NCBI GenBank assembly: GCA_002269645.1
Contig: NIVC01000594.1
Location: forward strand, 248,001-312,000
DNA from: Macrostomum lignano
Taxonomy: Eukaryota
Reading direction: 5' to 3'
DNA length: 64,000 nucleotides
The stretch's first letter is position 1, and every line of letters begins with the position of its first letter. A program made the translations under genes and the position numbers. Positions 1-64,000 of this stretch are shown here, in pieces. The notes beneath the pieces are model-generated. The model saw nothing but the letters and a program-made list of their open reading frames with translations, had not been told where the DNA came from and did no database searches.

Positions 1-1535
1 GGACTTAGAGTGGACGTTCACGAGCCGAAAACGCAGCCGAGGGTGAGGGAGCTCTGATCCTTTACTCTTGTTTGCTAGGTAGTTCGCGCTAGTACAACAC
101 TCACACAGGGGGTACAGAGGCCCTGACTTCTTCTCCTTAAGGCATGTACACTCTGTGCTTTGGATGTTGGATGTTGGATTGGCGAGAACCGCCCATTACA
201 AGTCCCAAGTCAATTTTCGTGAACGAACCTCGAAATGAAGTAGAGTGGTATGTAATCGAACTTATGGACTTTGGCACAATTAGTCAGACAGAGCTACTCG
301 CTTGGGTTACGAAGCAAAATTGGGAAGCAATTATAGACTTCCTAGTTTGAGAAATGTGTCCACAACTTTGCCTGTCTGTATAAAGAGTCTCCCATTCACT
401 TAGCAGCTAATCGATTTCAACTCAGAGCTCAATTTTTCAACCCCAGGTGTTGGAGCAGGGCATCCAGACGGAACCCGGCAAGATGAACGAAATCAAGTAC
501 CAGCCGATCCGGTTTGAGCGAAAGGACACTCCGAAAAATCCATGCATATCGCTGGATGCAGCCGAGAAGCAAAAGTTCCGGGATCTTAGAATGGAGTACA
601 ACTATGACTTTGAACTCTGTTTGAACTCGAAAGTGCAGGAGGTGGTTTTGAACAAGTGCGGCTGCATGTACATCGAGCTGCCGAGAATCGCGATGCCTAA
701 CAAAACCCACCCCTACTGCGGCTTCATGGACGAGAAGTTTAAAGAGCGCTCGCAGTGCGTCAAGTCACTGGACATGCGAACGATTCGCAAGTCATTCGAG
801 GGCAAGGACTGCTTTCCCAAGTGCGTCGATTTGAGCTTCGAGAAGGAGCTCTCCACGACAAAGTGGCGCGAGACCAAATGGATGCTGCACTGGATCAAGG
901 AGCTCTGCGAACGCTGGGACAAGCAATTTAAGCAGCTCAGCGGATCGAACGCCAGCGAGTTCGAGGAGAGCCTGACCGGCGTAACCGACTATCTCACGAG
1001 AGACAACATCACCGACCTCAGATCGCTCGGCAACAGCACCAGCAAGGCTTCGTTCGATTTCGATGATCGCTTCTCCTTCATAGTAGTGAAGCGGCAGAGC
1101 AACAACACATTTGTGAAGACTGAGAAGATCGTTCTAACGCTCAACGCGCTTTTTAGCCGAGTCGGTGGTCTCTGCTCAATGTACATTGGCCTGACGCTGA
1201 CCTTCATCATGGAGTTCATCGAGTTTATCTTTCGCCTGGCCTCCTGCGACAAAAGCAACGACAAAACCGGCGGGAACGGCGGCGACGACGGCGGTCGCAG
1301 CGAAGCGAAGTCCAACCAGTCAACCAGGAACTCTTGCCGAGTTGTGGAGGTCACCAGTCAGGACAATGGCGCGCCAGAGAACCAGAGCCTCATAGGCCAG
1401 CTCGCTGGAGACACTGAGCTCAGCGACAGCGGCAGCGTGATGCTGCCGGGATCCGAGCACCGGGTGCTCCCCGACAACCGGCCGGACTTCCGGCACGATC
1501 AGGTATGGGTCAAGCAGGCCGATTCTAGAGTGTAA
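1..1535 (+). CDS. DEG/ENaC (ASIC/degenerin-like) channel subunit, 3' part; 5' end lies outside the window. Exons <1..42 and 447..1535
   Basis: 1..42 reads GLRVDVHEPKTQPR, followed by GTGAGG at 43. Acceptor tttttcaaccccAG at 445-446 gives a phase-0 join into VLEQGIQTEPG, the family G-x-R-v-x-vHep...P...G motif. Cys-rich thumb region (CLNSKVQEVVLNKCGC...CFPKC) and TM2 LFSRVGGLCSMYIGLTLTFIMEFIEF. Confidence 0.9.
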
Positions 1536-2981
1536 CCAGGCAATGAGCTGCAGAACAGAACTCAAGCACTGCGTCTGATTGAACCAAAAAAGTAAACTTG
1601 ATTTTTTGAAGCCGTTCAAATATTTTAAACAAAAAAGTTTCCATTATTATAATTTTGTTTGTGCGTCAAAAATTTTGAAGCGTTAATTTTTTAATCTTCA
1701 GCTTTTGCAGCTGCGTACATGTACTTGATGACGATATTACGCAATCAATTAACGAATTTCTGTTTATCTCTTGAAGGAATAGGGTTATTTTTGTTTCATT
1801 TTCATTTTTTATGTTTGGTGTGGCCATTGCACTGCTAACCATGCGTTTCTTCATTGCCTACTTTTATTAAAGTCCCTAAACTAAACTATTGTACTTAAGA
1901 AATCACGATTAAGTCTGCCATAAATTTTTGAGACACCCTGGAAAGTTCATTCACCACTTAAAATAAAAAGCAGCTTTAACTGTCTAGTTTAGAACGCTTT
2001 TCGCAAAACTTGTCTTACAGTTATCTGTGATTTAGCAGAGAGCTTCAAATATCATCTGCACACTGTTGAGTACTTTAACAGAATTAAGACTGCGCTCCGA
2101 CCGCAGTCAGAGAGCGGACTCCTGAAGAGCATATAGATTGCAGTTGAGGCTGCCCTCATCCAATCGAAAGTCAGTCCAGCACTTGCACTGGTCAAGTAAT
2201 AGCGTGACTGCAAACTTCTGATTAAGACCTCCTTCTCTCTCCTTTGATCAAGCCGCCATGCAAGGGTTAGCGCTTCCTCTGTCCGCTCGAAAAAAATCAA
2301 GTATTCTACTGGCTGTATACATGTACACCAGTTTCTTCTGGGCTAAATAAAAGACTCCCCGTTTGCTCTCACAAAATACTTGAGCAAACAGTTTAGGGCG
2401 GGGAACTCAATGCAGTCTGCAGTCTTGGAAGCCATTAAATACGAGTATATGAACCAAACGAGCTATCAGAAACCATAACGCTGTGAAAAAGGCGCTCACA
2501 TTAAGGCACTTCCGATCGCAAGTGCACTAAAAAATTTTTAAAGCCTTTCGAGGAGCCTTCACAGACTCTTCGCAAGTGCTTCATGAAGGGTCTTAGTTGA
2601 ATGCGGCTAGAACATTATTGACACTCTTTATGAATTTGATTCACAAAAAACTGCTAACTAACCACACTGGACTCGCGCGCCTGCTCTGTAGAATGGAACA
2701 AATCAAGAAGCATATTCATTCTCCGGCTGCACTTTGCCTCCACACAATGCAGATATAAATTAACATTATTATATTCAAGAGGCTCACAAATTTCATTCAT
2801 TAAAAATAAGGTATAGAGAGAGTCGTCGAATGTCAAAACCAAAGAGTATATGTACAGTACAAGATCTACTTGATCAGTGTTACTCGCTTGGAATGGTGAG
2901 ACATTTTCACATGTCATAGAGATTTACTACTGTCCTACTGTCAGCAGAGCAGTAGGCACAATCGCGCACTAATTGCCAGCA

Positions 2982-5900
2982 TCAAGGATACAGTTGAGCT
3001 ATTCTGTCCCTAGCCAACTGCGGAGCGTCGGAGCTGAACGCCAGACGAAAATTCTGCGCTGCCAGGAGGTCCGCCTCCGAGTTGATCGGCTCTCGACGAC
3101 GAAACCGCAGTGAAGTCTCGGCGGCGAGGGCGACGGCTTCCAGCCACATGTTCGGCTTAACCCGCTTCAGAACATCGGTACGGCGGCCCCACGATGGGAA
3201 CTCGTTGAACTCGAGCAGGTAGACACGCAGCTTGGCGTCCACCAGCATGTCGACGCCCATGATGCGGAAGGCGCCAGCTGCGAAGTCCCGGTCCTCCAAG
3301 TGCTCCTTGTACAGCGCAGAGACGTAGCCCAGAATAGCCGCGACTTTGGGGTACAGAACGTCTCTCGCCCAGTTCATCTCGCCGAGGCGTCCCCGTCGGT
3401 TCAGGTAGGCGTTGAGCTCGTCCGGATACCAAGTTGTGGCTTCCTTGAGCTCGGAGAACAGCTCAGACTGTCTGGCCTGAACGCTTTGATTGGTCAGATG
3501 CAGAGCCAGGTTCTTCAGGTCGCTCGGATCGTACGGAGACGAGCAGAGGCGCACGAATCCCGGATGTAGGAATGCGAAGTAGCCGGTCTCCGGCCGACCG
3601 CCAACGCCGCTCGATTGGCGCCGAGTGTTGACAATCAGGTAATAAACTCGCATGTCGAACTTGCGCTTGTCAACTAGCAGCGGCGGATCGATGTAGCGCT
3701 GAAGGATCACGTGAGAGAGGCGCATCCGGCGGTACTGACTACGTCGAAGGAAGATCAGGAGATCGCGTCTAACTTCATCGGGACCGCCGATTTGTACCAG
3801 CTTCTGCATTTGACCCATGGTGCCTCTGGAAAATAAGGTATTGCGATTAAGCTAACGGTGTCTTACTGAGACAGAATGAGACATGAAGCACGATCGTTTG
3901 TAGCACACTTTCTGTATCTGTCACAGGTGTAACTTTTGCTATCATTTCTTTGATTTATGCCGCTCATGTAAGATACATTAGCTTGACTTTATTTTAGTAA
4001 GAAACAGTAAAGAAAATGCGCTCATTAGAACTAATGGTTTCCTCCTCTACATTCGTATCAGCCTCTGTATTTGCCCTTTCCGTCACGGCTACCCTGATTT
4101 TCGCACACTCTCCGCCCTTCTGTGTCTCGCTCTTTTTCTTTCCACCGCTTGTTCGCCCCTCGGCCCATTTCTCCTTTTCCGCCCCTTCCGCCCCCTCTCC
4201 CCCCTCAGCCCCCTCTCCGCCCCTCTTTCAACCTTCCGCCCCTCTCTTTGCCCTTTTGTCTCCCACTGCTCTTCTTTCCACCCCTTCTTTCCGCTCCTCC
4301 TCTTTCCACCGTTCTCTCCGCCTTTCTCTCCGCCCATTCTCTCCGCCCCTCTCTCCGCTCCTTCTCTCCGCCCCTCTCTCCGCCCATTCTCTCCGCCCCT
4401 CTCTCCGCCCATTCTCTCCGCCCCTCTCTCCGCCTCTCTCTCCGCCTCTCTCTCCGCCCATTCTCTCCGCCCCTCTCTCCGCCTCTCTCTCCGCCTCTCT
4501 CTCCGCCCATTCTCTCCGCCCCTCTCTCCGCCCATTCTCTCCGCCCCTCTCTCCGCCTCTCTCTCCGCCTCTCTCTCCGCCCATTCTCTCCGCCCCTCTC
4601 TCCGACCCTCTCTCCGCCTCTCTCTCCGCCCCTCTCTCCGCCCATTCTCTCCGCCCCTCTCTCCGCCCATTCTCTCCGCCCCTCTCTCCGCCTCTCTCTC
4701 CGCCTCTCTCTCCGCCCATTCTCTCCGCCCCTCTCTCCGCCTCTCTCTCCGCCTCTCTCTCCGCCCATTCTCTCCGCCCCTCTCTCCGCCCATTCTCTCC
4801 GCCCATTCTCTCCGCCCCTCTCTCCGCCTCTCTCTCCGCCTCTCTCTCCGCCCATTCTCTCCGCCCCTCTCTCCGACCCTCTCTCCGCCTCTCTCTCCGC
4901 CTCTCTCTCCGCCCATTCTCTCCGCCCCTCTCTCCGACCCTCTCTCCGCCTCTCTCTCCGCTCATTCTCTCCGCCCCTCTCTCCGCCCCTCTCTCCGCCT
5001 CTCTCTCCGCCCATTCTCTCCGCCCCTCTCTCCGTCCCTCTCTCCGCCTCTCCCTCCGCTCCTTCTCTCCGCCCCTCTCCCCGCCCCTCTCCGAGTGTGG
5101 ACAATAAAACAGCTTGTCTGTAACATGCGTTCTCCGTGGAACAGATTATCTATAACGCGCCTTACAGATAGAACAAATCATATATAACAGACCGCATATA
5201 ACAGACTCCATGTGACATGCGTTCTCCCAAGACCGTGCAGCTAGTTGGTAAAAACTACGGGTGACAAACTTTTGAAACGCAGTTGATTTCAAACTCAACT
5301 CACCTCGACGGCTTAGCCAAGTATGTTCCAGGGTTTTGGCCGAGTTTCTGCTCAAGATTGGCATCGCTCAGGCTGAGCGTCAGCGCCGTGAACTCTTCGT
5401 AGCCAAAGAGGCCGCCGGATGCGGTGCGGAACGCCTGACCGGATGCGACCAGCCGGCCCTCCAGCAGGCGGAGCCAGCGGACCAGCAGGGACTTGCTGCA
5501 CAGCTGGTTCATCGGCTCGGTAAACGGCCGCATGGTGAGGCAGTTTGGCCTGTCTGAATGAGAGGCACAATGGACCCACAGTCAGTTGATTTGGCATCAC
5601 GCGAAATCGTACACACGCAGGCACACTCTCACACAGGGTGTACATGTACAGCGGCCCTGACTTTCTTTTCATTCGACATGTAAAGACTCGATCTCTGGGC
5701 CTTGATTTTGCGCACAAGCCGTCGAAAAAAGTCAGACAAGTGACTCACTGAAAGCGGGGTTGTTTCTTGGAATGGACAGCGCCACGTTGAGCTTCCCGCC
5801 TTCCTCGTCGAAGTTGTCAGCCTCCTTGACCGCCTCATCTTCTCTGATTCTACTGAAGCCAATAGAGTTGGTGACTCGCACAACGCTGCGATTAATTGGG

Positions 5901-6756
5901 ATTTTTTTACCATTAAATCAACATCGCATTATCTTAATTAGAGAACATGCAACAAATTCAAAAGTACTTCTTGTAAAAGTAAAGCAAAGGGACTTCTACA
6001 ATTGTACATGTCCTGTGCCTAAAAGCCGTTAAAATGGCACGGCTCGGCTCACTGGTTTTATGAATCTATTTTGTCATTATTAGCTGGACTGTGTAACAAT
6101 ATGTGTATCAGAGATGATAAAACAGATTCATAAAACCAAAGAGTCGAGCTGTGCCATGCATTTTTAATGGTTTTTAGGTACAGGAATGTACATAGAATAA
6201 AAAAATAACACGGGATCCTAATTTTCTTAACGAAAACCGGAAAAGCTCTATGAATGTCAATGTCATCAATAGAGCTATAAGAAAGTTAAGCCATATCAAA
6301 AGATGAACACTGGGTCTGCCTCCTATCAAAATAAATAACATTTTTGTGCTAAAAAATCAAAACCTCCTATCTCCTTTTTGGAAATGCCTGCCTCCGAGAA
6401 TTATCGTGAGATTCACAGCCATGAGGGCCAACCCCCCCCCCCACACCGATGCACAGAGAGTGTACATGCCTCAAGGAGGAGAACGACAATATCATAAAAG
6501 AATAGCCATCTTCCACAGCTCACTCCGACGTGTTGGGCCCGAACCGGTTGCCTCCAAGTCCGGTAGCTTGCACCGCTAGGCCGATATCGTCAATGTACTT
6601 CTCTCTGATGGCCGAACAAACATCCTGCAGTCTGTATGGATTGGACAGGATCGCCGCCTGCTGGATTCGAGGATTGTCAGGTCTGGTGTCTCCCTGCTGG
6701 TCAACAGTGCTTGACTGGTTCGTGTTTGGCGGAATGAAAATCACGTGCTTTGCCAT
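2982..6756 (-). CDS. TTLL10: Tubulin-tyrosine-ligase-like protein, most similar in motifs to TTLL10-type polyglycylases, about 487 aa. Exons 6524..6756, 5749..5885, 5304..5553, 2982..3825
   Basis: All four exons join in phase through GT-AG introns (1464 nt). Motifs: YLAKPSRGTMG across the exon 3/4 junction (ATP-grasp KP..G), ILQRYIDPPLLVDKRKFDMRVY, HLTNQSVQ, GVDMLVD..VYLLEFNEFPS. The TTL family call is firm; the TTLL10 subfamily call is from recalled similarity. Confidence 0.82.
4181..5093. repeat. CT-rich 10-11 bp minisatellite (ctctccgccc / ctctccgcct / attctctccg) in TTLL intron 3
   Basis: Directly visible tandem array; it explains the low-complexity ORFs 4016..5107, 4089..4916 and others. 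Confidence 0.95.
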
Positions 6757-7879
6757 TAATTAGCTATAGAGACCTAAGTACTTCTAGCTCTGATATGATA
6801 TATGATGTATGCTATTAACTACTATGGAACTTATAAATACTTATAAAAGTAATTGTTTCAAAAGCACATTTACTAAAGTCTGGACCATAGATCTTAATCT
6901 TCACTAGATAGGCCACTTTGTATTGCGGTAATAGGGAAAGTAAACCGACAAGGGTTGCTTAAATTTTGAGTTCAGTAGCTTAAGGACATAGACGCTATTT
7001 TTTAAGAATTTGATAGAACTTCTCATGAATTAAATACGTAAAAAGCTACTCAAACGAAGAATGCTGCATGCATTGCAGAGACTACTGACGAAATTGAATT
7101 CAGTAGTTGATTTACGCGCTGTTGCGAGTTGTAGAATTTCTCGCATTGGCTTCTATGGCCACATTGCGGTTAATGAGTGGCCCATCCTGTGTTCATGTGA
7201 TTCTTGAGCCGCATTCTTAAGTCTATGATGGTTTTAATTGTAATCTTCGATCTAATAAAGCTGTGGATTTATTATAGCTTTTTCTGAAATCGTAATAGAG
7301 TTCCAATGATAGCCGATGTGAAATATCGACGCATTAGGACGTAACGTCTTTTGCGTTCCTTGAAGTATTATGCGCAAATTTTTCATTTCAGTTTTTGGTG
7401 TCTCGACCAAACGCAGAAGCTGAAAGTACTACAAATTCATTTAAAAAACTATAGATTTTGACTACCTGAGCACCTCTGCAAGAAAATTTCAAGCGAACAT
7501 CCTATATCCTAAAAATATAGAAGCAGAAATTTATCTCATAAAGCTTTGTGTTAAATAATGTCGCAGTTACAGCCTTGCCCGCCTTTGAACTCAAAATTTG
7601 CTTTTCAAATCAATTCACAGCCTACCAAATTATTGCGCACAAATGTCCTTTCGAAATTTAATTACATATACGAGCACTTTACGAGTACGAGCTATCATTA
7701 TTCGTCAGATGAGGCAACAAACGCTTTTACCAATTATTGAAAAATTATTTTTCAAGGCCCAGGTTAATAAGAAATAAAAAAGTCAGTTCTAAACCACATT
7801 GATTTTCGGCTCGATCATTGTGACTCTGGCAGCTCTGCTTCTGCTGTTCGTCTCGCTCCAAAGTCCTGGATAAACCGGA

Positions 7880-9010
7880 TTGGAAGCCTGCCAACCTGTG
7901 CACCAGCGAGGCCTGCGTGAGATCCTACTCTTACTCGTAGTTTATAAAAGTTGGAGCCGGAAGTGAAGGCCAGGAAGGGACCTCCCGACGACTTCAAGGT
8001 TGAGGCCGCTCTCTCTGGATCGCTAAGTTCGATCTAGCCCGACTAAAAATTTAAATTTAAAACTACTTTTGGGAATCTGTTCGGAATTCGACTGTATTTT
8101 TTGTAAGTAAACACGCTCGTACTAGTGAGAACGCGCAGTCCCTGAGATTTTCAAAATGTCGCTGGAGACCATGCCCACAATGGCATTCGAGATGTTCACC
8201 AGCGCCTTCTTGAACGACAGCTTCGACTCGGTGAAGAGTATCGTTAGCGACATCAAGCAGACCATGAAGCGCAGCGTGGACGAAGAGTCCTGGATTCGAC
8301 TGCCGAGCAAAATGTCAATCAATAGCAAACTGGACGCTCTACAGAGCACCTGTCCTACCCCCGCTTCAACATGTCCGAGTTCACGGAGGTCTACTCAAAC
8401 TTGAGCAATCGAGTCCGGCATTGCGAGTCATTCGGCCAAATTATTCTGGTGTACAAGAGCGCCTTGGTAAAGAATCAACTCTGGTACTTGAGCACCAATC
8501 AGCCAAGGTGGAGAGCCAAGGAGATCTTCGAAGATGCAATGGCAGTAAACTCTGGGTACTCGGAGGTTGACAACGCAATCTTCATTTACCTGGGACTGCT
8601 GCGAACCCAAATCTACTTGAAGGGCTCCCCCGACTACCTGCTGTACGGAGGCGTCGGCAGCGTCATCGCGATCGGGCACGCCTTCGACTGGAACGGACGC
8701 CACTTTGATGGCAGCGGACAAAAACTTTCCTCAACGATATTTGATGGCGACACGGAGGAGGAGTACCGCAGTCGAAGTCAGTGCCTCGTCAGCTCGTAGC
8801 CCCGGCCGAGACGCTGTCAGATCTGACACCTGAGCAGCTGTTCTTCATCCAGGATGCTCAGTTTTACTACAACAAGGCTGAAAACAATACATTGTATTCG
8901 AAGCTCGGTTATGCCTGTAGTTTTACCCGAGTGACGACAGCAAGTGCCACTTTTAATGAACGTTGCCGCGCATTTTCAAGTTGGCAAATGATCCACTCTG
9001 CATGTCGCTA
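7880..9010 (+). pseudogene. Internally deleted M13 neprilysin pseudogene (copy 1)
   Basis: cctgtgcaccagcgaggcctgc matches the 15260 region, then the sequence jumps to a match of 16138. 8156-8800 is nearly identical to 16339-16990. A 6-nt deletion turns VIGHEIGHAF into VIAIGHAF; a second deletion removes the ENxAD region; it is also frameshifted. Confidence 0.9.
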
Positions 9011-9471
9011 GCTGGAGCTTTGATTTTTGGCAGTGTGTGCTTTGTCAGTGTGCGTGTGTGCGTTTACCAGTTTTAATCGGAATATTATACTTGATACAAT
9101 TGAGAGGCCGCCAAGTGCAGTGCATGGGATCTAACTGCTTTTGTGCCGTCTGCAACAGGAGGTTTTTTTCGATATCCTTTCAATTTGTGAATTCCGAATC
9201 GAAGCTACACTTTACTGTCTGAGCAATGAAAAAAATGCGGAGATACACTCTGTAAAACTGCGTCTGCAGCGTTTTAATTTTATTGGAGCACAGCTTAAGA
9301 ACCTTTTCAATTTGAGTATTTTTGTGACGGGAAAATCTTGTATTGCAAAACCTTTGAGAATTTCAAGCTAGAACGAAGCCTGAATCTTCGCAGGTCGATG
9401 GGTCATTTTGCTTGTATAAATAGAGCAATAAGTTGCTAGCAGAGAAGGCAAATCTGAGTGAAAATTTAAGA

Positions 9472-12043
9472 ATGGCACCCTTTAGTGGAATTAAAAAGGT
9501 AAGACTTTTTTCTTAATTGATGCATGTTTCAGACGTTAATAACGCGCCTTAATCGGGCACCCGAAGTCCCTGGGTTCGAATCCGCTTGATCGAGTACATT
9601 GTCTAACGCACAGTCATCCAAGGACTGTGTCTGCTTTGGGATCAATTAGTCAGAAGAAATTAGAAGATCGAAATTCTCTGTGATGAAGTTGTAATTGTGA
9701 ACTTTAACATATCAGAATGTAAATTGGGAACTTTTCACCCCGCAGGTCACCCTCGAGGAGGAAGGTGCAAATCTGAGGCCGTCAACTCGGCAAAAGCTGA
9801 CTCGCTTCGCTCCGGCTCTGGTCATCTTGCTGCTTTCTGTTCTGCTTCTAGTGTTCATTCTGCTCTACGCTTTGGTGCCGAAAGCAGCTGACCAACGGAA
9901 GCTGGATGTGTGCACCAGCAAGGACTGCATCAGCACGAGCGCTATGCTGGACAGAAGCGTCGACTTCACGGTGGATCCGTGCCACGACTTCTACAGCTTT
10001 GCCTGCGGCGGCTTCTTCAAGAGTCACCCGTTCACCATGGCGACAATCGACCGTGGAATTAGCAGATTTGATCAAAATACAAAAACCTTTGAGGGCCAAT
10101 TCTTTGAATTACTGTATGATAAAAATCTGACTAAATCGAAAGACCCTGAGATTGACAAACTGTTTCAAGCAGCCAGGTACTTTTTTACGACCTGTGCTGC
10201 CGCAATGCGACCGAAAAGTGACTGGGCGTCCCGGCCAGAGTTGCTACCGAAGGGCTGGAATTATTCTTCCAATGCCATTACGGTAAGCAGCGTCATCAAC
10301 CGTCTAATTAAATACCTGGACAATTTCACCAGCGTGGAAGACTTCATGGCCAGACTCGTCAAGATTAACTCGTCCGGGTTTCTACAGTTGTCCGTCAATG
10401 CTCACGCGAGATTGAAAATGGTGGTCAAACGGAAGCGATGGCTTCCATTTAATTCGCCTATTGTGACTCTACCGACTGTGAACTGGTTCGGCACAAATAA
10501 TCTGTCACTCGCTGATTATATACGAAGGATGGAAGCAGCTGGTGTACAGCTGGAACTCAATTCAACTGTCGACGATCTGCAGATTTTAGAAAGCAATATT
10601 TCAGCGTTGTTTGCAAGTTTCGATTCAGACAACTCAGCCTTCCAAGGCACTGCAGCAGTCGCTGATGACGCTGTGATTGCTAATTTCAGTGGCACTTCTT
10701 TTCGGTGGACAAAATTTATCGATAACTTGGATGGTCAAAACCCACGGTTAAATAATGATAGCAGGCTTGTGATCGAAAGTTTTTCATTCTTGATGAGATT
10801 GCTTGAGCAGCTGGAGCCTGAGTTGCAATCGAGAAGCGGAATTTTATATGACTACTTTAGACTGCAGGCGGCGATGCTGGTGGGGAATGAGCTGGTAACG
10901 GGTAAGCAAATTGCCCCATCACAGCACATAGTTAGTACTCACCAACTGCAGATTGACTTCGCTACAGACTGCGCAAAACTGACGAGAACCTTAGTGCCAG
11001 CAATTGTGTACGAAATGTTCCGCAAGACCTACTCTGACGAAAGCTACACGAAGGCCGATGAAGTGATTGCAAACGTCAAGCAGGCAATGCTGGAGAACGT
11101 GCGCAAAGCTTCGTGGATTTCGTCGACAGTAAAAAAATCAATCGAGGCCAAGATCATCGCGATCAGCCGCTTGCATTACTTTCCACAGATTCCTTTGGAA
11201 GAGATGAAGAAATTCTATGGCTCCTTGAACCTATTTGAAAAGCTACAAAATTCCAAAACATTAGCAGACGTAATTTGGATCTCTTTTGAAGTCAAATACG
11301 TGAATAAAATTTGGTTTCTTACGACAGATAACCCCGACAACGCTGGCTTAGTCACGCCCCATCTCTTTGATTTGATGGACATCAATGCATTTTATGAATT
11401 TAATTTGAATGTAATCTACATCCTGCCAGGAATGCTATTCACCTATGTGCACAGCAATGGGCCTTATCCCGACTACCTGCTGTACGGTGGGCTGGGTGAC
11501 ACCATTGGTCACGAGATCGGGCACGCCTTCGACCGGGACAAATTTGAACACGATTTCGAGGCGCATTCAGCGGACCCTGAAGTCACCCGAACGCTGCAGC
11601 AGTACAATTATCGAACTCAGTGCCTAATTGATTCGTACAATGACTTGATTGAGTCCCAGGCCGTCGGATTTCGCAAAGGAATTGGAAATCAAACGGCCTC
11701 CGAAAACTTTTCAGACATTGTTGGCATCAATGCCGCATTCCGCGCTTACAAAACTCGGGAGAGCCGCTCTGGAAAGTGTGGAAAGACGCCCCAGCTGCTG
11801 CCAAGTCGGCTATTGTCAAATCTGACATTTGATCAGCTGTTCTTTGTTCAGAGTGCCCAGTTCTACTGTTTCAAAGCTGGCACCGAGCGGATCCGGCAGC
11901 TGTACGCTGCAGACCGGCACTCGCCACCGCGACCTCGGTATAACGGACTAGCGATGCATTCCCGGGACTTTGCTACCGTTTTCAACTGCAAACTGGGGGA
12001 TCCCATGTACCTGAGCGATGACAGAAAGTGCTCATTCTGGTAA
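9472..12043 (+). CDS. M13 neprilysin/ECE-like type II membrane zinc metallopeptidase, about 774 aa. Exons 9472..9498 and 9746..12043
   Basis: MAPFSGIKK followed by GTAAGA; acceptor cttttcaccccgcAG joins in phase 0. N-terminal TM helix, CTSKDC...VDPCHDFYSFACGG, NAFY, HEIGH zinc motif, ENFSD, HSPPRPR and C-terminal CSFW. Confidence 0.93.
9530..9700 (+). repeat. tRNA-derived SINE-like fragment in the neprilysin intron
   Basis: Perfect Pol III B-box GGTTCGAATCC at 9573-9583, a degenerate A-box-like segment upstream and a hairpin cacagtc-N7-gactgtg downstream. No closable cloverleaf. Confidence 0.5.
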
Positions 12044-12228
12044 TTTTTAACTCGTAATCGCAATTACATTCTGCTAACTGATTTGCCATCTCATTTAACC
12101 GGATATGTTTAAAGAAAAATGATTGAAAAACAACCTACGGAGCAATCTACCTGTAAGGAGGCTGCGGTTGAGAAGAGTTCAGTATTTGAAGGTTCTTATT
12201 AATGTCAAACGGTTGCAACTTTGCCACC

Positions 12229-12620
12229 GTGATGAGCACAGGTGTTGAGCATGGGTTATGAGCACGGGTGATGAACACGAGTGTGTGAGCATGGGTGATG
12301 AGCACGGGTGTTGAGCACAGGTGTTGAGCATAGGTGATGAGCATAGGTGATGAGCATAGGTGATAAGCATGGGTTATGAGCACGGGTGATGAACACGAGT
12401 GTGTGAGCATGGGTGATGAGCACGGGTGTTGAGCACAGGTGTTGAGCATAGGTGATGAGCATAGGTGATGAGCATAGGTGATAAGCATGGGTGACGAGCA
12501 CGGGTGATGAGCATAGGTTATAAGCATGGGTAATGAGCACGGGTGATGAGCACGGGTGATGAGCACGGGTGATGAGCATAGGTTATAAGCATGGGTGATG
12601 AGCACGGGTGATGAGAACGG
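12229..12620. repeat. About 13-bp minisatellite (gagcacgggtgat / gagcataggtgat) containing a longer internal direct duplication
   Basis: Visible tandem units. Confidence 0.92.
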
Positions 12621-12949
12621 GGGAGGAGTGAAGTGAAACGAAAGCGCCGTTAGCTAGAGGATGGGAGAAATCAGCCGACACGCGCGTGATGCGTGATCAA
12701 GCATCCAGCCTTGGCAGAAACTTCCCATCCCAGATGCAAAAGATCTTCATGCCTAAAAATAGCCCTGAGCGTGAAGCCCAGCCATGCGACCTTCGAGTGT
12801 TGCATGAATCTCCTCTGGGCGACGGCTCCTATTGGGCCTCCCCATTCCACTTTCTTCCCCTATTCCTCCTTGCTCGCGAACAGTGTGTTAGCTTACATAA
12901 TATAGAGGAAACATCCTCGCCAGAAGTTTGAGAGAATCTGACTCTATAG

Positions 12950-13059
12950 ATCACACGGAGAAAGTACCTTGAGTCCATTGCTCGACCAACTGACTGACTG
13001 ACTGACTGACTGACTGACTGACTGACTGACTGACTGACTGACTGACTGACTGACTGACT

Positions 13060-13091
<32 letters not shown>

Positions 13092-13143
13092 GACTGACTG
13101 ACTGACTGACTGACTGACTGACTGACTGACTGACGGACTGACT

Positions 13144-13175
<32 letters not shown>

Positions 13176-13240
13176 GACTGACTGACTGACTTGAGTGAGT
13201 GGGTGACTGACTGACTGACTGACTGACTGACTGACTGACT

Positions 13241-13272
<32 letters not shown>

Positions 13273-13276
13273 GACT

Positions 13277-13308
<32 letters not shown>

Positions 13309-14026
13309 GACTGACTGACTGACTGACTGACTGACTGACTGACTGACTGACTGACTGACTGACTGACTGACTGACTGACTGACTGACTGACTGACTGACT
13401 GACTTAAGTGAGTGGGTGACTGACTGACTGACTGACTGACTGACTGACTGACTGACTGACTGACTGACTTGAGTGAGTGGGTGACTGACTGACTGACTGA
13501 CTGACTGACTTGAGTGAGTGGGTGACTGACTGACTGACTGACTGACTGACTGACTGACTGACTGACTGACTGACTGACTGACTTGAGTGAGTGGGTGACT
13601 GACTGACTGACTGACTGACTGACTGACTGACTGACTTGAGTGAGTGGGTGACTGACTGACTGACTGACTTGAGTGAGTGGGTGACTGACTGACTGACTGA
13701 CTTGAGTGAGTGGGTGACTGACTGACTGACTGACTTGAGTGAGTGGCTGACTGACTGACTGACTGACTGACTGACTGACTGACTGACTGACTGACTGACT
13801 GACTGACTGACTGACTTGAGTGAGTGGGTGACTGACTGACTGACTGACTGACTGACTGACTTAAGTGAGTGGGTGACTGACTGACTGACTGACTGACTGA
13901 CTGACTGACTGACTGACTGACTGACTGACTGACTGACTGACTGACTGACTGACTGACTGACTGACTGGCTGACTGACTGACTGACTGACTGACTGACTGA
14001 CTGACTGACTGACTGACTGACTGACT

Positions 14027-14058
<32 letters not shown>

Positions 14059-14402
14059 GACTTGAGTGAGTGGGTGACTGACTGACTGACTGACTGACTG
14101 ACTGACTGACTGACTGACTGACTGACTGACTGACTGACTGACTGACTGACTTGAGTGAGTGGGTGACTGACTGACTGACTGACTGACTGACTGACTGACT
14201 GACTGACTGACTGACTGACTGACTGACTGACTGACTGACTGACTGACTGACTGACTGACTGACTGACTTAAGTGAGTGGGTGACTGACTGACTGACTGAC
14301 TGACTGACTGACTGACTGACTGACTGACTGACTGACTTGAGTGAGTGGGTGACTGACTGACTGACTGACTGACTGACTGACTGACTGACTGACTGACTGA
14401 CT

Positions 14403-14434
<32 letters not shown>

Positions 14435-14603
14435 GACTGACTGACTGACTGACTGACTGACTGACTGACTGACTGACTGACTGACTGACTGACTGACTGA
14501 CTGACTGACTGACTGACTGACTGACTGACTGACTGACTGACTGACTGACTGACTTAAGTGAGTGGGTGACTGACTGACTGACTGACTGACTGACTGACTG
14601 ACT

Positions 14604-14635
<32 letters not shown>

Positions 14636-14999
14636 GACTGACTGACTGACTGACTGACTGACTGACTGACTGACTGACTGACTGACTGACTGACTGACTG
14701 ACTGACTGACTGACTGACTGACTGACTGACTGACTGACTGACTGACTGACTGACTGACTGACTGACTGACTGACTGACTTGAGTGAGTGGGTGACTGACT
14801 GACTGACTGACTGACTGACTTGAGTGAGTGGGTGACTGACTGACTGACTGACTGACTGACTGACTGACTTGAGTGAGTGGGTGACTGACTGACTGACTGA
14901 CTGACTGACTGACTGACTGACTGACTGACTGACTGACTTGAGTGAGTGGGTGACTGACTGACTGACTGACTGACTGACTGACTGACTGACTGACTGACT

Positions 15000-15031
<32 letters not shown>

Positions 15032-17386
15032 GACTGACTGACTGACTGACTGACTGACTGACTGACTGACTGACTGACTGACTGACTGAGCTGGATCCAG
15101 AGCCAATTAGAGACCAAACAGCCCCTGCGTTCCAGTTTAGAGCCACTCGTCTGCTCCTCGGGGTGCTCGTGGGGCTAATTACCCCGGTTCTTCTGGTTTA
15201 CATACTGCTGCACATCCGTGAGAGTTCGTCAGCCAAGTCGGTTCCTGCACAGCAGCCCAGCCTGTGCACCAGCGAGGCCTGCATCAGTGCAAGCGCACTG
15301 CTGCAGAGCCACGTAGACCTGTCCGCGGACCCGAGCCAAGACTTCTACAGCTTCGCCTGCGGCGGCTTCCAGAAGAGCCACCCCTTCACCGCCGAGACAG
15401 TCAACTCAACAGTGAAGGAGGACAACTCAATTCAAGGAATTCTATTCGAAATGATGTACTTTAAAACCTTGCCAAAGCCTCGAAACGAAATTGAAGCAGA
15501 GATGTTCCAGACTCTGCGGTACATGTACGGGACCTGCGAGGACTAGCTCTGGCACATCTCCAGCCTACTGAAGTCGAAGAGAGACGAGTTCCTACCTATG
15601 GGCTGGAGACATTACAAGCATAATTTCAACATAACATCTCTGGCTGGGCCACTGCTGAGATACCTGGAGGATTTCTCAGGGACTGAAGACTTTGTGGTCA
15701 GACTGGCTGTGTCCGGCCTATCGGGCCTTCTGCAGCTGGCGGAGTACCGGGTGGGTACGGACGAGGGCCGGGCGATCGAAGGGGCTGATACTGGAGCCAA
15801 TGCAGAAGCAAGAGACCATGAGCTTCAAATGGTACTACCTGTTCAGGCATTTGCAAAGTCCGCTGGAAAAGTTTAGCCAGCTAATTCATTTGAAGCTCAC
15901 AGCTCCGATAAATTTGACGCTTTCAACGGTGAAAGAAATCAACTACGCTGACGCCAAGTCGCGCCCATTTGGACCCGCGAGCGTTCGCCGGCTCCAGAAT
16001 TTATTCCAAGCAGACCCGCAGATCACTTTCAACTGGACTGAGTTCGTAGTCGCACTGGGAAGACAGTCGGGCAATCGAATTTCTCTGTCGACGAACTTTT
16101 TTATTAGGAAAATGCTGCTTTTTGTAGACGTTATCGCAAAGCTGGATAGCGAGCTGAAGGCCAGAAAGGGACCTCTGTATGACTTTATAAGGCTGGAGGC
16201 CGCTCTCTCGGTTGTGAACTTCCTGCCAGACGAAGAATCGTTTCAAGCGCTAAGAATTTGTTTGGAGAGCAGAAGTTCCTTGTAAATCAATACGAGGGAT
16301 GGCGAAACGTCTTCGTAGCTTCTATAGTCTGTATGCAGATGTCGCTGGAGACCATGCCCACAATGGTATTCGAGATGTTCACCAGCGCCTTCGTGAACGA
16401 CAGCTTCGACTCGGTGAAGAGTATCGTTAGCGACGTCAAGCAGACCATGAAGCGTAGCGTGGACGAAGAGTCCTGGATTCGACTGCCGAGCAAAATGTCA
16501 ATCAATAGTAAACTGGACGCTCTACAGAGCACCTGTCCTACCCCCGCTTCAACATGTCCGAGTTCACGGAGGTCTACTCAAACTTGAGCAATCGAGTCCG
16601 GCATTGCGAGTCATTCGGCCAAATCATTCTGGTGTACAAGAGCGCCTTGGTAAAGAATCAACTCTGGTACTTGAGCACCAATCAGCCAAAGTGGAGAGCC
16701 AAGGAGATCTTCGAAAATGCAATGGCAGTAAACTCTCGGTACTCGGAGGTTGACAACGCAATCTTCATTTACCTGGGACTGCTGCGAACCCAAATCTACT
16801 TGAAGGGCTCCCCCGACTACCTGCTGTACGGAGGCGTCGGCAGCGTCATCGGTCACGAGATCGGGCACGCCTTCGACTGGAACGGACGCCACTTTGATGG
16901 CAGCGGACGAAAACTTTCCTCAACGATATTTGGTGGCGACACGGAGGAGGAGTACCGCAGTCGAAGTCAGTGCCTCGTCAGCTCGTATGATCAGCTGATC
17001 AGTTCAGAACTTGGTATACTCGGAAAGAAAGGCAACCAAACGGTCACTGAGAACTTTGCAGACATTGTGGGCGTCAATGCGGCATTCGTGCATACAGAGC
17101 GAGTGCAGCTCGATCGCTGAGGTCAGGGAAGTCGCCTGAGACGCTGCCAGGTGAGAAGCTGTCAGGTCTGACACATGAGCAGCTGTTATTCATCCAGGAT
17201 GCTCAGTTTCACTGTGCGAAGGCTGAGAAGACTCAGCGTCAACAGTTCGGCTTGGACCCGCACACGCCTCCGAGGACGCGTGTGAACGGCAGGGCGATGC
17301 ACTCGAATGGCTTCGCCAAGGTGTTCAGCTGCAAGCCGGGAGATGCCATGTACCTGAGCGATGACAGCAAGTGCCACTTCTGGTGA
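12950..17386 (+). pseudogene. Full-length but disabled M13 neprilysin pseudogene (copy 3), interrupted by the (ACTG)n array
   Basis: Acceptor ctctatAG at 12948-9 precedes ITRRKYLESIARPT; after the array come ELDP..., the TM helix and CTSEAC...FYSFACGG. In-frame TAG at 15544-6 and frameshifts near about 15800, 16270, 16540 and 17100. Retains HEIGH, ENFAD and the terminal CHFW stop. Confidence 0.9.
12989..15089. repeat. 2.1-kb (ACTG)n tetranucleotide satellite with about 20 interspersed TTGAGTGAGTGGGT variant units
   Basis: Direct inspection; it is the source of the SQSV-repeat ORFs. Confidence 0.98.
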
Positions 17387-18252
17387 TCAGGAGACTGTGC
17401 AATGTTTTTTATTTCGAGTTAAATTTTACAGTTCTCTAGTTGATCAGTTTTTTTCTATATTGTACTTATTAAATCTGCGCATGATTCATTGCTTCTGTCA
17501 GTTCACCGCTAATTTATGTACTCAAATCGAAATTTTGTTGAGTTACTACATGTACATTAATAAAGCATTTGACCAAGTTTGAAGAGTTTCTACCTACATG
17601 CAATCTACTTTTGTATTATTGTAATATTTTGAAGCTTTACAATAATAACGGAAGATTACAGCACTGCTAGAAAGTAATTTTGAGTGACTGGAATATATTA
17701 ATGATTTTTTTCAGCTGTGGCAGAGTATAAGCAATGGAATTGCCCTCACGATAACAAAAACAGAGACCACATCACCATAAGCAACGCGGGTAAACAGAGG
17801 AGCCTAAATGACAGCAAAGTTTAAAAATTTGTAAAGTCAGGCGCGAGTTGACTGACCAGGCTTGATAAATTTGAGGCTGGAGCAGCCAGGTAGGCAGACA
17901 GGAATTGAGACTCTCTGAACATGCAAACCTGACTACTGCTAACAACGATCTAAGTAAGTAGTATGACAGAAGAAACGAATTTTAAATGAAGAAACAGCTG
18001 TTGAAACAGAGAATGAAGAAATTCAAGCGAAAATAATATAGCACAAATAAGAAAGTGCTCAACTACCTGAATATTTGGATAATTAATCACTGATACAGTT
18101 TTAATACGGAATCAAATCGATTATTGGTGGAATTAACATGCCAGTTTGTGCTGTCTTCTGTTGTTAAATTTCGTTTTTAAAAAACCGTAGTTGTGAGTCA
18201 TTAATAAAATTCGACAAGTGAAGTGAATTATGAACTGGGTTACCAAGGACCC

Positions 18253-20237
18253 TCAAATGCGGAAGCTGTCCCCTTTGCCGTCGATATGCCTCAGGCGCAG
18301 GTAGAAATCCGAGCCGACACCCTGCATGGTTTCGAAGGTGAGGCGGCCGCCAAGGTAGTGCGCGTAGGCGCGCGAGGTTGGCAATCCGAAGCCGAAGCCG
18401 TGCATCGGGCCCACCGAACGGGACTCGGAGACCCGGTCGAAGAACGACTCATTCTCGTCGCTGTGCTTGCCGGAAGTTGAGAAATGGTACTCAAATATGC
18501 TGGTCGCGATGTCGTGCGCAATGCCGCCGCCGCGATCGCTGAAGCTGCAAATTTTAATGTAATTAGCAAAAATAGACCGTTATACGCTATTTTTTCTACT
18601 CATCGGTAACTTTAAGTAGGGTAGTGCGAACATTTCTAGCGCTTTTTGATTAATGTGTGAGAATGAACGCACACACGCAACCCAGCCAAGACTATTCAAA
18701 ACTGCTTCTTAAGTTATTCTAGAAAATTATTCTACGAAATAATTTTAAATTCGAGAACAATGGAGAGTCTAGAAATGGCGCTAGAGAGTCTAGAAATGGC
18801 GCCAGATAGTCTAGAAATGGCGCCAGATAGTCTAGAAATGGCGCTAGAGAGTCTATAAATGGCACCAGAGTCTAGAAATGGCGCCAGATAGTCTAGAAAT
18901 GGCGCCAGATAGTCTAGAAATGGCGCTAGAGAGTCTATAAATGGCACCAGAGTCTAGAAATGGCGCCAGGGCCAGAGAAGCTAGAGTAGAAATGGCGCCA
19001 GAGAAGCTAAAAATGGCACCAGAGAATCTAGAAATGGCGCCAGAAGAAATAGAAATGGCGCAAGGAAAGCTAAAAATGGCGCCAGAGAATCTAGAAATGG
19101 CGCCAGAAAAACTAAAAATGGTGTCAGAAAAACTAGAAATGGCGCCAGAGAAGCTAGAAATGGCGCCTAAGACGCAAATACAGTCGTACAGACTCACCGA
19201 ATAATGAAATCGACATCATTGTTAGCCACTGTGATGGTGACCTCGGGCAGGGAGCCGACCTTGGCCCTGTTGTGCTCAACCGTGGCGCGGAACGCGTTCT
19301 TCAGCACCTCGGTAACGATGTACTCAACCGGCTGGATGATGTAGGAGAAGGCCGCCTTCCTGTTGCCGTTGATCTTCACCGCAGGCGCCAGGCCGTACTT
19401 CATCTGGCACAGCTTGGCCACGTGAGCGGCCCGGCTGTCGATGAGGTCGCCAGGGCAGAACCGGGTGCACACGACGCCGACAAAGTCCGGACGCTCCTGG
19501 CGCAGAGCCAGATGGTGCTCGCACAGCAGGCGGATGCCCAGCCTCGATGTCAGGGTCTTGTCAAGAAACTGCCTGACCAGATGCGGATCCCGGATGTGCC
19601 GGCTGCACTCGCGGAAGCCCTCGGCTAGCATGGTGACAACGTCCTTGTGGTCGTCGAGCAGCTGACGAACTACGCCGGAGTACTGCTCCTCCTCAGCCAA
19701 GTTGGTGACGGTGGGGTAGTCAGACAGGATGTGGAATGCCCGGATGTACAGCTCGTGCACGGACAGGATGGTCGGATTGCAGCCGATGATGAAGGGCAGC
19801 GAGCGGAAGTCGTCGATCCGATGGGCGATGCGAACTGGCAGCTCCTTCTGCAGGTACTGAGCCGACCGGAGCACGTAGTTCTCGTCGGTGGCGCGGCCGG
19901 AGTACAGCAGCGAGGCCGGGGTCAGACGGACCGAGTTCTTCTTGGCCGCGGCGTCGATAGCGGACTGGTTGTAGTAGGAGGTCACGGATCTGGTGCGCTC
20001 CCGTTCCAAGCTGCTGTTGCCGTTGCTTCCATTCCCGCTGTTGGCGGCTGTCCCAGCTGAAGAGTTGCGCGACGAATCAAGGAACTCGTTGCTGCGCAAG
20101 GCCAGGCGCGAATTCGATAGCTTAGACATCGATCGACAGCGAACTGGCGATGCCTGCTGCTGGCATGGCACGGGCTTCGCCAGACACGCGGTCAATGCCG
20201 AGTGCATAGGCAGTATAGCTTGTGTACTTTTGCGCAT
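18253..20237 (-). CDS. BCKDK: Branched-chain alpha-ketoacid dehydrogenase kinase, about 443 aa. Exons 19198..20237 and 18253..18544
   Basis: [21 protein letters not shown]...[29 protein letters not shown] (N box), spliced [12 protein letters not shown] (G1 box), [16 protein letters not shown] (G2 box). The phase-2 intron is consistent. The exact start Met is uncertain. Confidence 0.95.
18765..19167. repeat. About 21-bp minisatellite (agtctagaaatggcgccagat / gctagaaatggcgccagagaa) in the BCKDK intron
   Basis: Visible tandem units. Confidence 0.93.
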
Positions 20238-21114
20238 TGTGCAGAATGCTCACTTTCTGTCGAGTAACAAGATGCTTCAATAGTTAACTTGCCCTCGTTT
20301 GTAACCGAGTTGTTGGAAGACTAGATCGAGGCTTCGGTTGTTGGCGTTTCAACAAGCGGGCTGTTCAATGGAGGCACAGCCTTTCATACTGGAGCGAAGG
20401 CCAAGGGGAGAAAATTCTAGGGAACGAAAGCTCTCTTGCAGTCCGGGTTTGTTGAATGTACGCACGAGGGTAGGGCTTGGCCAAGGCCGAATGAGCGTAG
20501 AGCGGGTTGAAGGGTGTCCACCAAGGTCTTAAACTGATCTATTTTTAGCATACCGGCATTCCCGCGAGCCTATAAACTTAAAAACACTCACGCAGCGACC
20601 GCATGAATAGTTTAGCTCCACATTGTACAGCTCTTCATGTGGTCCCGCCTGTCCAAACCCACCCCGCACATCTGAGGACAAACCCTTTTCCAAGGCTTTT
20701 TAGGTGTGTTAGTCACGCTTCACGCGCGTGGGGACTCTCTAACAGTTAAACAAAACAGAGTCAGTTTTTTCTCTCTTCCGGTCCGCCACTTATTAGTGCA
20801 AAAAAACCGAATGAACTCTTGTTGCATAAAGCTAGGCGCCGGCCAGACCAAACCTGAATAGGCTAGTTTGGGATGACCTTTACAGTACAGAAAAAAAGCT
20901 GTGCAACTTTTTCACGTGACCATAGCATTATTCTTTTCCGAATTTCCGTATAATAACTTTCAACACGAGAATTAAGATTGAAAACATCTCAAGGAACAGA
21001 TGCAGAGTAGCTAATTCGAATTCCTAAGATGAAAAAAAATAATAAGTACGAGTAATAAAACCATTTTTTATTATTTTGAAATGGTTTTAAAATTATCCTC
21101 TTCCAACAATCAAA

Positions 21115-22327
21115 TATTTTAGCGCCAATTCAGCGCCGCAGTCTAGATTTTTAGCGCCAATTCAGCTCTCTGCAGTCTAGATTTTAGCGCCAATTCAGCT
21201 CTCTGCAGTCTAGATTTTAGCGCCAATTCAGCTCAGGAGTCTAGATTTTAGCGCTAATTCCTCAGGAGTCTAGATTTTAGCGCCAATTCAGCTCCTCAGT
21301 CTAGATTTTAGCGCCAATTCAGCTCCACAGTCTAGATTTTAGCGCCAATTCAGCTCCACAGTCTAGATTTTAGCGCCACAGATTGGATTTTATCGCCAAT
21401 TCAGCTCCTCAGTCTAGATTTTAGCGCCAATTCAGCTCCACAGACAAGATTTTAGCGCCACAGATTAGATTTTAGCGCTAATTCAGCTCCACAGTCTAGA
21501 TTTTAGCGCCGCAGATTAGATTTTAGCGCCAATTCAGCCTCACAGTCTAGATTTTAGCGCCAATTCAGCTCCACAGTCTAGATTTTAGTGCCACAGATTA
21601 GATTTTAGCGCTAATTCAGCTCCGCAGTCTAGATTTTAGCTCCAATTCAGCTCCACAGTCTAGATTTTAGCGCCGCAGATTAGATTTTAGCGCCAATTCA
21701 GCCTCACAGTCTAGATTTTAGCGCCAATTCCTCAGGAGTCTAGATTTTAGCGCCAATTCAGCTCAGGAGTCTAGATTTTAGCGCCAATTCAGCTCAGGAG
21801 TCTAGATTTTAGCGCCAATTCCTCAGGAGTCTAGATTTTAGCGCCAATTCAGCTCAGGAGTCTAGATTTTAGCGCCAATTCAGCTCAGGAGTCTAGATTT
21901 TAGCGCCAATTCAGCTCAGGAGTCTAGATTTTAGCGCCAATTCCTCAGGAGTCTAGATTTTAGCGCCAATTCCTCAGGAGTCTAGATTTTAGCGCCAATT
22001 CAGCTCAGGAGTCTAGATTTTAGCGCCAATTCAGCTCAGGAGTCTAGATTTTAGCGCCAATTCCTCAGGAGTCTAGATTTTAGCGCCAATTCCTCAGGAG
22101 TCTAGATTTTAGCGCCAATTCAGCTCCTCAGTCTAGATTTTAGCGCCAATTCAGCTCCTCAGTCTAGATTTTAGCGCCAATTTAGCTCCTCAGTCTAGAT
22201 TTTAGCGCCAATTCAGCTCAGCAGTCTAGATTTTAGCGCCAATTCAGCTCCTCAGTCTAGATTTTAGCGCCAATTCAGCTCCTCAGTCTAGATTTTAGCG
22301 CCAATTTAGCTCTGCAGTCTAGATTTT
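21115..22327. repeat. About 28-31 bp minisatellite (agtctagattttagcgccaattcagctc...), with its last unit split by the mariner
   Basis: Visible tandem units; the unit resumes as TAgcgccaattc at 23640. Confidence 0.96.
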
Positions 22328-22328
22328 A

Positions 22329-23639
22329 CGAGGGGTGATCAAAAGTTCTGCAACCTTTTGTTATAGCTTTTAGTTATAGAATCGGCAAAAGCCAAAAACT
22401 TACGCATATGCGGCTATATCTGTTTGCTATATTTATATGCATTTTTGGCTTTCAAATGTGCTCCAGTAAAATTTCACAGCCATATATTTTCCATGTGTTT
22501 TCAGTAGCTGATGGAAACATCAAAAGACAGTGTTCGCTTCTATATCTTTATGTGCATGCAACTTGGTTGCAAAGTGACTGAGATTCACACCGATCTCGTG
22601 AATGTTTTAGCTGACTCTGCTCCATCATTTGACACGGTTGCCCGCTGGCTGCGCCATTTCTTGGAAGGCCGGGATAGCTTCAACGAGGAACCGAGGTCTG
22701 GCCGACCCCGGACATCCGTGACCGAAGATGTCGTGGCCCATGCCGATGCAATAATTCGTGAGGATTGGAGCATTACGCTGAGATTCCTTGCCAATGAGCT
22801 TGGTGTCAGCTATGGAAGTGCTCATAACATCATGCATGAGCAACTGGGCCGCACAAAGACCTGCGCTCGGTGGGTACCCCATCTTCTCACTCCGGAGCAG
22901 CAAGCAGAGAGGGTGCGCATCTGTCTCTTGTGGCTGCAAATGTTTGAGCCCCACGGCCCACGACGACTGTCGGATGTCATCACAGGAGACGAATGTTGGA
23001 TCCCCTTCTTTACCATGAAGGATAAGCAGTCCAACATGGTCTGGCTGGCAGAAGATGAGCCGAGGCCCAAGGTGCTGAAGACCGGATTCCGCAGTCGGAA
23101 GCGGATGTTCGCCATTTTTTTCAACTCTCAGGGTGTTGTATCGGTGAGCATCCTTCCAGCGGGTGCCACAGTGACTGCCAGGTACTACACAGACACTGTT
23201 CTGCCAGGCGTGCTGCAGGAGCGGCAGGAACGTGCGCGAACCAGGCATGGACCTCGACTCCTGCTGCACCATGACAATGCGGCACCGCACAGAGCGGCTC
23301 AACCATGGCGTGCCTGGAGCAGCAGGGGGTCCGGCTGCTGCCCCATCCACCCTACTCTCTAGACCTAGCACCATGCGACTGTTGGCTGTTCCCGAGGATC
23401 AAATCCGTCATTTCTGGGAGGCCGTTTTCACGCATACAAGACCTTGCCCAAGCGGTACATTCAGCTCCATAGGGTATACCAACTTCGGAGTACCATGACT
23501 GCTTTCAGACATGGTACATTGCGATGGTGCACAGATAGTGGTGGAAAGTACTTTGAGAGACTGTGACACTGATTAGACGCCTCGACTGCTGTAACACTGA
23601 GTTGTGAGGTCACTTGCAGAACTTTTTGATCACCCCTCG
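22329..23639 (+). mobile_element. Mariner (Tc1/mariner, DD34D) transposon, 1311 bp, frameshifted transposase
   Basis: TIRs cgaggggtgatcaaaa(a)gttctgcaa differ by a 1-nt indel; TA duplicated at 22327-8 and 23640-1. The ORF from 22511 has HTH, WVPHLLT, ITGDECW and HHDNAAPH. After a frameshift near 23300 it reads HPPYSLDLAPCDCWLFP, then hits a premature stop. Confidence 0.97.
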
Positions 23640-24534
23640 TAGCGCCAATTCATTATTCAAAATTGCAGACAAAAAACTCAACATAAGCTATGACATTGAG
23701 AACAATTGAATAGCATATAGCTTAGTTTGTTCAACTTAAAGGACTTTTTAGGCGCTGAATGCACTAGTTTTATTATATATTTTATATCATCCTTCTAATA
23801 GAATTATATGAACTTTCCAGCAAAGCGAACAAGCAGTATAGTTAACGCTAAAGCGCTCGAGCTAAAAAGAAACATTAAGCTAGCAAAGATAAACACTTAG
23901 CTGATTTACAGTGCGCATATGCACTATACCAGACACAATATTTATGGTGTCTCAAGTAACACAGCCGCATTGCAAACCAAATGAAACAACAATAATGATA
24001 CAATAATTAGTGCTATAATAGCTGTCAAACAGAAGATAAAAGATGTACAAAGAGATGTGCAACAAAACAGTGATTGAAGATGAAGCAAAATAGACAGGCA
24101 TGCGTCTCTCACAGATATGATGATTCTGTATCGAAACAAGAAATAAAAGTTTATCAGAGACTAAAAAAGCGAATAGGCACTGCCGCTAATAACACTATTG
24201 ATGATCTAACCAGAGACACATTGTTAACCATATTAGTAATAAGCAATAATAATAAAAGTGCACTACTAGAACTCAACGCGTCCTATATTTTGGCATCTAA
24301 GAATAGCGAAGGAAAAGATAAAAAATCAAATTTAACAGAGCAGCAAGTGTAAGATTACCAACAGTGTGTTATGAGGATGGACTAGGCTAATCTAGAAGAG
24401 TCAATGGCTAACAATTAATCACTAACAGATTATACAAACTTTCTCGATAAACTTTATCAAGCAATCGATAATAACTCATTAATTATGCTAAAATATAGTT
24501 TGCCTTTATGGGTCTACCAACTGTTATGTGTCTA

Positions 24535-25210
24535 TCAACCCAAACCTGAACTCAAACCCAAAACTCAAACCCAATTACCGAAACCCAAACTCAAGCCCAA
24601 TTAACTCAAACCCGAAGTCAAACTCAAACCCAAACCCAAACCCGAAGTCAAACTCAAACCCAAACCCAAACCCGAAGTCAAACTCAAACCCAAACCCAAA
24701 CCCGAAGTCAAACTCAAACCCAAACCCAAACCCGAAGTCAAACTCAAACCCAAACCCAAACCCGAAGTCAAACTCAAACCCAAACCCAAACCCGAAGTCA
24801 AACTCAAACCCAAACCCAAACCCGAAGTCAAACTCAAACCCAAACCCAAACCCGAAGTCAAACTCAAACCCAAACCCAAACCCGAAGTCAAACTCAAACC
24901 CAAACCCAAACCCGAAGTCAAACTCAAACCCAAACCCAAACCCGAAGTCAAACTCAAACCCAAACCCAAACCCGAAGTCAAACTCAAACCCAAACCCAAA
25001 CCCGAAGTCAAACTCAAACCCAAACTCAAACCCAAACCCAAGCCCAATTAACTCAAACCCAAACTCAAACCCAAACCCAAGCCCAATTAACTCAAACCCA
25101 AACTCAAACCCAAACCCAAGCCCAATTAACTCAAACCCAAACCCAAACCCAAGCCCAATTAACTCAAACCCAAACCCAATCCCGAACTCAATCCCGAACC
25201 CAAACCCGAA
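24535..25210. repeat. 30-bp minisatellite (aactcaaacccaaacccaaacccgaagtca) with AAACCC-type flanks
   Basis: Perfect 30-bp period across 24600-25020; source of the NPNPKS and GFGF ORFs. Confidence 0.97.
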
Positions 25211-25337
25211 CGCTAGAGTTGAGAATAAAATAAAGTTGTTAAACCAGAGCATCGATTTCAGACAGTTGAAACTGAACAAATTTGCAAAATTTCTTGTTAA
25301 AATTCGAGAGATAAATTCAGATTCGATGGGTTTAATC

Positions 25338-28300
25338 TCAGATATCCGGCAGGTCCACAGAGTTCAGCAATCTACTAACCAAAGTGTCAAAGGTGGCCAG
25401 AGCAGTGTTGAGATGCTGGGTGCTCAGATAGACGCCAGCCCAAGCCGGCCGGGCTGCCTGCTTCAACTTGATCACCCGATTGGCGCAGTCGGTCCGCTGA
25501 GCCGGTGACGCCATCGGCTTGGCCAGCATGTGGTAGCACAGCAAGGCCAGCTCGGCAGTGAAGCCAATCAGCCGCTCCTCCGGCGTGCCTTCGCCAGGCG
25601 ATTTCAAATGCAACTTGGGCACGGGCCTGAGTTCGATCTCCTGATCGGGCAGCAGGCCGCAGAACAACGCCTGGAACGGGCTGGGCTTGTCAGCCTGCGA
25701 CACGGCGCTCTCGGCCGGCTCCAGCTTGGCTAGGGGCTCCGGCAGCCAGCGGGAGGCGGCGCCGGCCACGGCTGACGAGTCATCGGCTGCCCCGTTGTTG
25801 AGCACGGCGGGATTCCAGGCGAGGCCCAGAGTGACAGCGTGCACCGGCAGGCTCGTGAGCAGGTGCGGCCCGATGCCGCCGCCGTCCCAGTCGCAGGAGA
25901 CCACGCCTGATAGGCCGGGCAAGCTGGTGAGGCTCTTGGCCAGGCCTGGTTAGAGGGAACAGAGGAGCACATTATAACACGACGAAGTGTGCATTTAACA
26001 ACATAGTCTATGGCCAAACCGTGGTACGAGTATTAAGTAAACAGAGATATTAATATCGAAACCAAGTATGCGGTCCTAATGACCTATAATATATAGTCAG
26101 CTCACGCGTAGTTCGATCTGATTCACTTCAGTGATTAAAAATGCACTTGTACAGTAAACCGTAGATGTTGTAGATCACTGTAGGCCTGATCTACATTGCC
26201 AGTAGTGTTGGTCAGCGTCGTTGCGGTAGCGATATCAGTTGTTCCACTGTGTTCCGAGACTGGCTCATCACTGTCAATGAATCGACCATCACAACACACG
26301 TTGCTCTTGATTAGGCGGCTCAACAGTGGTCTGTAGGAGTTCACGTCACAACCACGATGCAGTGCACGCTATATTCTTACGTTCTTACACAAATGCGTGC
26401 CGGACAACACCGAGGCTGCAATCTTCTGCCGAGGCGCTGACGGACAGGCGAGTGAGCTTCCAAGATGTCAGCAGTTCGTCTACCTCGGCGGTCTGGTTCC
26501 CGACGTCCGCGAGGATCTGCGGCGTCGCCAAGGACTTGCCTGGGCTGCCTTTCGTTCTATAAGGTCAGTCCTGCAGTCCGAGGCCCTACCGGACCGCCAG
26601 AGGGCGGCGCTGTTCCAGGCGGTGATCGAGACCGTCCTGTTATACAACGCCGAGAGCTGGACGCTGACAGACTCGCTCGAGGCTCAAGTCGACGCGGCGC
26701 ACGCTGGCCTGCTGCGCGCCGTCTTCAAGATCGGCAACGAGCGAGTCACCAACACGGCGCTCTACCATCGCGCCGGCCTGGCCCGTCCTAGCGACCTGCT
26801 GCGCCGTCGGCGACTCCAGCTGGCAGGTCACGCTATCCGCGCCGAGGCCTACTGTCCGGAGCCGGTGCAGGAGGTGCTGCTACTTACGTTGCAGGCACCC
26901 TACCGGCGGGGACAGGCGAGGACTCGGCGCTACGTCGACTGTCTGCTGGCTGACGCCGGCGCCCCGGACTCTGCCGGCGGTGCGGCCTTTGTTCGCGCCC
27001 AAGCTTCGAAGCGCGCCATCTGACGCTGCTTTTGCGAACTGGCAGCGTACTCTGTTGTTGTTGTTACACAAAGCAGGTGTCCAGATATTCCATCTGTAGG
27101 CCTGTAGAGCTGTCGAGATCTTGGACTCAGGGAATGCGTCCGGCTCAACTCAATAAATCATTGATTTGATGCGTGGACATTCCAAGAAATCATTTCATTT
27201 GGAAAGTGCAGCAGCTCTATTAATCCTACAGGGTACTTCGGTACTCCTTATGGAAGTCCGTATTGCTAAAACAAGACGATCTATAGAAACTGTGTTTACC
27301 TGGACACAGGCGAGTCCGTTGCAGACTGTGACAGCCGGTAAACGACAGCCACGCGCCTGTGGCGGGCGCCAGAACGAATTCTGGCAGCGCAGAGTGCAGA
27401 TAGGTTGCCCGGTCCTCGGGCCGGTCTCTGGGCAGGCAGTGATCAATGCAGGTGATTGGCAGTTTCTGCAGCCAGGGCGGCAATGAGAAACCGGACGAGG
27501 CCAAGTAGAGATGCTGCCGGCCGAGGCCCAGCCAGACCGGCGCCTCCTGCTCAGGGCCCTGGGCCAGGTGAGCGGACAGACGGGGGCCCAGGTGCAGCGG
27601 GCAGTTCGGCGGGAAAGCACCTAGCAATACATCTGCCTGGCTTTGCACCTGCGGGAGCGTTGGGGATCGACGTGTTCTGGCGGGATGATGAAGGATTATC
27701 GACATCCTAAATCCACTCAAACCTGAAGGATTATCGACATCCTAAATCCACTTGACACTGAAGGATTATCGACATCCTAAATCCACTTGACACTGAAGGA
27801 TTATCGACATCCTAAATCCACTTGACACTGAAGGATTATCGACATCCTAAATCCACTTGACACTGAAGGATTATCGACATCCTAAATCCACTTGACACTG
27901 AATGGTTATCGACATCCTAAATCCACTCGACACTGAATGGTTATCGACATCCTAAATCCACTCGAAACTGAAGGATTATCGACATCCTAAATTCACTCAA
28001 ACCTGAGGGATTATCGACATCCTAAATCCACTTGACACTGAAGGATTATCGACATCCTAAATCCACTCAAACCTGGAGGATTATCGACATCCTAAATCCA
28101 CTTGACACTGAAGGATTATCGACATCCTAAATCCACTTGACACTGACGGATTAGAGACATCCTAAATCCACTTGACACTGAAGGATTATCGACATTCTAA
28201 ATGGTCTAAGCCATCAGCTCCTTGCTCACCTGAGTCAAATCTGACACTGCAATTCCAATATCAATGGCTAGCACAGGCGTGAGGCAGAGCTCCTGGGCAG

Positions 28301-31300
28301 ACCGAACCACCCTGCGCAGATCCTCCTGCGCGTACGGACAGGCGTGCGCGGTGCTGCCCAACCGAAAGAACAGGTGCAGCTGGTTGGCCCGCATGCAGGC
28401 GGCAGACTCGGCTACGCTAATGAGAGCCTCCGGCCGAGGCAGCAGGCCCGAGGAACAGTCGACAAGAACGCCGCGAACCAGAGTGGTGGGCCAGTCCCAC
28501 ACTCTGATGCCGGGCACCAGGCCCATTGAGATCTCTGCACAGACTGTTAGCAGGGATGACAGCACCTGAGGCGTGAGCGGTTTATTATCAATCAATTGCT
28601 GGTTTGTTGGATTTAAAGGCAAGCCTAGCAGTTTCACATTGTTTAGTATTTGATAGTAAAATCATTTTTGCAGCCCAATAATTGCAAACTGATGGCCTCA
28701 AAATCTCACCATGTGACAACCTGAAAATCTCACTCTGATAGTCTCAAGATCTCACCCTGACAGTCTCAAGATGCCACCCCTGCAAGTCTCATAACTCGTA
28801 TTCTCACTCTAATGGCCTCAAAAAGATCTCATCCTGACAGTCTTAAAATCTCATCCTGACAGTCTCAAAATCTCACCCTGTGATTGCCTCAAAATCTCAC
28901 CCTGTGATGATCTGAAAATCTTAAAATGGTAGCCTCAAAATCTCACCCGATAGTCTCAAGATGTCACTCCTGAAAGAATCAAAACCTCATCCTGATAGTC
29001 TCAAAATCTTACCCTGTGATGTCCTCAAAATCTCACCCTGTGATGATCTGAAAATCCTAAAATGGTAGCCTCAAAATCTCACCCGATAGTCTCAAGATGT
29101 CACTCCTGAAAGAATCAAAACCTCATCCTGATAGTCTCAAAATCTTACCCTGTGATGTCCTCAAAATCTCACCCTGTGATGATCTGAAAATCCTAAAATG
29201 GTAGCCTCAAAATCTCACCCGATAGTCTCAAGATGTCACTCCTGAAAGAATCAAAACCTCATCCTGATAGTCTCAAAATCTTACCCTGTGATGTCCTCAA
29301 AATCTCACCCTGTGATGATCTGAAAATCTTAAAATGGTAGCCTCAAGATCTCACCCCTGATGGCCTCAAAATCTCACCCTGACAGTCTTAAAACCTTACC
29401 CTGACAGTCTCAAAACCTCCCCCTGTGGTAGCCTCAAAATCTCAGTCTCACAACCTAACTCTGAATAGCTGATATAAAAAATCTCACCCTGATCTCAATT
29501 AAAATCTCACTGATGGTCCTGCAAGAATCGCCAATAAATCTGAGCCTATAAACCCCATAGAAAACCGGTGTCAGCCTCACCGCAGCCCCGTTGAACAGGC
29601 CGCGAGCATCGGCAGCCAGCAGCCTGATGCCGGAGCTGGTGACCTCCAGATAATAGCCCTCAGGCCGGCCCCTGCACACCCGGTGCCCGATCTCAAGCGA
29701 CACTCCCTGCACAGGCTTGGCAACCACCAGGGTCCTGGGGCGGAACTGGGCCAGCCTGCCAGCCAGCCAGTGTAGCGCCGGCTCGCCATCCTGATGATTC
29801 AAAGACAGCACCAGCGGCTGCTGCTGTTGCTGACCAACTGGCAGTCGAAAATGCTGGCCAATAAGCAGCTGAGACTGCTGCGGTCTCGGCCAGAACGCTC
29901 TGTCCAGCACGGAGTCCTTGGCGAAGTCGGACCCGTTCATTGGCCGGGCGCGCGCCTCGTCTGCTGGAACAGCAACCGCCGACGCGGCGGCGGCAGTGGC
30001 GCCAGAGTCGGAACCGTTGGCCACTGATGGCGAGGTTGATGAAGCTGCCGACATTTGAGTTGGCTGCGAGTACAATTGATGCTGAGACTGCTGATGATGC
30101 TGCTGGGATATGAGCTGCATCAGTTGGACAGACTTGTCGCTTAAGCTGCACAGATCAAAGCCGTTCTTGTCCGCATAAGGCCTGAGCGTGTTGGGGAGGC
30201 GGATCACTGCTATTGGGAAACTTATAGGGGAATTCAGTGTGGGATTACCTGTATATTATATTTTATATTAATTCCCTAGCAACAGCTGTTGTTTTGAAGT
30301 TGACAAGCAGAATAATAATATGTAATAAGATTGCAGTTAGTCATGAACATTCCACTGACTCCCTGACGAAACACACGCATGCTGTACGCAAACACGTCGC
30401 TCACGCAGGGTGTACAGCGGCGCTGGCTCCCTAATCGTCAGGCAGTTGTACATGTACACACTGTGTGTTTGAAGCCATCGCGATGAGAGAATTGCATACC
30501 AACACGGAAAGTCTCAAATCAATGTGACTAAAATATAACTAAAAGCAAACTAGTCTACTAACTAGTAGACTCTTTTAGATATTTTGCATTTTTATAATTT
30601 CTCTTAATGTATTTTTGCCGACATGGCAAAAGCTGCTAATCTATAGGAACAAATCTACCTACCTATTTACCTACATAACTACCTACCTACCTACTTACCT
30701 ATATATCTACCCACCCACCTACCTACCAACTTGTCTACCTACCTATTTACCGACCTGCCTACCAACGAACTAACCTTCTTATCTACCAACCTACCTACTT
30801 GCCTATTTACCCGCCTACCTACCCATCTACCCACCTACTAACCAACCTAGCATCGTAAGTACCTACCTACCAACCTTACGTACCTACCAACCCTACCTAC
30901 CTACCAACCCTACCTACCTACCAACCCTACCTACCTACCAACCCTACCTACCTACCAACCCTACCTACCTACCAACCCTACCTACCTACCAACCCTACCT
31001 AACCTACCAACCTACCTAACTACTTACCTACCAAACTACCTACTTACCTATCTACCCGCCTACCTACCGGCTACCTACCTACCTACCTATCAATTTACAT
31101 ATCTACCTACCTACCAACCGTACCCACATTACAAAGTGCAGTCGAACACCCAGTCTACTTACTCAGCTTCGAGTTTCTAAAATTAGCAAACCTACAATAC
31201 AAGAACAATTATAGCAAGAGAAGAGAAGAGTGAACGCAACACACACAGAAACACGCGAGCATATTTGCGAATCATGCACACATAGAAAATAAAAAAAATG

Positions 31301-34300
31301 TTCAGGAAACAAGACGAGCGACGCCCAAACAGACCAAATGGGCCTCTCTGAGAAGTGTTTCATTCTCTCTCTCTCAAAGCCGCCCTGTGCCGCAACTGGC
31401 TGACCTCAAACTAGCTGCAACCGTGTGGAACAATGCAATAAATTAACATTTCATACATTATATACTGTACACTTTAACAAGTAAGAGTTATATTTTTTCA
31501 ACTTGGACATTTAGGTTAAATAATATTAATACTATATTATAATGCACAGATAGATCGTCACGTGAGGCAACGCATGAGAGAAAGCGATAACGCTGGGAAT
31601 TTATTTATTTATTTGGTTAACTGTAAGCAAGCGTGAATGGCCTAGACGTGAGATGGCAATAGTGGAAGTGTGAAAGAGAATAGATTCGGCGAGAGGGTGA
31701 TTTGAAAAGGTGCTAATGCTGAAATAGGAATATATTGGGGTGAACGTGAATAGATCAGGTGTGAACATGAATAGATCAGGTGTGAACGTGAATAGATCAG
31801 ATGTGAACGTGAATAGATCAGTTGTGAATGTGAATCAGGTGTGAGATCAGGTGTGAACATGAATAGATCAGTTGTGAACGTGAATAGATCAGATGTGAAC
31901 GTGAATAGATCAGTTGTGAATGTGAATAGATCAGGTGTGAACGTAAATAGATCAGGTGTGAACGTGAATAGATCAGTTGTGAACGTGAATAGATCAGTTG
32001 TGAACGTGAATAGATCAGTTGTGAATGTGAATATATCAGGTGTGAACGTGAATAGATTAGTTGTGAACGTGAATAGATCAAGTGAACGTGAATAGATCAG
32101 GTGTGAACGTGAATAGATCAGGTGTGAACGTGAATAGATCAGGTGTAAATGTGAATAGATTATGTGTGACGTGAATAGATTGTGTGAACGTGAATAGATT
32201 AGGTGAACGTGAACAAGGCTCAAGATTTCAACAGACAACAGCACAGCAATTATAATGACTCACCCCTGTTTCACATAGACTGAAGGATTAGCGCCGTATT
32301 GAATGAGCAGTCGGACCAGCTCCAGGTCAGCTTTAATCAAGCACAGATGCAAAGGAGTCACGCCATCCCTATTGGCTACGTTAGGATTAGCACTCCGTTC
32401 TAGAAGCAGTCTGACGCAGGCTGGCTGGGCAAAATGGAAGGCCCAGTGCAGAAGGGTGTTCTGCTGACTGTCAGTGCGATCCAGACTGTTCACGGAGATG
32501 CCAATCTGCAGCATGCGAACCAGGCCCTCCGTGCTGCCATTTGGGGGGGGGGGGTTATGATTTTATTCATTAACGAAGCAAATGCATGGCCTCTGCAACA
32601 TCGAATGTACATGGCTCTAACAGCGTTCTTACATCCTTAGGGACACTGCAAGCATTTTAGCGAGATGTCAACGACGTTAGCAACACCACAATAACCTTGG
32701 CGACCCCATAATGACCTTGGTGACACCACAATGGCCTTGGTGACACCCCAATGGCCTTGGTGACACCCAAATGACCTTGGCGACACCCCAATGACCTAGG
32801 CGAAACCACAATGACCTGGGCAACATCCCAATGACCTTGGTAACACTCTAATGACCTTGGCGACACCTAAATGACCTTGGCGACACCCCAATGACCTTGG
32901 CGAAACCACAATGACCTGGGTAACATCCCAATGACCTTGGTAACACTCTAATGACCTTGGCGACACTCTAATGACCTTGGCGACACTCAAATGACCTTGG
33001 CGAAACCACAATGACCTGGGCAACATCCCAATGACCTTGGTAACACTCTAATGACCTTGGCGACACTCAAATGACCTTGGCGACACCCCAATGACCTTGG
33101 CGAAACCACAATGACCTTGGTGACACCCTAACGACTTTGGCGACACCACAGTGGCCTTGGTGACACCCCAACGACTTTGGCGACACCACAGTGGCCTTGG
33201 CGACACCCCAATGACCTTGGCGACACTCCAATGACCTTGGCGACATCTCAGTGACCTTGGTAACACTACAATGGCCTTGGCGACACTCAAATGACCTTGG
33301 CGAAACCACAATGACCTGGGCAACATCTCAGTGACCTTGGTGACACTACAATGGCCTTGGCGACACCCCAATGGCCTTGGCGACACCCTAATGACCTTGG
33401 CGACAACCCAATAATGACCTTAGCGACACCTCAATGACCTTGTAAAAACTGCAATAACCTTGGAGACACCACAATGACCTTAGCGACATCCCAAGGACCT
33501 TGACGACACCCCAATAATGACCTTGGCAAAACTCCAAATGACCTTGGCGACACCCCAATGACCTCTAGCGCCATTCCAATGATCTTAGCAACGCCTTAAT
33601 GACTTGAAGCAAGACCAAGTGTGACCTTAACGATAGTAATATTGTTTAAGAGACAACTTAACAAAAAAAGCAATCCTTTAAAAATGTAATGTCAAAAAAC
33701 GCTTGACTCAGTTTTTTAGTCCTAATCAGAGCACTAATTAGCAAGAGAAGACCAAACCTAAAGGCTACGGCTATTTTGTTACAGAATTAACAGTGTGTGC
33801 GTTTATCTGCGGAATTAAAAAACTCATTAATTTCTTCCTGCACAAAAAAATCTTATATACATGAATTCAACCGTGCATATAAGATATGTAAAATCATATT
33901 TGATTAGACCACAAATACAGCATTGCAAGGCATACTTGTACAAATTTAAATGCATTTCATCAAATACACAAGAGACAAACAAGAGAAAGACAAAACACAC
34001 ACAGACAGACAGACTGCTTAACTCACTCAGCCTGAGAAATTAACTGGATGCAGTGCTGCAGGAATACGGCCAAAATATCCGGATGAAAGTTTGCATCCGC
34101 CAATGCGGTCTTCTGCGATTCGTTTAATAACCGCGGATCGATGCCCGTGTTGAGCAGGATGCGGATGCCGTCCAGCATCTTTTGCTGAGGGGTTCAGGAG
34201 TGAATTAGAGGGAAATGTGTCTATCTGTGTGAACTAAGCACTGGACAGCTGTGACCTAAATAGATTTAAGCTAAACACTGGCAAATGGTGACCTAAACAC

Positions 34301-36224
34301 TGGTGGTGGTGACCTAAACCTTGGAATGGGGACCTAAGCATTGGTGGTGGTGACCTAAACCTGGGGATGGTGACCTAAACACTGGTGGTGGTGACCTAAA
34401 CACTGGGGATGGTGACCTAAACACTGGGGATGGTGACCTAAACACTGGGGATGGTGACCTAAACACTGGGGATGGTGACCTAAACACTGGGGATGGTGAC
34501 CTAAACACTGGGGATGGTGACCTAAACACTTGGGGATGGTGACCTAAACACTGGGGATGGTGACCTAATCACTGGGGATGGTGACCTAAACACTTGGGGA
34601 TGGTGACCTAAACACTGGGGATGGTTACCTAAACAAAACCGATTGAGTGAACTAAAGTACCAAGCAATCGCCTCAATAAAACACTGATCATTTCAGTTTT
34701 CTAGAATATTTGGTTAGAACAAAACATCAGGTAATAAATTACCTGACAGGCGATATGCAGAAGCGAGCCCTCATTAGTTGTGTACTGCATCAGCTTTTGC
34801 AGTTTCTCTTGGTCGGCGCTTTCAACTGAAACGAGTCATTTGAAAACAGCAATAAAAATAAATAAGATTATTGATTTGGCAGTTTAAATCTATACGATTT
34901 GTCTAATTAAAGTGTGTCTTTCTCAGAGAACTCTTAAGCGCGCCACGCCCAAAAATGATTAATTCAGCCTAAGAGCTTTTGAATGCCTTCATTTCAATTT
35001 TCTTACATATTATCCTGCAGGCTTTCAATGCGAAAATAATCAATAATTTAATTTATACCCTTGACTCTACTTCTCTTCCTCACCCCATTCTCTACTTCTC
35101 CCTCGCCCTCACTACCTCTCTCCCTCTGCCAGATTCATGCATAAAAACTAACAATAATAATCGTATCACTTTCTATTTTCTGTGTATTTTGCGAGCTCTG
35201 GCCCCCAATTGCGCCGTTTTAATGTTATGTGTGTTGTGTACGACCTATTTAGAGCGCTTCGTATAATGGTTGCACGATCGATATTTTAGGCCTCTCCGTG
35301 CGCGTGGAGTACGAAGGTCCAGTTTTATTACTTTTAAATATGGCCTGTCCCACGCCTCGGTCAACTTCCCTCTTATCTCTCTTATCAGACTGTTTACAGC
35401 CGTTTAAAACTTTCACTATCCGCCTGTTGCTAAATATAGCTTGTCAAGTTTTAGTTCGTTCTATCAAACAATTGAACATCATTACCTTCTACATCTCCCT
35501 CTCTCCCTCCCTTCCTCACCCTCTCTACCTATCTCCCTCACCCTCTCTACCTCTCTCCCTCACCCTCTCTACCTCTCTCCCTCTCTCCCTCACACTCTCT
35601 ACCTCTCTACCTCTCTCCCTCACCCTCTCTACCTCTCTACCTCTCTCCCTCGACCCTCACCCTCTCTACCTCTCTCCCTCACCCTCTCTACCTCTCAACC
35701 TCTCTACCTCTCTCCCTCACCCGCTCTACCTCTCTACCTCTCTCCCTCACCCTCTCTACATCTCTACCTCTCTCCCTCACCCTCTCTACCTCTCTCCCTC
35801 ACCCTCTCTACCTCTCTCCCTCACCCTCTCTACCTCTCTCCCTCACCCTCTCTACCTCTCCCTCTCTACCTCTCTCCCTCACCCTCTCTCCCTCACCCTC
35901 TCTACCTCTCCCTCTCTACCTCTCTCCCTCACCCTCTCTACCTCTCCCTCTCTACCTCTCTCCCTCACCCTCTCTACCTCTCTTCCTCACCTTCTCTACC
36001 TCTCTCCCTCACTACCTCTCTCCCTCACTACCTCTCTCCCTCACTACCTCTACCTCTCTCCCTCTCCCTCACCCTCTCTATCCTCTTCCTCACCCTTTCT
36101 ACCCCTCCGTGGCCCTCCACCCAGCCCTCTTACCAGTAGACAGCATGACTCGCAGAATATCTGATCGACATTCTACAATGCATTTCTTCATCTGCAGGAA
36201 CAAAGACTCCAAACTGGAATCCAT
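25338..36224 (-). CDS. Ankyrin-repeat plus GH20 (beta-N-acetylhexosaminidase-like) fusion protein, about 849 aa, probably catalytically dead. Exons 36134..36224, 34743..34825, 34027..34184, 32264..32533, 31163..31191, 29581..30206, 28230..28565, 27300..27648, 25338..25945
   Basis: Nine exons join in phase through GT-AG sites to 2550 nt with no internal stop. Ankyrin motifs: GSLLHIACQ, NTLLHWAFHF...LLERSANPN, DGVTPLHLC...LIQYGANPS. GH20 domain-2 motif EGYYLEVTSSGIRLLAADARGLFNGA; barrel start DWP..RGVLVDCS..NQLHL; late motif CDW.GG.......S.P......LAWN. The 29-nt exon is supported only by splice signals and phase. Confidence 0.82.
26345..27065 (+). mobile_element. 5'-truncated RTE-like non-LTR retrotransposon fragment, antisense in the last ANK-GH20 intron
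   Basis: ORF 26397..27023 has FVYLGG, LLYNAESWTLT, RRRRLQLAGHAIR and RRGQARTRRYVD, typical of the RT thumb/C-terminal region of RTE-type LINEs. It ends in a (TGT)n tail at 27053-27065. Confidence 0.85.
27689..28202. repeat. 35-bp minisatellite (tgaaggattatcgacatcctaaatccacttgacac), intronic
   Basis: Head-to-tail units with no spacers. Confidence 0.96.
28700..29450. repeat. Degenerate aaaatctcaccctg-based repeat with an about 110-bp higher-order period, intronic
   Basis: A block from about 28900-29340 repeats at about 110-bp spacing. Confidence 0.88.
30655..31125. repeat. (CCTA)n / cctacctaccaac microsatellite, intronic
   Basis: Direct inspection. Confidence 0.93.
31740..32215. repeat. 21-bp minisatellite (gtgaacgtgaatagatcag(g/t)t), intronic
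   Basis: Direct inspection. Confidence 0.95.
32690..33600. repeat. 20-bp minisatellite (atgaccttggcgacacccca), intronic
   Basis: Direct inspection. Confidence 0.95.
34283..34635. repeat. 21-bp minisatellite (ggtgacctaaacactggggat), intronic
   Basis: Direct inspection. Confidence 0.95.
35485..36110. repeat. CT-rich repeat (ctctctacctctctccctcacc), intronic
   Basis: Direct inspection. Confidence 0.94.
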
Positions 36225-37000
36225 AGCGAGTCTCTGTACCTTTTTGGACGGCCGTCAGTAGTTGAAAAATGAATTTAATTGTAGACAGGTGATAAGCAAA
36301 GCTGCAATGTAAGACAGCAGAGTATTTTTAATTAGAGGCAGGGGACTGTACTTTCCTCAGGAGTGTACAGCGGCCCTAACTTTATCTATCGTTAGGCATG
36401 TACACTTCACTGTGCCTTGGGGGTTGGCCCTCAAGGGCGTAAATTGCACGAGCAGAGCCAAGCAGAGATTCCAATTTAGCCCCAATTTAATGCGACTGCA
36501 CTTGGAATCGAGCTTAGGCCGCTGGCACATCAGAGCGCCGCGCCGGACCCACTGGGCTTAGTGGGCTACGCCCCCTCAGTATTGTTTTTACAAAAGCTAT
36601 TTCACAAGGACTCGTAATACCTGAAGCATTGGGGCATTAACATAGTGAAAGAAATGACAACAAAGACCAACACAGTTGCAAACAACTCGGCCGGCAAGAC
36701 ACGAGCAGCAGAAAAAAAACGTTTCTTCAAGTTCTTCTGCATAAGCAATTGTATAATTGTTAGTTTCTTTTAAAAAATAAATTACCGCAAATGAGCAATC
36801 GAAAACAGAACGCTGAATTATTATTTAACATGAACAGATCATGTAAATAAGCTGGTTGTTGACAAAGGGCAGAGGAACATGCGAATGCAATAATTGTTGG
36901 AATTAAACCTGGGCCTGGATACTGCGCACTCAGTTATGTAAATATATATAAAAAGCTACTCAGAAGACATGAAAAAACAATAAATTATACAAATAAAAAT

Positions 37001-38265
37001 TTATAAATAATTTTTTTTCGTTTCAACCAGCAAAAACTTGGCGGGAAAATCAGCTGCAGGGAAAATATGCAAATGTTAACTTGTAAGATAAATAAAATAG
37101 AAATAATTATTTTAAACATGCCAGTCTGTTGGATAAAAAACTGCTTTTTTGTGTCCCATGCATGCCAAACCAAATAATAACTATGACGAATTTTATTGAT
37201 TAACAGGAAAACTGCAAGTTAGTCAGGTCTGACTGACAACACCTAGGCTGGCCCAGCAACTGGGGATCTGGGAGGCTGGCCCAGCAACTGAGGATCTGAA
37301 AGGCTGGCCCAGCAACTGAGGATCTGAAAGGCTGGCCCAGCAACTGAGGATCTGAGGCTGGCTGCCCAGCAACTGAGGATCTGGGAGGCTGGCCCAGCAA
37401 CTGAGGATCTGAAAGGCTGGCCCAGCAACTGAGGATCTGAAAGGCTGGCCCAGCAACTGAGGATCTGAAAGGCTGGCCCAGCAACTGAGGATCTGAGGCT
37501 GGCTGCCCAGCAACTGAGGATCTGGGAGGCTGGCCCAGCAACTGAGGATCTGAAAGGCTGGCCCAGCAACTGAGGATCTGGAAGGCTGGCCCAGCAACTG
37601 AGGATCTGGGAGGCTGGCCCAGCAACTGAGGATCTGGGAGGCTGGAGCAGCAACTGACGATCTGGGAGGCTGGCCCAGCAACTGATGATCTGAAAGGCTG
37701 GCCCAGCAACTGAGGATCTGGGATGCTGGGCCAGCAACTGAGGATCTGGGAGGCTGGGCCAGCAACTGAGGATCTGAGAGGCTGGCCCAGCAACTGAGGA
37801 TCTGGGAGGCTGGCCCAGCAACTGAGGATCTGGGAGGCTGGCCCAGCTCCTGAGGATCTGGGAGGCCGGTTGGCCCAGCAACTGAGGATCTGGGAGGCTG
37901 GCCCAGCTCCTGAGGATCTGGGAGGCCGGTTGGCCCAGCAACTGAGGATCTGAGAGGCTGGCCCAGCAACTGAGGATCTGGGAGGCCGGTTGGCCCAGCA
38001 ACTGAGGATCTGGGAGGCCGGTTGGCCCAGCAACTGAGGATCTGAGAGGCTGGCCCAGCAACTGAGGATCTGGGAGGCCGGTTGGCCCAGCAACTGAGGA
38101 TCTGGGAGGGCAGCAGCCAGTACTTGACATTACCTGCAGTGCTAATTGTGCCTAAAAAACGAAAGCATCAAAAATCGGTCAAAAAATCAGCTGCAATGAA
38201 CGGGACTGCAAGGAAACTACAGTAAAACGAATGTACTCACAGGAAAATGAGCCATTTGTTAACAT
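37001..38265 (-). CDS. Candidate 31-aa small ORF in three tiny exons (38241..38265, 38134..38151, 37001..37053): MLTNGSFSCTISTAADFPAKFLLVETKKNYL
   Basis: Strong acceptors (ttttaccAG, gttttttAG, attttccctgcAG) and donors (GTGAGT, GTAATG) join in one open frame. No homology evidence. Confidence 0.35.
37245..38110. repeat. About 28-bp minisatellite (ggctggcccagcaactgaggatctggga)
   Basis: Direct inspection; source of the ORFs at 37200-38130. Confidence 0.96.
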
Positions 38266-38606
38266 TGCTGGTAAAAATGTTTATAATAGCTAGTAAACAG
38301 GTGAGTCTACTCGAGCAAATGAAGAAACAAGCTAAAAATAGAAACAATATTTTATACATTATACAATACGCTATATAGCAAGCCGTTGCATACAGACTAC
38401 GGATATATATTATTGAAGCGCAATGACAAACATTTATTAGTAGTTGAACTAAATTTACATCTAACTACACTAAATACCAATAAAAATAATGTTGTACATA
38501 GGGATGTATAAATAGAAAAATCATTCCTTTTACAAGTCCGAGTTGTTAAATTTCAATGAAGAGAGCATCATTTCTAATTAGCATATTATAATTAGCTGGT
38601 CAAATT

Positions 38607-41600
38607 TCAATGCCCAGCTCCGTTGCCAGCCGAGCCGATGCCGCCGCTGCCGCTCTCGCCCAGCAGCACCCTAGAGTCGTCCATGAGGCTCGGCTGAGGC
38701 CTTTGCGCCACCAAATTCTTGGGCAGCTTATCGTAGTAGAGCTGGTAGAGGTCCCTGTCAGCTGGGCAGCTGCAGCGGAAGGCCTCGCAGTCGTACATGG
38801 CCGAGTAATAGGCCTGCAGGTTGTTCAGGTCCGCCGGCACGTCAAAGTCGCGATAGAACTGCCGGGGAAATCGGGGTGTTTATTGACGACTTTTCAATGT
38901 GTTTATTAACTAGATGGTCTTGCGGGTGTTTATTGGCGATACTCGGGGTGTTTATTGGCTATACTTAAGGGTGCTTATTGGCGATATTTGAGAGTGTTTA
39001 TTGGCGATACTTGAGGGTGTTTATTGGCAATACTTAAGAGTGTTTATTGGCGATACTTGAGGGTGTTTATTGGCGATATCTGAGGGTTTATTGGCGATAC
39101 CTGAGGGTGTTTATTGGCGATACCTGAGGGTTTATTGGCGATACCTGAGGGTGTTTATTAGCGATACCTGAGGGTGTTTATTGGCGATACCTGAGGGTGT
39201 TTATTGGCAATACTTGAGAGTGTTTATTGGCGATACTTGAGGGTGTTTATTGGCGATATCTGAGGGTTTATTGGCGATACCTGAGGGTGTTTATTAGCGA
39301 TACCTGAGGGTGTTTATTGGCGATACCTGAGGGTGTTTATTGGCAATACCTGGGGTGTTTATTAGCGATACTTGAGGGTGTTTATTGCCGATACTCAAGA
39401 GAGTTTATTGCCCATACCTAAGGGTGTTTATTGTCTATTGCCCATACCTAAGGATTTTTATCGCCGATACTTAAGACTGTTTATTGTTCATACCTAAGGG
39501 TGTTTATCATTGTTACTTAAGTGAGTATAGTGCCTATACGTAAGGGTGTTTATTGCCGATTAGGCGATTATTAAAGGTGTTTATTGCCGATATTTAGTGT
39601 GCATTTAGGCATATTCATGGGTGTTTATAGGCGATTCACAGAGCACTTCGGGTAGAGTTCATTGTTGCCTTACAGTGACTTGAAGTCCAGCAAATTGGGA
39701 ATATTCAGAGTCGTTAGAGACCAAAGTTACCTTGCCAGCCATCTTGACGTGATGCAGTTTAGGCATGAGCTGGCAGTCAGCATAGGTGAGCTCATCAGAC
39801 AGCAGGAAGCGGCAGCCGCGGGAGCCCAGGAACGAGTCAATTCTACGCAACACGTGCAACAGCGGAGTCGAGTTCTCAGTCTTGAGCATCAGGTTGAGAT
39901 TCTTGTACAGATCATAGAAAGCTTTCTCCGCTTCGCCTTCGTCGGCTGATTCTTTGGGCAGAGCCAGACAGGGACATTTCCAGATGTCCATGAGCTGCTC
40001 GATTTCGTCGTTGGTGTCGAAGACGGTGTTGGACAGGTCGCTGCCGCGCGGGTCGGCGCCTTTGATCACCCGGGCAACAGGGAGGTGACGGCCAACCTCC
40101 AGAGCTTGATAGGCCTCAGGCGGCATGTCCGGGTTCACAGTGGTGACAAACAGATTGAGGTATTTCTTCTCGGCTAAGATGTAGAACACCATGAACCATT
40201 GCTGGCTGATTGGGCAAGGGCCTTTGTCCTCCTTGCAGATATGGGAAGCCTATGGTAGAGGTAAAGACAGGTAATTATCCTAGTGTAGGTTAAGTTAATA
40301 CACATTCATATTGGAGCAAATTAGTATTTTCTACTACAGACAGTATTTGGTGCTCTTTAGAATTGCTTGCATATCTATGCAAAAATAATAAAGTGCCTGC
40401 ACAATGTGCATTCATATGTTATATATGCACACAAAGTATCAATACGAGTATATACTTTTTTTGCTAAAGTTCTATTTCTAATGTCACTTTATTGTCCTTT
40501 AGCTCACGCTGCTTGCACTTAATATTCTAGCTTTGCTCAATCTAGAATAGTTTTTTTGCAAAACTAAAGGACTTCTTTATAGGTATTGAATATACCAAAA
40601 TATGCCATACACATTAAATGTGTATTCCAAAAGCCCAAAATCACTTTTTGTATACCAATGGCAACGTGTATACTAAACTTCTTGAATGCACCCAAGAAGT
40701 TTCTGGCATTTATGCCTTTTACCTGACTATGACTTTGCCAAAAAGTCATGTATCCTATTAAAAATATTCAGATAGCAAAGTTAAAGCTTTTATTGAAGAA
40801 ATTGCAGTTAACCTAATGATGGTTCTAAAAAATCATTCAAACTATCAAAAGTCTAAAATATACTAACTAAGTAATGTTACTTAGTAACATTGTTACTCAG
40901 AGCAATGTTACTCTTGCTCTGATGATCTAAATAACATCATTTTGGACAAATAGTACCAACTCTTTTTTTCATACTAAATTTAATATCTTTAAAATCAGAC
41001 AATGGAAACAAAAGTTAAAAACTCAAATATAACAAGAATTCAACCATATACTTATAGTAAGTTAATTAACAAGCAAGCAAAAAATTGAAGTAAAAGCTGA
41101 CAAATGGGTAACTGGCTGCAGTAAATATATAGAATGACTGTGGTAAAGATTGCTCTAGACCAATGAGCCAATGAAAGTTGCATATGAATTATGATTACAG
41201 TGTGTTTTATCCTCCAAAGGGTGAAAATCTCACTTGCTTGGGCAATATTTGAATGCACATCTATGATTTTTGGCATTACAAAAAGAAGGAGCAAAAATCA
41301 ATGAAGCTAAAGCACAGTGGTGGCAAATATTCTATTGCTTTAAAAGTTTATATGTTTTTTTAACTTTTTCTATAGATGTCTCTTTGTCAAAGTAGCCTAA
41401 CAAAGAAGTCTAAATGCATTTAATCAAATGTACTTTTGCTCCTTTTTGCTAGCTTGTTGACTTACTGTAAGTCCATGGTTGAGCTAATGCATGCCCAACC
41501 TAAAATTTCACCCATCCAATGCAACTTAGTTTTGTTCAGATTTGCAACTTAGTTTCTCCTAATTGCAAAGTTTCTCTTGATTTTGACTTAATTTCCACTT

Positions 41601-43162
41601 TGTATATGGCTTTTCTTGCCTTTTTTCTCTTTTTTTCTCTCCCCCCTTTTCCTTCTTCCTCTTTTCCTCTTTTCTTTGTTTTTTCTTCCTCCAATTTTTC
41701 ATTTTTTGTCTTTTTGATTTTGCAACTTACCTTGGCTGGTGGCTATAGGACCCATCTGGTTCTGATAGGTTGGAGGGTATTGGGCAAGTAAGGTTAAGTT
41801 CTTACTATATTTGCATTTATAACTTTTGTTTCCATAGTCTAATTTTAAAGAGTTTAAAGTTAATATAAAGAGAATTTCCACTTTTAATTTGTGTAAAATG
41901 AGGTTATTCGGATTATTAGAACCTATAGTCAGGAAGGTAGCCTTTTTCATAGAAAATTCTGGTGCAAAAAGAGGTTGGATATGCGCTGTGCTGATACATT
42001 CTAGCCCAACAATAGGCAAGGAAGAAAGATCTGGCACAGTATAGCATGAGACAAAAAATCAGCATATAATTTGGTGCAAAACAAAGACTTCATACTAGAC
42101 AATATCTTTTTAAGACAAAATTAGCATGTTATTTCTTTTTATTAGCACTTTTTTGCTATTGTATCAACAGCTTTTTTAATTAACATATATTAATATTGCT
42201 TTTTCTATGAAACAAATTCAAATACAAGCTTTATTGATATTTTTCAAATAGAAAATTATTTATTTTTGTATTTTTCAAAAAGTTGCAATATATGGTATAA
42301 TGCAAGTGAACTTTTTTTTAGGAATAGGCCTAGTTTTGGGACATTGCACAAGCAATTTTTTTGATAAGATTTATTTTAATGCATAAGGCAATCAATTTTT
42401 TATAGGATTTGTTATGGCATAGGCATGCCATGATCTTGACTATGGATTAGAACAAAAGATATAATGAAAAGTAACACTTTTTTATGATAGCCTTTGCATT
42501 TATAGCTTAATTAAATTTTGTATCTAGGACTAGAACTGAGATGTTTTGCTAGATAGATATATACCTATAGTCTAAAAATTTAAGGTTATCTTCAAGTTTC
42601 GTTCGTTTAATTCCAACACCCACCCCCCACCACCCTTGAATAGAGGGCGAAAATAATTCCGGAAATAATTAAACGAACGAAACTTGAAGATTGCCAAATT
42701 TAAGTTTATTTATTATAATCTATTTTTATTTTTAAAAATAAATAAGAAGCAGTAATAGAAAAACAGTTATTAATTGAAAAGTCAAAGGCCTAACTAATCA
42801 TGTCAATCATATACTTACCAACAAACATTTTTTGTGAATTAAAATGAATTGAAAAGTCATAATCTTAGACATAAAAATAAAAGGCTAAAATTCTAATATA
42901 ATTGTTTATTTCAAACCAAATAAAAAAATAAAAATATAGACATGTAGAGAAAAATATAGACAAAAAAGTATATTTTTTAAATTATAGGCCTAGCCTATCT
43001 CATCTCATGTCTTGATAATGTCAATAAATAGGGGCCTATAGATGAAAAGAAATATAGGAGTTTTTGCAGTTGGCTTCAAAATTGTAGGCTTACCTTGATA
43101 AATAGCTCAACAACAGGCTTTCCATCCTCAACATCACCCTCGAATCCATTCATGTCTGACAT
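38607..43162 (-). CDS. CLIC: Chloride intracellular channel (GST-fold) protein, about 279 aa. Exons 43094..43162, 39731..40249, 38607..38858
   Basis: KPVVELFIK/AS...GPCPISQQWFM, FVTTVN, FLLSDELTYADCQLMPKLHH, AFRCSCPAD. Both introns are phase 0 with GTAAGC and GTAACT donors. Confidence 0.94.
38870..39630. repeat. About 21-23 bp minisatellite (gagggtgtttattggcgatacct) in CLIC intron 2
   Basis: Direct inspection; it degenerates toward both ends. Confidence 0.93.
42588..42691. repeat. 104-bp element with perfect 25-bp inverted termini (mini-MITE-like) in CLIC intron 1
   Basis: atcttcaagtttcgttcgtttaatt ... aattaaacgaacgaaacttgaagat; no clear TSD. Confidence 0.6.
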
Positions 43163-43553
43163 TCTTCAAATCAGGCTGTCTGACGACTGACTGATATAAA
43201 GATTCCAATTCTAAATATAAAAATCGCAACAAAAAATTAACTCAGTCAAACTGTGGTCACGGCAAACACCGTGTCACCTAACAGTATAAAGACAAAGTAA
43301 ATAAAATTATTTTCACACTTCAGATCAGACTTCACTTCTAATCGCTGTTTCAATGACACGATTGAAAGACAGGCCTTCGAATTGCTAAAAATTTGTTTAC
43401 TAAAACACCGATCAAAGAAAAGGAACGAACCGATACGGTGTCTTGTAAGTTTGAGCTAAAGCACAGAAAATTTCACTTTTAATTTACATGAACACCACGC
43501 TTGACTTGACTACGTTAAAAAAGAAACTTCCAACCGACCAAAATTATTTAGAA

Positions 43554-46500
43554 GGGTGATTCTCATCGAGAGGTTTTGGAGGTTTTGAGGTTTTTCAGAG
43601 GTTTCATTTCGAACAAATATTTTTGCACAAAAATTTTAATACTGTACAAAAATTGAAATCTTACTGAAATTTACTAATGAATACAAATTTTATTTAGAAT
43701 ATAGCTCGGAGGTTTTGGATTCTTTTTAATTTTTCTTCTGATAGGCACGCGCGGAAATTATTTAACTTAGGCAACTATTTTATGCTTAAAGAAAGTGGTT
43801 TTTTAAAAACACTGCACGCAACACAACACACTGGTAATGTCATCGTTGCCATTGGCATTTACATTCAAGGTGCAAAAACAAAATAAAAAATATTCGACTT
43901 AAAGGCTCTGCTTGAAATATACTGAAAACATATAGACAGCTGTTTCATCCATTTCCTGTTTTTACTTTTGAGTGCTGCATACCATTTTGCATTCGAACTA
44001 TGTAATGACATTGACGACCTGCATGCATACTGCCTCAGAGAAGTAAATAGAAGAATTATTCTTGTCTCAATGTTTTTTATAAATATATGATGGCCTAGAA
44101 TTACAAGTATGCATTTTTATTACTTAAAGCAGAGCATTTAACTTTTAATCATAAAATTTATTTTAATTACTAAAAGCTATTAGCTTTTCTCTCAAAAAAT
44201 AACGCTAGTTGCACAACTGCTACTGCTGACAAAAGCTCTCTAACACCTTAGATTTAGTTCTTATACAAACAAAATGCTTGCAGTAAGACTTTGTACATGT
44301 ATTGCACCACCTTTGTTTGATGCTAAAAATATATGTTGAGCAATAAGCTAGATAGCCGATACCAATATTTTTACTAGAGTTAAAACTAAAAAGTCATTGG
44401 ACACATTTTTGACATTGTTTATTTAAAAATATCATAATTTCTTCAATATAAATGTATTATTGGCATCTTTAAAGATTGCAAGAACAAATGTATAGGAAAA
44501 TCAATATGTTTATTGACTTTTGAAATTGATTGTTTATGAAAAGTTATAGATAAAAGTAATCATAATCAATGCCTTTTATTTCAACATACTTTGTTTCAGC
44601 TGCCAATACCATGCCTGAACTACCGCTTGCCTGGTCTCCTGCCTGCATTCTGAGCCTGTACAGGCCAACAATGCTTCATGTTTGTCTAATCTAATAACAG
44701 GCATTATGGCATTCCATGTCCTATACCCACTTATGTTGCGTCTCAGTGCAACCTAGCTCGCCACCCTTAGAGCTTTGGCAGGCTGGTTGCTTTTGTGGTG
44801 GCAATTGGTTTGGTTGTCAGCATACAGAAGATGGCTGTGCTCTAGCTACTAACCAGATGACATCAACCGACAGCCTAGGGGCTAATCTACTGCGCACTGC
44901 CTTCGAGATGAGTGACTGAAGTTCTTCAACTGCTTGCTGGCTGACGCGCTACAGCCTTCGTTTTTGCGGGCATCGTCTTTAATATGCGCATTAACTCCTA
45001 AAGTTAAGAACTTCACTTTAATCTGAGTAAATAACAAGAAAAGACTTTTATTCTCTCATGTAAAGATCTGAAATGTGAACTTTTAAACTGTTTTGATTTG
45101 ACTCTCAAAGAATATTTATAATATAGCGTATTTAGGTAATGTAACAGCAATGTATAGATAAATATACATACTGATAGAGAAAATACAAAACGTTCCTTCT
45201 TTGTTTTTGAAATGCATTCTTGCAATGTTCGATGTTTTAAAAATGTAAGGCCTAAAAAAATAAGGCAAGACCAATTGGCAACTACCGTGAAGCTCGTTTG
45301 CTTGTATCAAGTTGGCGTACGCTGGCTGACATTAGTTATCTATCAGACTTGGAGTCTCGCCGCACTAAACCCTTGAAATAACGTTAGCCAGCCTTTTGAG
45401 ATGCAGCATAGCATTCCAGGTTCAATGACATGTCTATGAAGATGCATCCTACATCGTCAAGACCACCGAGGTGATCGAGACCTCAATATTGTAGGGTGAG
45501 GAACATGGGCGATGCTTCTCCAGTGCGCGGTTTCCGCTACGGCCAGCAAAGTGCAATTGGGCAGTCGCATTATGTCAGTTGTAGTAAGTTCCATTTGGAT
45601 CAGCACTCGGCTGCTGCTGCTGCTGGACAAAAATGCTTGGTGTGAGTTCCCTTGACACAATTCCCGCAGGGCAATCAGGTGGGCTGCAAATTCCTCTCCA
45701 AGATTGGCACCAGCATGCCTGACATTGGTTTTCATGGCCTCCAATTGAGACTAATCGAACCAGTTGATGCTGGAAGCCCAAAAATGCGACAATGGGACTC
45801 GAGTGCTGCAATGATGAGCAACAACGCTGAAGTCGAGCTGCACCACAATGTCCTGTAATGGGTAATAGTGAAATGAGGAATTTTATCTGTCTAATCATTG
45901 GAATGAATTTCCCTGAAAGGTCATGCCATAACTTTTGCTGAAAATCGCGCCATTAGGAATTTAGGGACACTAGCCATGTAACATGTATGAATGTCATCTC
46001 TTGCCCCAACCATTGGCCTTTGCTTTCAGCTACCCTTGATCCTCATAACATGTATATTGGAAAGACAGCATTTAGAAAATTTACTCACTTGTTGCAGTCA
46101 AATGTAGTGAAGACCTTGGGGTGTCAAGAAAGACACTTGGTGGATTAATTTAATCGACTTCTAGAAGCATATCATCTTGTGCAAAGGTATTTTAGTAGGT
46201 CATTGCTTTGCACGAATTCCCATAGTTTGATGGGCTCTGGAAAGATGGCATGATTGATAAAGGAATACAATGTTAGTCTTACATTTTAGTATATGGATGT
46301 CGTGTAAGTACTTAACATCATAAGAAAATCTAAAGATTTATAACCTTCTCCCCAACATGGTTGGCACCATGCATTTCATTGGCATGACAACTACTGTGGA
46401 TGATAACAGAGTATATTGGTTTAATATTAAAACAATTCACTTATAAAGTAAATTAAAAACTGAATAAAAATGTGATAACTAGGCATACATAAGTACAAGC

Positions 46501-47498
46501 TACTATTTACTTTGAATATTTGCATAAAAAGACAAAAACTAAAGCAAGTTACTAATGTATAAGAGTAATAGAAATTGTACTCACCCATATCAACTTAAAT
46601 TATAACTGAATATAAATAGCTATTAATAAATTATAATTAAAATTAAAAAGTAAAAATTTCAGTTCATTAGAGCTTTCAAATTTATACGTAGAGGTAGAGC
46701 AATCAAATAAAAAATTGCCATTTTTAAAGCCTGGTGAAGAGAATTATTCACTAGGATTAGAGACTTAGTCTTAGGTAATAAATATTTTTATCCTGTGCAT
46801 AGTGTGTTAGGATTTAGGATGATGATGTAAAAATAGTAAAATAATATAAAATAAAAATAATTTTTTAGTAAATTGGATATAAAATAAAAAAAGAATATCA
46901 AATAAGTGAAATAAAAATAATATATTTTACATTAAATATGCCTAGTAAAATACTTAGGGCCTTTAGTTAGTTAGACTAACAATCTATATTAAATAGCGAC
47001 TGATACTGATTTGATGAAAAAAATACTGACTTGGTCTTGTTAGTGTTAGTCATAATTTAAGTCTGGCTTAAAAATTGATAGCTTTCTTAAGACCAAGTAA
47101 AAAACAATATGAAATTCGCATTGGTAAATAGTGTCTGTATTTAATTACATGGACAGGTCTAGTAGAAATTAGGATAGTTACGAATATGCATTGAAAGGGA
47201 ACAACACACACTTGTGACGATTCGCAACTTTGCGCTTATGAAATGAAATGTGTCATGGAAGTCCCTACCACTTCGCACAAAAACAGTTAAATAATTTTTG
47301 CGCGTGCCTATCAGAAGCAAAATTAAAAAGAATCCAAAACCTCCGAGCTATATTCTAAAGAAAATTTGTATTCATTAGTAAATTACAGTAAGATTTTAAT
47401 TTTTGTACAGTATTAAAATTTTTGTGCAAAAATATTTGTTCGAAATGAAACCTCTGAAAAACCTCAAAACCTCCGAAACCTCTCGATGAGAATCACCC
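43554..47498. mobile_element. Non-autonomous Mutator/MULE-like DNA transposon, about 3.95 kb
   Basis: 214-bp TIRs (43554..43767 and 47285..47498, 7 mismatches by eye) starting GGGTGATT. Perfect 10-bp TSD TTATTTAGAA at 43544..43553 and 47499..47508. Long G-initiated TIRs with 9-11 bp TSDs are the MULE signature. No intact transposase ORF. Confidence 0.85.
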
Positions 47499-48249
47499 TT
47501 ATTTAGAATTCAATTTTTGTTTATGAAAGGAGGTAAAACGAAGTACTTAAAAATTTGAACACATAGTCCGTTTCTAGCTCATTAATCAAAAGTTTTAGAC
47601 CTAAAAACTTAGAAAAGGTCTTTTTGCCTATTTTTATATTTTTATCAGCCTATTTAATTTTCGTAAAAATACAATTTAAATTACATTAAACAGTATTTTT
47701 TATTAAATTTAAGATTTCACTACTTATACTCACTACTGAATGATGCTCTTAGGCCTATTTCTGGAAGAAGTAATGAGTAATTCCATAAAATTACTAGAGA
47801 TCAAGAGCGGGAAACCCTCTGTTTATTAGAAAAAATCGAAACTGATTTTGCATGAAAAATACACTAGGGATTTTCTCACTTTTCTTCACCAGTTATATAC
47901 AGCCATAGTTTTGAGCGATGCGAAAGCTGCTCTTTTAGTATAGCAGCTGTCTTTTCGCTTTATACCCGTACATGTACAATGTACATGTATATCCCTGCTT
48001 TCTTCTCAGCCTAATTCGCGAGGTCTTCTTTACAGAAAGAAGTTCGAAATTTCTCATCAGTAATTCGTATACTTATACCGCTATTTTATATTTTATTTAG
48101 CTTTACCACAAATTATAAATTACTCACCCTCAACAGCCTCTTTCCCTTCAGCAACAGCATTCGCCATAATTTAGAGATGCCAATTTAGCTCTGCACTAGC
48201 TAGTAGCTCAATGCAGAACTGGATTTGCCGCACGCTATGCAGTTGGTTA

Positions 48250-49300
48250 CAAGGACTTCTAGACTAACAGGACGTAAAACTCAAAGATCGTGCAATTTTT
48301 TGGAGGCCACGATTTCCTGGAAAAAATACACTGCGAAGATAGGAAAAAATCAGTTTTTCGTCACAAAATCTGTGATTGCATTTGATCTGGGGCAGTGAAG
48401 ACTACCATTCTTTTAATTTAACATGCACAATATGTTACTCTATTATATTTTCATATAGCTGTGTAGTGAAGTTTTCATTTTCATATTGTTTTCACTTTAT
48501 TTCATAAGCCCAAAGTTGCAAACTCACAAGTGGCATTAGCCAAATATCAAATTCAAGAAAAGAAAAGCTATTCAAATTTGTAATATAATAATATTTTTAG
48601 CCTTTAAAATAAAAGTTATAAAAGGACTAATCAATGTTTCTTCTTATAGATACCTAGTAAAAATGGTTAGGGCCTATTTTTGTGATTAAGTCTATTCTTC
48701 TTAAATCTTAGTCCTAAATATAGGCTTGGCTTAAAAACTGATAATACAGCTTTCTCAAGCCTAGGTAACCAACCATATGAAACTATTTATTGGTAATCTA
48801 TATATAATAAAAAAATCTAAATATACTAATCTCTAAGTCATTGTCTAAATTTAATTACTTATTAGGCTAGATAGTGTAGTGATAGGTCTAGTTCTAGTAG
48901 GCCTAGGAATTAGTATAGTTACTAAACCTACAATAATAGCTTAAGACTAAGAGTACCTACATGCAATGTTTTTATACTTTATTTTAAAAAGAACAACACA
49001 AAAAGTTTGGCTAATGCCACTTGTGAGTTTGCAACTTTGGGCTTATGAAATAAAGTGAAAACAATATGAAAATGAAAACTTCACTACACAGCTATATGAA
49101 AATATAATAGAGTAACATATTGTGCATGTTAAATTAAAAGAATGGTAGTCTTCACTGCCCCAGATCAAATACAATCACAGATTTTGTGACGAAAAACTGA
49201 TTTTTTCCTATCTTCGCAGTGTATTTTTTCCAGGAAATCGTGGCCTCCAAAAACTTGCACGATCTTTGAGTTTTACGTCCTGTTAGTCTAGAAGTCCTTG
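48250..49300. mobile_element. Foldback/MITE-like non-autonomous DNA transposon, 1051 bp
   Basis: 295-bp near-perfect TIRs (48250..48544 and 49006..49300) starting CAAGGACTT. 8-bp TSD GTTGGTTA at 48242..48249 and 49301..49308. An 8-bp TSD fits hAT or P superfamilies. Confidence 0.9.
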
Positions 49301-49375
49301 GTTGGTTAGTTAGTTAATTAGTTAGTTAGTTAGTCAGTTAGTTAGTTAGTTAGTTAATTAGTTAGTTAGTTAGTC

Positions 49376-49457
<82 letters not shown>

Positions 49458-49458
49458 G

Positions 49459-49537
<79 letters not shown>

Positions 49538-49538
49538 G

Positions 49539-49572
<34 letters not shown>

Positions 49573-49598
49573 TTTAGTTAGTTAGTTAGTTAGTTAGC

Positions 49599-49631
<33 letters not shown>

Positions 49632-49632
49632 G

Positions 49633-49677
<45 letters not shown>

Positions 49678-49725
49678 GTAGTTAGTTAGTTAGTTAGCTA
49701 GTTAGTTAGTTAGTTAGTTAGTTAT

Positions 49726-49788
<63 letters not shown>

Positions 49789-49789
49789 T

Positions 49790-49888
<99 letters not shown>

Positions 49889-49945
49889 GTTTGTTTGTTT
49901 ATTTGTCTGTTTGTTTGTTTGTTTGTTTGTTTGTTTGTTTTTTAG
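49301..49945. repeat. (GTTA)n microsatellite grading into (GTTT)n
   Basis: Direct inspection; it starts at the right-hand TSD of the foldback element. Confidence 0.98.
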
Positions 49946-50925
49946 GTAGTTTTTCTGTTTCTGTTAGGTAGTTTGTTTGTTTAGTTTGAGTCAGTTTAAA
50001 AAGGCCAGCAAAACTCACCTGTTCACAAAAAGGTGGGCCATTGAGAAAGAAAAGCACAATGATCAGCTAGAAGACGGTAATGCAGCCGATGCAGAGAGCG
50101 GGCTCCCCGTCAGAGTCACCTGCGTTGATTGTTTGCAAATATTCGCTACTTCGTCATTGCCGAGGACACTACTGAGCTGTTGGAGAGATTGGACCGGAGA
50201 TGTTAAATGCAATTCGATCAATTGATCGGTTTCGGCCTTTTGGCCCCCTTTTTGGGGAAGCCTTCGGGCCTCAGGTCTCAGAAATAAATCAATTAGAGTC
50301 CTGGCACCCCACTCCTGTCAGATGGTCAGCCCCATGGTAGCTTGATCTTGTGGCGAGCAGTCTAGCTCCTATAGCTAAGAGAGGGACAGCGAGAGATAAG
50401 CAGGGAGAATTTTAAAGGTAGAGATTAGCTAATCCGCAGATTAACTAACCCGGCCGCTGCCACCAGCCCGTGCGTCCTGGCTCACCAAACCGGGACTCTC
50501 GAAATCGGCTTCCGACTAGAGGGGGCTTTGCACTTACCTGCCAACTAGTGTCTTTTTGCTGTCTATCTCGAAGTCATAGCCGATGATAAGGGACACTGCT
50601 GGGACTAGATCGCATTGGCCATGCAGGTACAGAGGGGACTTGTGCAGGGGATTCTTGCAGTGGCGAGACTATGGGGTAGCTACATGTACTATTACATTGC
50701 TAAATACGAGAAATGTACTTTTGGCCTTCAACGCGCCAACCAGCCTCTCCTAGCGCTGATGATAGACTAACTCGAACATCGGAGACCGCATGATTCATTA
50801 CTTGAGCCGCTTGGCGAATCTAGAGTGCACAGAGTACATCTCTGGCGCCGATTTTGCACTATTGGCAATTTTGCTCATTGATTTGATAGATTGATCGACT
50901 GAGAACCGCCTTGCCATTGGTCCAC

Positions 50926-51712
50926 TGTGACCGGCGCCTACTAGCTTAGCTAGTCATCTGAGCCATCGGCGAACAAAGAAATAAAACCGATAAAAATAAC
51001 TGTCAGATTTAACCTTCTCACTGATTCACTTCGCACCTCAGATTGAATTGAAGTTTCAGACTACTAACAGTATTATTAAGTGATTTCTGCCTCGATAACA
51101 GCACCGTTGAATAAAATGAGCAAAAGTGTGCGCCTAATCCAGCTACTGAAATAGGGGACAGATAGGGGATCACCCAATCAAGCAAGTCTAGGTAGCCTCT
51201 CACCCAACCAATCAGAAACTCAACAGCCGGAGACCAGGAAATCCGCAGTGACCGAATCGGCTTAGTGCTTCGCAGCTGTAGGCCCGGGATGATGCTGATG
51301 TCACAATCTTCGCAGATAGCTAGCGGGTGATGCTCTCAACTTTGATGTTCGCTGCTGACGACCGTGGAAATTCGTCCTTGATGGTGATGGGGGGGGGAGT
51401 CGCGATCCGGGGATCAAGAGACGACGGTACTCGGGCTCCGTTAGGCCAAAGTCCTAGGAGGTGGAGCCGAGTTCGATCCCGTTGAGGTCCGAGCGGGCCA
51501 AAAACGCCGGTTTAAATAGCCGCCAACTGGACCGTTATAATGGAAACACCTCGATTCTGATTGGCTGAGCCGATTTGTTATAACGCACGTCGAATTTTCT
51601 GATTGGCTGAGCTTGTTGCCACCCAAACTCACGTGACAAAGAGATCCTATCAGTTCCCCCGGGGCCATAAAAATACCACAGGTGCGGTCATAAATCACTC
51701 AAAATCGCTACA
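50926..51712 (-). mobile_element. LTR-like segment
   Basis: TG...CA termini (minus strand TGTAGCG...GTCACA), two tandem agCCAATcag boxes then TATTTAAA, and TGG 1 nt beyond the end (PBS-like). No TSD and no partner LTR seen. Confidence 0.35.
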
Positions 51713-52884
51713 TAATGATTTATGACCTTTCGCGTAGGAATGACAAAAAATAATGAAAAAGTATACATTAGAAAGATCTTATTAAGTAGAAAGTGAAGAT
51801 AATGAAGAGAAATCGCTAATCGCTAATCCCAACGTACTTTTAGGGGTAAAATGCATAGCTGTCAAAGCTGTCACACGCTTGAGTCAACCCGAACAATAGG
51901 CCCTGACCTCATAAATCTTGATGGCCTGTCAAAATGATGAGAAAAAAGCTACCGCCCGCATCCTCTCAGACCATCTGGCGCCAGCCTCAGCACTGAGTGA
52001 GGCGCAGGTGGCTGTCAGACCAGCTTCAAAAGCGATGATCTATGACCCAAAAGCCGCGCCTATGTTATTATAACTACTAGTATGGCAAAATCATATAATT
52101 AGTATGGATTCTAGGAAAATTGCATAAAGAGAAGAAAAAATGCCCATAGCCTGTTGCTAGTAGCTTAGCAAGTTTAGAGCCCATGTGCTAGCGTAGAATT
52201 TGGGAAAAAGTGCGTCCTTATCACAATGTCATCCAAAAGCGATTGGCTCAGTACTCGAGTCACCTCATTGCAGGCAGCTCGATCAAAGATTCATCGCATG
52301 GATCTAAAAGATACGTACATATAGATGTCGCTAAGTTTTGCAGTAATTCAATATTAACAATATTGCAATATGGTCAATACCTTCCGGGTAGTCCAATGTA
52401 AAGTTGTCGAATTATCTATGCAATTGTTTAAACGATAAAACTTCGCACTACTACTGCACTGTCGTGGTTAGTAGTATAATAGGGTCAAGAACTTAAAATT
52501 ATTATTATAAAAACTCCACACATCCACACTAGATGAGGTTAGAGGGGTGAACTAGGGTCAAGCCTGCTGCATGGGACCTCCATTGTGCATAAATGATGGG
52601 CTAGATCGGGGCTAAAGCTTGTGAGGTGAGCATCTCACAATGGCCACCTCTTCACTTTGCTAAATTTAGCCACTAAATTGAGGGCTCTGTTGATGTTTTT
52701 TGTTTTCGGTTTTTTTGCTCAATGCACTTGCCAAAAATGTCTAGTAGACATGGGGCTATCAATAAACCGATTCAACAGGTCTGGGTAAACAACTAAATGT
52801 AATAAATTTTTGCGATATGCAGACAAAGGAATGGAGAGCTGACTTTCAGACACGACAGGTAAAAATAGATTGGGTGTACTAGAG

Positions 52885-55245
52885 GGAGGGGTCACCAGCT
52901 ACAGAGGGGGGGTCACCAGCTACAGAGGGTTGACAGCTACAGAGGGGGTGACAGCTACAGAGGGGGTGACAGCTACAGAGGAGTGACAGCTACAGAGGGG
53001 ATGACAGCTACAGAGGGGTGACAGCTACAGAGGAGTGACAGCTACAGAGGGGTGACAGCTACAGAGGAGTGACAGCTACAGAGGGGGTGACAGCTACAGA
53101 GGGGGTGACAGCTACAGAGGGGATGACAGCTACAGAGGGGGTGACAGCTACAGAGGGGATGACAGCTACAGAGGGGGTGACAGCTACAGAGGGGTGACAG
53201 CTACAGAGGAGTGACAGCTACAGAGGGGATGACAGCTAAAGAGGGGATGACAGCTACAGAGGGGGTGACAGCTACAGAGGGGTGACAGCTACAGAGGAGT
53301 GACAGCTACAGAGGAGTGACAGCTACAGAGGGGTGACAGCTACAGTGGGGATGACGGCTACAGAGGGGATGACAGCTACAGAGGGGGTGACAGCTACAGA
53401 GGGGTGACAGCTACAGAGGAGTGACAGCTACAGAGGAGTGACAGCTACAGAGGGGTGATAGCTACAGAGGGGTGACAGCTACAGAGGGGTGACAGCTACA
53501 GAGGGGTGACAGCTACAGAGGAGTGACAGCTACAGAGGGGGTGACAGCTACAGAGGGGGTGACAGCTACAGAGGAGTGACAGCTACAGAGGAGTGACAGC
53601 TACAGAGGGGTGATAGCTACAGAGGGGTGACAGCTACAGAGGGGTGACAGCTACAGAGGGGTGACAGCTACAGAGGAGTGACAGCTACAGAGGGGGTGAC
53701 AGCTACAGAGGGGGTGACAGCTACAGAGGGGATGACAGCTACAGAGGGGGTGACAGCTACAGAGGGGATGACAGCTACAGAGGGGGTGACAGCTACAGAG
53801 GGGATGACAGCTACAGAGGGGATGACAGCTACAGAGGGGGTGACAGCTACAGAGGGGATGACAGCTACAGAGGGGGTGACAGCTACAGAGGGGATGACAG
53901 CTACAGAGGGGATGACAGCTACAGAGGGGGTGACAGCTACAGAGGGGATGACAGCTACAGAGGGGGTGACAGCTACAGAGGGGATGACAGCTACAGAGGG
54001 GATGACAGCTACAGAGGGGGTGACAGCTACAGAGGGGGTGACAGCTACAGAGGGGATGACAGCTACAGAGGGGGTGACAGCTACAGAGGGGGTGACAGCT
54101 ACAGAGGGGGTGACAGCTACAGAGGATGACAGCTACAGAGGGGGTGACAGCTACAGAGGGGGTGACAGCTACAGAGGGGGTGACAGCTACAGAGGGGGTG
54201 ACAGCTACAGAGGGGTGACAGCTACAGAGGGGTGACAGCTACAGAGGGATGACAGCTACAGAGGGGTGACAGCTACAGAGGGGTGACAGCTACAGAGGGG
54301 GTGACAGCTACAGAGGGGTGACAGCTACAGAGGGGTGACAGCTACAGAGGGATGACAGCTACAGAGGGGGTCACCAGCTACAGAGGGGGGTCACCAGCTA
54401 CAGAGAGGGGGTCACCAGCTACAGAGGGGGGTAACCAGCTACACAGAGGGGGTCACCAGCTACAGAGGGGGGTCACCAGCTACAGAGGGGGGTCACCAGC
54501 TACAGAGGGGGGGTCACCAGCTACAGAGAGGGGGTCACCAGCTACAGAGGGGTGACAGCTACAGAGGGGTGACAGCTACAGAGGGGTGACAGCTACAGAG
54601 GGGTGACAGCTACAGAGGGATGACAGCTACAGAGGGGGTCACCAGCTACAGAGAGGGGGTCACCAGCTACAGAGAGGGGGTCACCAGCTACAGAGGGGGG
54701 GTCACCAGCTACAGAGAGGGGGTCACCAGCTACAGAGGGGGGTCACCAGCTACAGAGGGGGGTCACCAGCTACAGAGAGGGGGTCACCAGCTACAGAGGG
54801 GGGGTCACCAGCTACAGAGCGGGGGTCACCAGCTACAGAGAGGGGGTCACCAGCTATAGAGGGGGGAGGCGACAGCTACAGAGGGCGACAGCTACAGTGG
54901 GGCGACAGCTACAGTGGGGCGACAGCTACAGAGAGGGGGTCACCAGCTACAGAGAGGGCGACAGCTACAGTGGGGGGTCACCAGCTACAGAGAGGGCGAC
55001 AGCTACAGAGGGGGGTCACCAGCTACAGAGAGGGAAACAGCTACAGTGGGGGGTCACCAGCTACAGAGAGGGCGACAGCTACAGAGAGGGGTCACCAGCT
55101 ACAGAGAGGGCGACAGCTACAGAGGGGGTCACCAGCTACAAAGAGAGGCGACAGCTACAGAGGGGGTCACCAGCTACAGAGAGAGGCGACAGCTACAGAG
55201 GGGGGTCACCAGCTACAGAGAGAGGCGACAGCTACAGAGGGGATG
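52885..55245. repeat. 2.4-kb 17-20 bp minisatellite (gacagctacagagggggt, shifting to ggtcaccagctacagagggg)
   Basis: Direct inspection; mixed unit lengths break the reading frames. Confidence 0.97.
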
Positions 55246-56715
55246 CCGGTGTACCATGAAGGGAGAGGTTAAAGAGGCTCCAGCTTCGGATGGGGTGCTT
55301 GCTACAGAGGTCTCCAAAGTAAATAATCGCCAAGGAATATTTTCTTATTGTTGCATGTTTTCGATAAGATTTTTTTCTCAACTTTTACACCCCTCAAAAG
55401 CAGTTTCATGGTGCGCTTTGAGCCATGCTCGACAGATTGGCTTTGAGCCATGCAATAAAACCGAGCTGCAAAGATTCGATTGCTGTGATAAGGAAAGTTT
55501 TACGAGTACAGTAAAACACAACGCTCATTTATAGACATTACTTATGCTATGCCAGTGTACTTTTTAAGGAGTAGAATAGCTAGATCGGGCGATTGCTATT
55601 GCGCACAGTTAAGAGGCGCAAAAAGTTGGGTCTTAATGATTTTCATTAATGTTTTGCTGTAAAGGTAAAAAGAAAGTCGAGGTGAACCTCTGTCTACGTC
55701 AGGAAGACAGACGGAGCGCAGGAAAATAAATTAGCTGAGTAAACAATAAACAGCGATGACAAAAAATCTACATTCTCAGAAATCTCAGAAACGTGCTTCT
55801 AGGGAAGGAAAACAGAGTGAGACAGACTGCCTCAGCCTTTGCCTTTGCCTGCCTCAGCGTAACAAGGCCATTGCAAGATGGCGACTCAACACTTAAAGCT
55901 GCTCAGAAAGAAATAGAACGACCCGTGCGTCAACAATGAAAATACAACTATATGCTGCATTCGGCTGCTCTGCTTGTAAGATTCCACTCATATTCTACTC
56001 AACTCAGCTTGAGTCTTTCCTAAGCTAAATATCTTCAGTTTATTCAGCCCCAACTGTGAGCACAGCACCCGCCCGCAGCCCTAAACATGCCATTCAGATT
56101 GGCCTGTGTGTGTCTAAGCTAAGCCCGTGAACTCAGTGTACTTTTATGTTATTTACCCAGCGAGAGCGCGGGAGAACTCAGCAGTATATGTTTACGCTTC
56201 ACATTCTATCCGATCCAGTCCTCCCCCCCCATTGTGGCGCACTTCCTATTGACAGAGTTGCCTCCACCAGCATTGTGGAGGCTTATCCCTGGCTGAGGCC
56301 GCTCTCAATGCCATTCCCAGCGATTGCGCAGAATGAGTAGCTTCTGAATGCGATACAGATTCAAAAGACAGTTGCTCCATTGTGCATGTATATAATATTA
56401 TTATTACTATTATAGCCCGTATATTATTGTTTTTTGAGAAGTGAATTCGCCTAAAAGCGGACCGAAGCACTTGAACAACTATAGCTTGAAGAAAAAGCGA
56501 CATGATTTCTACTCAAATCACTACCGTACTGTACTTCTCTCCGAGTACAAAGTTAAAGAGATGTCAGAATAAAGAAATGATTCAAATTACAAGTTGCTAG
56601 AAAAGTGCCAAAAAGTTGCATACACAGCAAACAGAATATACGAGTAGAAAGCGTATAGAAAAAGCAAATGTTATTCTATCGACACGTGGTGTCCGTCGCA
56701 GTCCGCATTACAATT

Positions 56716-57426
56716 TTACTTCTTATTGTAGGTGTCCATGTTCTTGTAGCCGCCGACGTATCCTTCCGCGGCCTTCTTGTCGGCGACGTACTCGCGACCC
56801 TCCTTGCCTTTGCCTTTGCCTGTGTCGGCGTCAAAGCGCTCCTTGTGAGCTCCCGTGTAGCCTTTGACGTCAGTCAGACGAGAGGTCGCGTCGTCTTTGC
56901 TAGCAGCCTGAAAGCAGTTTCGTAGCGAATTGGTGAAACTACGTGTACTCAAAATACGCTGATATGTGCAATGAATTGATCTACATGTAACAGAATGATT
57001 CTTTACAGTTGCTCCGTGGGCAGACGGCTTGTTATCAGCGATCAGCTTCTTCACATCCGCCTCGGCTTTAGCGGCGTCGGAGACCTTCTTCTTGGTGGCA
57101 GCCTCGGCGCAGAAGTGCGTGATGAAGGCGCAAAAGTTATTGTAGTCGAGGTCGCTGGAATGGGTGAGAAAGTTTTAGTAGAAATGCTATGAAACAAGTT
57201 ATTGCTTCGGAATGCTAACGGTGGGATCGGGCGATCTTTACCCCTTCAGCTTGGCCTTTCCTTTGTAGGAGGAAATGGAAATGTCCATATCGTTCGAAGT
57301 CATCTTAAGAGCTGGGAAGACCTTGCAGTCGGTGAAGATCTTCTTGATTGTCTTGTCGCTGGCCTTGTCTGAGCCTTTCTTTGTGGCATCGCAGAAAGCG
57401 AGAAAGCTGGCTTTGCAGTCGGCCAT
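56716..57426 (-). CDS. TPPP: Tubulin polymerization-promoting protein (p25-alpha family), 174 aa. Exons 57242..57426, 57007..57154, 56716..56907
   Basis: FLAFC...KKIFTDCKV and the signature [30 protein letters not shown]...GYVGGYKN. Intron phases 2 and 0 are consistent. Confidence 0.96.
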
Positions 57427-58442
57427 GACTAGTTTTTGTCAACTGATCTGCTTTGGAAATTTGAAACTTATTACACGAGCGTTTTGTGTGCCGGTGGGGC
57501 TCCAGTGCCATTGTGTGCGCTTTTATCTCCGAGGTTTCTACAGCGGAGTGGGTGAGGGGGCAGCAGTGGGTGCGGCCAAGCCTCAGCCACTCAGCCAATA
57601 GCGAGGCTGCTTTTAGTTAGTCCAAAGCTGCATGGACAGTCTGCGCTGCTTTCGGGCTGTGTGAGTGCGCTGTTGCTATGGTCAACAGTACTTGAATGCT
57701 TGTTGGCTGCAGGGTTGATTTTCATAAATAAACAACTGGCAACGTTTAGTGGACAGTCCAGTATGCACGGGGCACGAACTAGCGTTGCATAAATACACGT
57801 TGTACTACTACTAAAAACAGAATATGTAGGATATTATAGAGAAAATTATAAGTTTGCAACCGACGGCTCAGCCGCAGCTATTGAGCAGCGTACGGCTGCG
57901 TACGGCTGTTCAGTCCAAGGACTTGAGAAGTCGCCACACACATACATCCCAGTGTTATGGCAACTATATATATTATGTTATTTCATGTATTTATCCCCTA
58001 TTCAAATCTTTCTAATTGCTCCTATTAAGGGTTCCTGTCTCAGTCCGGGCGTTACTCCGGTCAAAAGGTCACAGCTTACTCTCTTCCAAATATTCTGCCT
58101 AAGGTGAGTTCTTGGGTTATTCTCAAGAATAGTAAAATAACGCAACTTAGCCACTTACGAGTGTAAGATCTGTCGCTTTTCATCGATTGAGTGGAATTTT
58201 AACTGGAAATATTAAAAGAACACGTAGAAAGGGCCTGTCAACTTAAGCTCATAAAGTGGAGCCCGAGTAACCTATGTACCAGATACACAAATGATTCGTC
58301 ATTCTGCTCACAGTGACACCAGGGGGGTGGGGACTCGTCACGCAACTATTGTATAATCATAGCAAAATATAGCAAACATGATATAGACAATATGAGCCAT
58401 GAGAAAATGCTTTTAAGTTTAGGAACAAGGATAAAGGCTAGG

Positions 58443-58512
58443 GCACCTGGACGTGTCACCTGGACGTGTCACCTGGACGTGTCATCTGGACGTGTCATCT
58501 GGACGTGTCACC
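58443..58512. repeat. 13-bp tandem repeat (cacctggacgtgt), about 5 copies
   Basis: Direct inspection. Confidence 0.9.
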
Positions 58513-59117
58513 TGACCGAGTCTGGACGGCAACGAGAGGACCCAATGTGAGCCTGGAGCGAGGGGACCAAAGTTATAAGAACTAAGACCCCAACGTTGCG
58601 GACGCTAGCCTTTGTCTAAGACACCCAACGTAGCTCGGCTCGCACCATCAGCAGCAGCAGCATCAACGATCTCAGCAGTAACGCACATCAAAAATCAGCT
58701 GATCAGCCCAGGACAGCAAGACCAGTTCAGCAGGAGCTCATTGTGCTTCCCACGCTTAATTGTCTGCAAAAGTGAAAGTTGAGAAATTTCAGCCGTCTGA
58801 AATTGGCTTGCACTCAGAACGTCGTGTTCCCACGAAAACTGCTGAAATCAGCGCCAAAGATCTGCCACAGCGATACAGCTGCAACACTGGTGGATGCACG
58901 ACGGCCGGGTCCGATCGAGCCGTGTTCCAATGAAACTGTCATGCAGGCGTCCAAACTTTCTCATCAAATCCTATGTCTAGGAAGGCTAGTAATTCCCAGA
59001 CTTTCTAGCCATTCGAAATCTTTTGCTACGATTGCAATTGGTTACAAATAATGTTGAATGAGGCAGTTTTATTATAAATACGAGCGCGGATAAGCGCGCA
59101 AAAGAATAAATTTTCAT

Positions 59118-59545
59118 CTTGCGGCCTAACAACTTGCGGCCTAACAGCTTGTGGCCTAACAGCTTGCGGCCTAACAGCTAGTGGCCTAACAACTTGCGGC
59201 CTAACAGCTTGTGGCCTAACAGCTTGCGGCCTAACAGCTAGTGGCCTAACAGCTTGCGGCCTAACAGCTTGTGGCCTAACAGCTTGCGGCCTAACAGCTA
59301 GTGGCCTAACAACTTGCGGCCTAACAGCTTGTGGCCTAACAGCTTGCGGCCTAACAGCTAGTGGCCTAAAAACTTGCGGCCTAACAGCTAGTGGCCTAAC
59401 AGCTTGCGGCCTAACAGCTAGTGGCCTAACAGCTTGCGGCCTAACAGCTAGTGGCCTAACAGCTTGCGGCCTAACAGCTAGTGGCCTAACAGCTTGCGGC
59501 CTAACAGCTAGTGGCCTAAAAACTTGCGGCCTAACAACTTGCAGC
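59118..59545. repeat. 15-bp minisatellite (gcggcctaacagctt / gtggcctaacagcta)
   Basis: Direct inspection; source of the VRPQA ORF. Confidence 0.96.
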
Positions 59546-60252
59546 TTGGCAACTTGCGATCGAAACTTGCAGTTGAACAGAAGAGCCATTGAAATTACTC
59601 GTATAAGACTTCTTCTGCACATATTGAAATTAAAAAGGGCAAACTACAAACTAGATGCCCATATACAACATTCAACAATGCCTTAATTACCTTATGATAT
59701 TAAGTTCACATTAGTCCCTAATTGTCCATTTGCTTGTTCTCTCCTATCCCAGGTCCAATTTTGTAACTTTTTTGCCAAATTTAACTTTCTGGTGTCAATG
59801 TGAGCAGAATGACGTGTCATTTGTGTACATAGGTGACTCGGGCTCCACTTTGTGAGCTTAAGTTGACAGGCCCTTAAAAACTCCTACTAGATGTAAAACA
59901 ACTAAGCTTTCATTTGAAGACACTGTGAGACTCTTGCCAATTTATGACCTTATCAGAGTACCAGTGAATTTTTTCTGCAATGTACGTGTCTATCTCTCGC
60001 AAATGTCTACGAAAAATGATTTGGTCAAAACACTACTCACCGAACTGTTTTCTCTAAAAACGGCTTTCTCAAATCGACTTAAAGATATAGCAAGTAGATA
60101 AACAAACCTTAGAGTCAAGTTCAGAGAGTATTCGTTTGAAATCTGCCTAGAAACGACCTTTGCTCAAGTTCATTAGACTAAAATGAATATATGAGTAGGG
60201 AAGGTGAAAAAGTTTCGATACTGTTATCGAGTTAAATTCAATCCGACCAAAA

Positions 60253-61907
60253 ATGCTCAGCACCTTCTCATTTGGGCTTGCCGTGGCTGCCCTAGCCGTC
60301 TGCGCCTATGCCTACATCAAGCGAGCTCTCAGTAAGTCGCCTCCGGGCCCTGTCGGCGTTCCCGGCTTCGGCCTGCTGCCTCTGGTCATGTGGCGAACTG
60401 CCAACGACAAGCGCTACCGACTTTTCCTGCTGATGCAGGAGATCCAGAAGAAGTTCGGAGACCTTGCCTCATTTCGACTCGGAACCCAAGAGTTTATCTT
60501 AGCGTCCGGTTATCCAGCTTTGCGCGAGATGTTCGTAACGCATGCAGATAAGTTCAATGGCCGGTCGAACACCAACTTTCACAGGTTTCTCTTCAAAGAG
60601 GCCGGAATTGTAGGCTCCGAGGGCGCTCTGTGGCAGGAGCACAGACGCTTTGCTCTTCGCGTTCTCAAGGACTTCGGGTTCGGTCGAAACGCTTCGGAGG
60701 AACACATCCAGGATGAGGCTGGGCAAGTCGTGAACTTTCTGAGGTCGAAGGAAGGTCAGCTGGTCGATCCACGAGACTTCATCAGCAAGGCAGTGGCCAA
60801 TGTGGTCACTCGATTCATCTTCTCCAACTTCAGTAGCTATGAGGACCCCGAGTTCAACGAGTTTCTAGGAAATCTCGGAAGTCTGACTAACCAAAGCCTT
60901 GTGGGCGTGATCACCGCATTCTATCGGTTCATGCCAGTCGAAACGGCGCTCGCTTTGTCTCCAGCAAACAAGAAACAGTTCGACGCTATTACGTGGGTCG
61001 AGGACCTCAGCAAACGAAAAGTGGAGGAGATCCGCAGCAAGTACAATGTCGACGACGAGCCCAGCAACTATGTGGAGGCTTATCTGCAAGAGCAGCACAG
61101 ACGGGGCGTCGACCTGGGAACATTCACTGACCTTCAGCTGGTGAAGACTATCTGGGAACTGTACATCGCAGGCGTGGATACCAGCAGCAACACCCTCGGT
61201 TGGAGTCTGATTTACGCGGCGCTGAACCCGGAGCTGCAGGACCGCTGCCACGCTGAGATCATGGCCAAGATCGGCAAGCGACAAGCCAGCCTGAAGGACA
61301 AGAAGGAGCTGCACTACTGCCAGGCGTTTCTGGACGAGTGTCAACGCATTTCTACTCTTGTTCCGATGTCTGTCGACCATCGGGCTATTGAGGTATTGTA
61401 TATACTCTAAGGGGGAATTCTATGTGTACTGTTTATAGAATTCCTTATTGTTATAGTGTAAGAACATTAGCTGAATGTAACACTTAAGAACACTTGCTAT
61501 ATCTTAAAGTGAAATCTTTGATATCCTACTTTGCACAGGACACGGAGTTCAGTGGCTACAACATCTCCTCCGATGCCATGATCTTCGTCAACCTGTACGG
61601 CCTTCATCATGACGAGCGATACTTCCCCAACCCGGACAAGTTCGACCCCGACCGCTTCCTCACTCCGGACGGTCAGTACAAGCCGTCGGAGCATCTCAAT
61701 CCGTTCGGAATCGGCAAGCGCTCGTGTCTCGGAGAGGTTCTGGCTCGCATGGAGGTGTTCTTGTTCTTCGTGACCTTCATGCAGCACTTCCGATTCGAAG
61801 CGGACTCGTGGACTGCGGAGCAGCGGGAGCAGATCCTGCTGGGCACTGAGGGCGTCGTCCATGCGACCATCGAGCACCGGCTGAAGGTGGCGAACCGTGA
61901 AAATTAA
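60253..61907 (+). CDS. Cytochrome P450, CYP2 clan, 502 aa. Exons 60253..61392 and 61539..61907
   Basis: N-terminal anchor plus PPGP, WQEHRRF (WxxxR), AGVDTS (I helix), ECQR (ExxR), PDRF and the heme motif PFGIGKRSCLGE. Phase-0 GT-AG intron. Confidence 0.96.
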
Positions 61908-62474
61908 CGACTTTAAAATTCAAATTAAAAACACTTTCCTATTTAAACTGCAGAGTCAGTTTGGGCATTGTGTCAGCCTCGCAAGTTGATGGCGAAGAAC
62001 ATTCTCCAACCCAAGGCGCGGTTTCAGTAATGAATGCAGCGTTTAATTTCAGTGGTTAGAGCAAGAATTTCTGTAAATTATCTGCGATTGAAAGTCAAAT
62101 TATTTGCTTTACTACGAGGGAAATTTCTAATATAGTTTCTTTTCAAAAACCATAAAATGAAGAGACTTGTTAGATTGGAAAGATTTTTTGGACGATTGTT
62201 TTTCAGGTATACAATAAAAAATAGCTTCGAATTTCTTATAACAAACCCTGTCGATAAGTTTTGTTGATTTTTTATATCTTTACAAACCCGTTTCACGGTT
62301 ATTCAGACTCGTACTTGTTGATACACGCTCGCAAAGCAAAGAATTCTCTACTCTGCTCCTGCCCTCCATCAGATTTGACTATTTCGGCAGTGCCTACAGT
62401 TTGCTCAGTGCCGTACGCAGCAGTTTAATTTGATGAGGCCGCCAACCAAAGTATTAAGCAATATTTGACGTTTT

Positions 62475-62900
62475 TTGGGCGCCCATTTCTCTTGGTGGGC
62501 GTCCCTGTCTCTTGGTGGGCGCCCCTGTCTCTTGGTGGGCGTCCCTGCCTCTTGGTGGGCGTCCCTGTCTCTTGGTTGGCGCCCCTGTCTCTTGGTGGGC
62601 GCCCCTGTCTCTTGGTGGGCGCCCCTGTCTCTTGGTTGGTGCCCCTGTCTCTTGCACGCGAAGGCGTATTATGGTTGGCGTCCCTGCCTCTTGGTGGGCG
62701 TCCCTGTCTCATGGTTGGTACCCCTGTCTCATGGTTGGCGCCCCTGTCTCTTGGTTGGCGCCCCCTGTCTCTTGGTTGGCACCCCTGTCTCTTGGTGGGC
62801 GCCCCTGTCTCATGGTTGGCGCCCCTGTCTCATGGTTGGCGCCCCTGTCTCTTGGTGGGCGCCCCTGTCTCTTGGTGGGCGCCCCTGTCTCTTGCACGCG
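62475..62900. repeat. 20-bp minisatellite (ggtgggcgcccctgtctctt)
   Basis: Direct inspection. Confidence 0.95.
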
Positions 62901-63199
62901 AAGGCGTATTCAGCATGCCAGTGAAGTATGAGACAGACTAGGCCCATGGGCTAAGGTCTGCGATGCTTCATGCCTGCGCCTTTTTTCAGCAGGTCAAGGC
63001 TGGTTGGAGGTCTGCACCCTCTACTTGCCTCTGGCAGCCGCAGACCCCCCCCCACGCTGTCTCGCAAGCCGACCCAGGGTACTCGTCCCCGCGTGTGTTC
63101 AAGGCAGACCCTAGGGCTGCCGGACTGACTGGGCTCCGGTGCTGGGGACCCAACCAGTGGCTTTTGCCGAACTTGGGTATGCGGGTCTGGCTGGCCAGT

Positions 63200-64000
63200 C
63201 CGCAGGCCGTGGTACTGCTCAACGTACCCTCTAATGCCTAAGGTGTTCGACCGTGCTGATGGGCTGGAATACCGGGGAGTAGTCCGGTCGCAAGCGGTCC
63301 CCCCTCGTGGTGTCGGGCCAGCCTTGAGGGTTCTTTTGGCCTACTGCCCGGTCAGGTGGAGCGGCCGGGTGGGTACCGCGCCCCTTCGAAGGTAGCCCAC
63401 CAACCTTTATCATGGCCTTGGAACAACCGCCCTAGAGCGGCTATCCTCGCTGCCAGCCATCTCCAGGCTTGGCTGAGGACTGATCTCTCTGATGAAGACC
63501 TTTGTGTCATGCAATCTAATCATCTCTCTCCGCGTACGTGTCTCGTTGCCTCGATTTACATCCCAGGCGACAGAGACCCTGCTCCCGAGAGTCTACTGCG
63601 CCTTGCGCAGTACTGCGAGTCCCAGAACGCTGAGCCGTGCTTAGGGGGCGACCTCAACGCGTACCATAAGCACTGGGGCAGCAAAGACACCAATACAAGA
63701 GGGGAGGAGCTTCTGGCCCTCATCTCTAACACAAACCTCATGCTCTGCAACCGCGGTAGCACTCCTACCTTTAACAATGGCAGATGGACTGAGGTCCTCG
63801 ACGCCACACTCGTTACCCCAAGACTCTTTTACAGAGTTGAGGAGTGGAGAGTCTGGTCTGAGGAGCCCTCCCTGTCTGACCACTGCTTTATCGCCTTTAA
63901 CATCGCGGACACTACCCCAGTCCTCGATTACTTGGAGGCGTAACATCCGCAACACTGATTGGGTGGCCTATAAGGCTACCCTTGATCTGCACCTGCAGGA
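63200..64000 (+). mobile_element. Non-LTR retrotransposon AP-endonuclease region (R1/LOA-like), disrupted, continuing beyond the window
   Basis: RPRAAIL, VASIYIP, GGDLNAYHKHWGS..TNTRGEEL, NRGSTPTF, VLDATL, LSDHCFIAF, then RNIRNTDW in a shifted frame. The left boundary is approximate. Confidence 0.88.

Follow-up and report, generated by a model that had tools for sequence, protein, structure and literature searches.

A Macrostomum lignano gene joins ankyrin repeats to a probably inactive GH20 module shared with an ancient eukaryotic family

Positions 25338-36224 of the window (the whole 64,000-nucleotide stretch of DNA analysed here) hold, on the minus strand, one intact gene of Macrostomum lignano that looks like an expressed one. 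Its product is probably a cytosolic protein in which ankyrin repeats are joined to a complete, catalytically dead GH20 beta-N-acetylhexosaminidase module, in an architecture that would be ancient among eukaryotes, and we infer a binding or scaffold role; we give this reading a probability of roughly 0.72.

Gene structure

The A of the start codon lies at 36224 and the final base of the stop codon at 25338 on the minus strand, exactly the ends given in the original prediction. Splicing eight segments at canonical GT...AG sites yields a 2496-nt ORF encoding 831 aa, which differs from P0001 (BOX15_Mlig015421g1, an M. lignano protein annotated as hypothetical protein) solely by F143C. The gene had been described as intact, with nine in-phase exons and a product of about 849 aa. 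It is intact and reads as a single joined frame, but it has eight coding exons, its intron phases are mixed (1,0,2,2,0,0,1, in order) and its product is 831 aa long. The exon 3 donor, GA/GTGAGT, was inferred from the P0001 junction ...ISQAD/TEG, and the N-terminus of the protein aligns with those of its orthologues, as expected of homologous starts.

36134..36224, minus strand: coding exon 1, aa 1-30 plus 1 nt; ATG at 36224-36222, donor GTAAGA
34743..34825, minus strand: coding exon 2, aa 31-58; holds the first pair of ankyrin-like helices (GSLLHIACQ)
34027..34184, minus strand: coding exon 3, aa 59-110; degenerate ankyrin repeats
32264..32533, minus strand: coding exon 4, aa 111-200; clear ankyrin repeats
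29581..30181, minus strand: coding exon 5, aa 201-401; linker rich in Q, S and A, followed by most of GH20b
28230..28565, minus strand: coding exon 6, aa 402-513; completes GH20b and covers strands beta1-beta3 of the barrel
27300..27648, minus strand: coding exon 7, aa 514-629 plus 1 nt; beta4-beta7 of the barrel
25338..25945, minus strand: coding exon 8, aa 630-831 plus stop; beta8, LAWNP and the C-terminal helical bundle

Repeats had been said to hide the gene in the ORF track, and this is borne out: introns 1-6 all carry tandem-repeat arrays, because of which the ORF picture is fragmented.

27649..36133, minus strand: span of introns 1-6, broken by coding exons 2-6; each intron mostly tandem-repeat array
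27689-28202, within that span: tandem array of 35-nt units
28823-29444, within that span: tandem array of 136-nt units
30655-31124, within that span: CTAC-type tandem array
31740-32213, within that span: tandem array of 21-nt units
32669-33586, within that span: 20/100-nt tandem array
34271-34635, within that span: tandem array of 21-nt units
35494-36107, within that span: CT-rich tandem array
25946..27299, minus strand: intron 7, containing a plus-strand ORF of 208 aa at 26397-27023

On inspection, the ORF in intron 7 looks like the C-terminal portion of a reverse transcriptase from a non-LTR retrotransposon; it had no Pfam match, and no second copy was found in the window. P0002, another gene model, fails to splice out this intron and is wrong here.

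Domain architecture and fold

The protein begins with ankyrin repeats, continues with GH20b and a degenerate (beta/alpha)8 barrel, and ends in a helical bundle, in agreement with the ankyrin repeats, GH20 domain 2 and barrel that had been predicted. Pfam Ank_2 matches strongly (62 bits, aa 115-195, window 32523-32281), and PF02838 (GH20 domain 2, GH20b) matches residues 331-426 of the spliced model at 29.0 bits against a cut-off of 26.1; this zincin-like domain begins at about 29793, in coding exon 5. An AF2 model built from a 117-sequence alignment (pLDDT 77, pTM 0.84) shows the GH20b domain, the barrel and the helical bundle, which holds the family-invariant motif T-D-x-A-N (here RTDCAN). 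The model is confident over the GH20b region of coding exon 5 and of low confidence at beta5-beta6 (pLDDT 38-61), so in M. lignano the barrel may be partly unfolded, or the protein may have diverged in function from the rest of the family.

Foldseek matches at E 1e-15 to 1e-16 were hexosaminidases of GH84 and GH20. Against the PDB, phmmer found the GH20 structure 7BWG (E 1.9e-5), covering GH20b and beta1-beta2, and GH84 only at E 2.4, over the N-terminal domain alone. An exhaustive HMMER search returned 384 matches at E<=1e-3, with 21 at E<=1e-10, and the family profile matched bacterial GH20 enzymes at 1e-60 to 1e-87, C-terminal domain included. The barrel profile PF00728 scores above its cut-off in orthologues (P0062, 26.2 bits; coral, 43.1; the protist protein P0141, 41.7). 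On these comparisons, homology to GH20 is far above chance. A barrel of bacterial, HexD- or GcnA-like type had been proposed, and the PDB entries that align across the P0141 barrel, all GH20s, fit that proposal: they are limited to 9FYL/9FYM, 8BAL, GH20C 5A69, GcnA 2EPK, lacto-N-biosidase 4H04 and HEX-2 8QK1, and the similarity is remote (8QK1 at E 0.005).

As expected, no signal peptide is apparent: the N-terminus is hydrophilic (maximum Kyte-Doolittle 15-residue mean of 0.95 in the first 65 aa), and Kyte-Doolittle hydropathy, a crude check rather than a predictor, gave no membrane-like segment.

The former active site

The motifs on which the pseudoenzyme reading was based were all located in the spliced model as they had been described:

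28475-28446, minus strand: RGVLVDCSSG, with Ser440 at the substrate-Arg position of active relatives
28460-28446, minus strand: DCSSG, aa 437-441, beta1
27594-27577, minus strand: HLGPRL, aa 532-537, with Arg536-Leu537 in the catalytic Asp-Glu column
25895-25809, minus strand: CDWDGGG...LAWNP, aa 647-675, with the beta8 motif at 25895-25875 and LAWNP at 25823-25809

In GH20 enzymes, the beta1 Arg binds O3/O4, the beta8 acid binds O4/O6 and an Asp positions the 2-acetamido group. When the protein is aligned by MAFFT with active bacterial relatives, Arg536-Leu537 falls under Asp-Glu and Ser440 under the beta1 Arg, which supports the view of the protein as a glycosidase pseudoenzyme. The Asp-Glu column was anchored via the active protist protein P0141, whose "hvGlDE" aligns to "nvGlDE" of the solved GH20 9FYL, and the barrel sequence of the 831-aa protein contains no Asp-Glu dipeptide. 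Also replaced or lost are the beta2 Glu-His, the beta3 Asn-x-Asn...Gly-His, the beta5 Trp-Gly-Asp, the beta6 Trp and the acid of the beta8 Trp-Gly-Asp; the beta7 loop is retained while the motifs of beta1-beta6 and the beta8 acid are altered. Two of the four pocket Trp positions are gone, the beta5 Trp being lost and the beta6 Trp replaced by Tyr in bilaterians and absent in M. lignano. The other two, in beta7 (...AW..S) and beta8 (DW), are kept with their surrounding loops throughout the family, M. lignano included. These replacements suggest a protein that would be unable to hydrolyse HexNAc glycosides by the GH20 mechanism.

An ancient family

The same architecture is found in about 25 proteins of 830-1180 aa, collinear with the 831-aa ORF from end to end, from a choanoflagellate, a sponge, corals, annelids, molluscs, arthropods, echinoderms and amphioxus. 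They include transcriptome-derived proteins (Diaphanoeca; TSA GILK01013802) and RefSeq models, and sea urchin LOC581115 is a typical orthologue. All are labelled "uncharacterized", with ankyrin-derived automatic names (Tankyrase / ankyrin-1) on members in Stylophora, Nymphon and Porphyridium; these names are artefacts of repeat annotation, and family members lack PARP and SAM domains. Our literature search found no paper on the ankyrin-GH20 family or architecture, and the family is apparently unstudied.

Asp-Glu is absent from 23 of 23 bilaterian rows, most of which have GP[RQNKC][LI]. Half of the pair is retained in coral (D-L), sponge (D-Q) and choanoflagellate (G-E), and one protist member, P0141, retains all the catalytic motifs. 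The altered catalytic-face sequence is itself conserved across phyla: in bilaterians the former active-site face carries G-P-R-L-S, with its new Arg, C-P-G-T-x-A-W-N-S, D-W-S-G-x-G-H and L-A-W-N. As judged from these alignments, the M. lignano protein is no flatworm oddity; it belongs to an ancient eukaryotic family that appears to have kept the fold without the chemistry.

Family members show 44% identity between priapulid and horseshoe crab over about 900 aa, 39% between crinoid and priapulid, and 96% between Tachypleus and Limulus. No member diverges nearly as far as the flatworm protein, which shares about 28% identity with every other one against 39-47% among the other phyla. It has lost a conserved segment that follows LAWN, and the beta1 motif D-x-S-x-G-R of the family is without its Arg. 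Family alignments that include it still hold about 30 invariant columns, T-D-x-A-N and L-A-W-N among them. M. lignano carries another copy (L001), identical in structure and flanked by the same genes; both copies keep 831 codons open and all 14 splice sites canonical, and their 3' halves are almost identical, introns included. Their coding sequences differ by four synonymous changes and one non-synonymous change, a total of five with almost no statistical power. Selection for a non-catalytic role, as originally proposed for this gene, is seen in cross-phylum conservation: since the catalytic loss is common to the whole ancient family and not peculiar to this gene, selection is shown at the family level, not by dN/dS here.

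Discussion

Most likely the protein is a cytosolic module derived from GH20 that has no catalytic role and serves in binding or as a scaffold. The substrate-assisted GH20 machinery would have been dismantled stepwise while fold and domain order were kept, and the M. lignano gene would be a fast-evolving flatworm member of the family. We infer a scaffold mechanism in which the ankyrin part would bind another protein and the former active-site face would serve as a repurposed binding site. A GlcNAc-binding or scaffold function had been suggested; its non-catalytic part stands, and GlcNAc binding is weakened by the loss of the beta1 Arg, the beta8 acid and two of the four pocket Trp. Binding of HexNAc is possible but weakened because sugar-contacting residues are lost, and a terminal beta-HexNAc bound in the classical manner is an unlikely ligand. 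The conservation of the pocket loops could equally reflect some sugar that is still bound.

The originally favoured form of this idea, a cytosolic reader of HexNAc (O-GlcNAc/GalNAc) whose dead barrel acts like a lectin while the ankyrin repeats recruit an effector, seems doubtful to us. GH18 chitinase-like lectins, which are glycosidase pseudoenzymes, do retain sugar binding; the fold and domain order here come closest by Foldseek to the O-GlcNAcases BtGH84 and CpOGA (E ~1e-16); a protein with ankyrin repeats and no signal peptide should reside in a compartment whose main HexNAc modification is O-GlcNAc; and the beta7 and beta8 Trp are kept family-wide with nearby loops. However, the acetamido-positioning Asp is lost together with the beta1 Arg, the beta8 acid and the beta5 and beta6 Trp, the AF2 model shows poor order in the beta5-beta6 portion of the M. 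lignano pocket, and the new Arg at the old catalytic position suggests a different, possibly anionic, ligand. It is very unlikely that the protein is still an enzyme, with relocated or different catalytic residues, another substrate or other chemistry. Conserved loops on the bilaterian catalytic face would be unusual for a purely structural remnant, and the early-branching coral, sponge and choanoflagellate members keep half of Asp-Glu, but most of the catalytic-face motifs that the active clade conserves have changed jointly, from beta1 to beta6 and at the beta8 acid. The bilaterian face has no conserved acidic pair, and the replacement residues are Arg and Leu. An Asp does follow Trp649 in M. 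lignano (Asp650, in DWDG), but it is Ser or Ala in orthologues.

We give as little credence to the idea that the M. lignano gene is a decaying relic, its ORF still open while the family's function is being lost. Its low identity to all other members, the missing post-LAWN segment and beta1 G-R, the partly low model confidence in the barrel, and introns swollen by repeats and a retroelement fragment would fit such decay. Against it stand two copies with open frames and 14 of 14 canonical splice sites, the excess of synonymous over non-synonymous differences between them (4 vs 1) and the roughly 30 family-invariant residues that are kept; flatworm proteins are, moreover, commonly fast-evolving. 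That two adjacent genes, one ankyrin and one GH20-like, were fused only by prediction is almost certainly wrong. Intron 4 is long (2.1 kb) and repeat-rich, but the order ankyrin, GH20b, barrel and helical region recurs in about 25 species, transcriptome-derived proteins included. The exon 4/5 junction (VKQG/PYADKNG) also fits the orthologue "GK..G..P.DLA" just past the last ankyrin repeat, the phases fit each other, and there is no plausible in-frame start for a separate GH20 protein.

Among known systems, Tankyrase and ankyrin-1 share only ankyrin repeats with the family. Bacterial three-domain GH20 proteins (~600-660 aa; for example P0113, a JGI 'hexosaminidase') have GH20b, barrel and C-terminal helical region in the order seen here, with homology over the whole 540 aa (family profile 1e-60 to 1e-87). 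They lack ankyrin repeats and keep every catalytic-face motif (DISRDKVP / QLYTEHTFAY / NQNSFGHM / NIGCDET / FWGDI / WGYE / CPGTSSWNS / TDWGDxGH; PF00728 at 57-64 bits). CPGTxxWNS, DW and AWN are common to them and the family. A likeness to HEXD is presumed from its motifs. The GH20 subfamily 1/GcnA-type group comprises human HEXD, C. elegans HEX-2 to HEX-5, T. suis HEX-2 (8QK1), S. gordonii GcnA (2EPK), S. pneumoniae GH20C (5A69) and 9FYL; P0141 shares the xVGxDE motif with its solved structures, but these are active enzymes with neither a GH20b N-terminal domain nor ankyrin repeats. T. suis HEX-2 has been placed in subfamily 1, the HEXD-like group, and HEXD is nucleocytoplasmic (PMC11308363); the window protein is likewise read as cytosolic.

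The GH84 O-GlcNAcases (BtGH84, C. perfringens NagJ/CpOGA, human OGA) are the best overall structural match (Foldseek E ~1e-16, TM ~0.5), and their N-terminal alpha/beta domain, barrel and C-terminal bundle of helices are laid out as here. GH84 and GH20 belong to the same clan and share a substrate-assisted mechanism in active enzymes; sequence nonetheless favours GH20, with PF00728 in orthologues and Asp-Glu, not Asp-Asp, in active relatives. We know of no described GH20 pseudoenzyme, nor of one fused to ankyrin repeats. A glycosidase barrel reused for binding after loss of the catalytic acid is familiar from the GH18 chitinase-like lectins YKL-40 and Ym1 and from Klotho (GH1). Klotho has been termed a 'pseudoglycosidase' (PMC10628560, PMC12665127). 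Unlike the window protein, all three belong to other GH families and are secreted or membrane-bound.

Eight coding exons form one ankyrin-GH20 gene

A rough concatenation of minus-strand ORF pieces recovered, at 98% identity, an 831-residue M. lignano database protein, BOX15_Mlig015421g1 (P0001). Mapping P0001 back to the window and checking the splice sites gave a gene model of eight coding exons.

Coding exons of the ankyrin-GH20 gene (window positions; P0001 mapping plus splice sites)
36224-36134, minus strand: coding exon 1
34825-34743, minus strand: coding exon 2
34184-34027, minus strand: coding exon 3
32533-32264, minus strand: coding exon 4
30181-29581, minus strand: coding exon 5
28565-28230, minus strand: coding exon 6
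27648-27300, minus strand: coding exon 7
25945-25338, minus strand: coding exon 8, including the stop codon

All introns are GT...AG, and the spliced ORF (2496 nt, 831 codons) differs from P0001 only by F143C. Its start and stop codons fall exactly on the ends originally predicted, 36224 and 25338; the nine exons and roughly 849 residues proposed between them must be revised to eight and 831. A search with the full-length protein was dominated by unrelated ankyrin proteins, and its informative matches were three M. lignano models only. One of these, P0002 (1043 residues, from an older assembly), starts at Met62 and reads through intron 7, and as a gene model is probably wrong. Another, P0003, also from an older assembly, is missing some 100 residues of exon 5, ends after exon 7 and carries six substitutions; it may be a third copy of the gene.

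As had been anticipated, the ORF list contains disconnected pieces of the gene only, because introns 1-6 are largely filled with tandem repeats and intron 7 carries an antisense ORF.

Repeats and antisense ORF in and around the gene
24537-25211, 27689-28202, 28823-29444, 30655-31124, 31740-32213, 32669-33586, 34271-34635, 35494-36107 and 37245-38109: tandem-repeat arrays
26397-27023, plus strand: 208-residue ORF in intron 7, antisense to the gene

Introns 1-6 and both gene flanks each hold their own distinct array; repeat units span 4-136 nt, and copy number reaches 115. Array lengths are unequal between the two genome copies, and for a region of 14 kb this is a striking concentration of unrelated minisatellites. 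The sequence of the intron 7 ORF (…LFQAVIETVLLYNAESWTL…) looks like the C-terminal portion of a reverse transcriptase from a non-LTR retrotransposon; it has no Pfam match, and no second copy lies within the window.

Ankyrin repeats are joined to a GH20-type module

Pfam places ankyrin repeats (Ank_2, 62.4 bits) and GH20 domain 2 (Glyco_hydro_20b, PF02838; residues 331-426, 29.0 bits against a cut-off of 26.1) on the one spliced protein. The tandem 33-residue repeats form three PF00023 stretches, clearest at residues 115-195, and the zincin-like alpha/beta fold of the N-terminal GH20 domain scores 35-49 bits in orthologues. The original prediction of a fusion therefore held for these two parts, whereas its third expected match, to the catalytic barrel family Glyco_hydro_20 (PF00728), was absent from the window protein even at E<=10. 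Homology of its (beta/alpha)8 fold to PF00728 was established indirectly, via orthologues, a family profile, the PDB and AF2/Foldseek. The N-terminus is hydrophilic, with no membrane-like segment in a crude hydrophobicity check, and its start aligned with orthologue starts; this agrees with the predicted lack of a signal peptide, and the sequence is consistent with a cytosolic protein.

A PDB sequence search with residues 294-831 put GH20 hexosaminidases at the top (7BWG, E 1.9e-5), the alignment to 7BWG covering the GH20b domain and the first two barrel strands, beta1 and beta2 (RGVLVDcssg against RGVMLDvarh; anqLHLff against lnaLHLhl). When ankyrin columns were included in a PDB profile search, ankyrins and DARPins dominated, with GH20 in lower rows. 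A family profile built from ten members and the window protein matched bacterial proteins of ~600-660 residues at E 1e-60 to 1e-87, across the GH20b domain, barrel and C-terminal domain. These bacterial proteins are ordinary GH20 (PF00728 at 57-64 bits; also by PDB).

An AF2 model from a 9-sequence alignment was unconvincing (pLDDT 52) and was discarded; with 117 sequences, pLDDT was 77.3 and pTM 0.84. In the latter model the GH20b domain is confident (pLDDT 80-96), strands and helices alternate through beta1-beta4 and beta7-beta8, and three helices form a C-terminal bundle; its weak parts are beta4-beta6 (trimmed residues 250-300, pLDDT 38-61) and the loop at 433-456. Foldseek against the PDB listed bacterial and human GH84 O-GlcNAcases at the top (E about 1e-16, TM about 0.5), closely followed by GH20 enzymes (8PXV, E 4e-15). 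GH84 enzymes rank highest because they have a three-domain layout in common with the window protein. Membership of GH84 was rejected because the resemblance is confined to structure; by sequence, a GH84 was reached at E 2.4 and in the N-terminal domain. No GH84 catalytic-domain family occurs among the Pfam matches, and a GH84 domain with its Asp-Asp pair was not found, the active relatives using Asp-Glu. On PF02838, PF00728 in orthologues and the Asp-Glu of active relatives, we assign the module to GH20.

The solved barrels closest in sequence to P0141, an active member from a protist, are 9FYL, 8BAL, GH20C, GcnA, lacto-N-biosidase 4H04 and T. suis HEX-2. This list fits the likeness to bacterial and HexD-type enzymes noted in the original prediction; HEX-2 stands for GH20 subfamily 1, which also includes human HEXD (PMC11308363).

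Catalytic and sugar-binding residues are replaced

We compared motifs strand by strand with MAFFT barrel alignments and a column table from the 117-sequence alignment; statements about the pocket are based on sequence position within the barrel.

Barrel motifs (bacterial consensus, n=88; bilaterian consensus, n=23; window protein). Upper case, at least 60% of rows; lower case, 35-60%; dot, no majority
beta1: bacterial RGvmLDiSRdkVP; bilaterian RGVLLD.S.GRiP; window RGVLVDCSSGLLP
beta2: bacterial NqLQLYtEHTFAY; bilaterian NQlHLY.rf; window NQLHLFFR
beta3: bacterial VPNQNsFGH; bilaterian vPvlDv; window PVLAIDI
beta4: bacterial NvGcDEt; bilaterian nIGPrLs; window HLGPRLS
beta5: bacterial fWgDi; bilaterian lC.n; window aligns poorly (LYLASSG in MAFFT alignments)
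beta6: bacterial WGYE; bilaterian EYG; window aligns poorly (ITCIDHC in MAFFT alignments)
beta7: bacterial CPGTSsWnS; bilaterian CPGTaaWNS; window APATGAWLS
beta8: bacterial TDWGD.GH; bilaterian dWsG..h; window CDWDGGGIG
after beta8: bacterial AWn; bilaterian AGLaWN; window LGLAWN

In the protist P0141 every bacterial motif is intact, and its nvGlDEtediG can be matched to hvGlDEvfliG in the solved GH20 structure 9FYL, an independent anchor for the Asp-Glu column. H/N-x-G-x-D-E is a recognised GH20 signature motif (PMC11308363). The window protein reads H532-L-G-P-R536-L537 in these columns, just where HLGPRL had been placed by eye: the catalytic pair at the end of beta4 is missing, with Leu537 for the general acid/base Glu and Arg536 for the Asp that orients the 2-acetamido nucleophile. 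The earlier observation that DCSSG lacks the substrate-binding Arg also held up. Aligned with bacterial D-I-S-R-D, D437-C-S-S440-G has Ser440 in the column of the sugar-holding beta1 Arg (R-G-x-x-x-D-x-x-R), which is missing in most orthologues too. Of the aromatic pocket only the beta7 and beta8 Trp are retained, the beta5 W-G-D and the beta6 Trp being lost, and the sugar-holding W-x-acid of beta8 is gone: T-D-W-G-D has become D-W-D-G here and D-W-S/A-G in orthologues.

The original prediction had named an intact Asp-Glu pair elsewhere as evidence that would count against it. We looked for a relocated pair in the barrel sequence and rejected it, as the barrel has no Asp-Glu dipeptide. Two Glu-Asp dipeptides do occur, in the contexts Q-E-D (helix alpha2) and P-E-D (beta6-alpha6 loop); since active enzymes also conserve the acidic position of helix alpha2, it does not represent a catalytic pair that has moved.

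The loss is old and graded across an ancient family

When the window protein without its ankyrin region was searched exhaustively with HMMER, 384 matches at E<=1e-3 were obtained. The best were about 25 eukaryotic proteins of 830-1180 residues, in which the match lies 300-430 residues from the N-terminus, and the orthologue survey suggested at the outset returned the same ankyrin-GH20 architecture. An artefact joining two separate genes, one of ankyrin exons and one of GH20 exons, is unlikely; we rejected it on collinearity with these orthologues.

The taxonomic survey comprised the best 150 cluster representatives and 30 name look-ups. Members identified by cluster look-up include annelids (Ridgeia, Owenia), a nemertean (Tubulanus), a priapulid, molluscs (Saccostrea, Nucella, Argonauta), a nematomorph and the nematode Trichuris; arthropods (horseshoe crabs, mantis shrimp, sea spider, centipede, and the insects Nilaparvata and Pediculus); echinoderms (Strongylocentrotus LOC581115, Patiria, Antedon), a hemichordate and amphioxus; corals (Pocillopora, Stylophora), the sponge Sycon and the choanoflagellate Diaphanoeca; and the red alga Porphyridium and a protist transcriptome (GILK01013802). 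No vertebrate, Drosophila or Caenorhabditis member was among the 30 clusters looked up, which does not prove absence. The ankyrin-GH20 fusion is older than animals. Members outside the window include P0174 (coral), P0099 (sponge), P0116 (choanoflagellate), P0141 (protist) and P0104 (red alga); an amphioxus isoform, X2 (P0072), is without the beta7-beta8 region. In databases members are called "uncharacterized" or, misleadingly, "Tankyrase" or "Ankyrin-1". The UniRef name of the coral members is "beta-N-acetylhexosaminidase", although their Glu is missing, and the activity that it implies is probably wrong.

Asp-Glu is absent from all 23 bilaterian rows, most of which read G-P-[R/Q/N/K/C]-[L/I] at beta4, with exceptions that include G-M-R-L (Ridgeia) and G-A-T-L (Patiria). 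Earlier branches have an intermediate pair: D-L in coral, D-Q in sponge and G-E in choanoflagellate. PF00728 scores are 41.7 bits in the protist P0141, 43.1 in coral, 35.0 in choanoflagellate, 20.3 in sponge and 26.2 in the orthologue P0062, with P0062, coral and P0141 passing the cut-off; in bilaterians the match is limited to the first ~40 profile positions. Motifs and PF00728 scores fall in parallel, and the loss is therefore old and graded rather than a private accident of the M. lignano gene. The family looks like an evolutionary decay series, intact in the protist, half-dismantled in choanoflagellate, sponge and coral, and fixed as G-P-R-L-S in bilaterians.

The flatworm protein is an outlier, with ~28% identity to every other member, a shorter C-terminus and no conserved block after LAWN. 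Decay specific to flatworms is still an unlikely account of the gene. Orthologues of different phyla are 39-47% identical over about 900 residues (Tachypleus and Limulus, 96%), and family alignments that include the flatworm sequence have ~30 invariant columns, among them beta1 D/R, the G of G-P-R-L-S, beta7 T..W.S..G, beta8 W, L-A-W-N and the C-terminal T-D-x-A-N.

A second M. lignano copy and the neighbourhood of the gene

A second M. lignano locus, L001 (NIVC01001694.1), matches the window gene in exon structure and in the identity and order of its neighbours, and the two are therefore syntenic copies.

Other features of the window
447-1535, plus strand: ASC/ENaC channel fragment
2982-3818, minus strand: tubulin-tyrosine-ligase-family exon
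4001-6000: strong GC skew (-0.45), both strands carrying long ORFs, as is typical of a simple repeat
9827-12043, plus strand: uninterrupted 738-residue ORF, a complete M13 (neprilysin-type) peptidase (Peptidase_M13_N, Peptidase_M13), seemingly intronless in an intron-rich region
12944-15106, minus strand: repetitive 720-residue ORF with only weak coiled-coil-type matches
19194-20237, minus strand: downstream neighbour, branched-chain ketoacid dehydrogenase kinase-like ORF (BCDHK_Adom3, 154 bits)
22511-23362, plus strand: mariner/Mos1-type transposase fragment (HTH_48, HTH_32, part of the DDE domain), between the BCDHK and ankyrin-GH20 genes
39659-40192, minus strand: upstream neighbour, weak GST_C_2/CLIC-like ORF
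40001-50000: 10-kb AT-rich block (GC 0.30-0.39) adjoining the upstream neighbour
60253-61410, plus strand: cytochrome P450 exon (191 bits)

The two copies have five coding differences, four synonymous and one non-synonymous, all in exons 1-4. In introns 1-4, 1.4-19% of aligned bases differ, a figure inflated by repeat misalignment. The comparison is consistent with constraint, five differences being too few for a rate test. Exons 5-8 with introns 5-7 (25338-30181) are about 99.9% identical, and the change in divergence between this stretch and 30182-36224 may mark a boundary of recombination or gene conversion, or reflect a haplotype/homeologue mosaic in the assemblies.

Discussion

We define a pseudoenzyme operationally as an enzyme-family homologue whose key catalytic residues are missing and which is kept by purifying selection. 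On homology, residue loss, cross-phylum identity and an ORF intact in two copies, the flatworm protein would qualify. Its catalytic and most sugar-contacting residues are replaced, and the replaced state is conserved across Bilateria, in keeping with the pseudoenzyme reading of the original prediction. We conclude that the window protein is probably a glycosidase-derived pseudoenzyme. It would not be expected to hydrolyse HexNAc glycosides and most likely serves as a cytosolic binding or scaffold protein, in which the ankyrin repeats would engage another protein and the old catalytic face, which carries a new conserved Arg and the loops that are conserved best, would be reused as a binding surface.

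The original prediction suggested that such a protein binds GlcNAc. Classical HexNAc binding would suit a cytosolic protein that is built like an O-GlcNAcase and retains two pocket tryptophans, but the Arg and the acid that grip sugar hydroxyls are lost, as are two pocket tryptophan positions, and we regard it as possible but less likely. Residual or alternative catalysis is also unlikely in a barrel with Leu and Arg at the Asp-Glu columns. A broader proposal, which we offer as speculation with the odds well against it, is that the family is an ancient, as yet undescribed group of cytosolic "readers" of glycans or ligands. On this view, an ankyrin-tethered hexosaminidase of the HEXD or OGA type would have been inactivated in steps, at about the time when animals arose or earlier. 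The new Arg at the catalytic position would then create a site for a ligand, such as a protein that carries O-GlcNAc or another modification, or an anionic sugar.

Databases already listed the gene as a hypothetical protein; its interpretation and the family-wide picture are new. Our literature search found no paper describing an ankyrin-GH20 protein, a GH20 pseudoenzyme or an ankyrin-tethered glycosidase fold. The most thorough recent eukaryotic GH20 phylogeny dropped all sequences >750 residues beforehand (PMC11308363, Experimental Procedures), and the family would be left out for that reason. That it has been overlooked and mislabelled may reflect the lack of a vertebrate, Drosophila or Caenorhabditis member among the ~30 clusters looked up; were the speculative "reader" proposal right, GH20 surveys that filter out long proteins could be a further reason.

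The decay series offers a favourable natural case in which to follow the change from enzyme to binding protein. In M. lignano, a free-living and tractable flatworm for which RNAi and transgenesis are available, function is directly testable. Glycosidase pseudoenzymes are known in a few families, such as the GH18 lectins and Klotho, and GH20 is the family of HexA, HexB and HEXD. Likeness of the window protein to HEXD is indirect, drawn through T. suis HEX-2. With the GH84 O-GlcNAcases it has a three-domain layout in common, but the Asp-Asp pair is theirs, whereas its own active relatives carry Asp-Glu.
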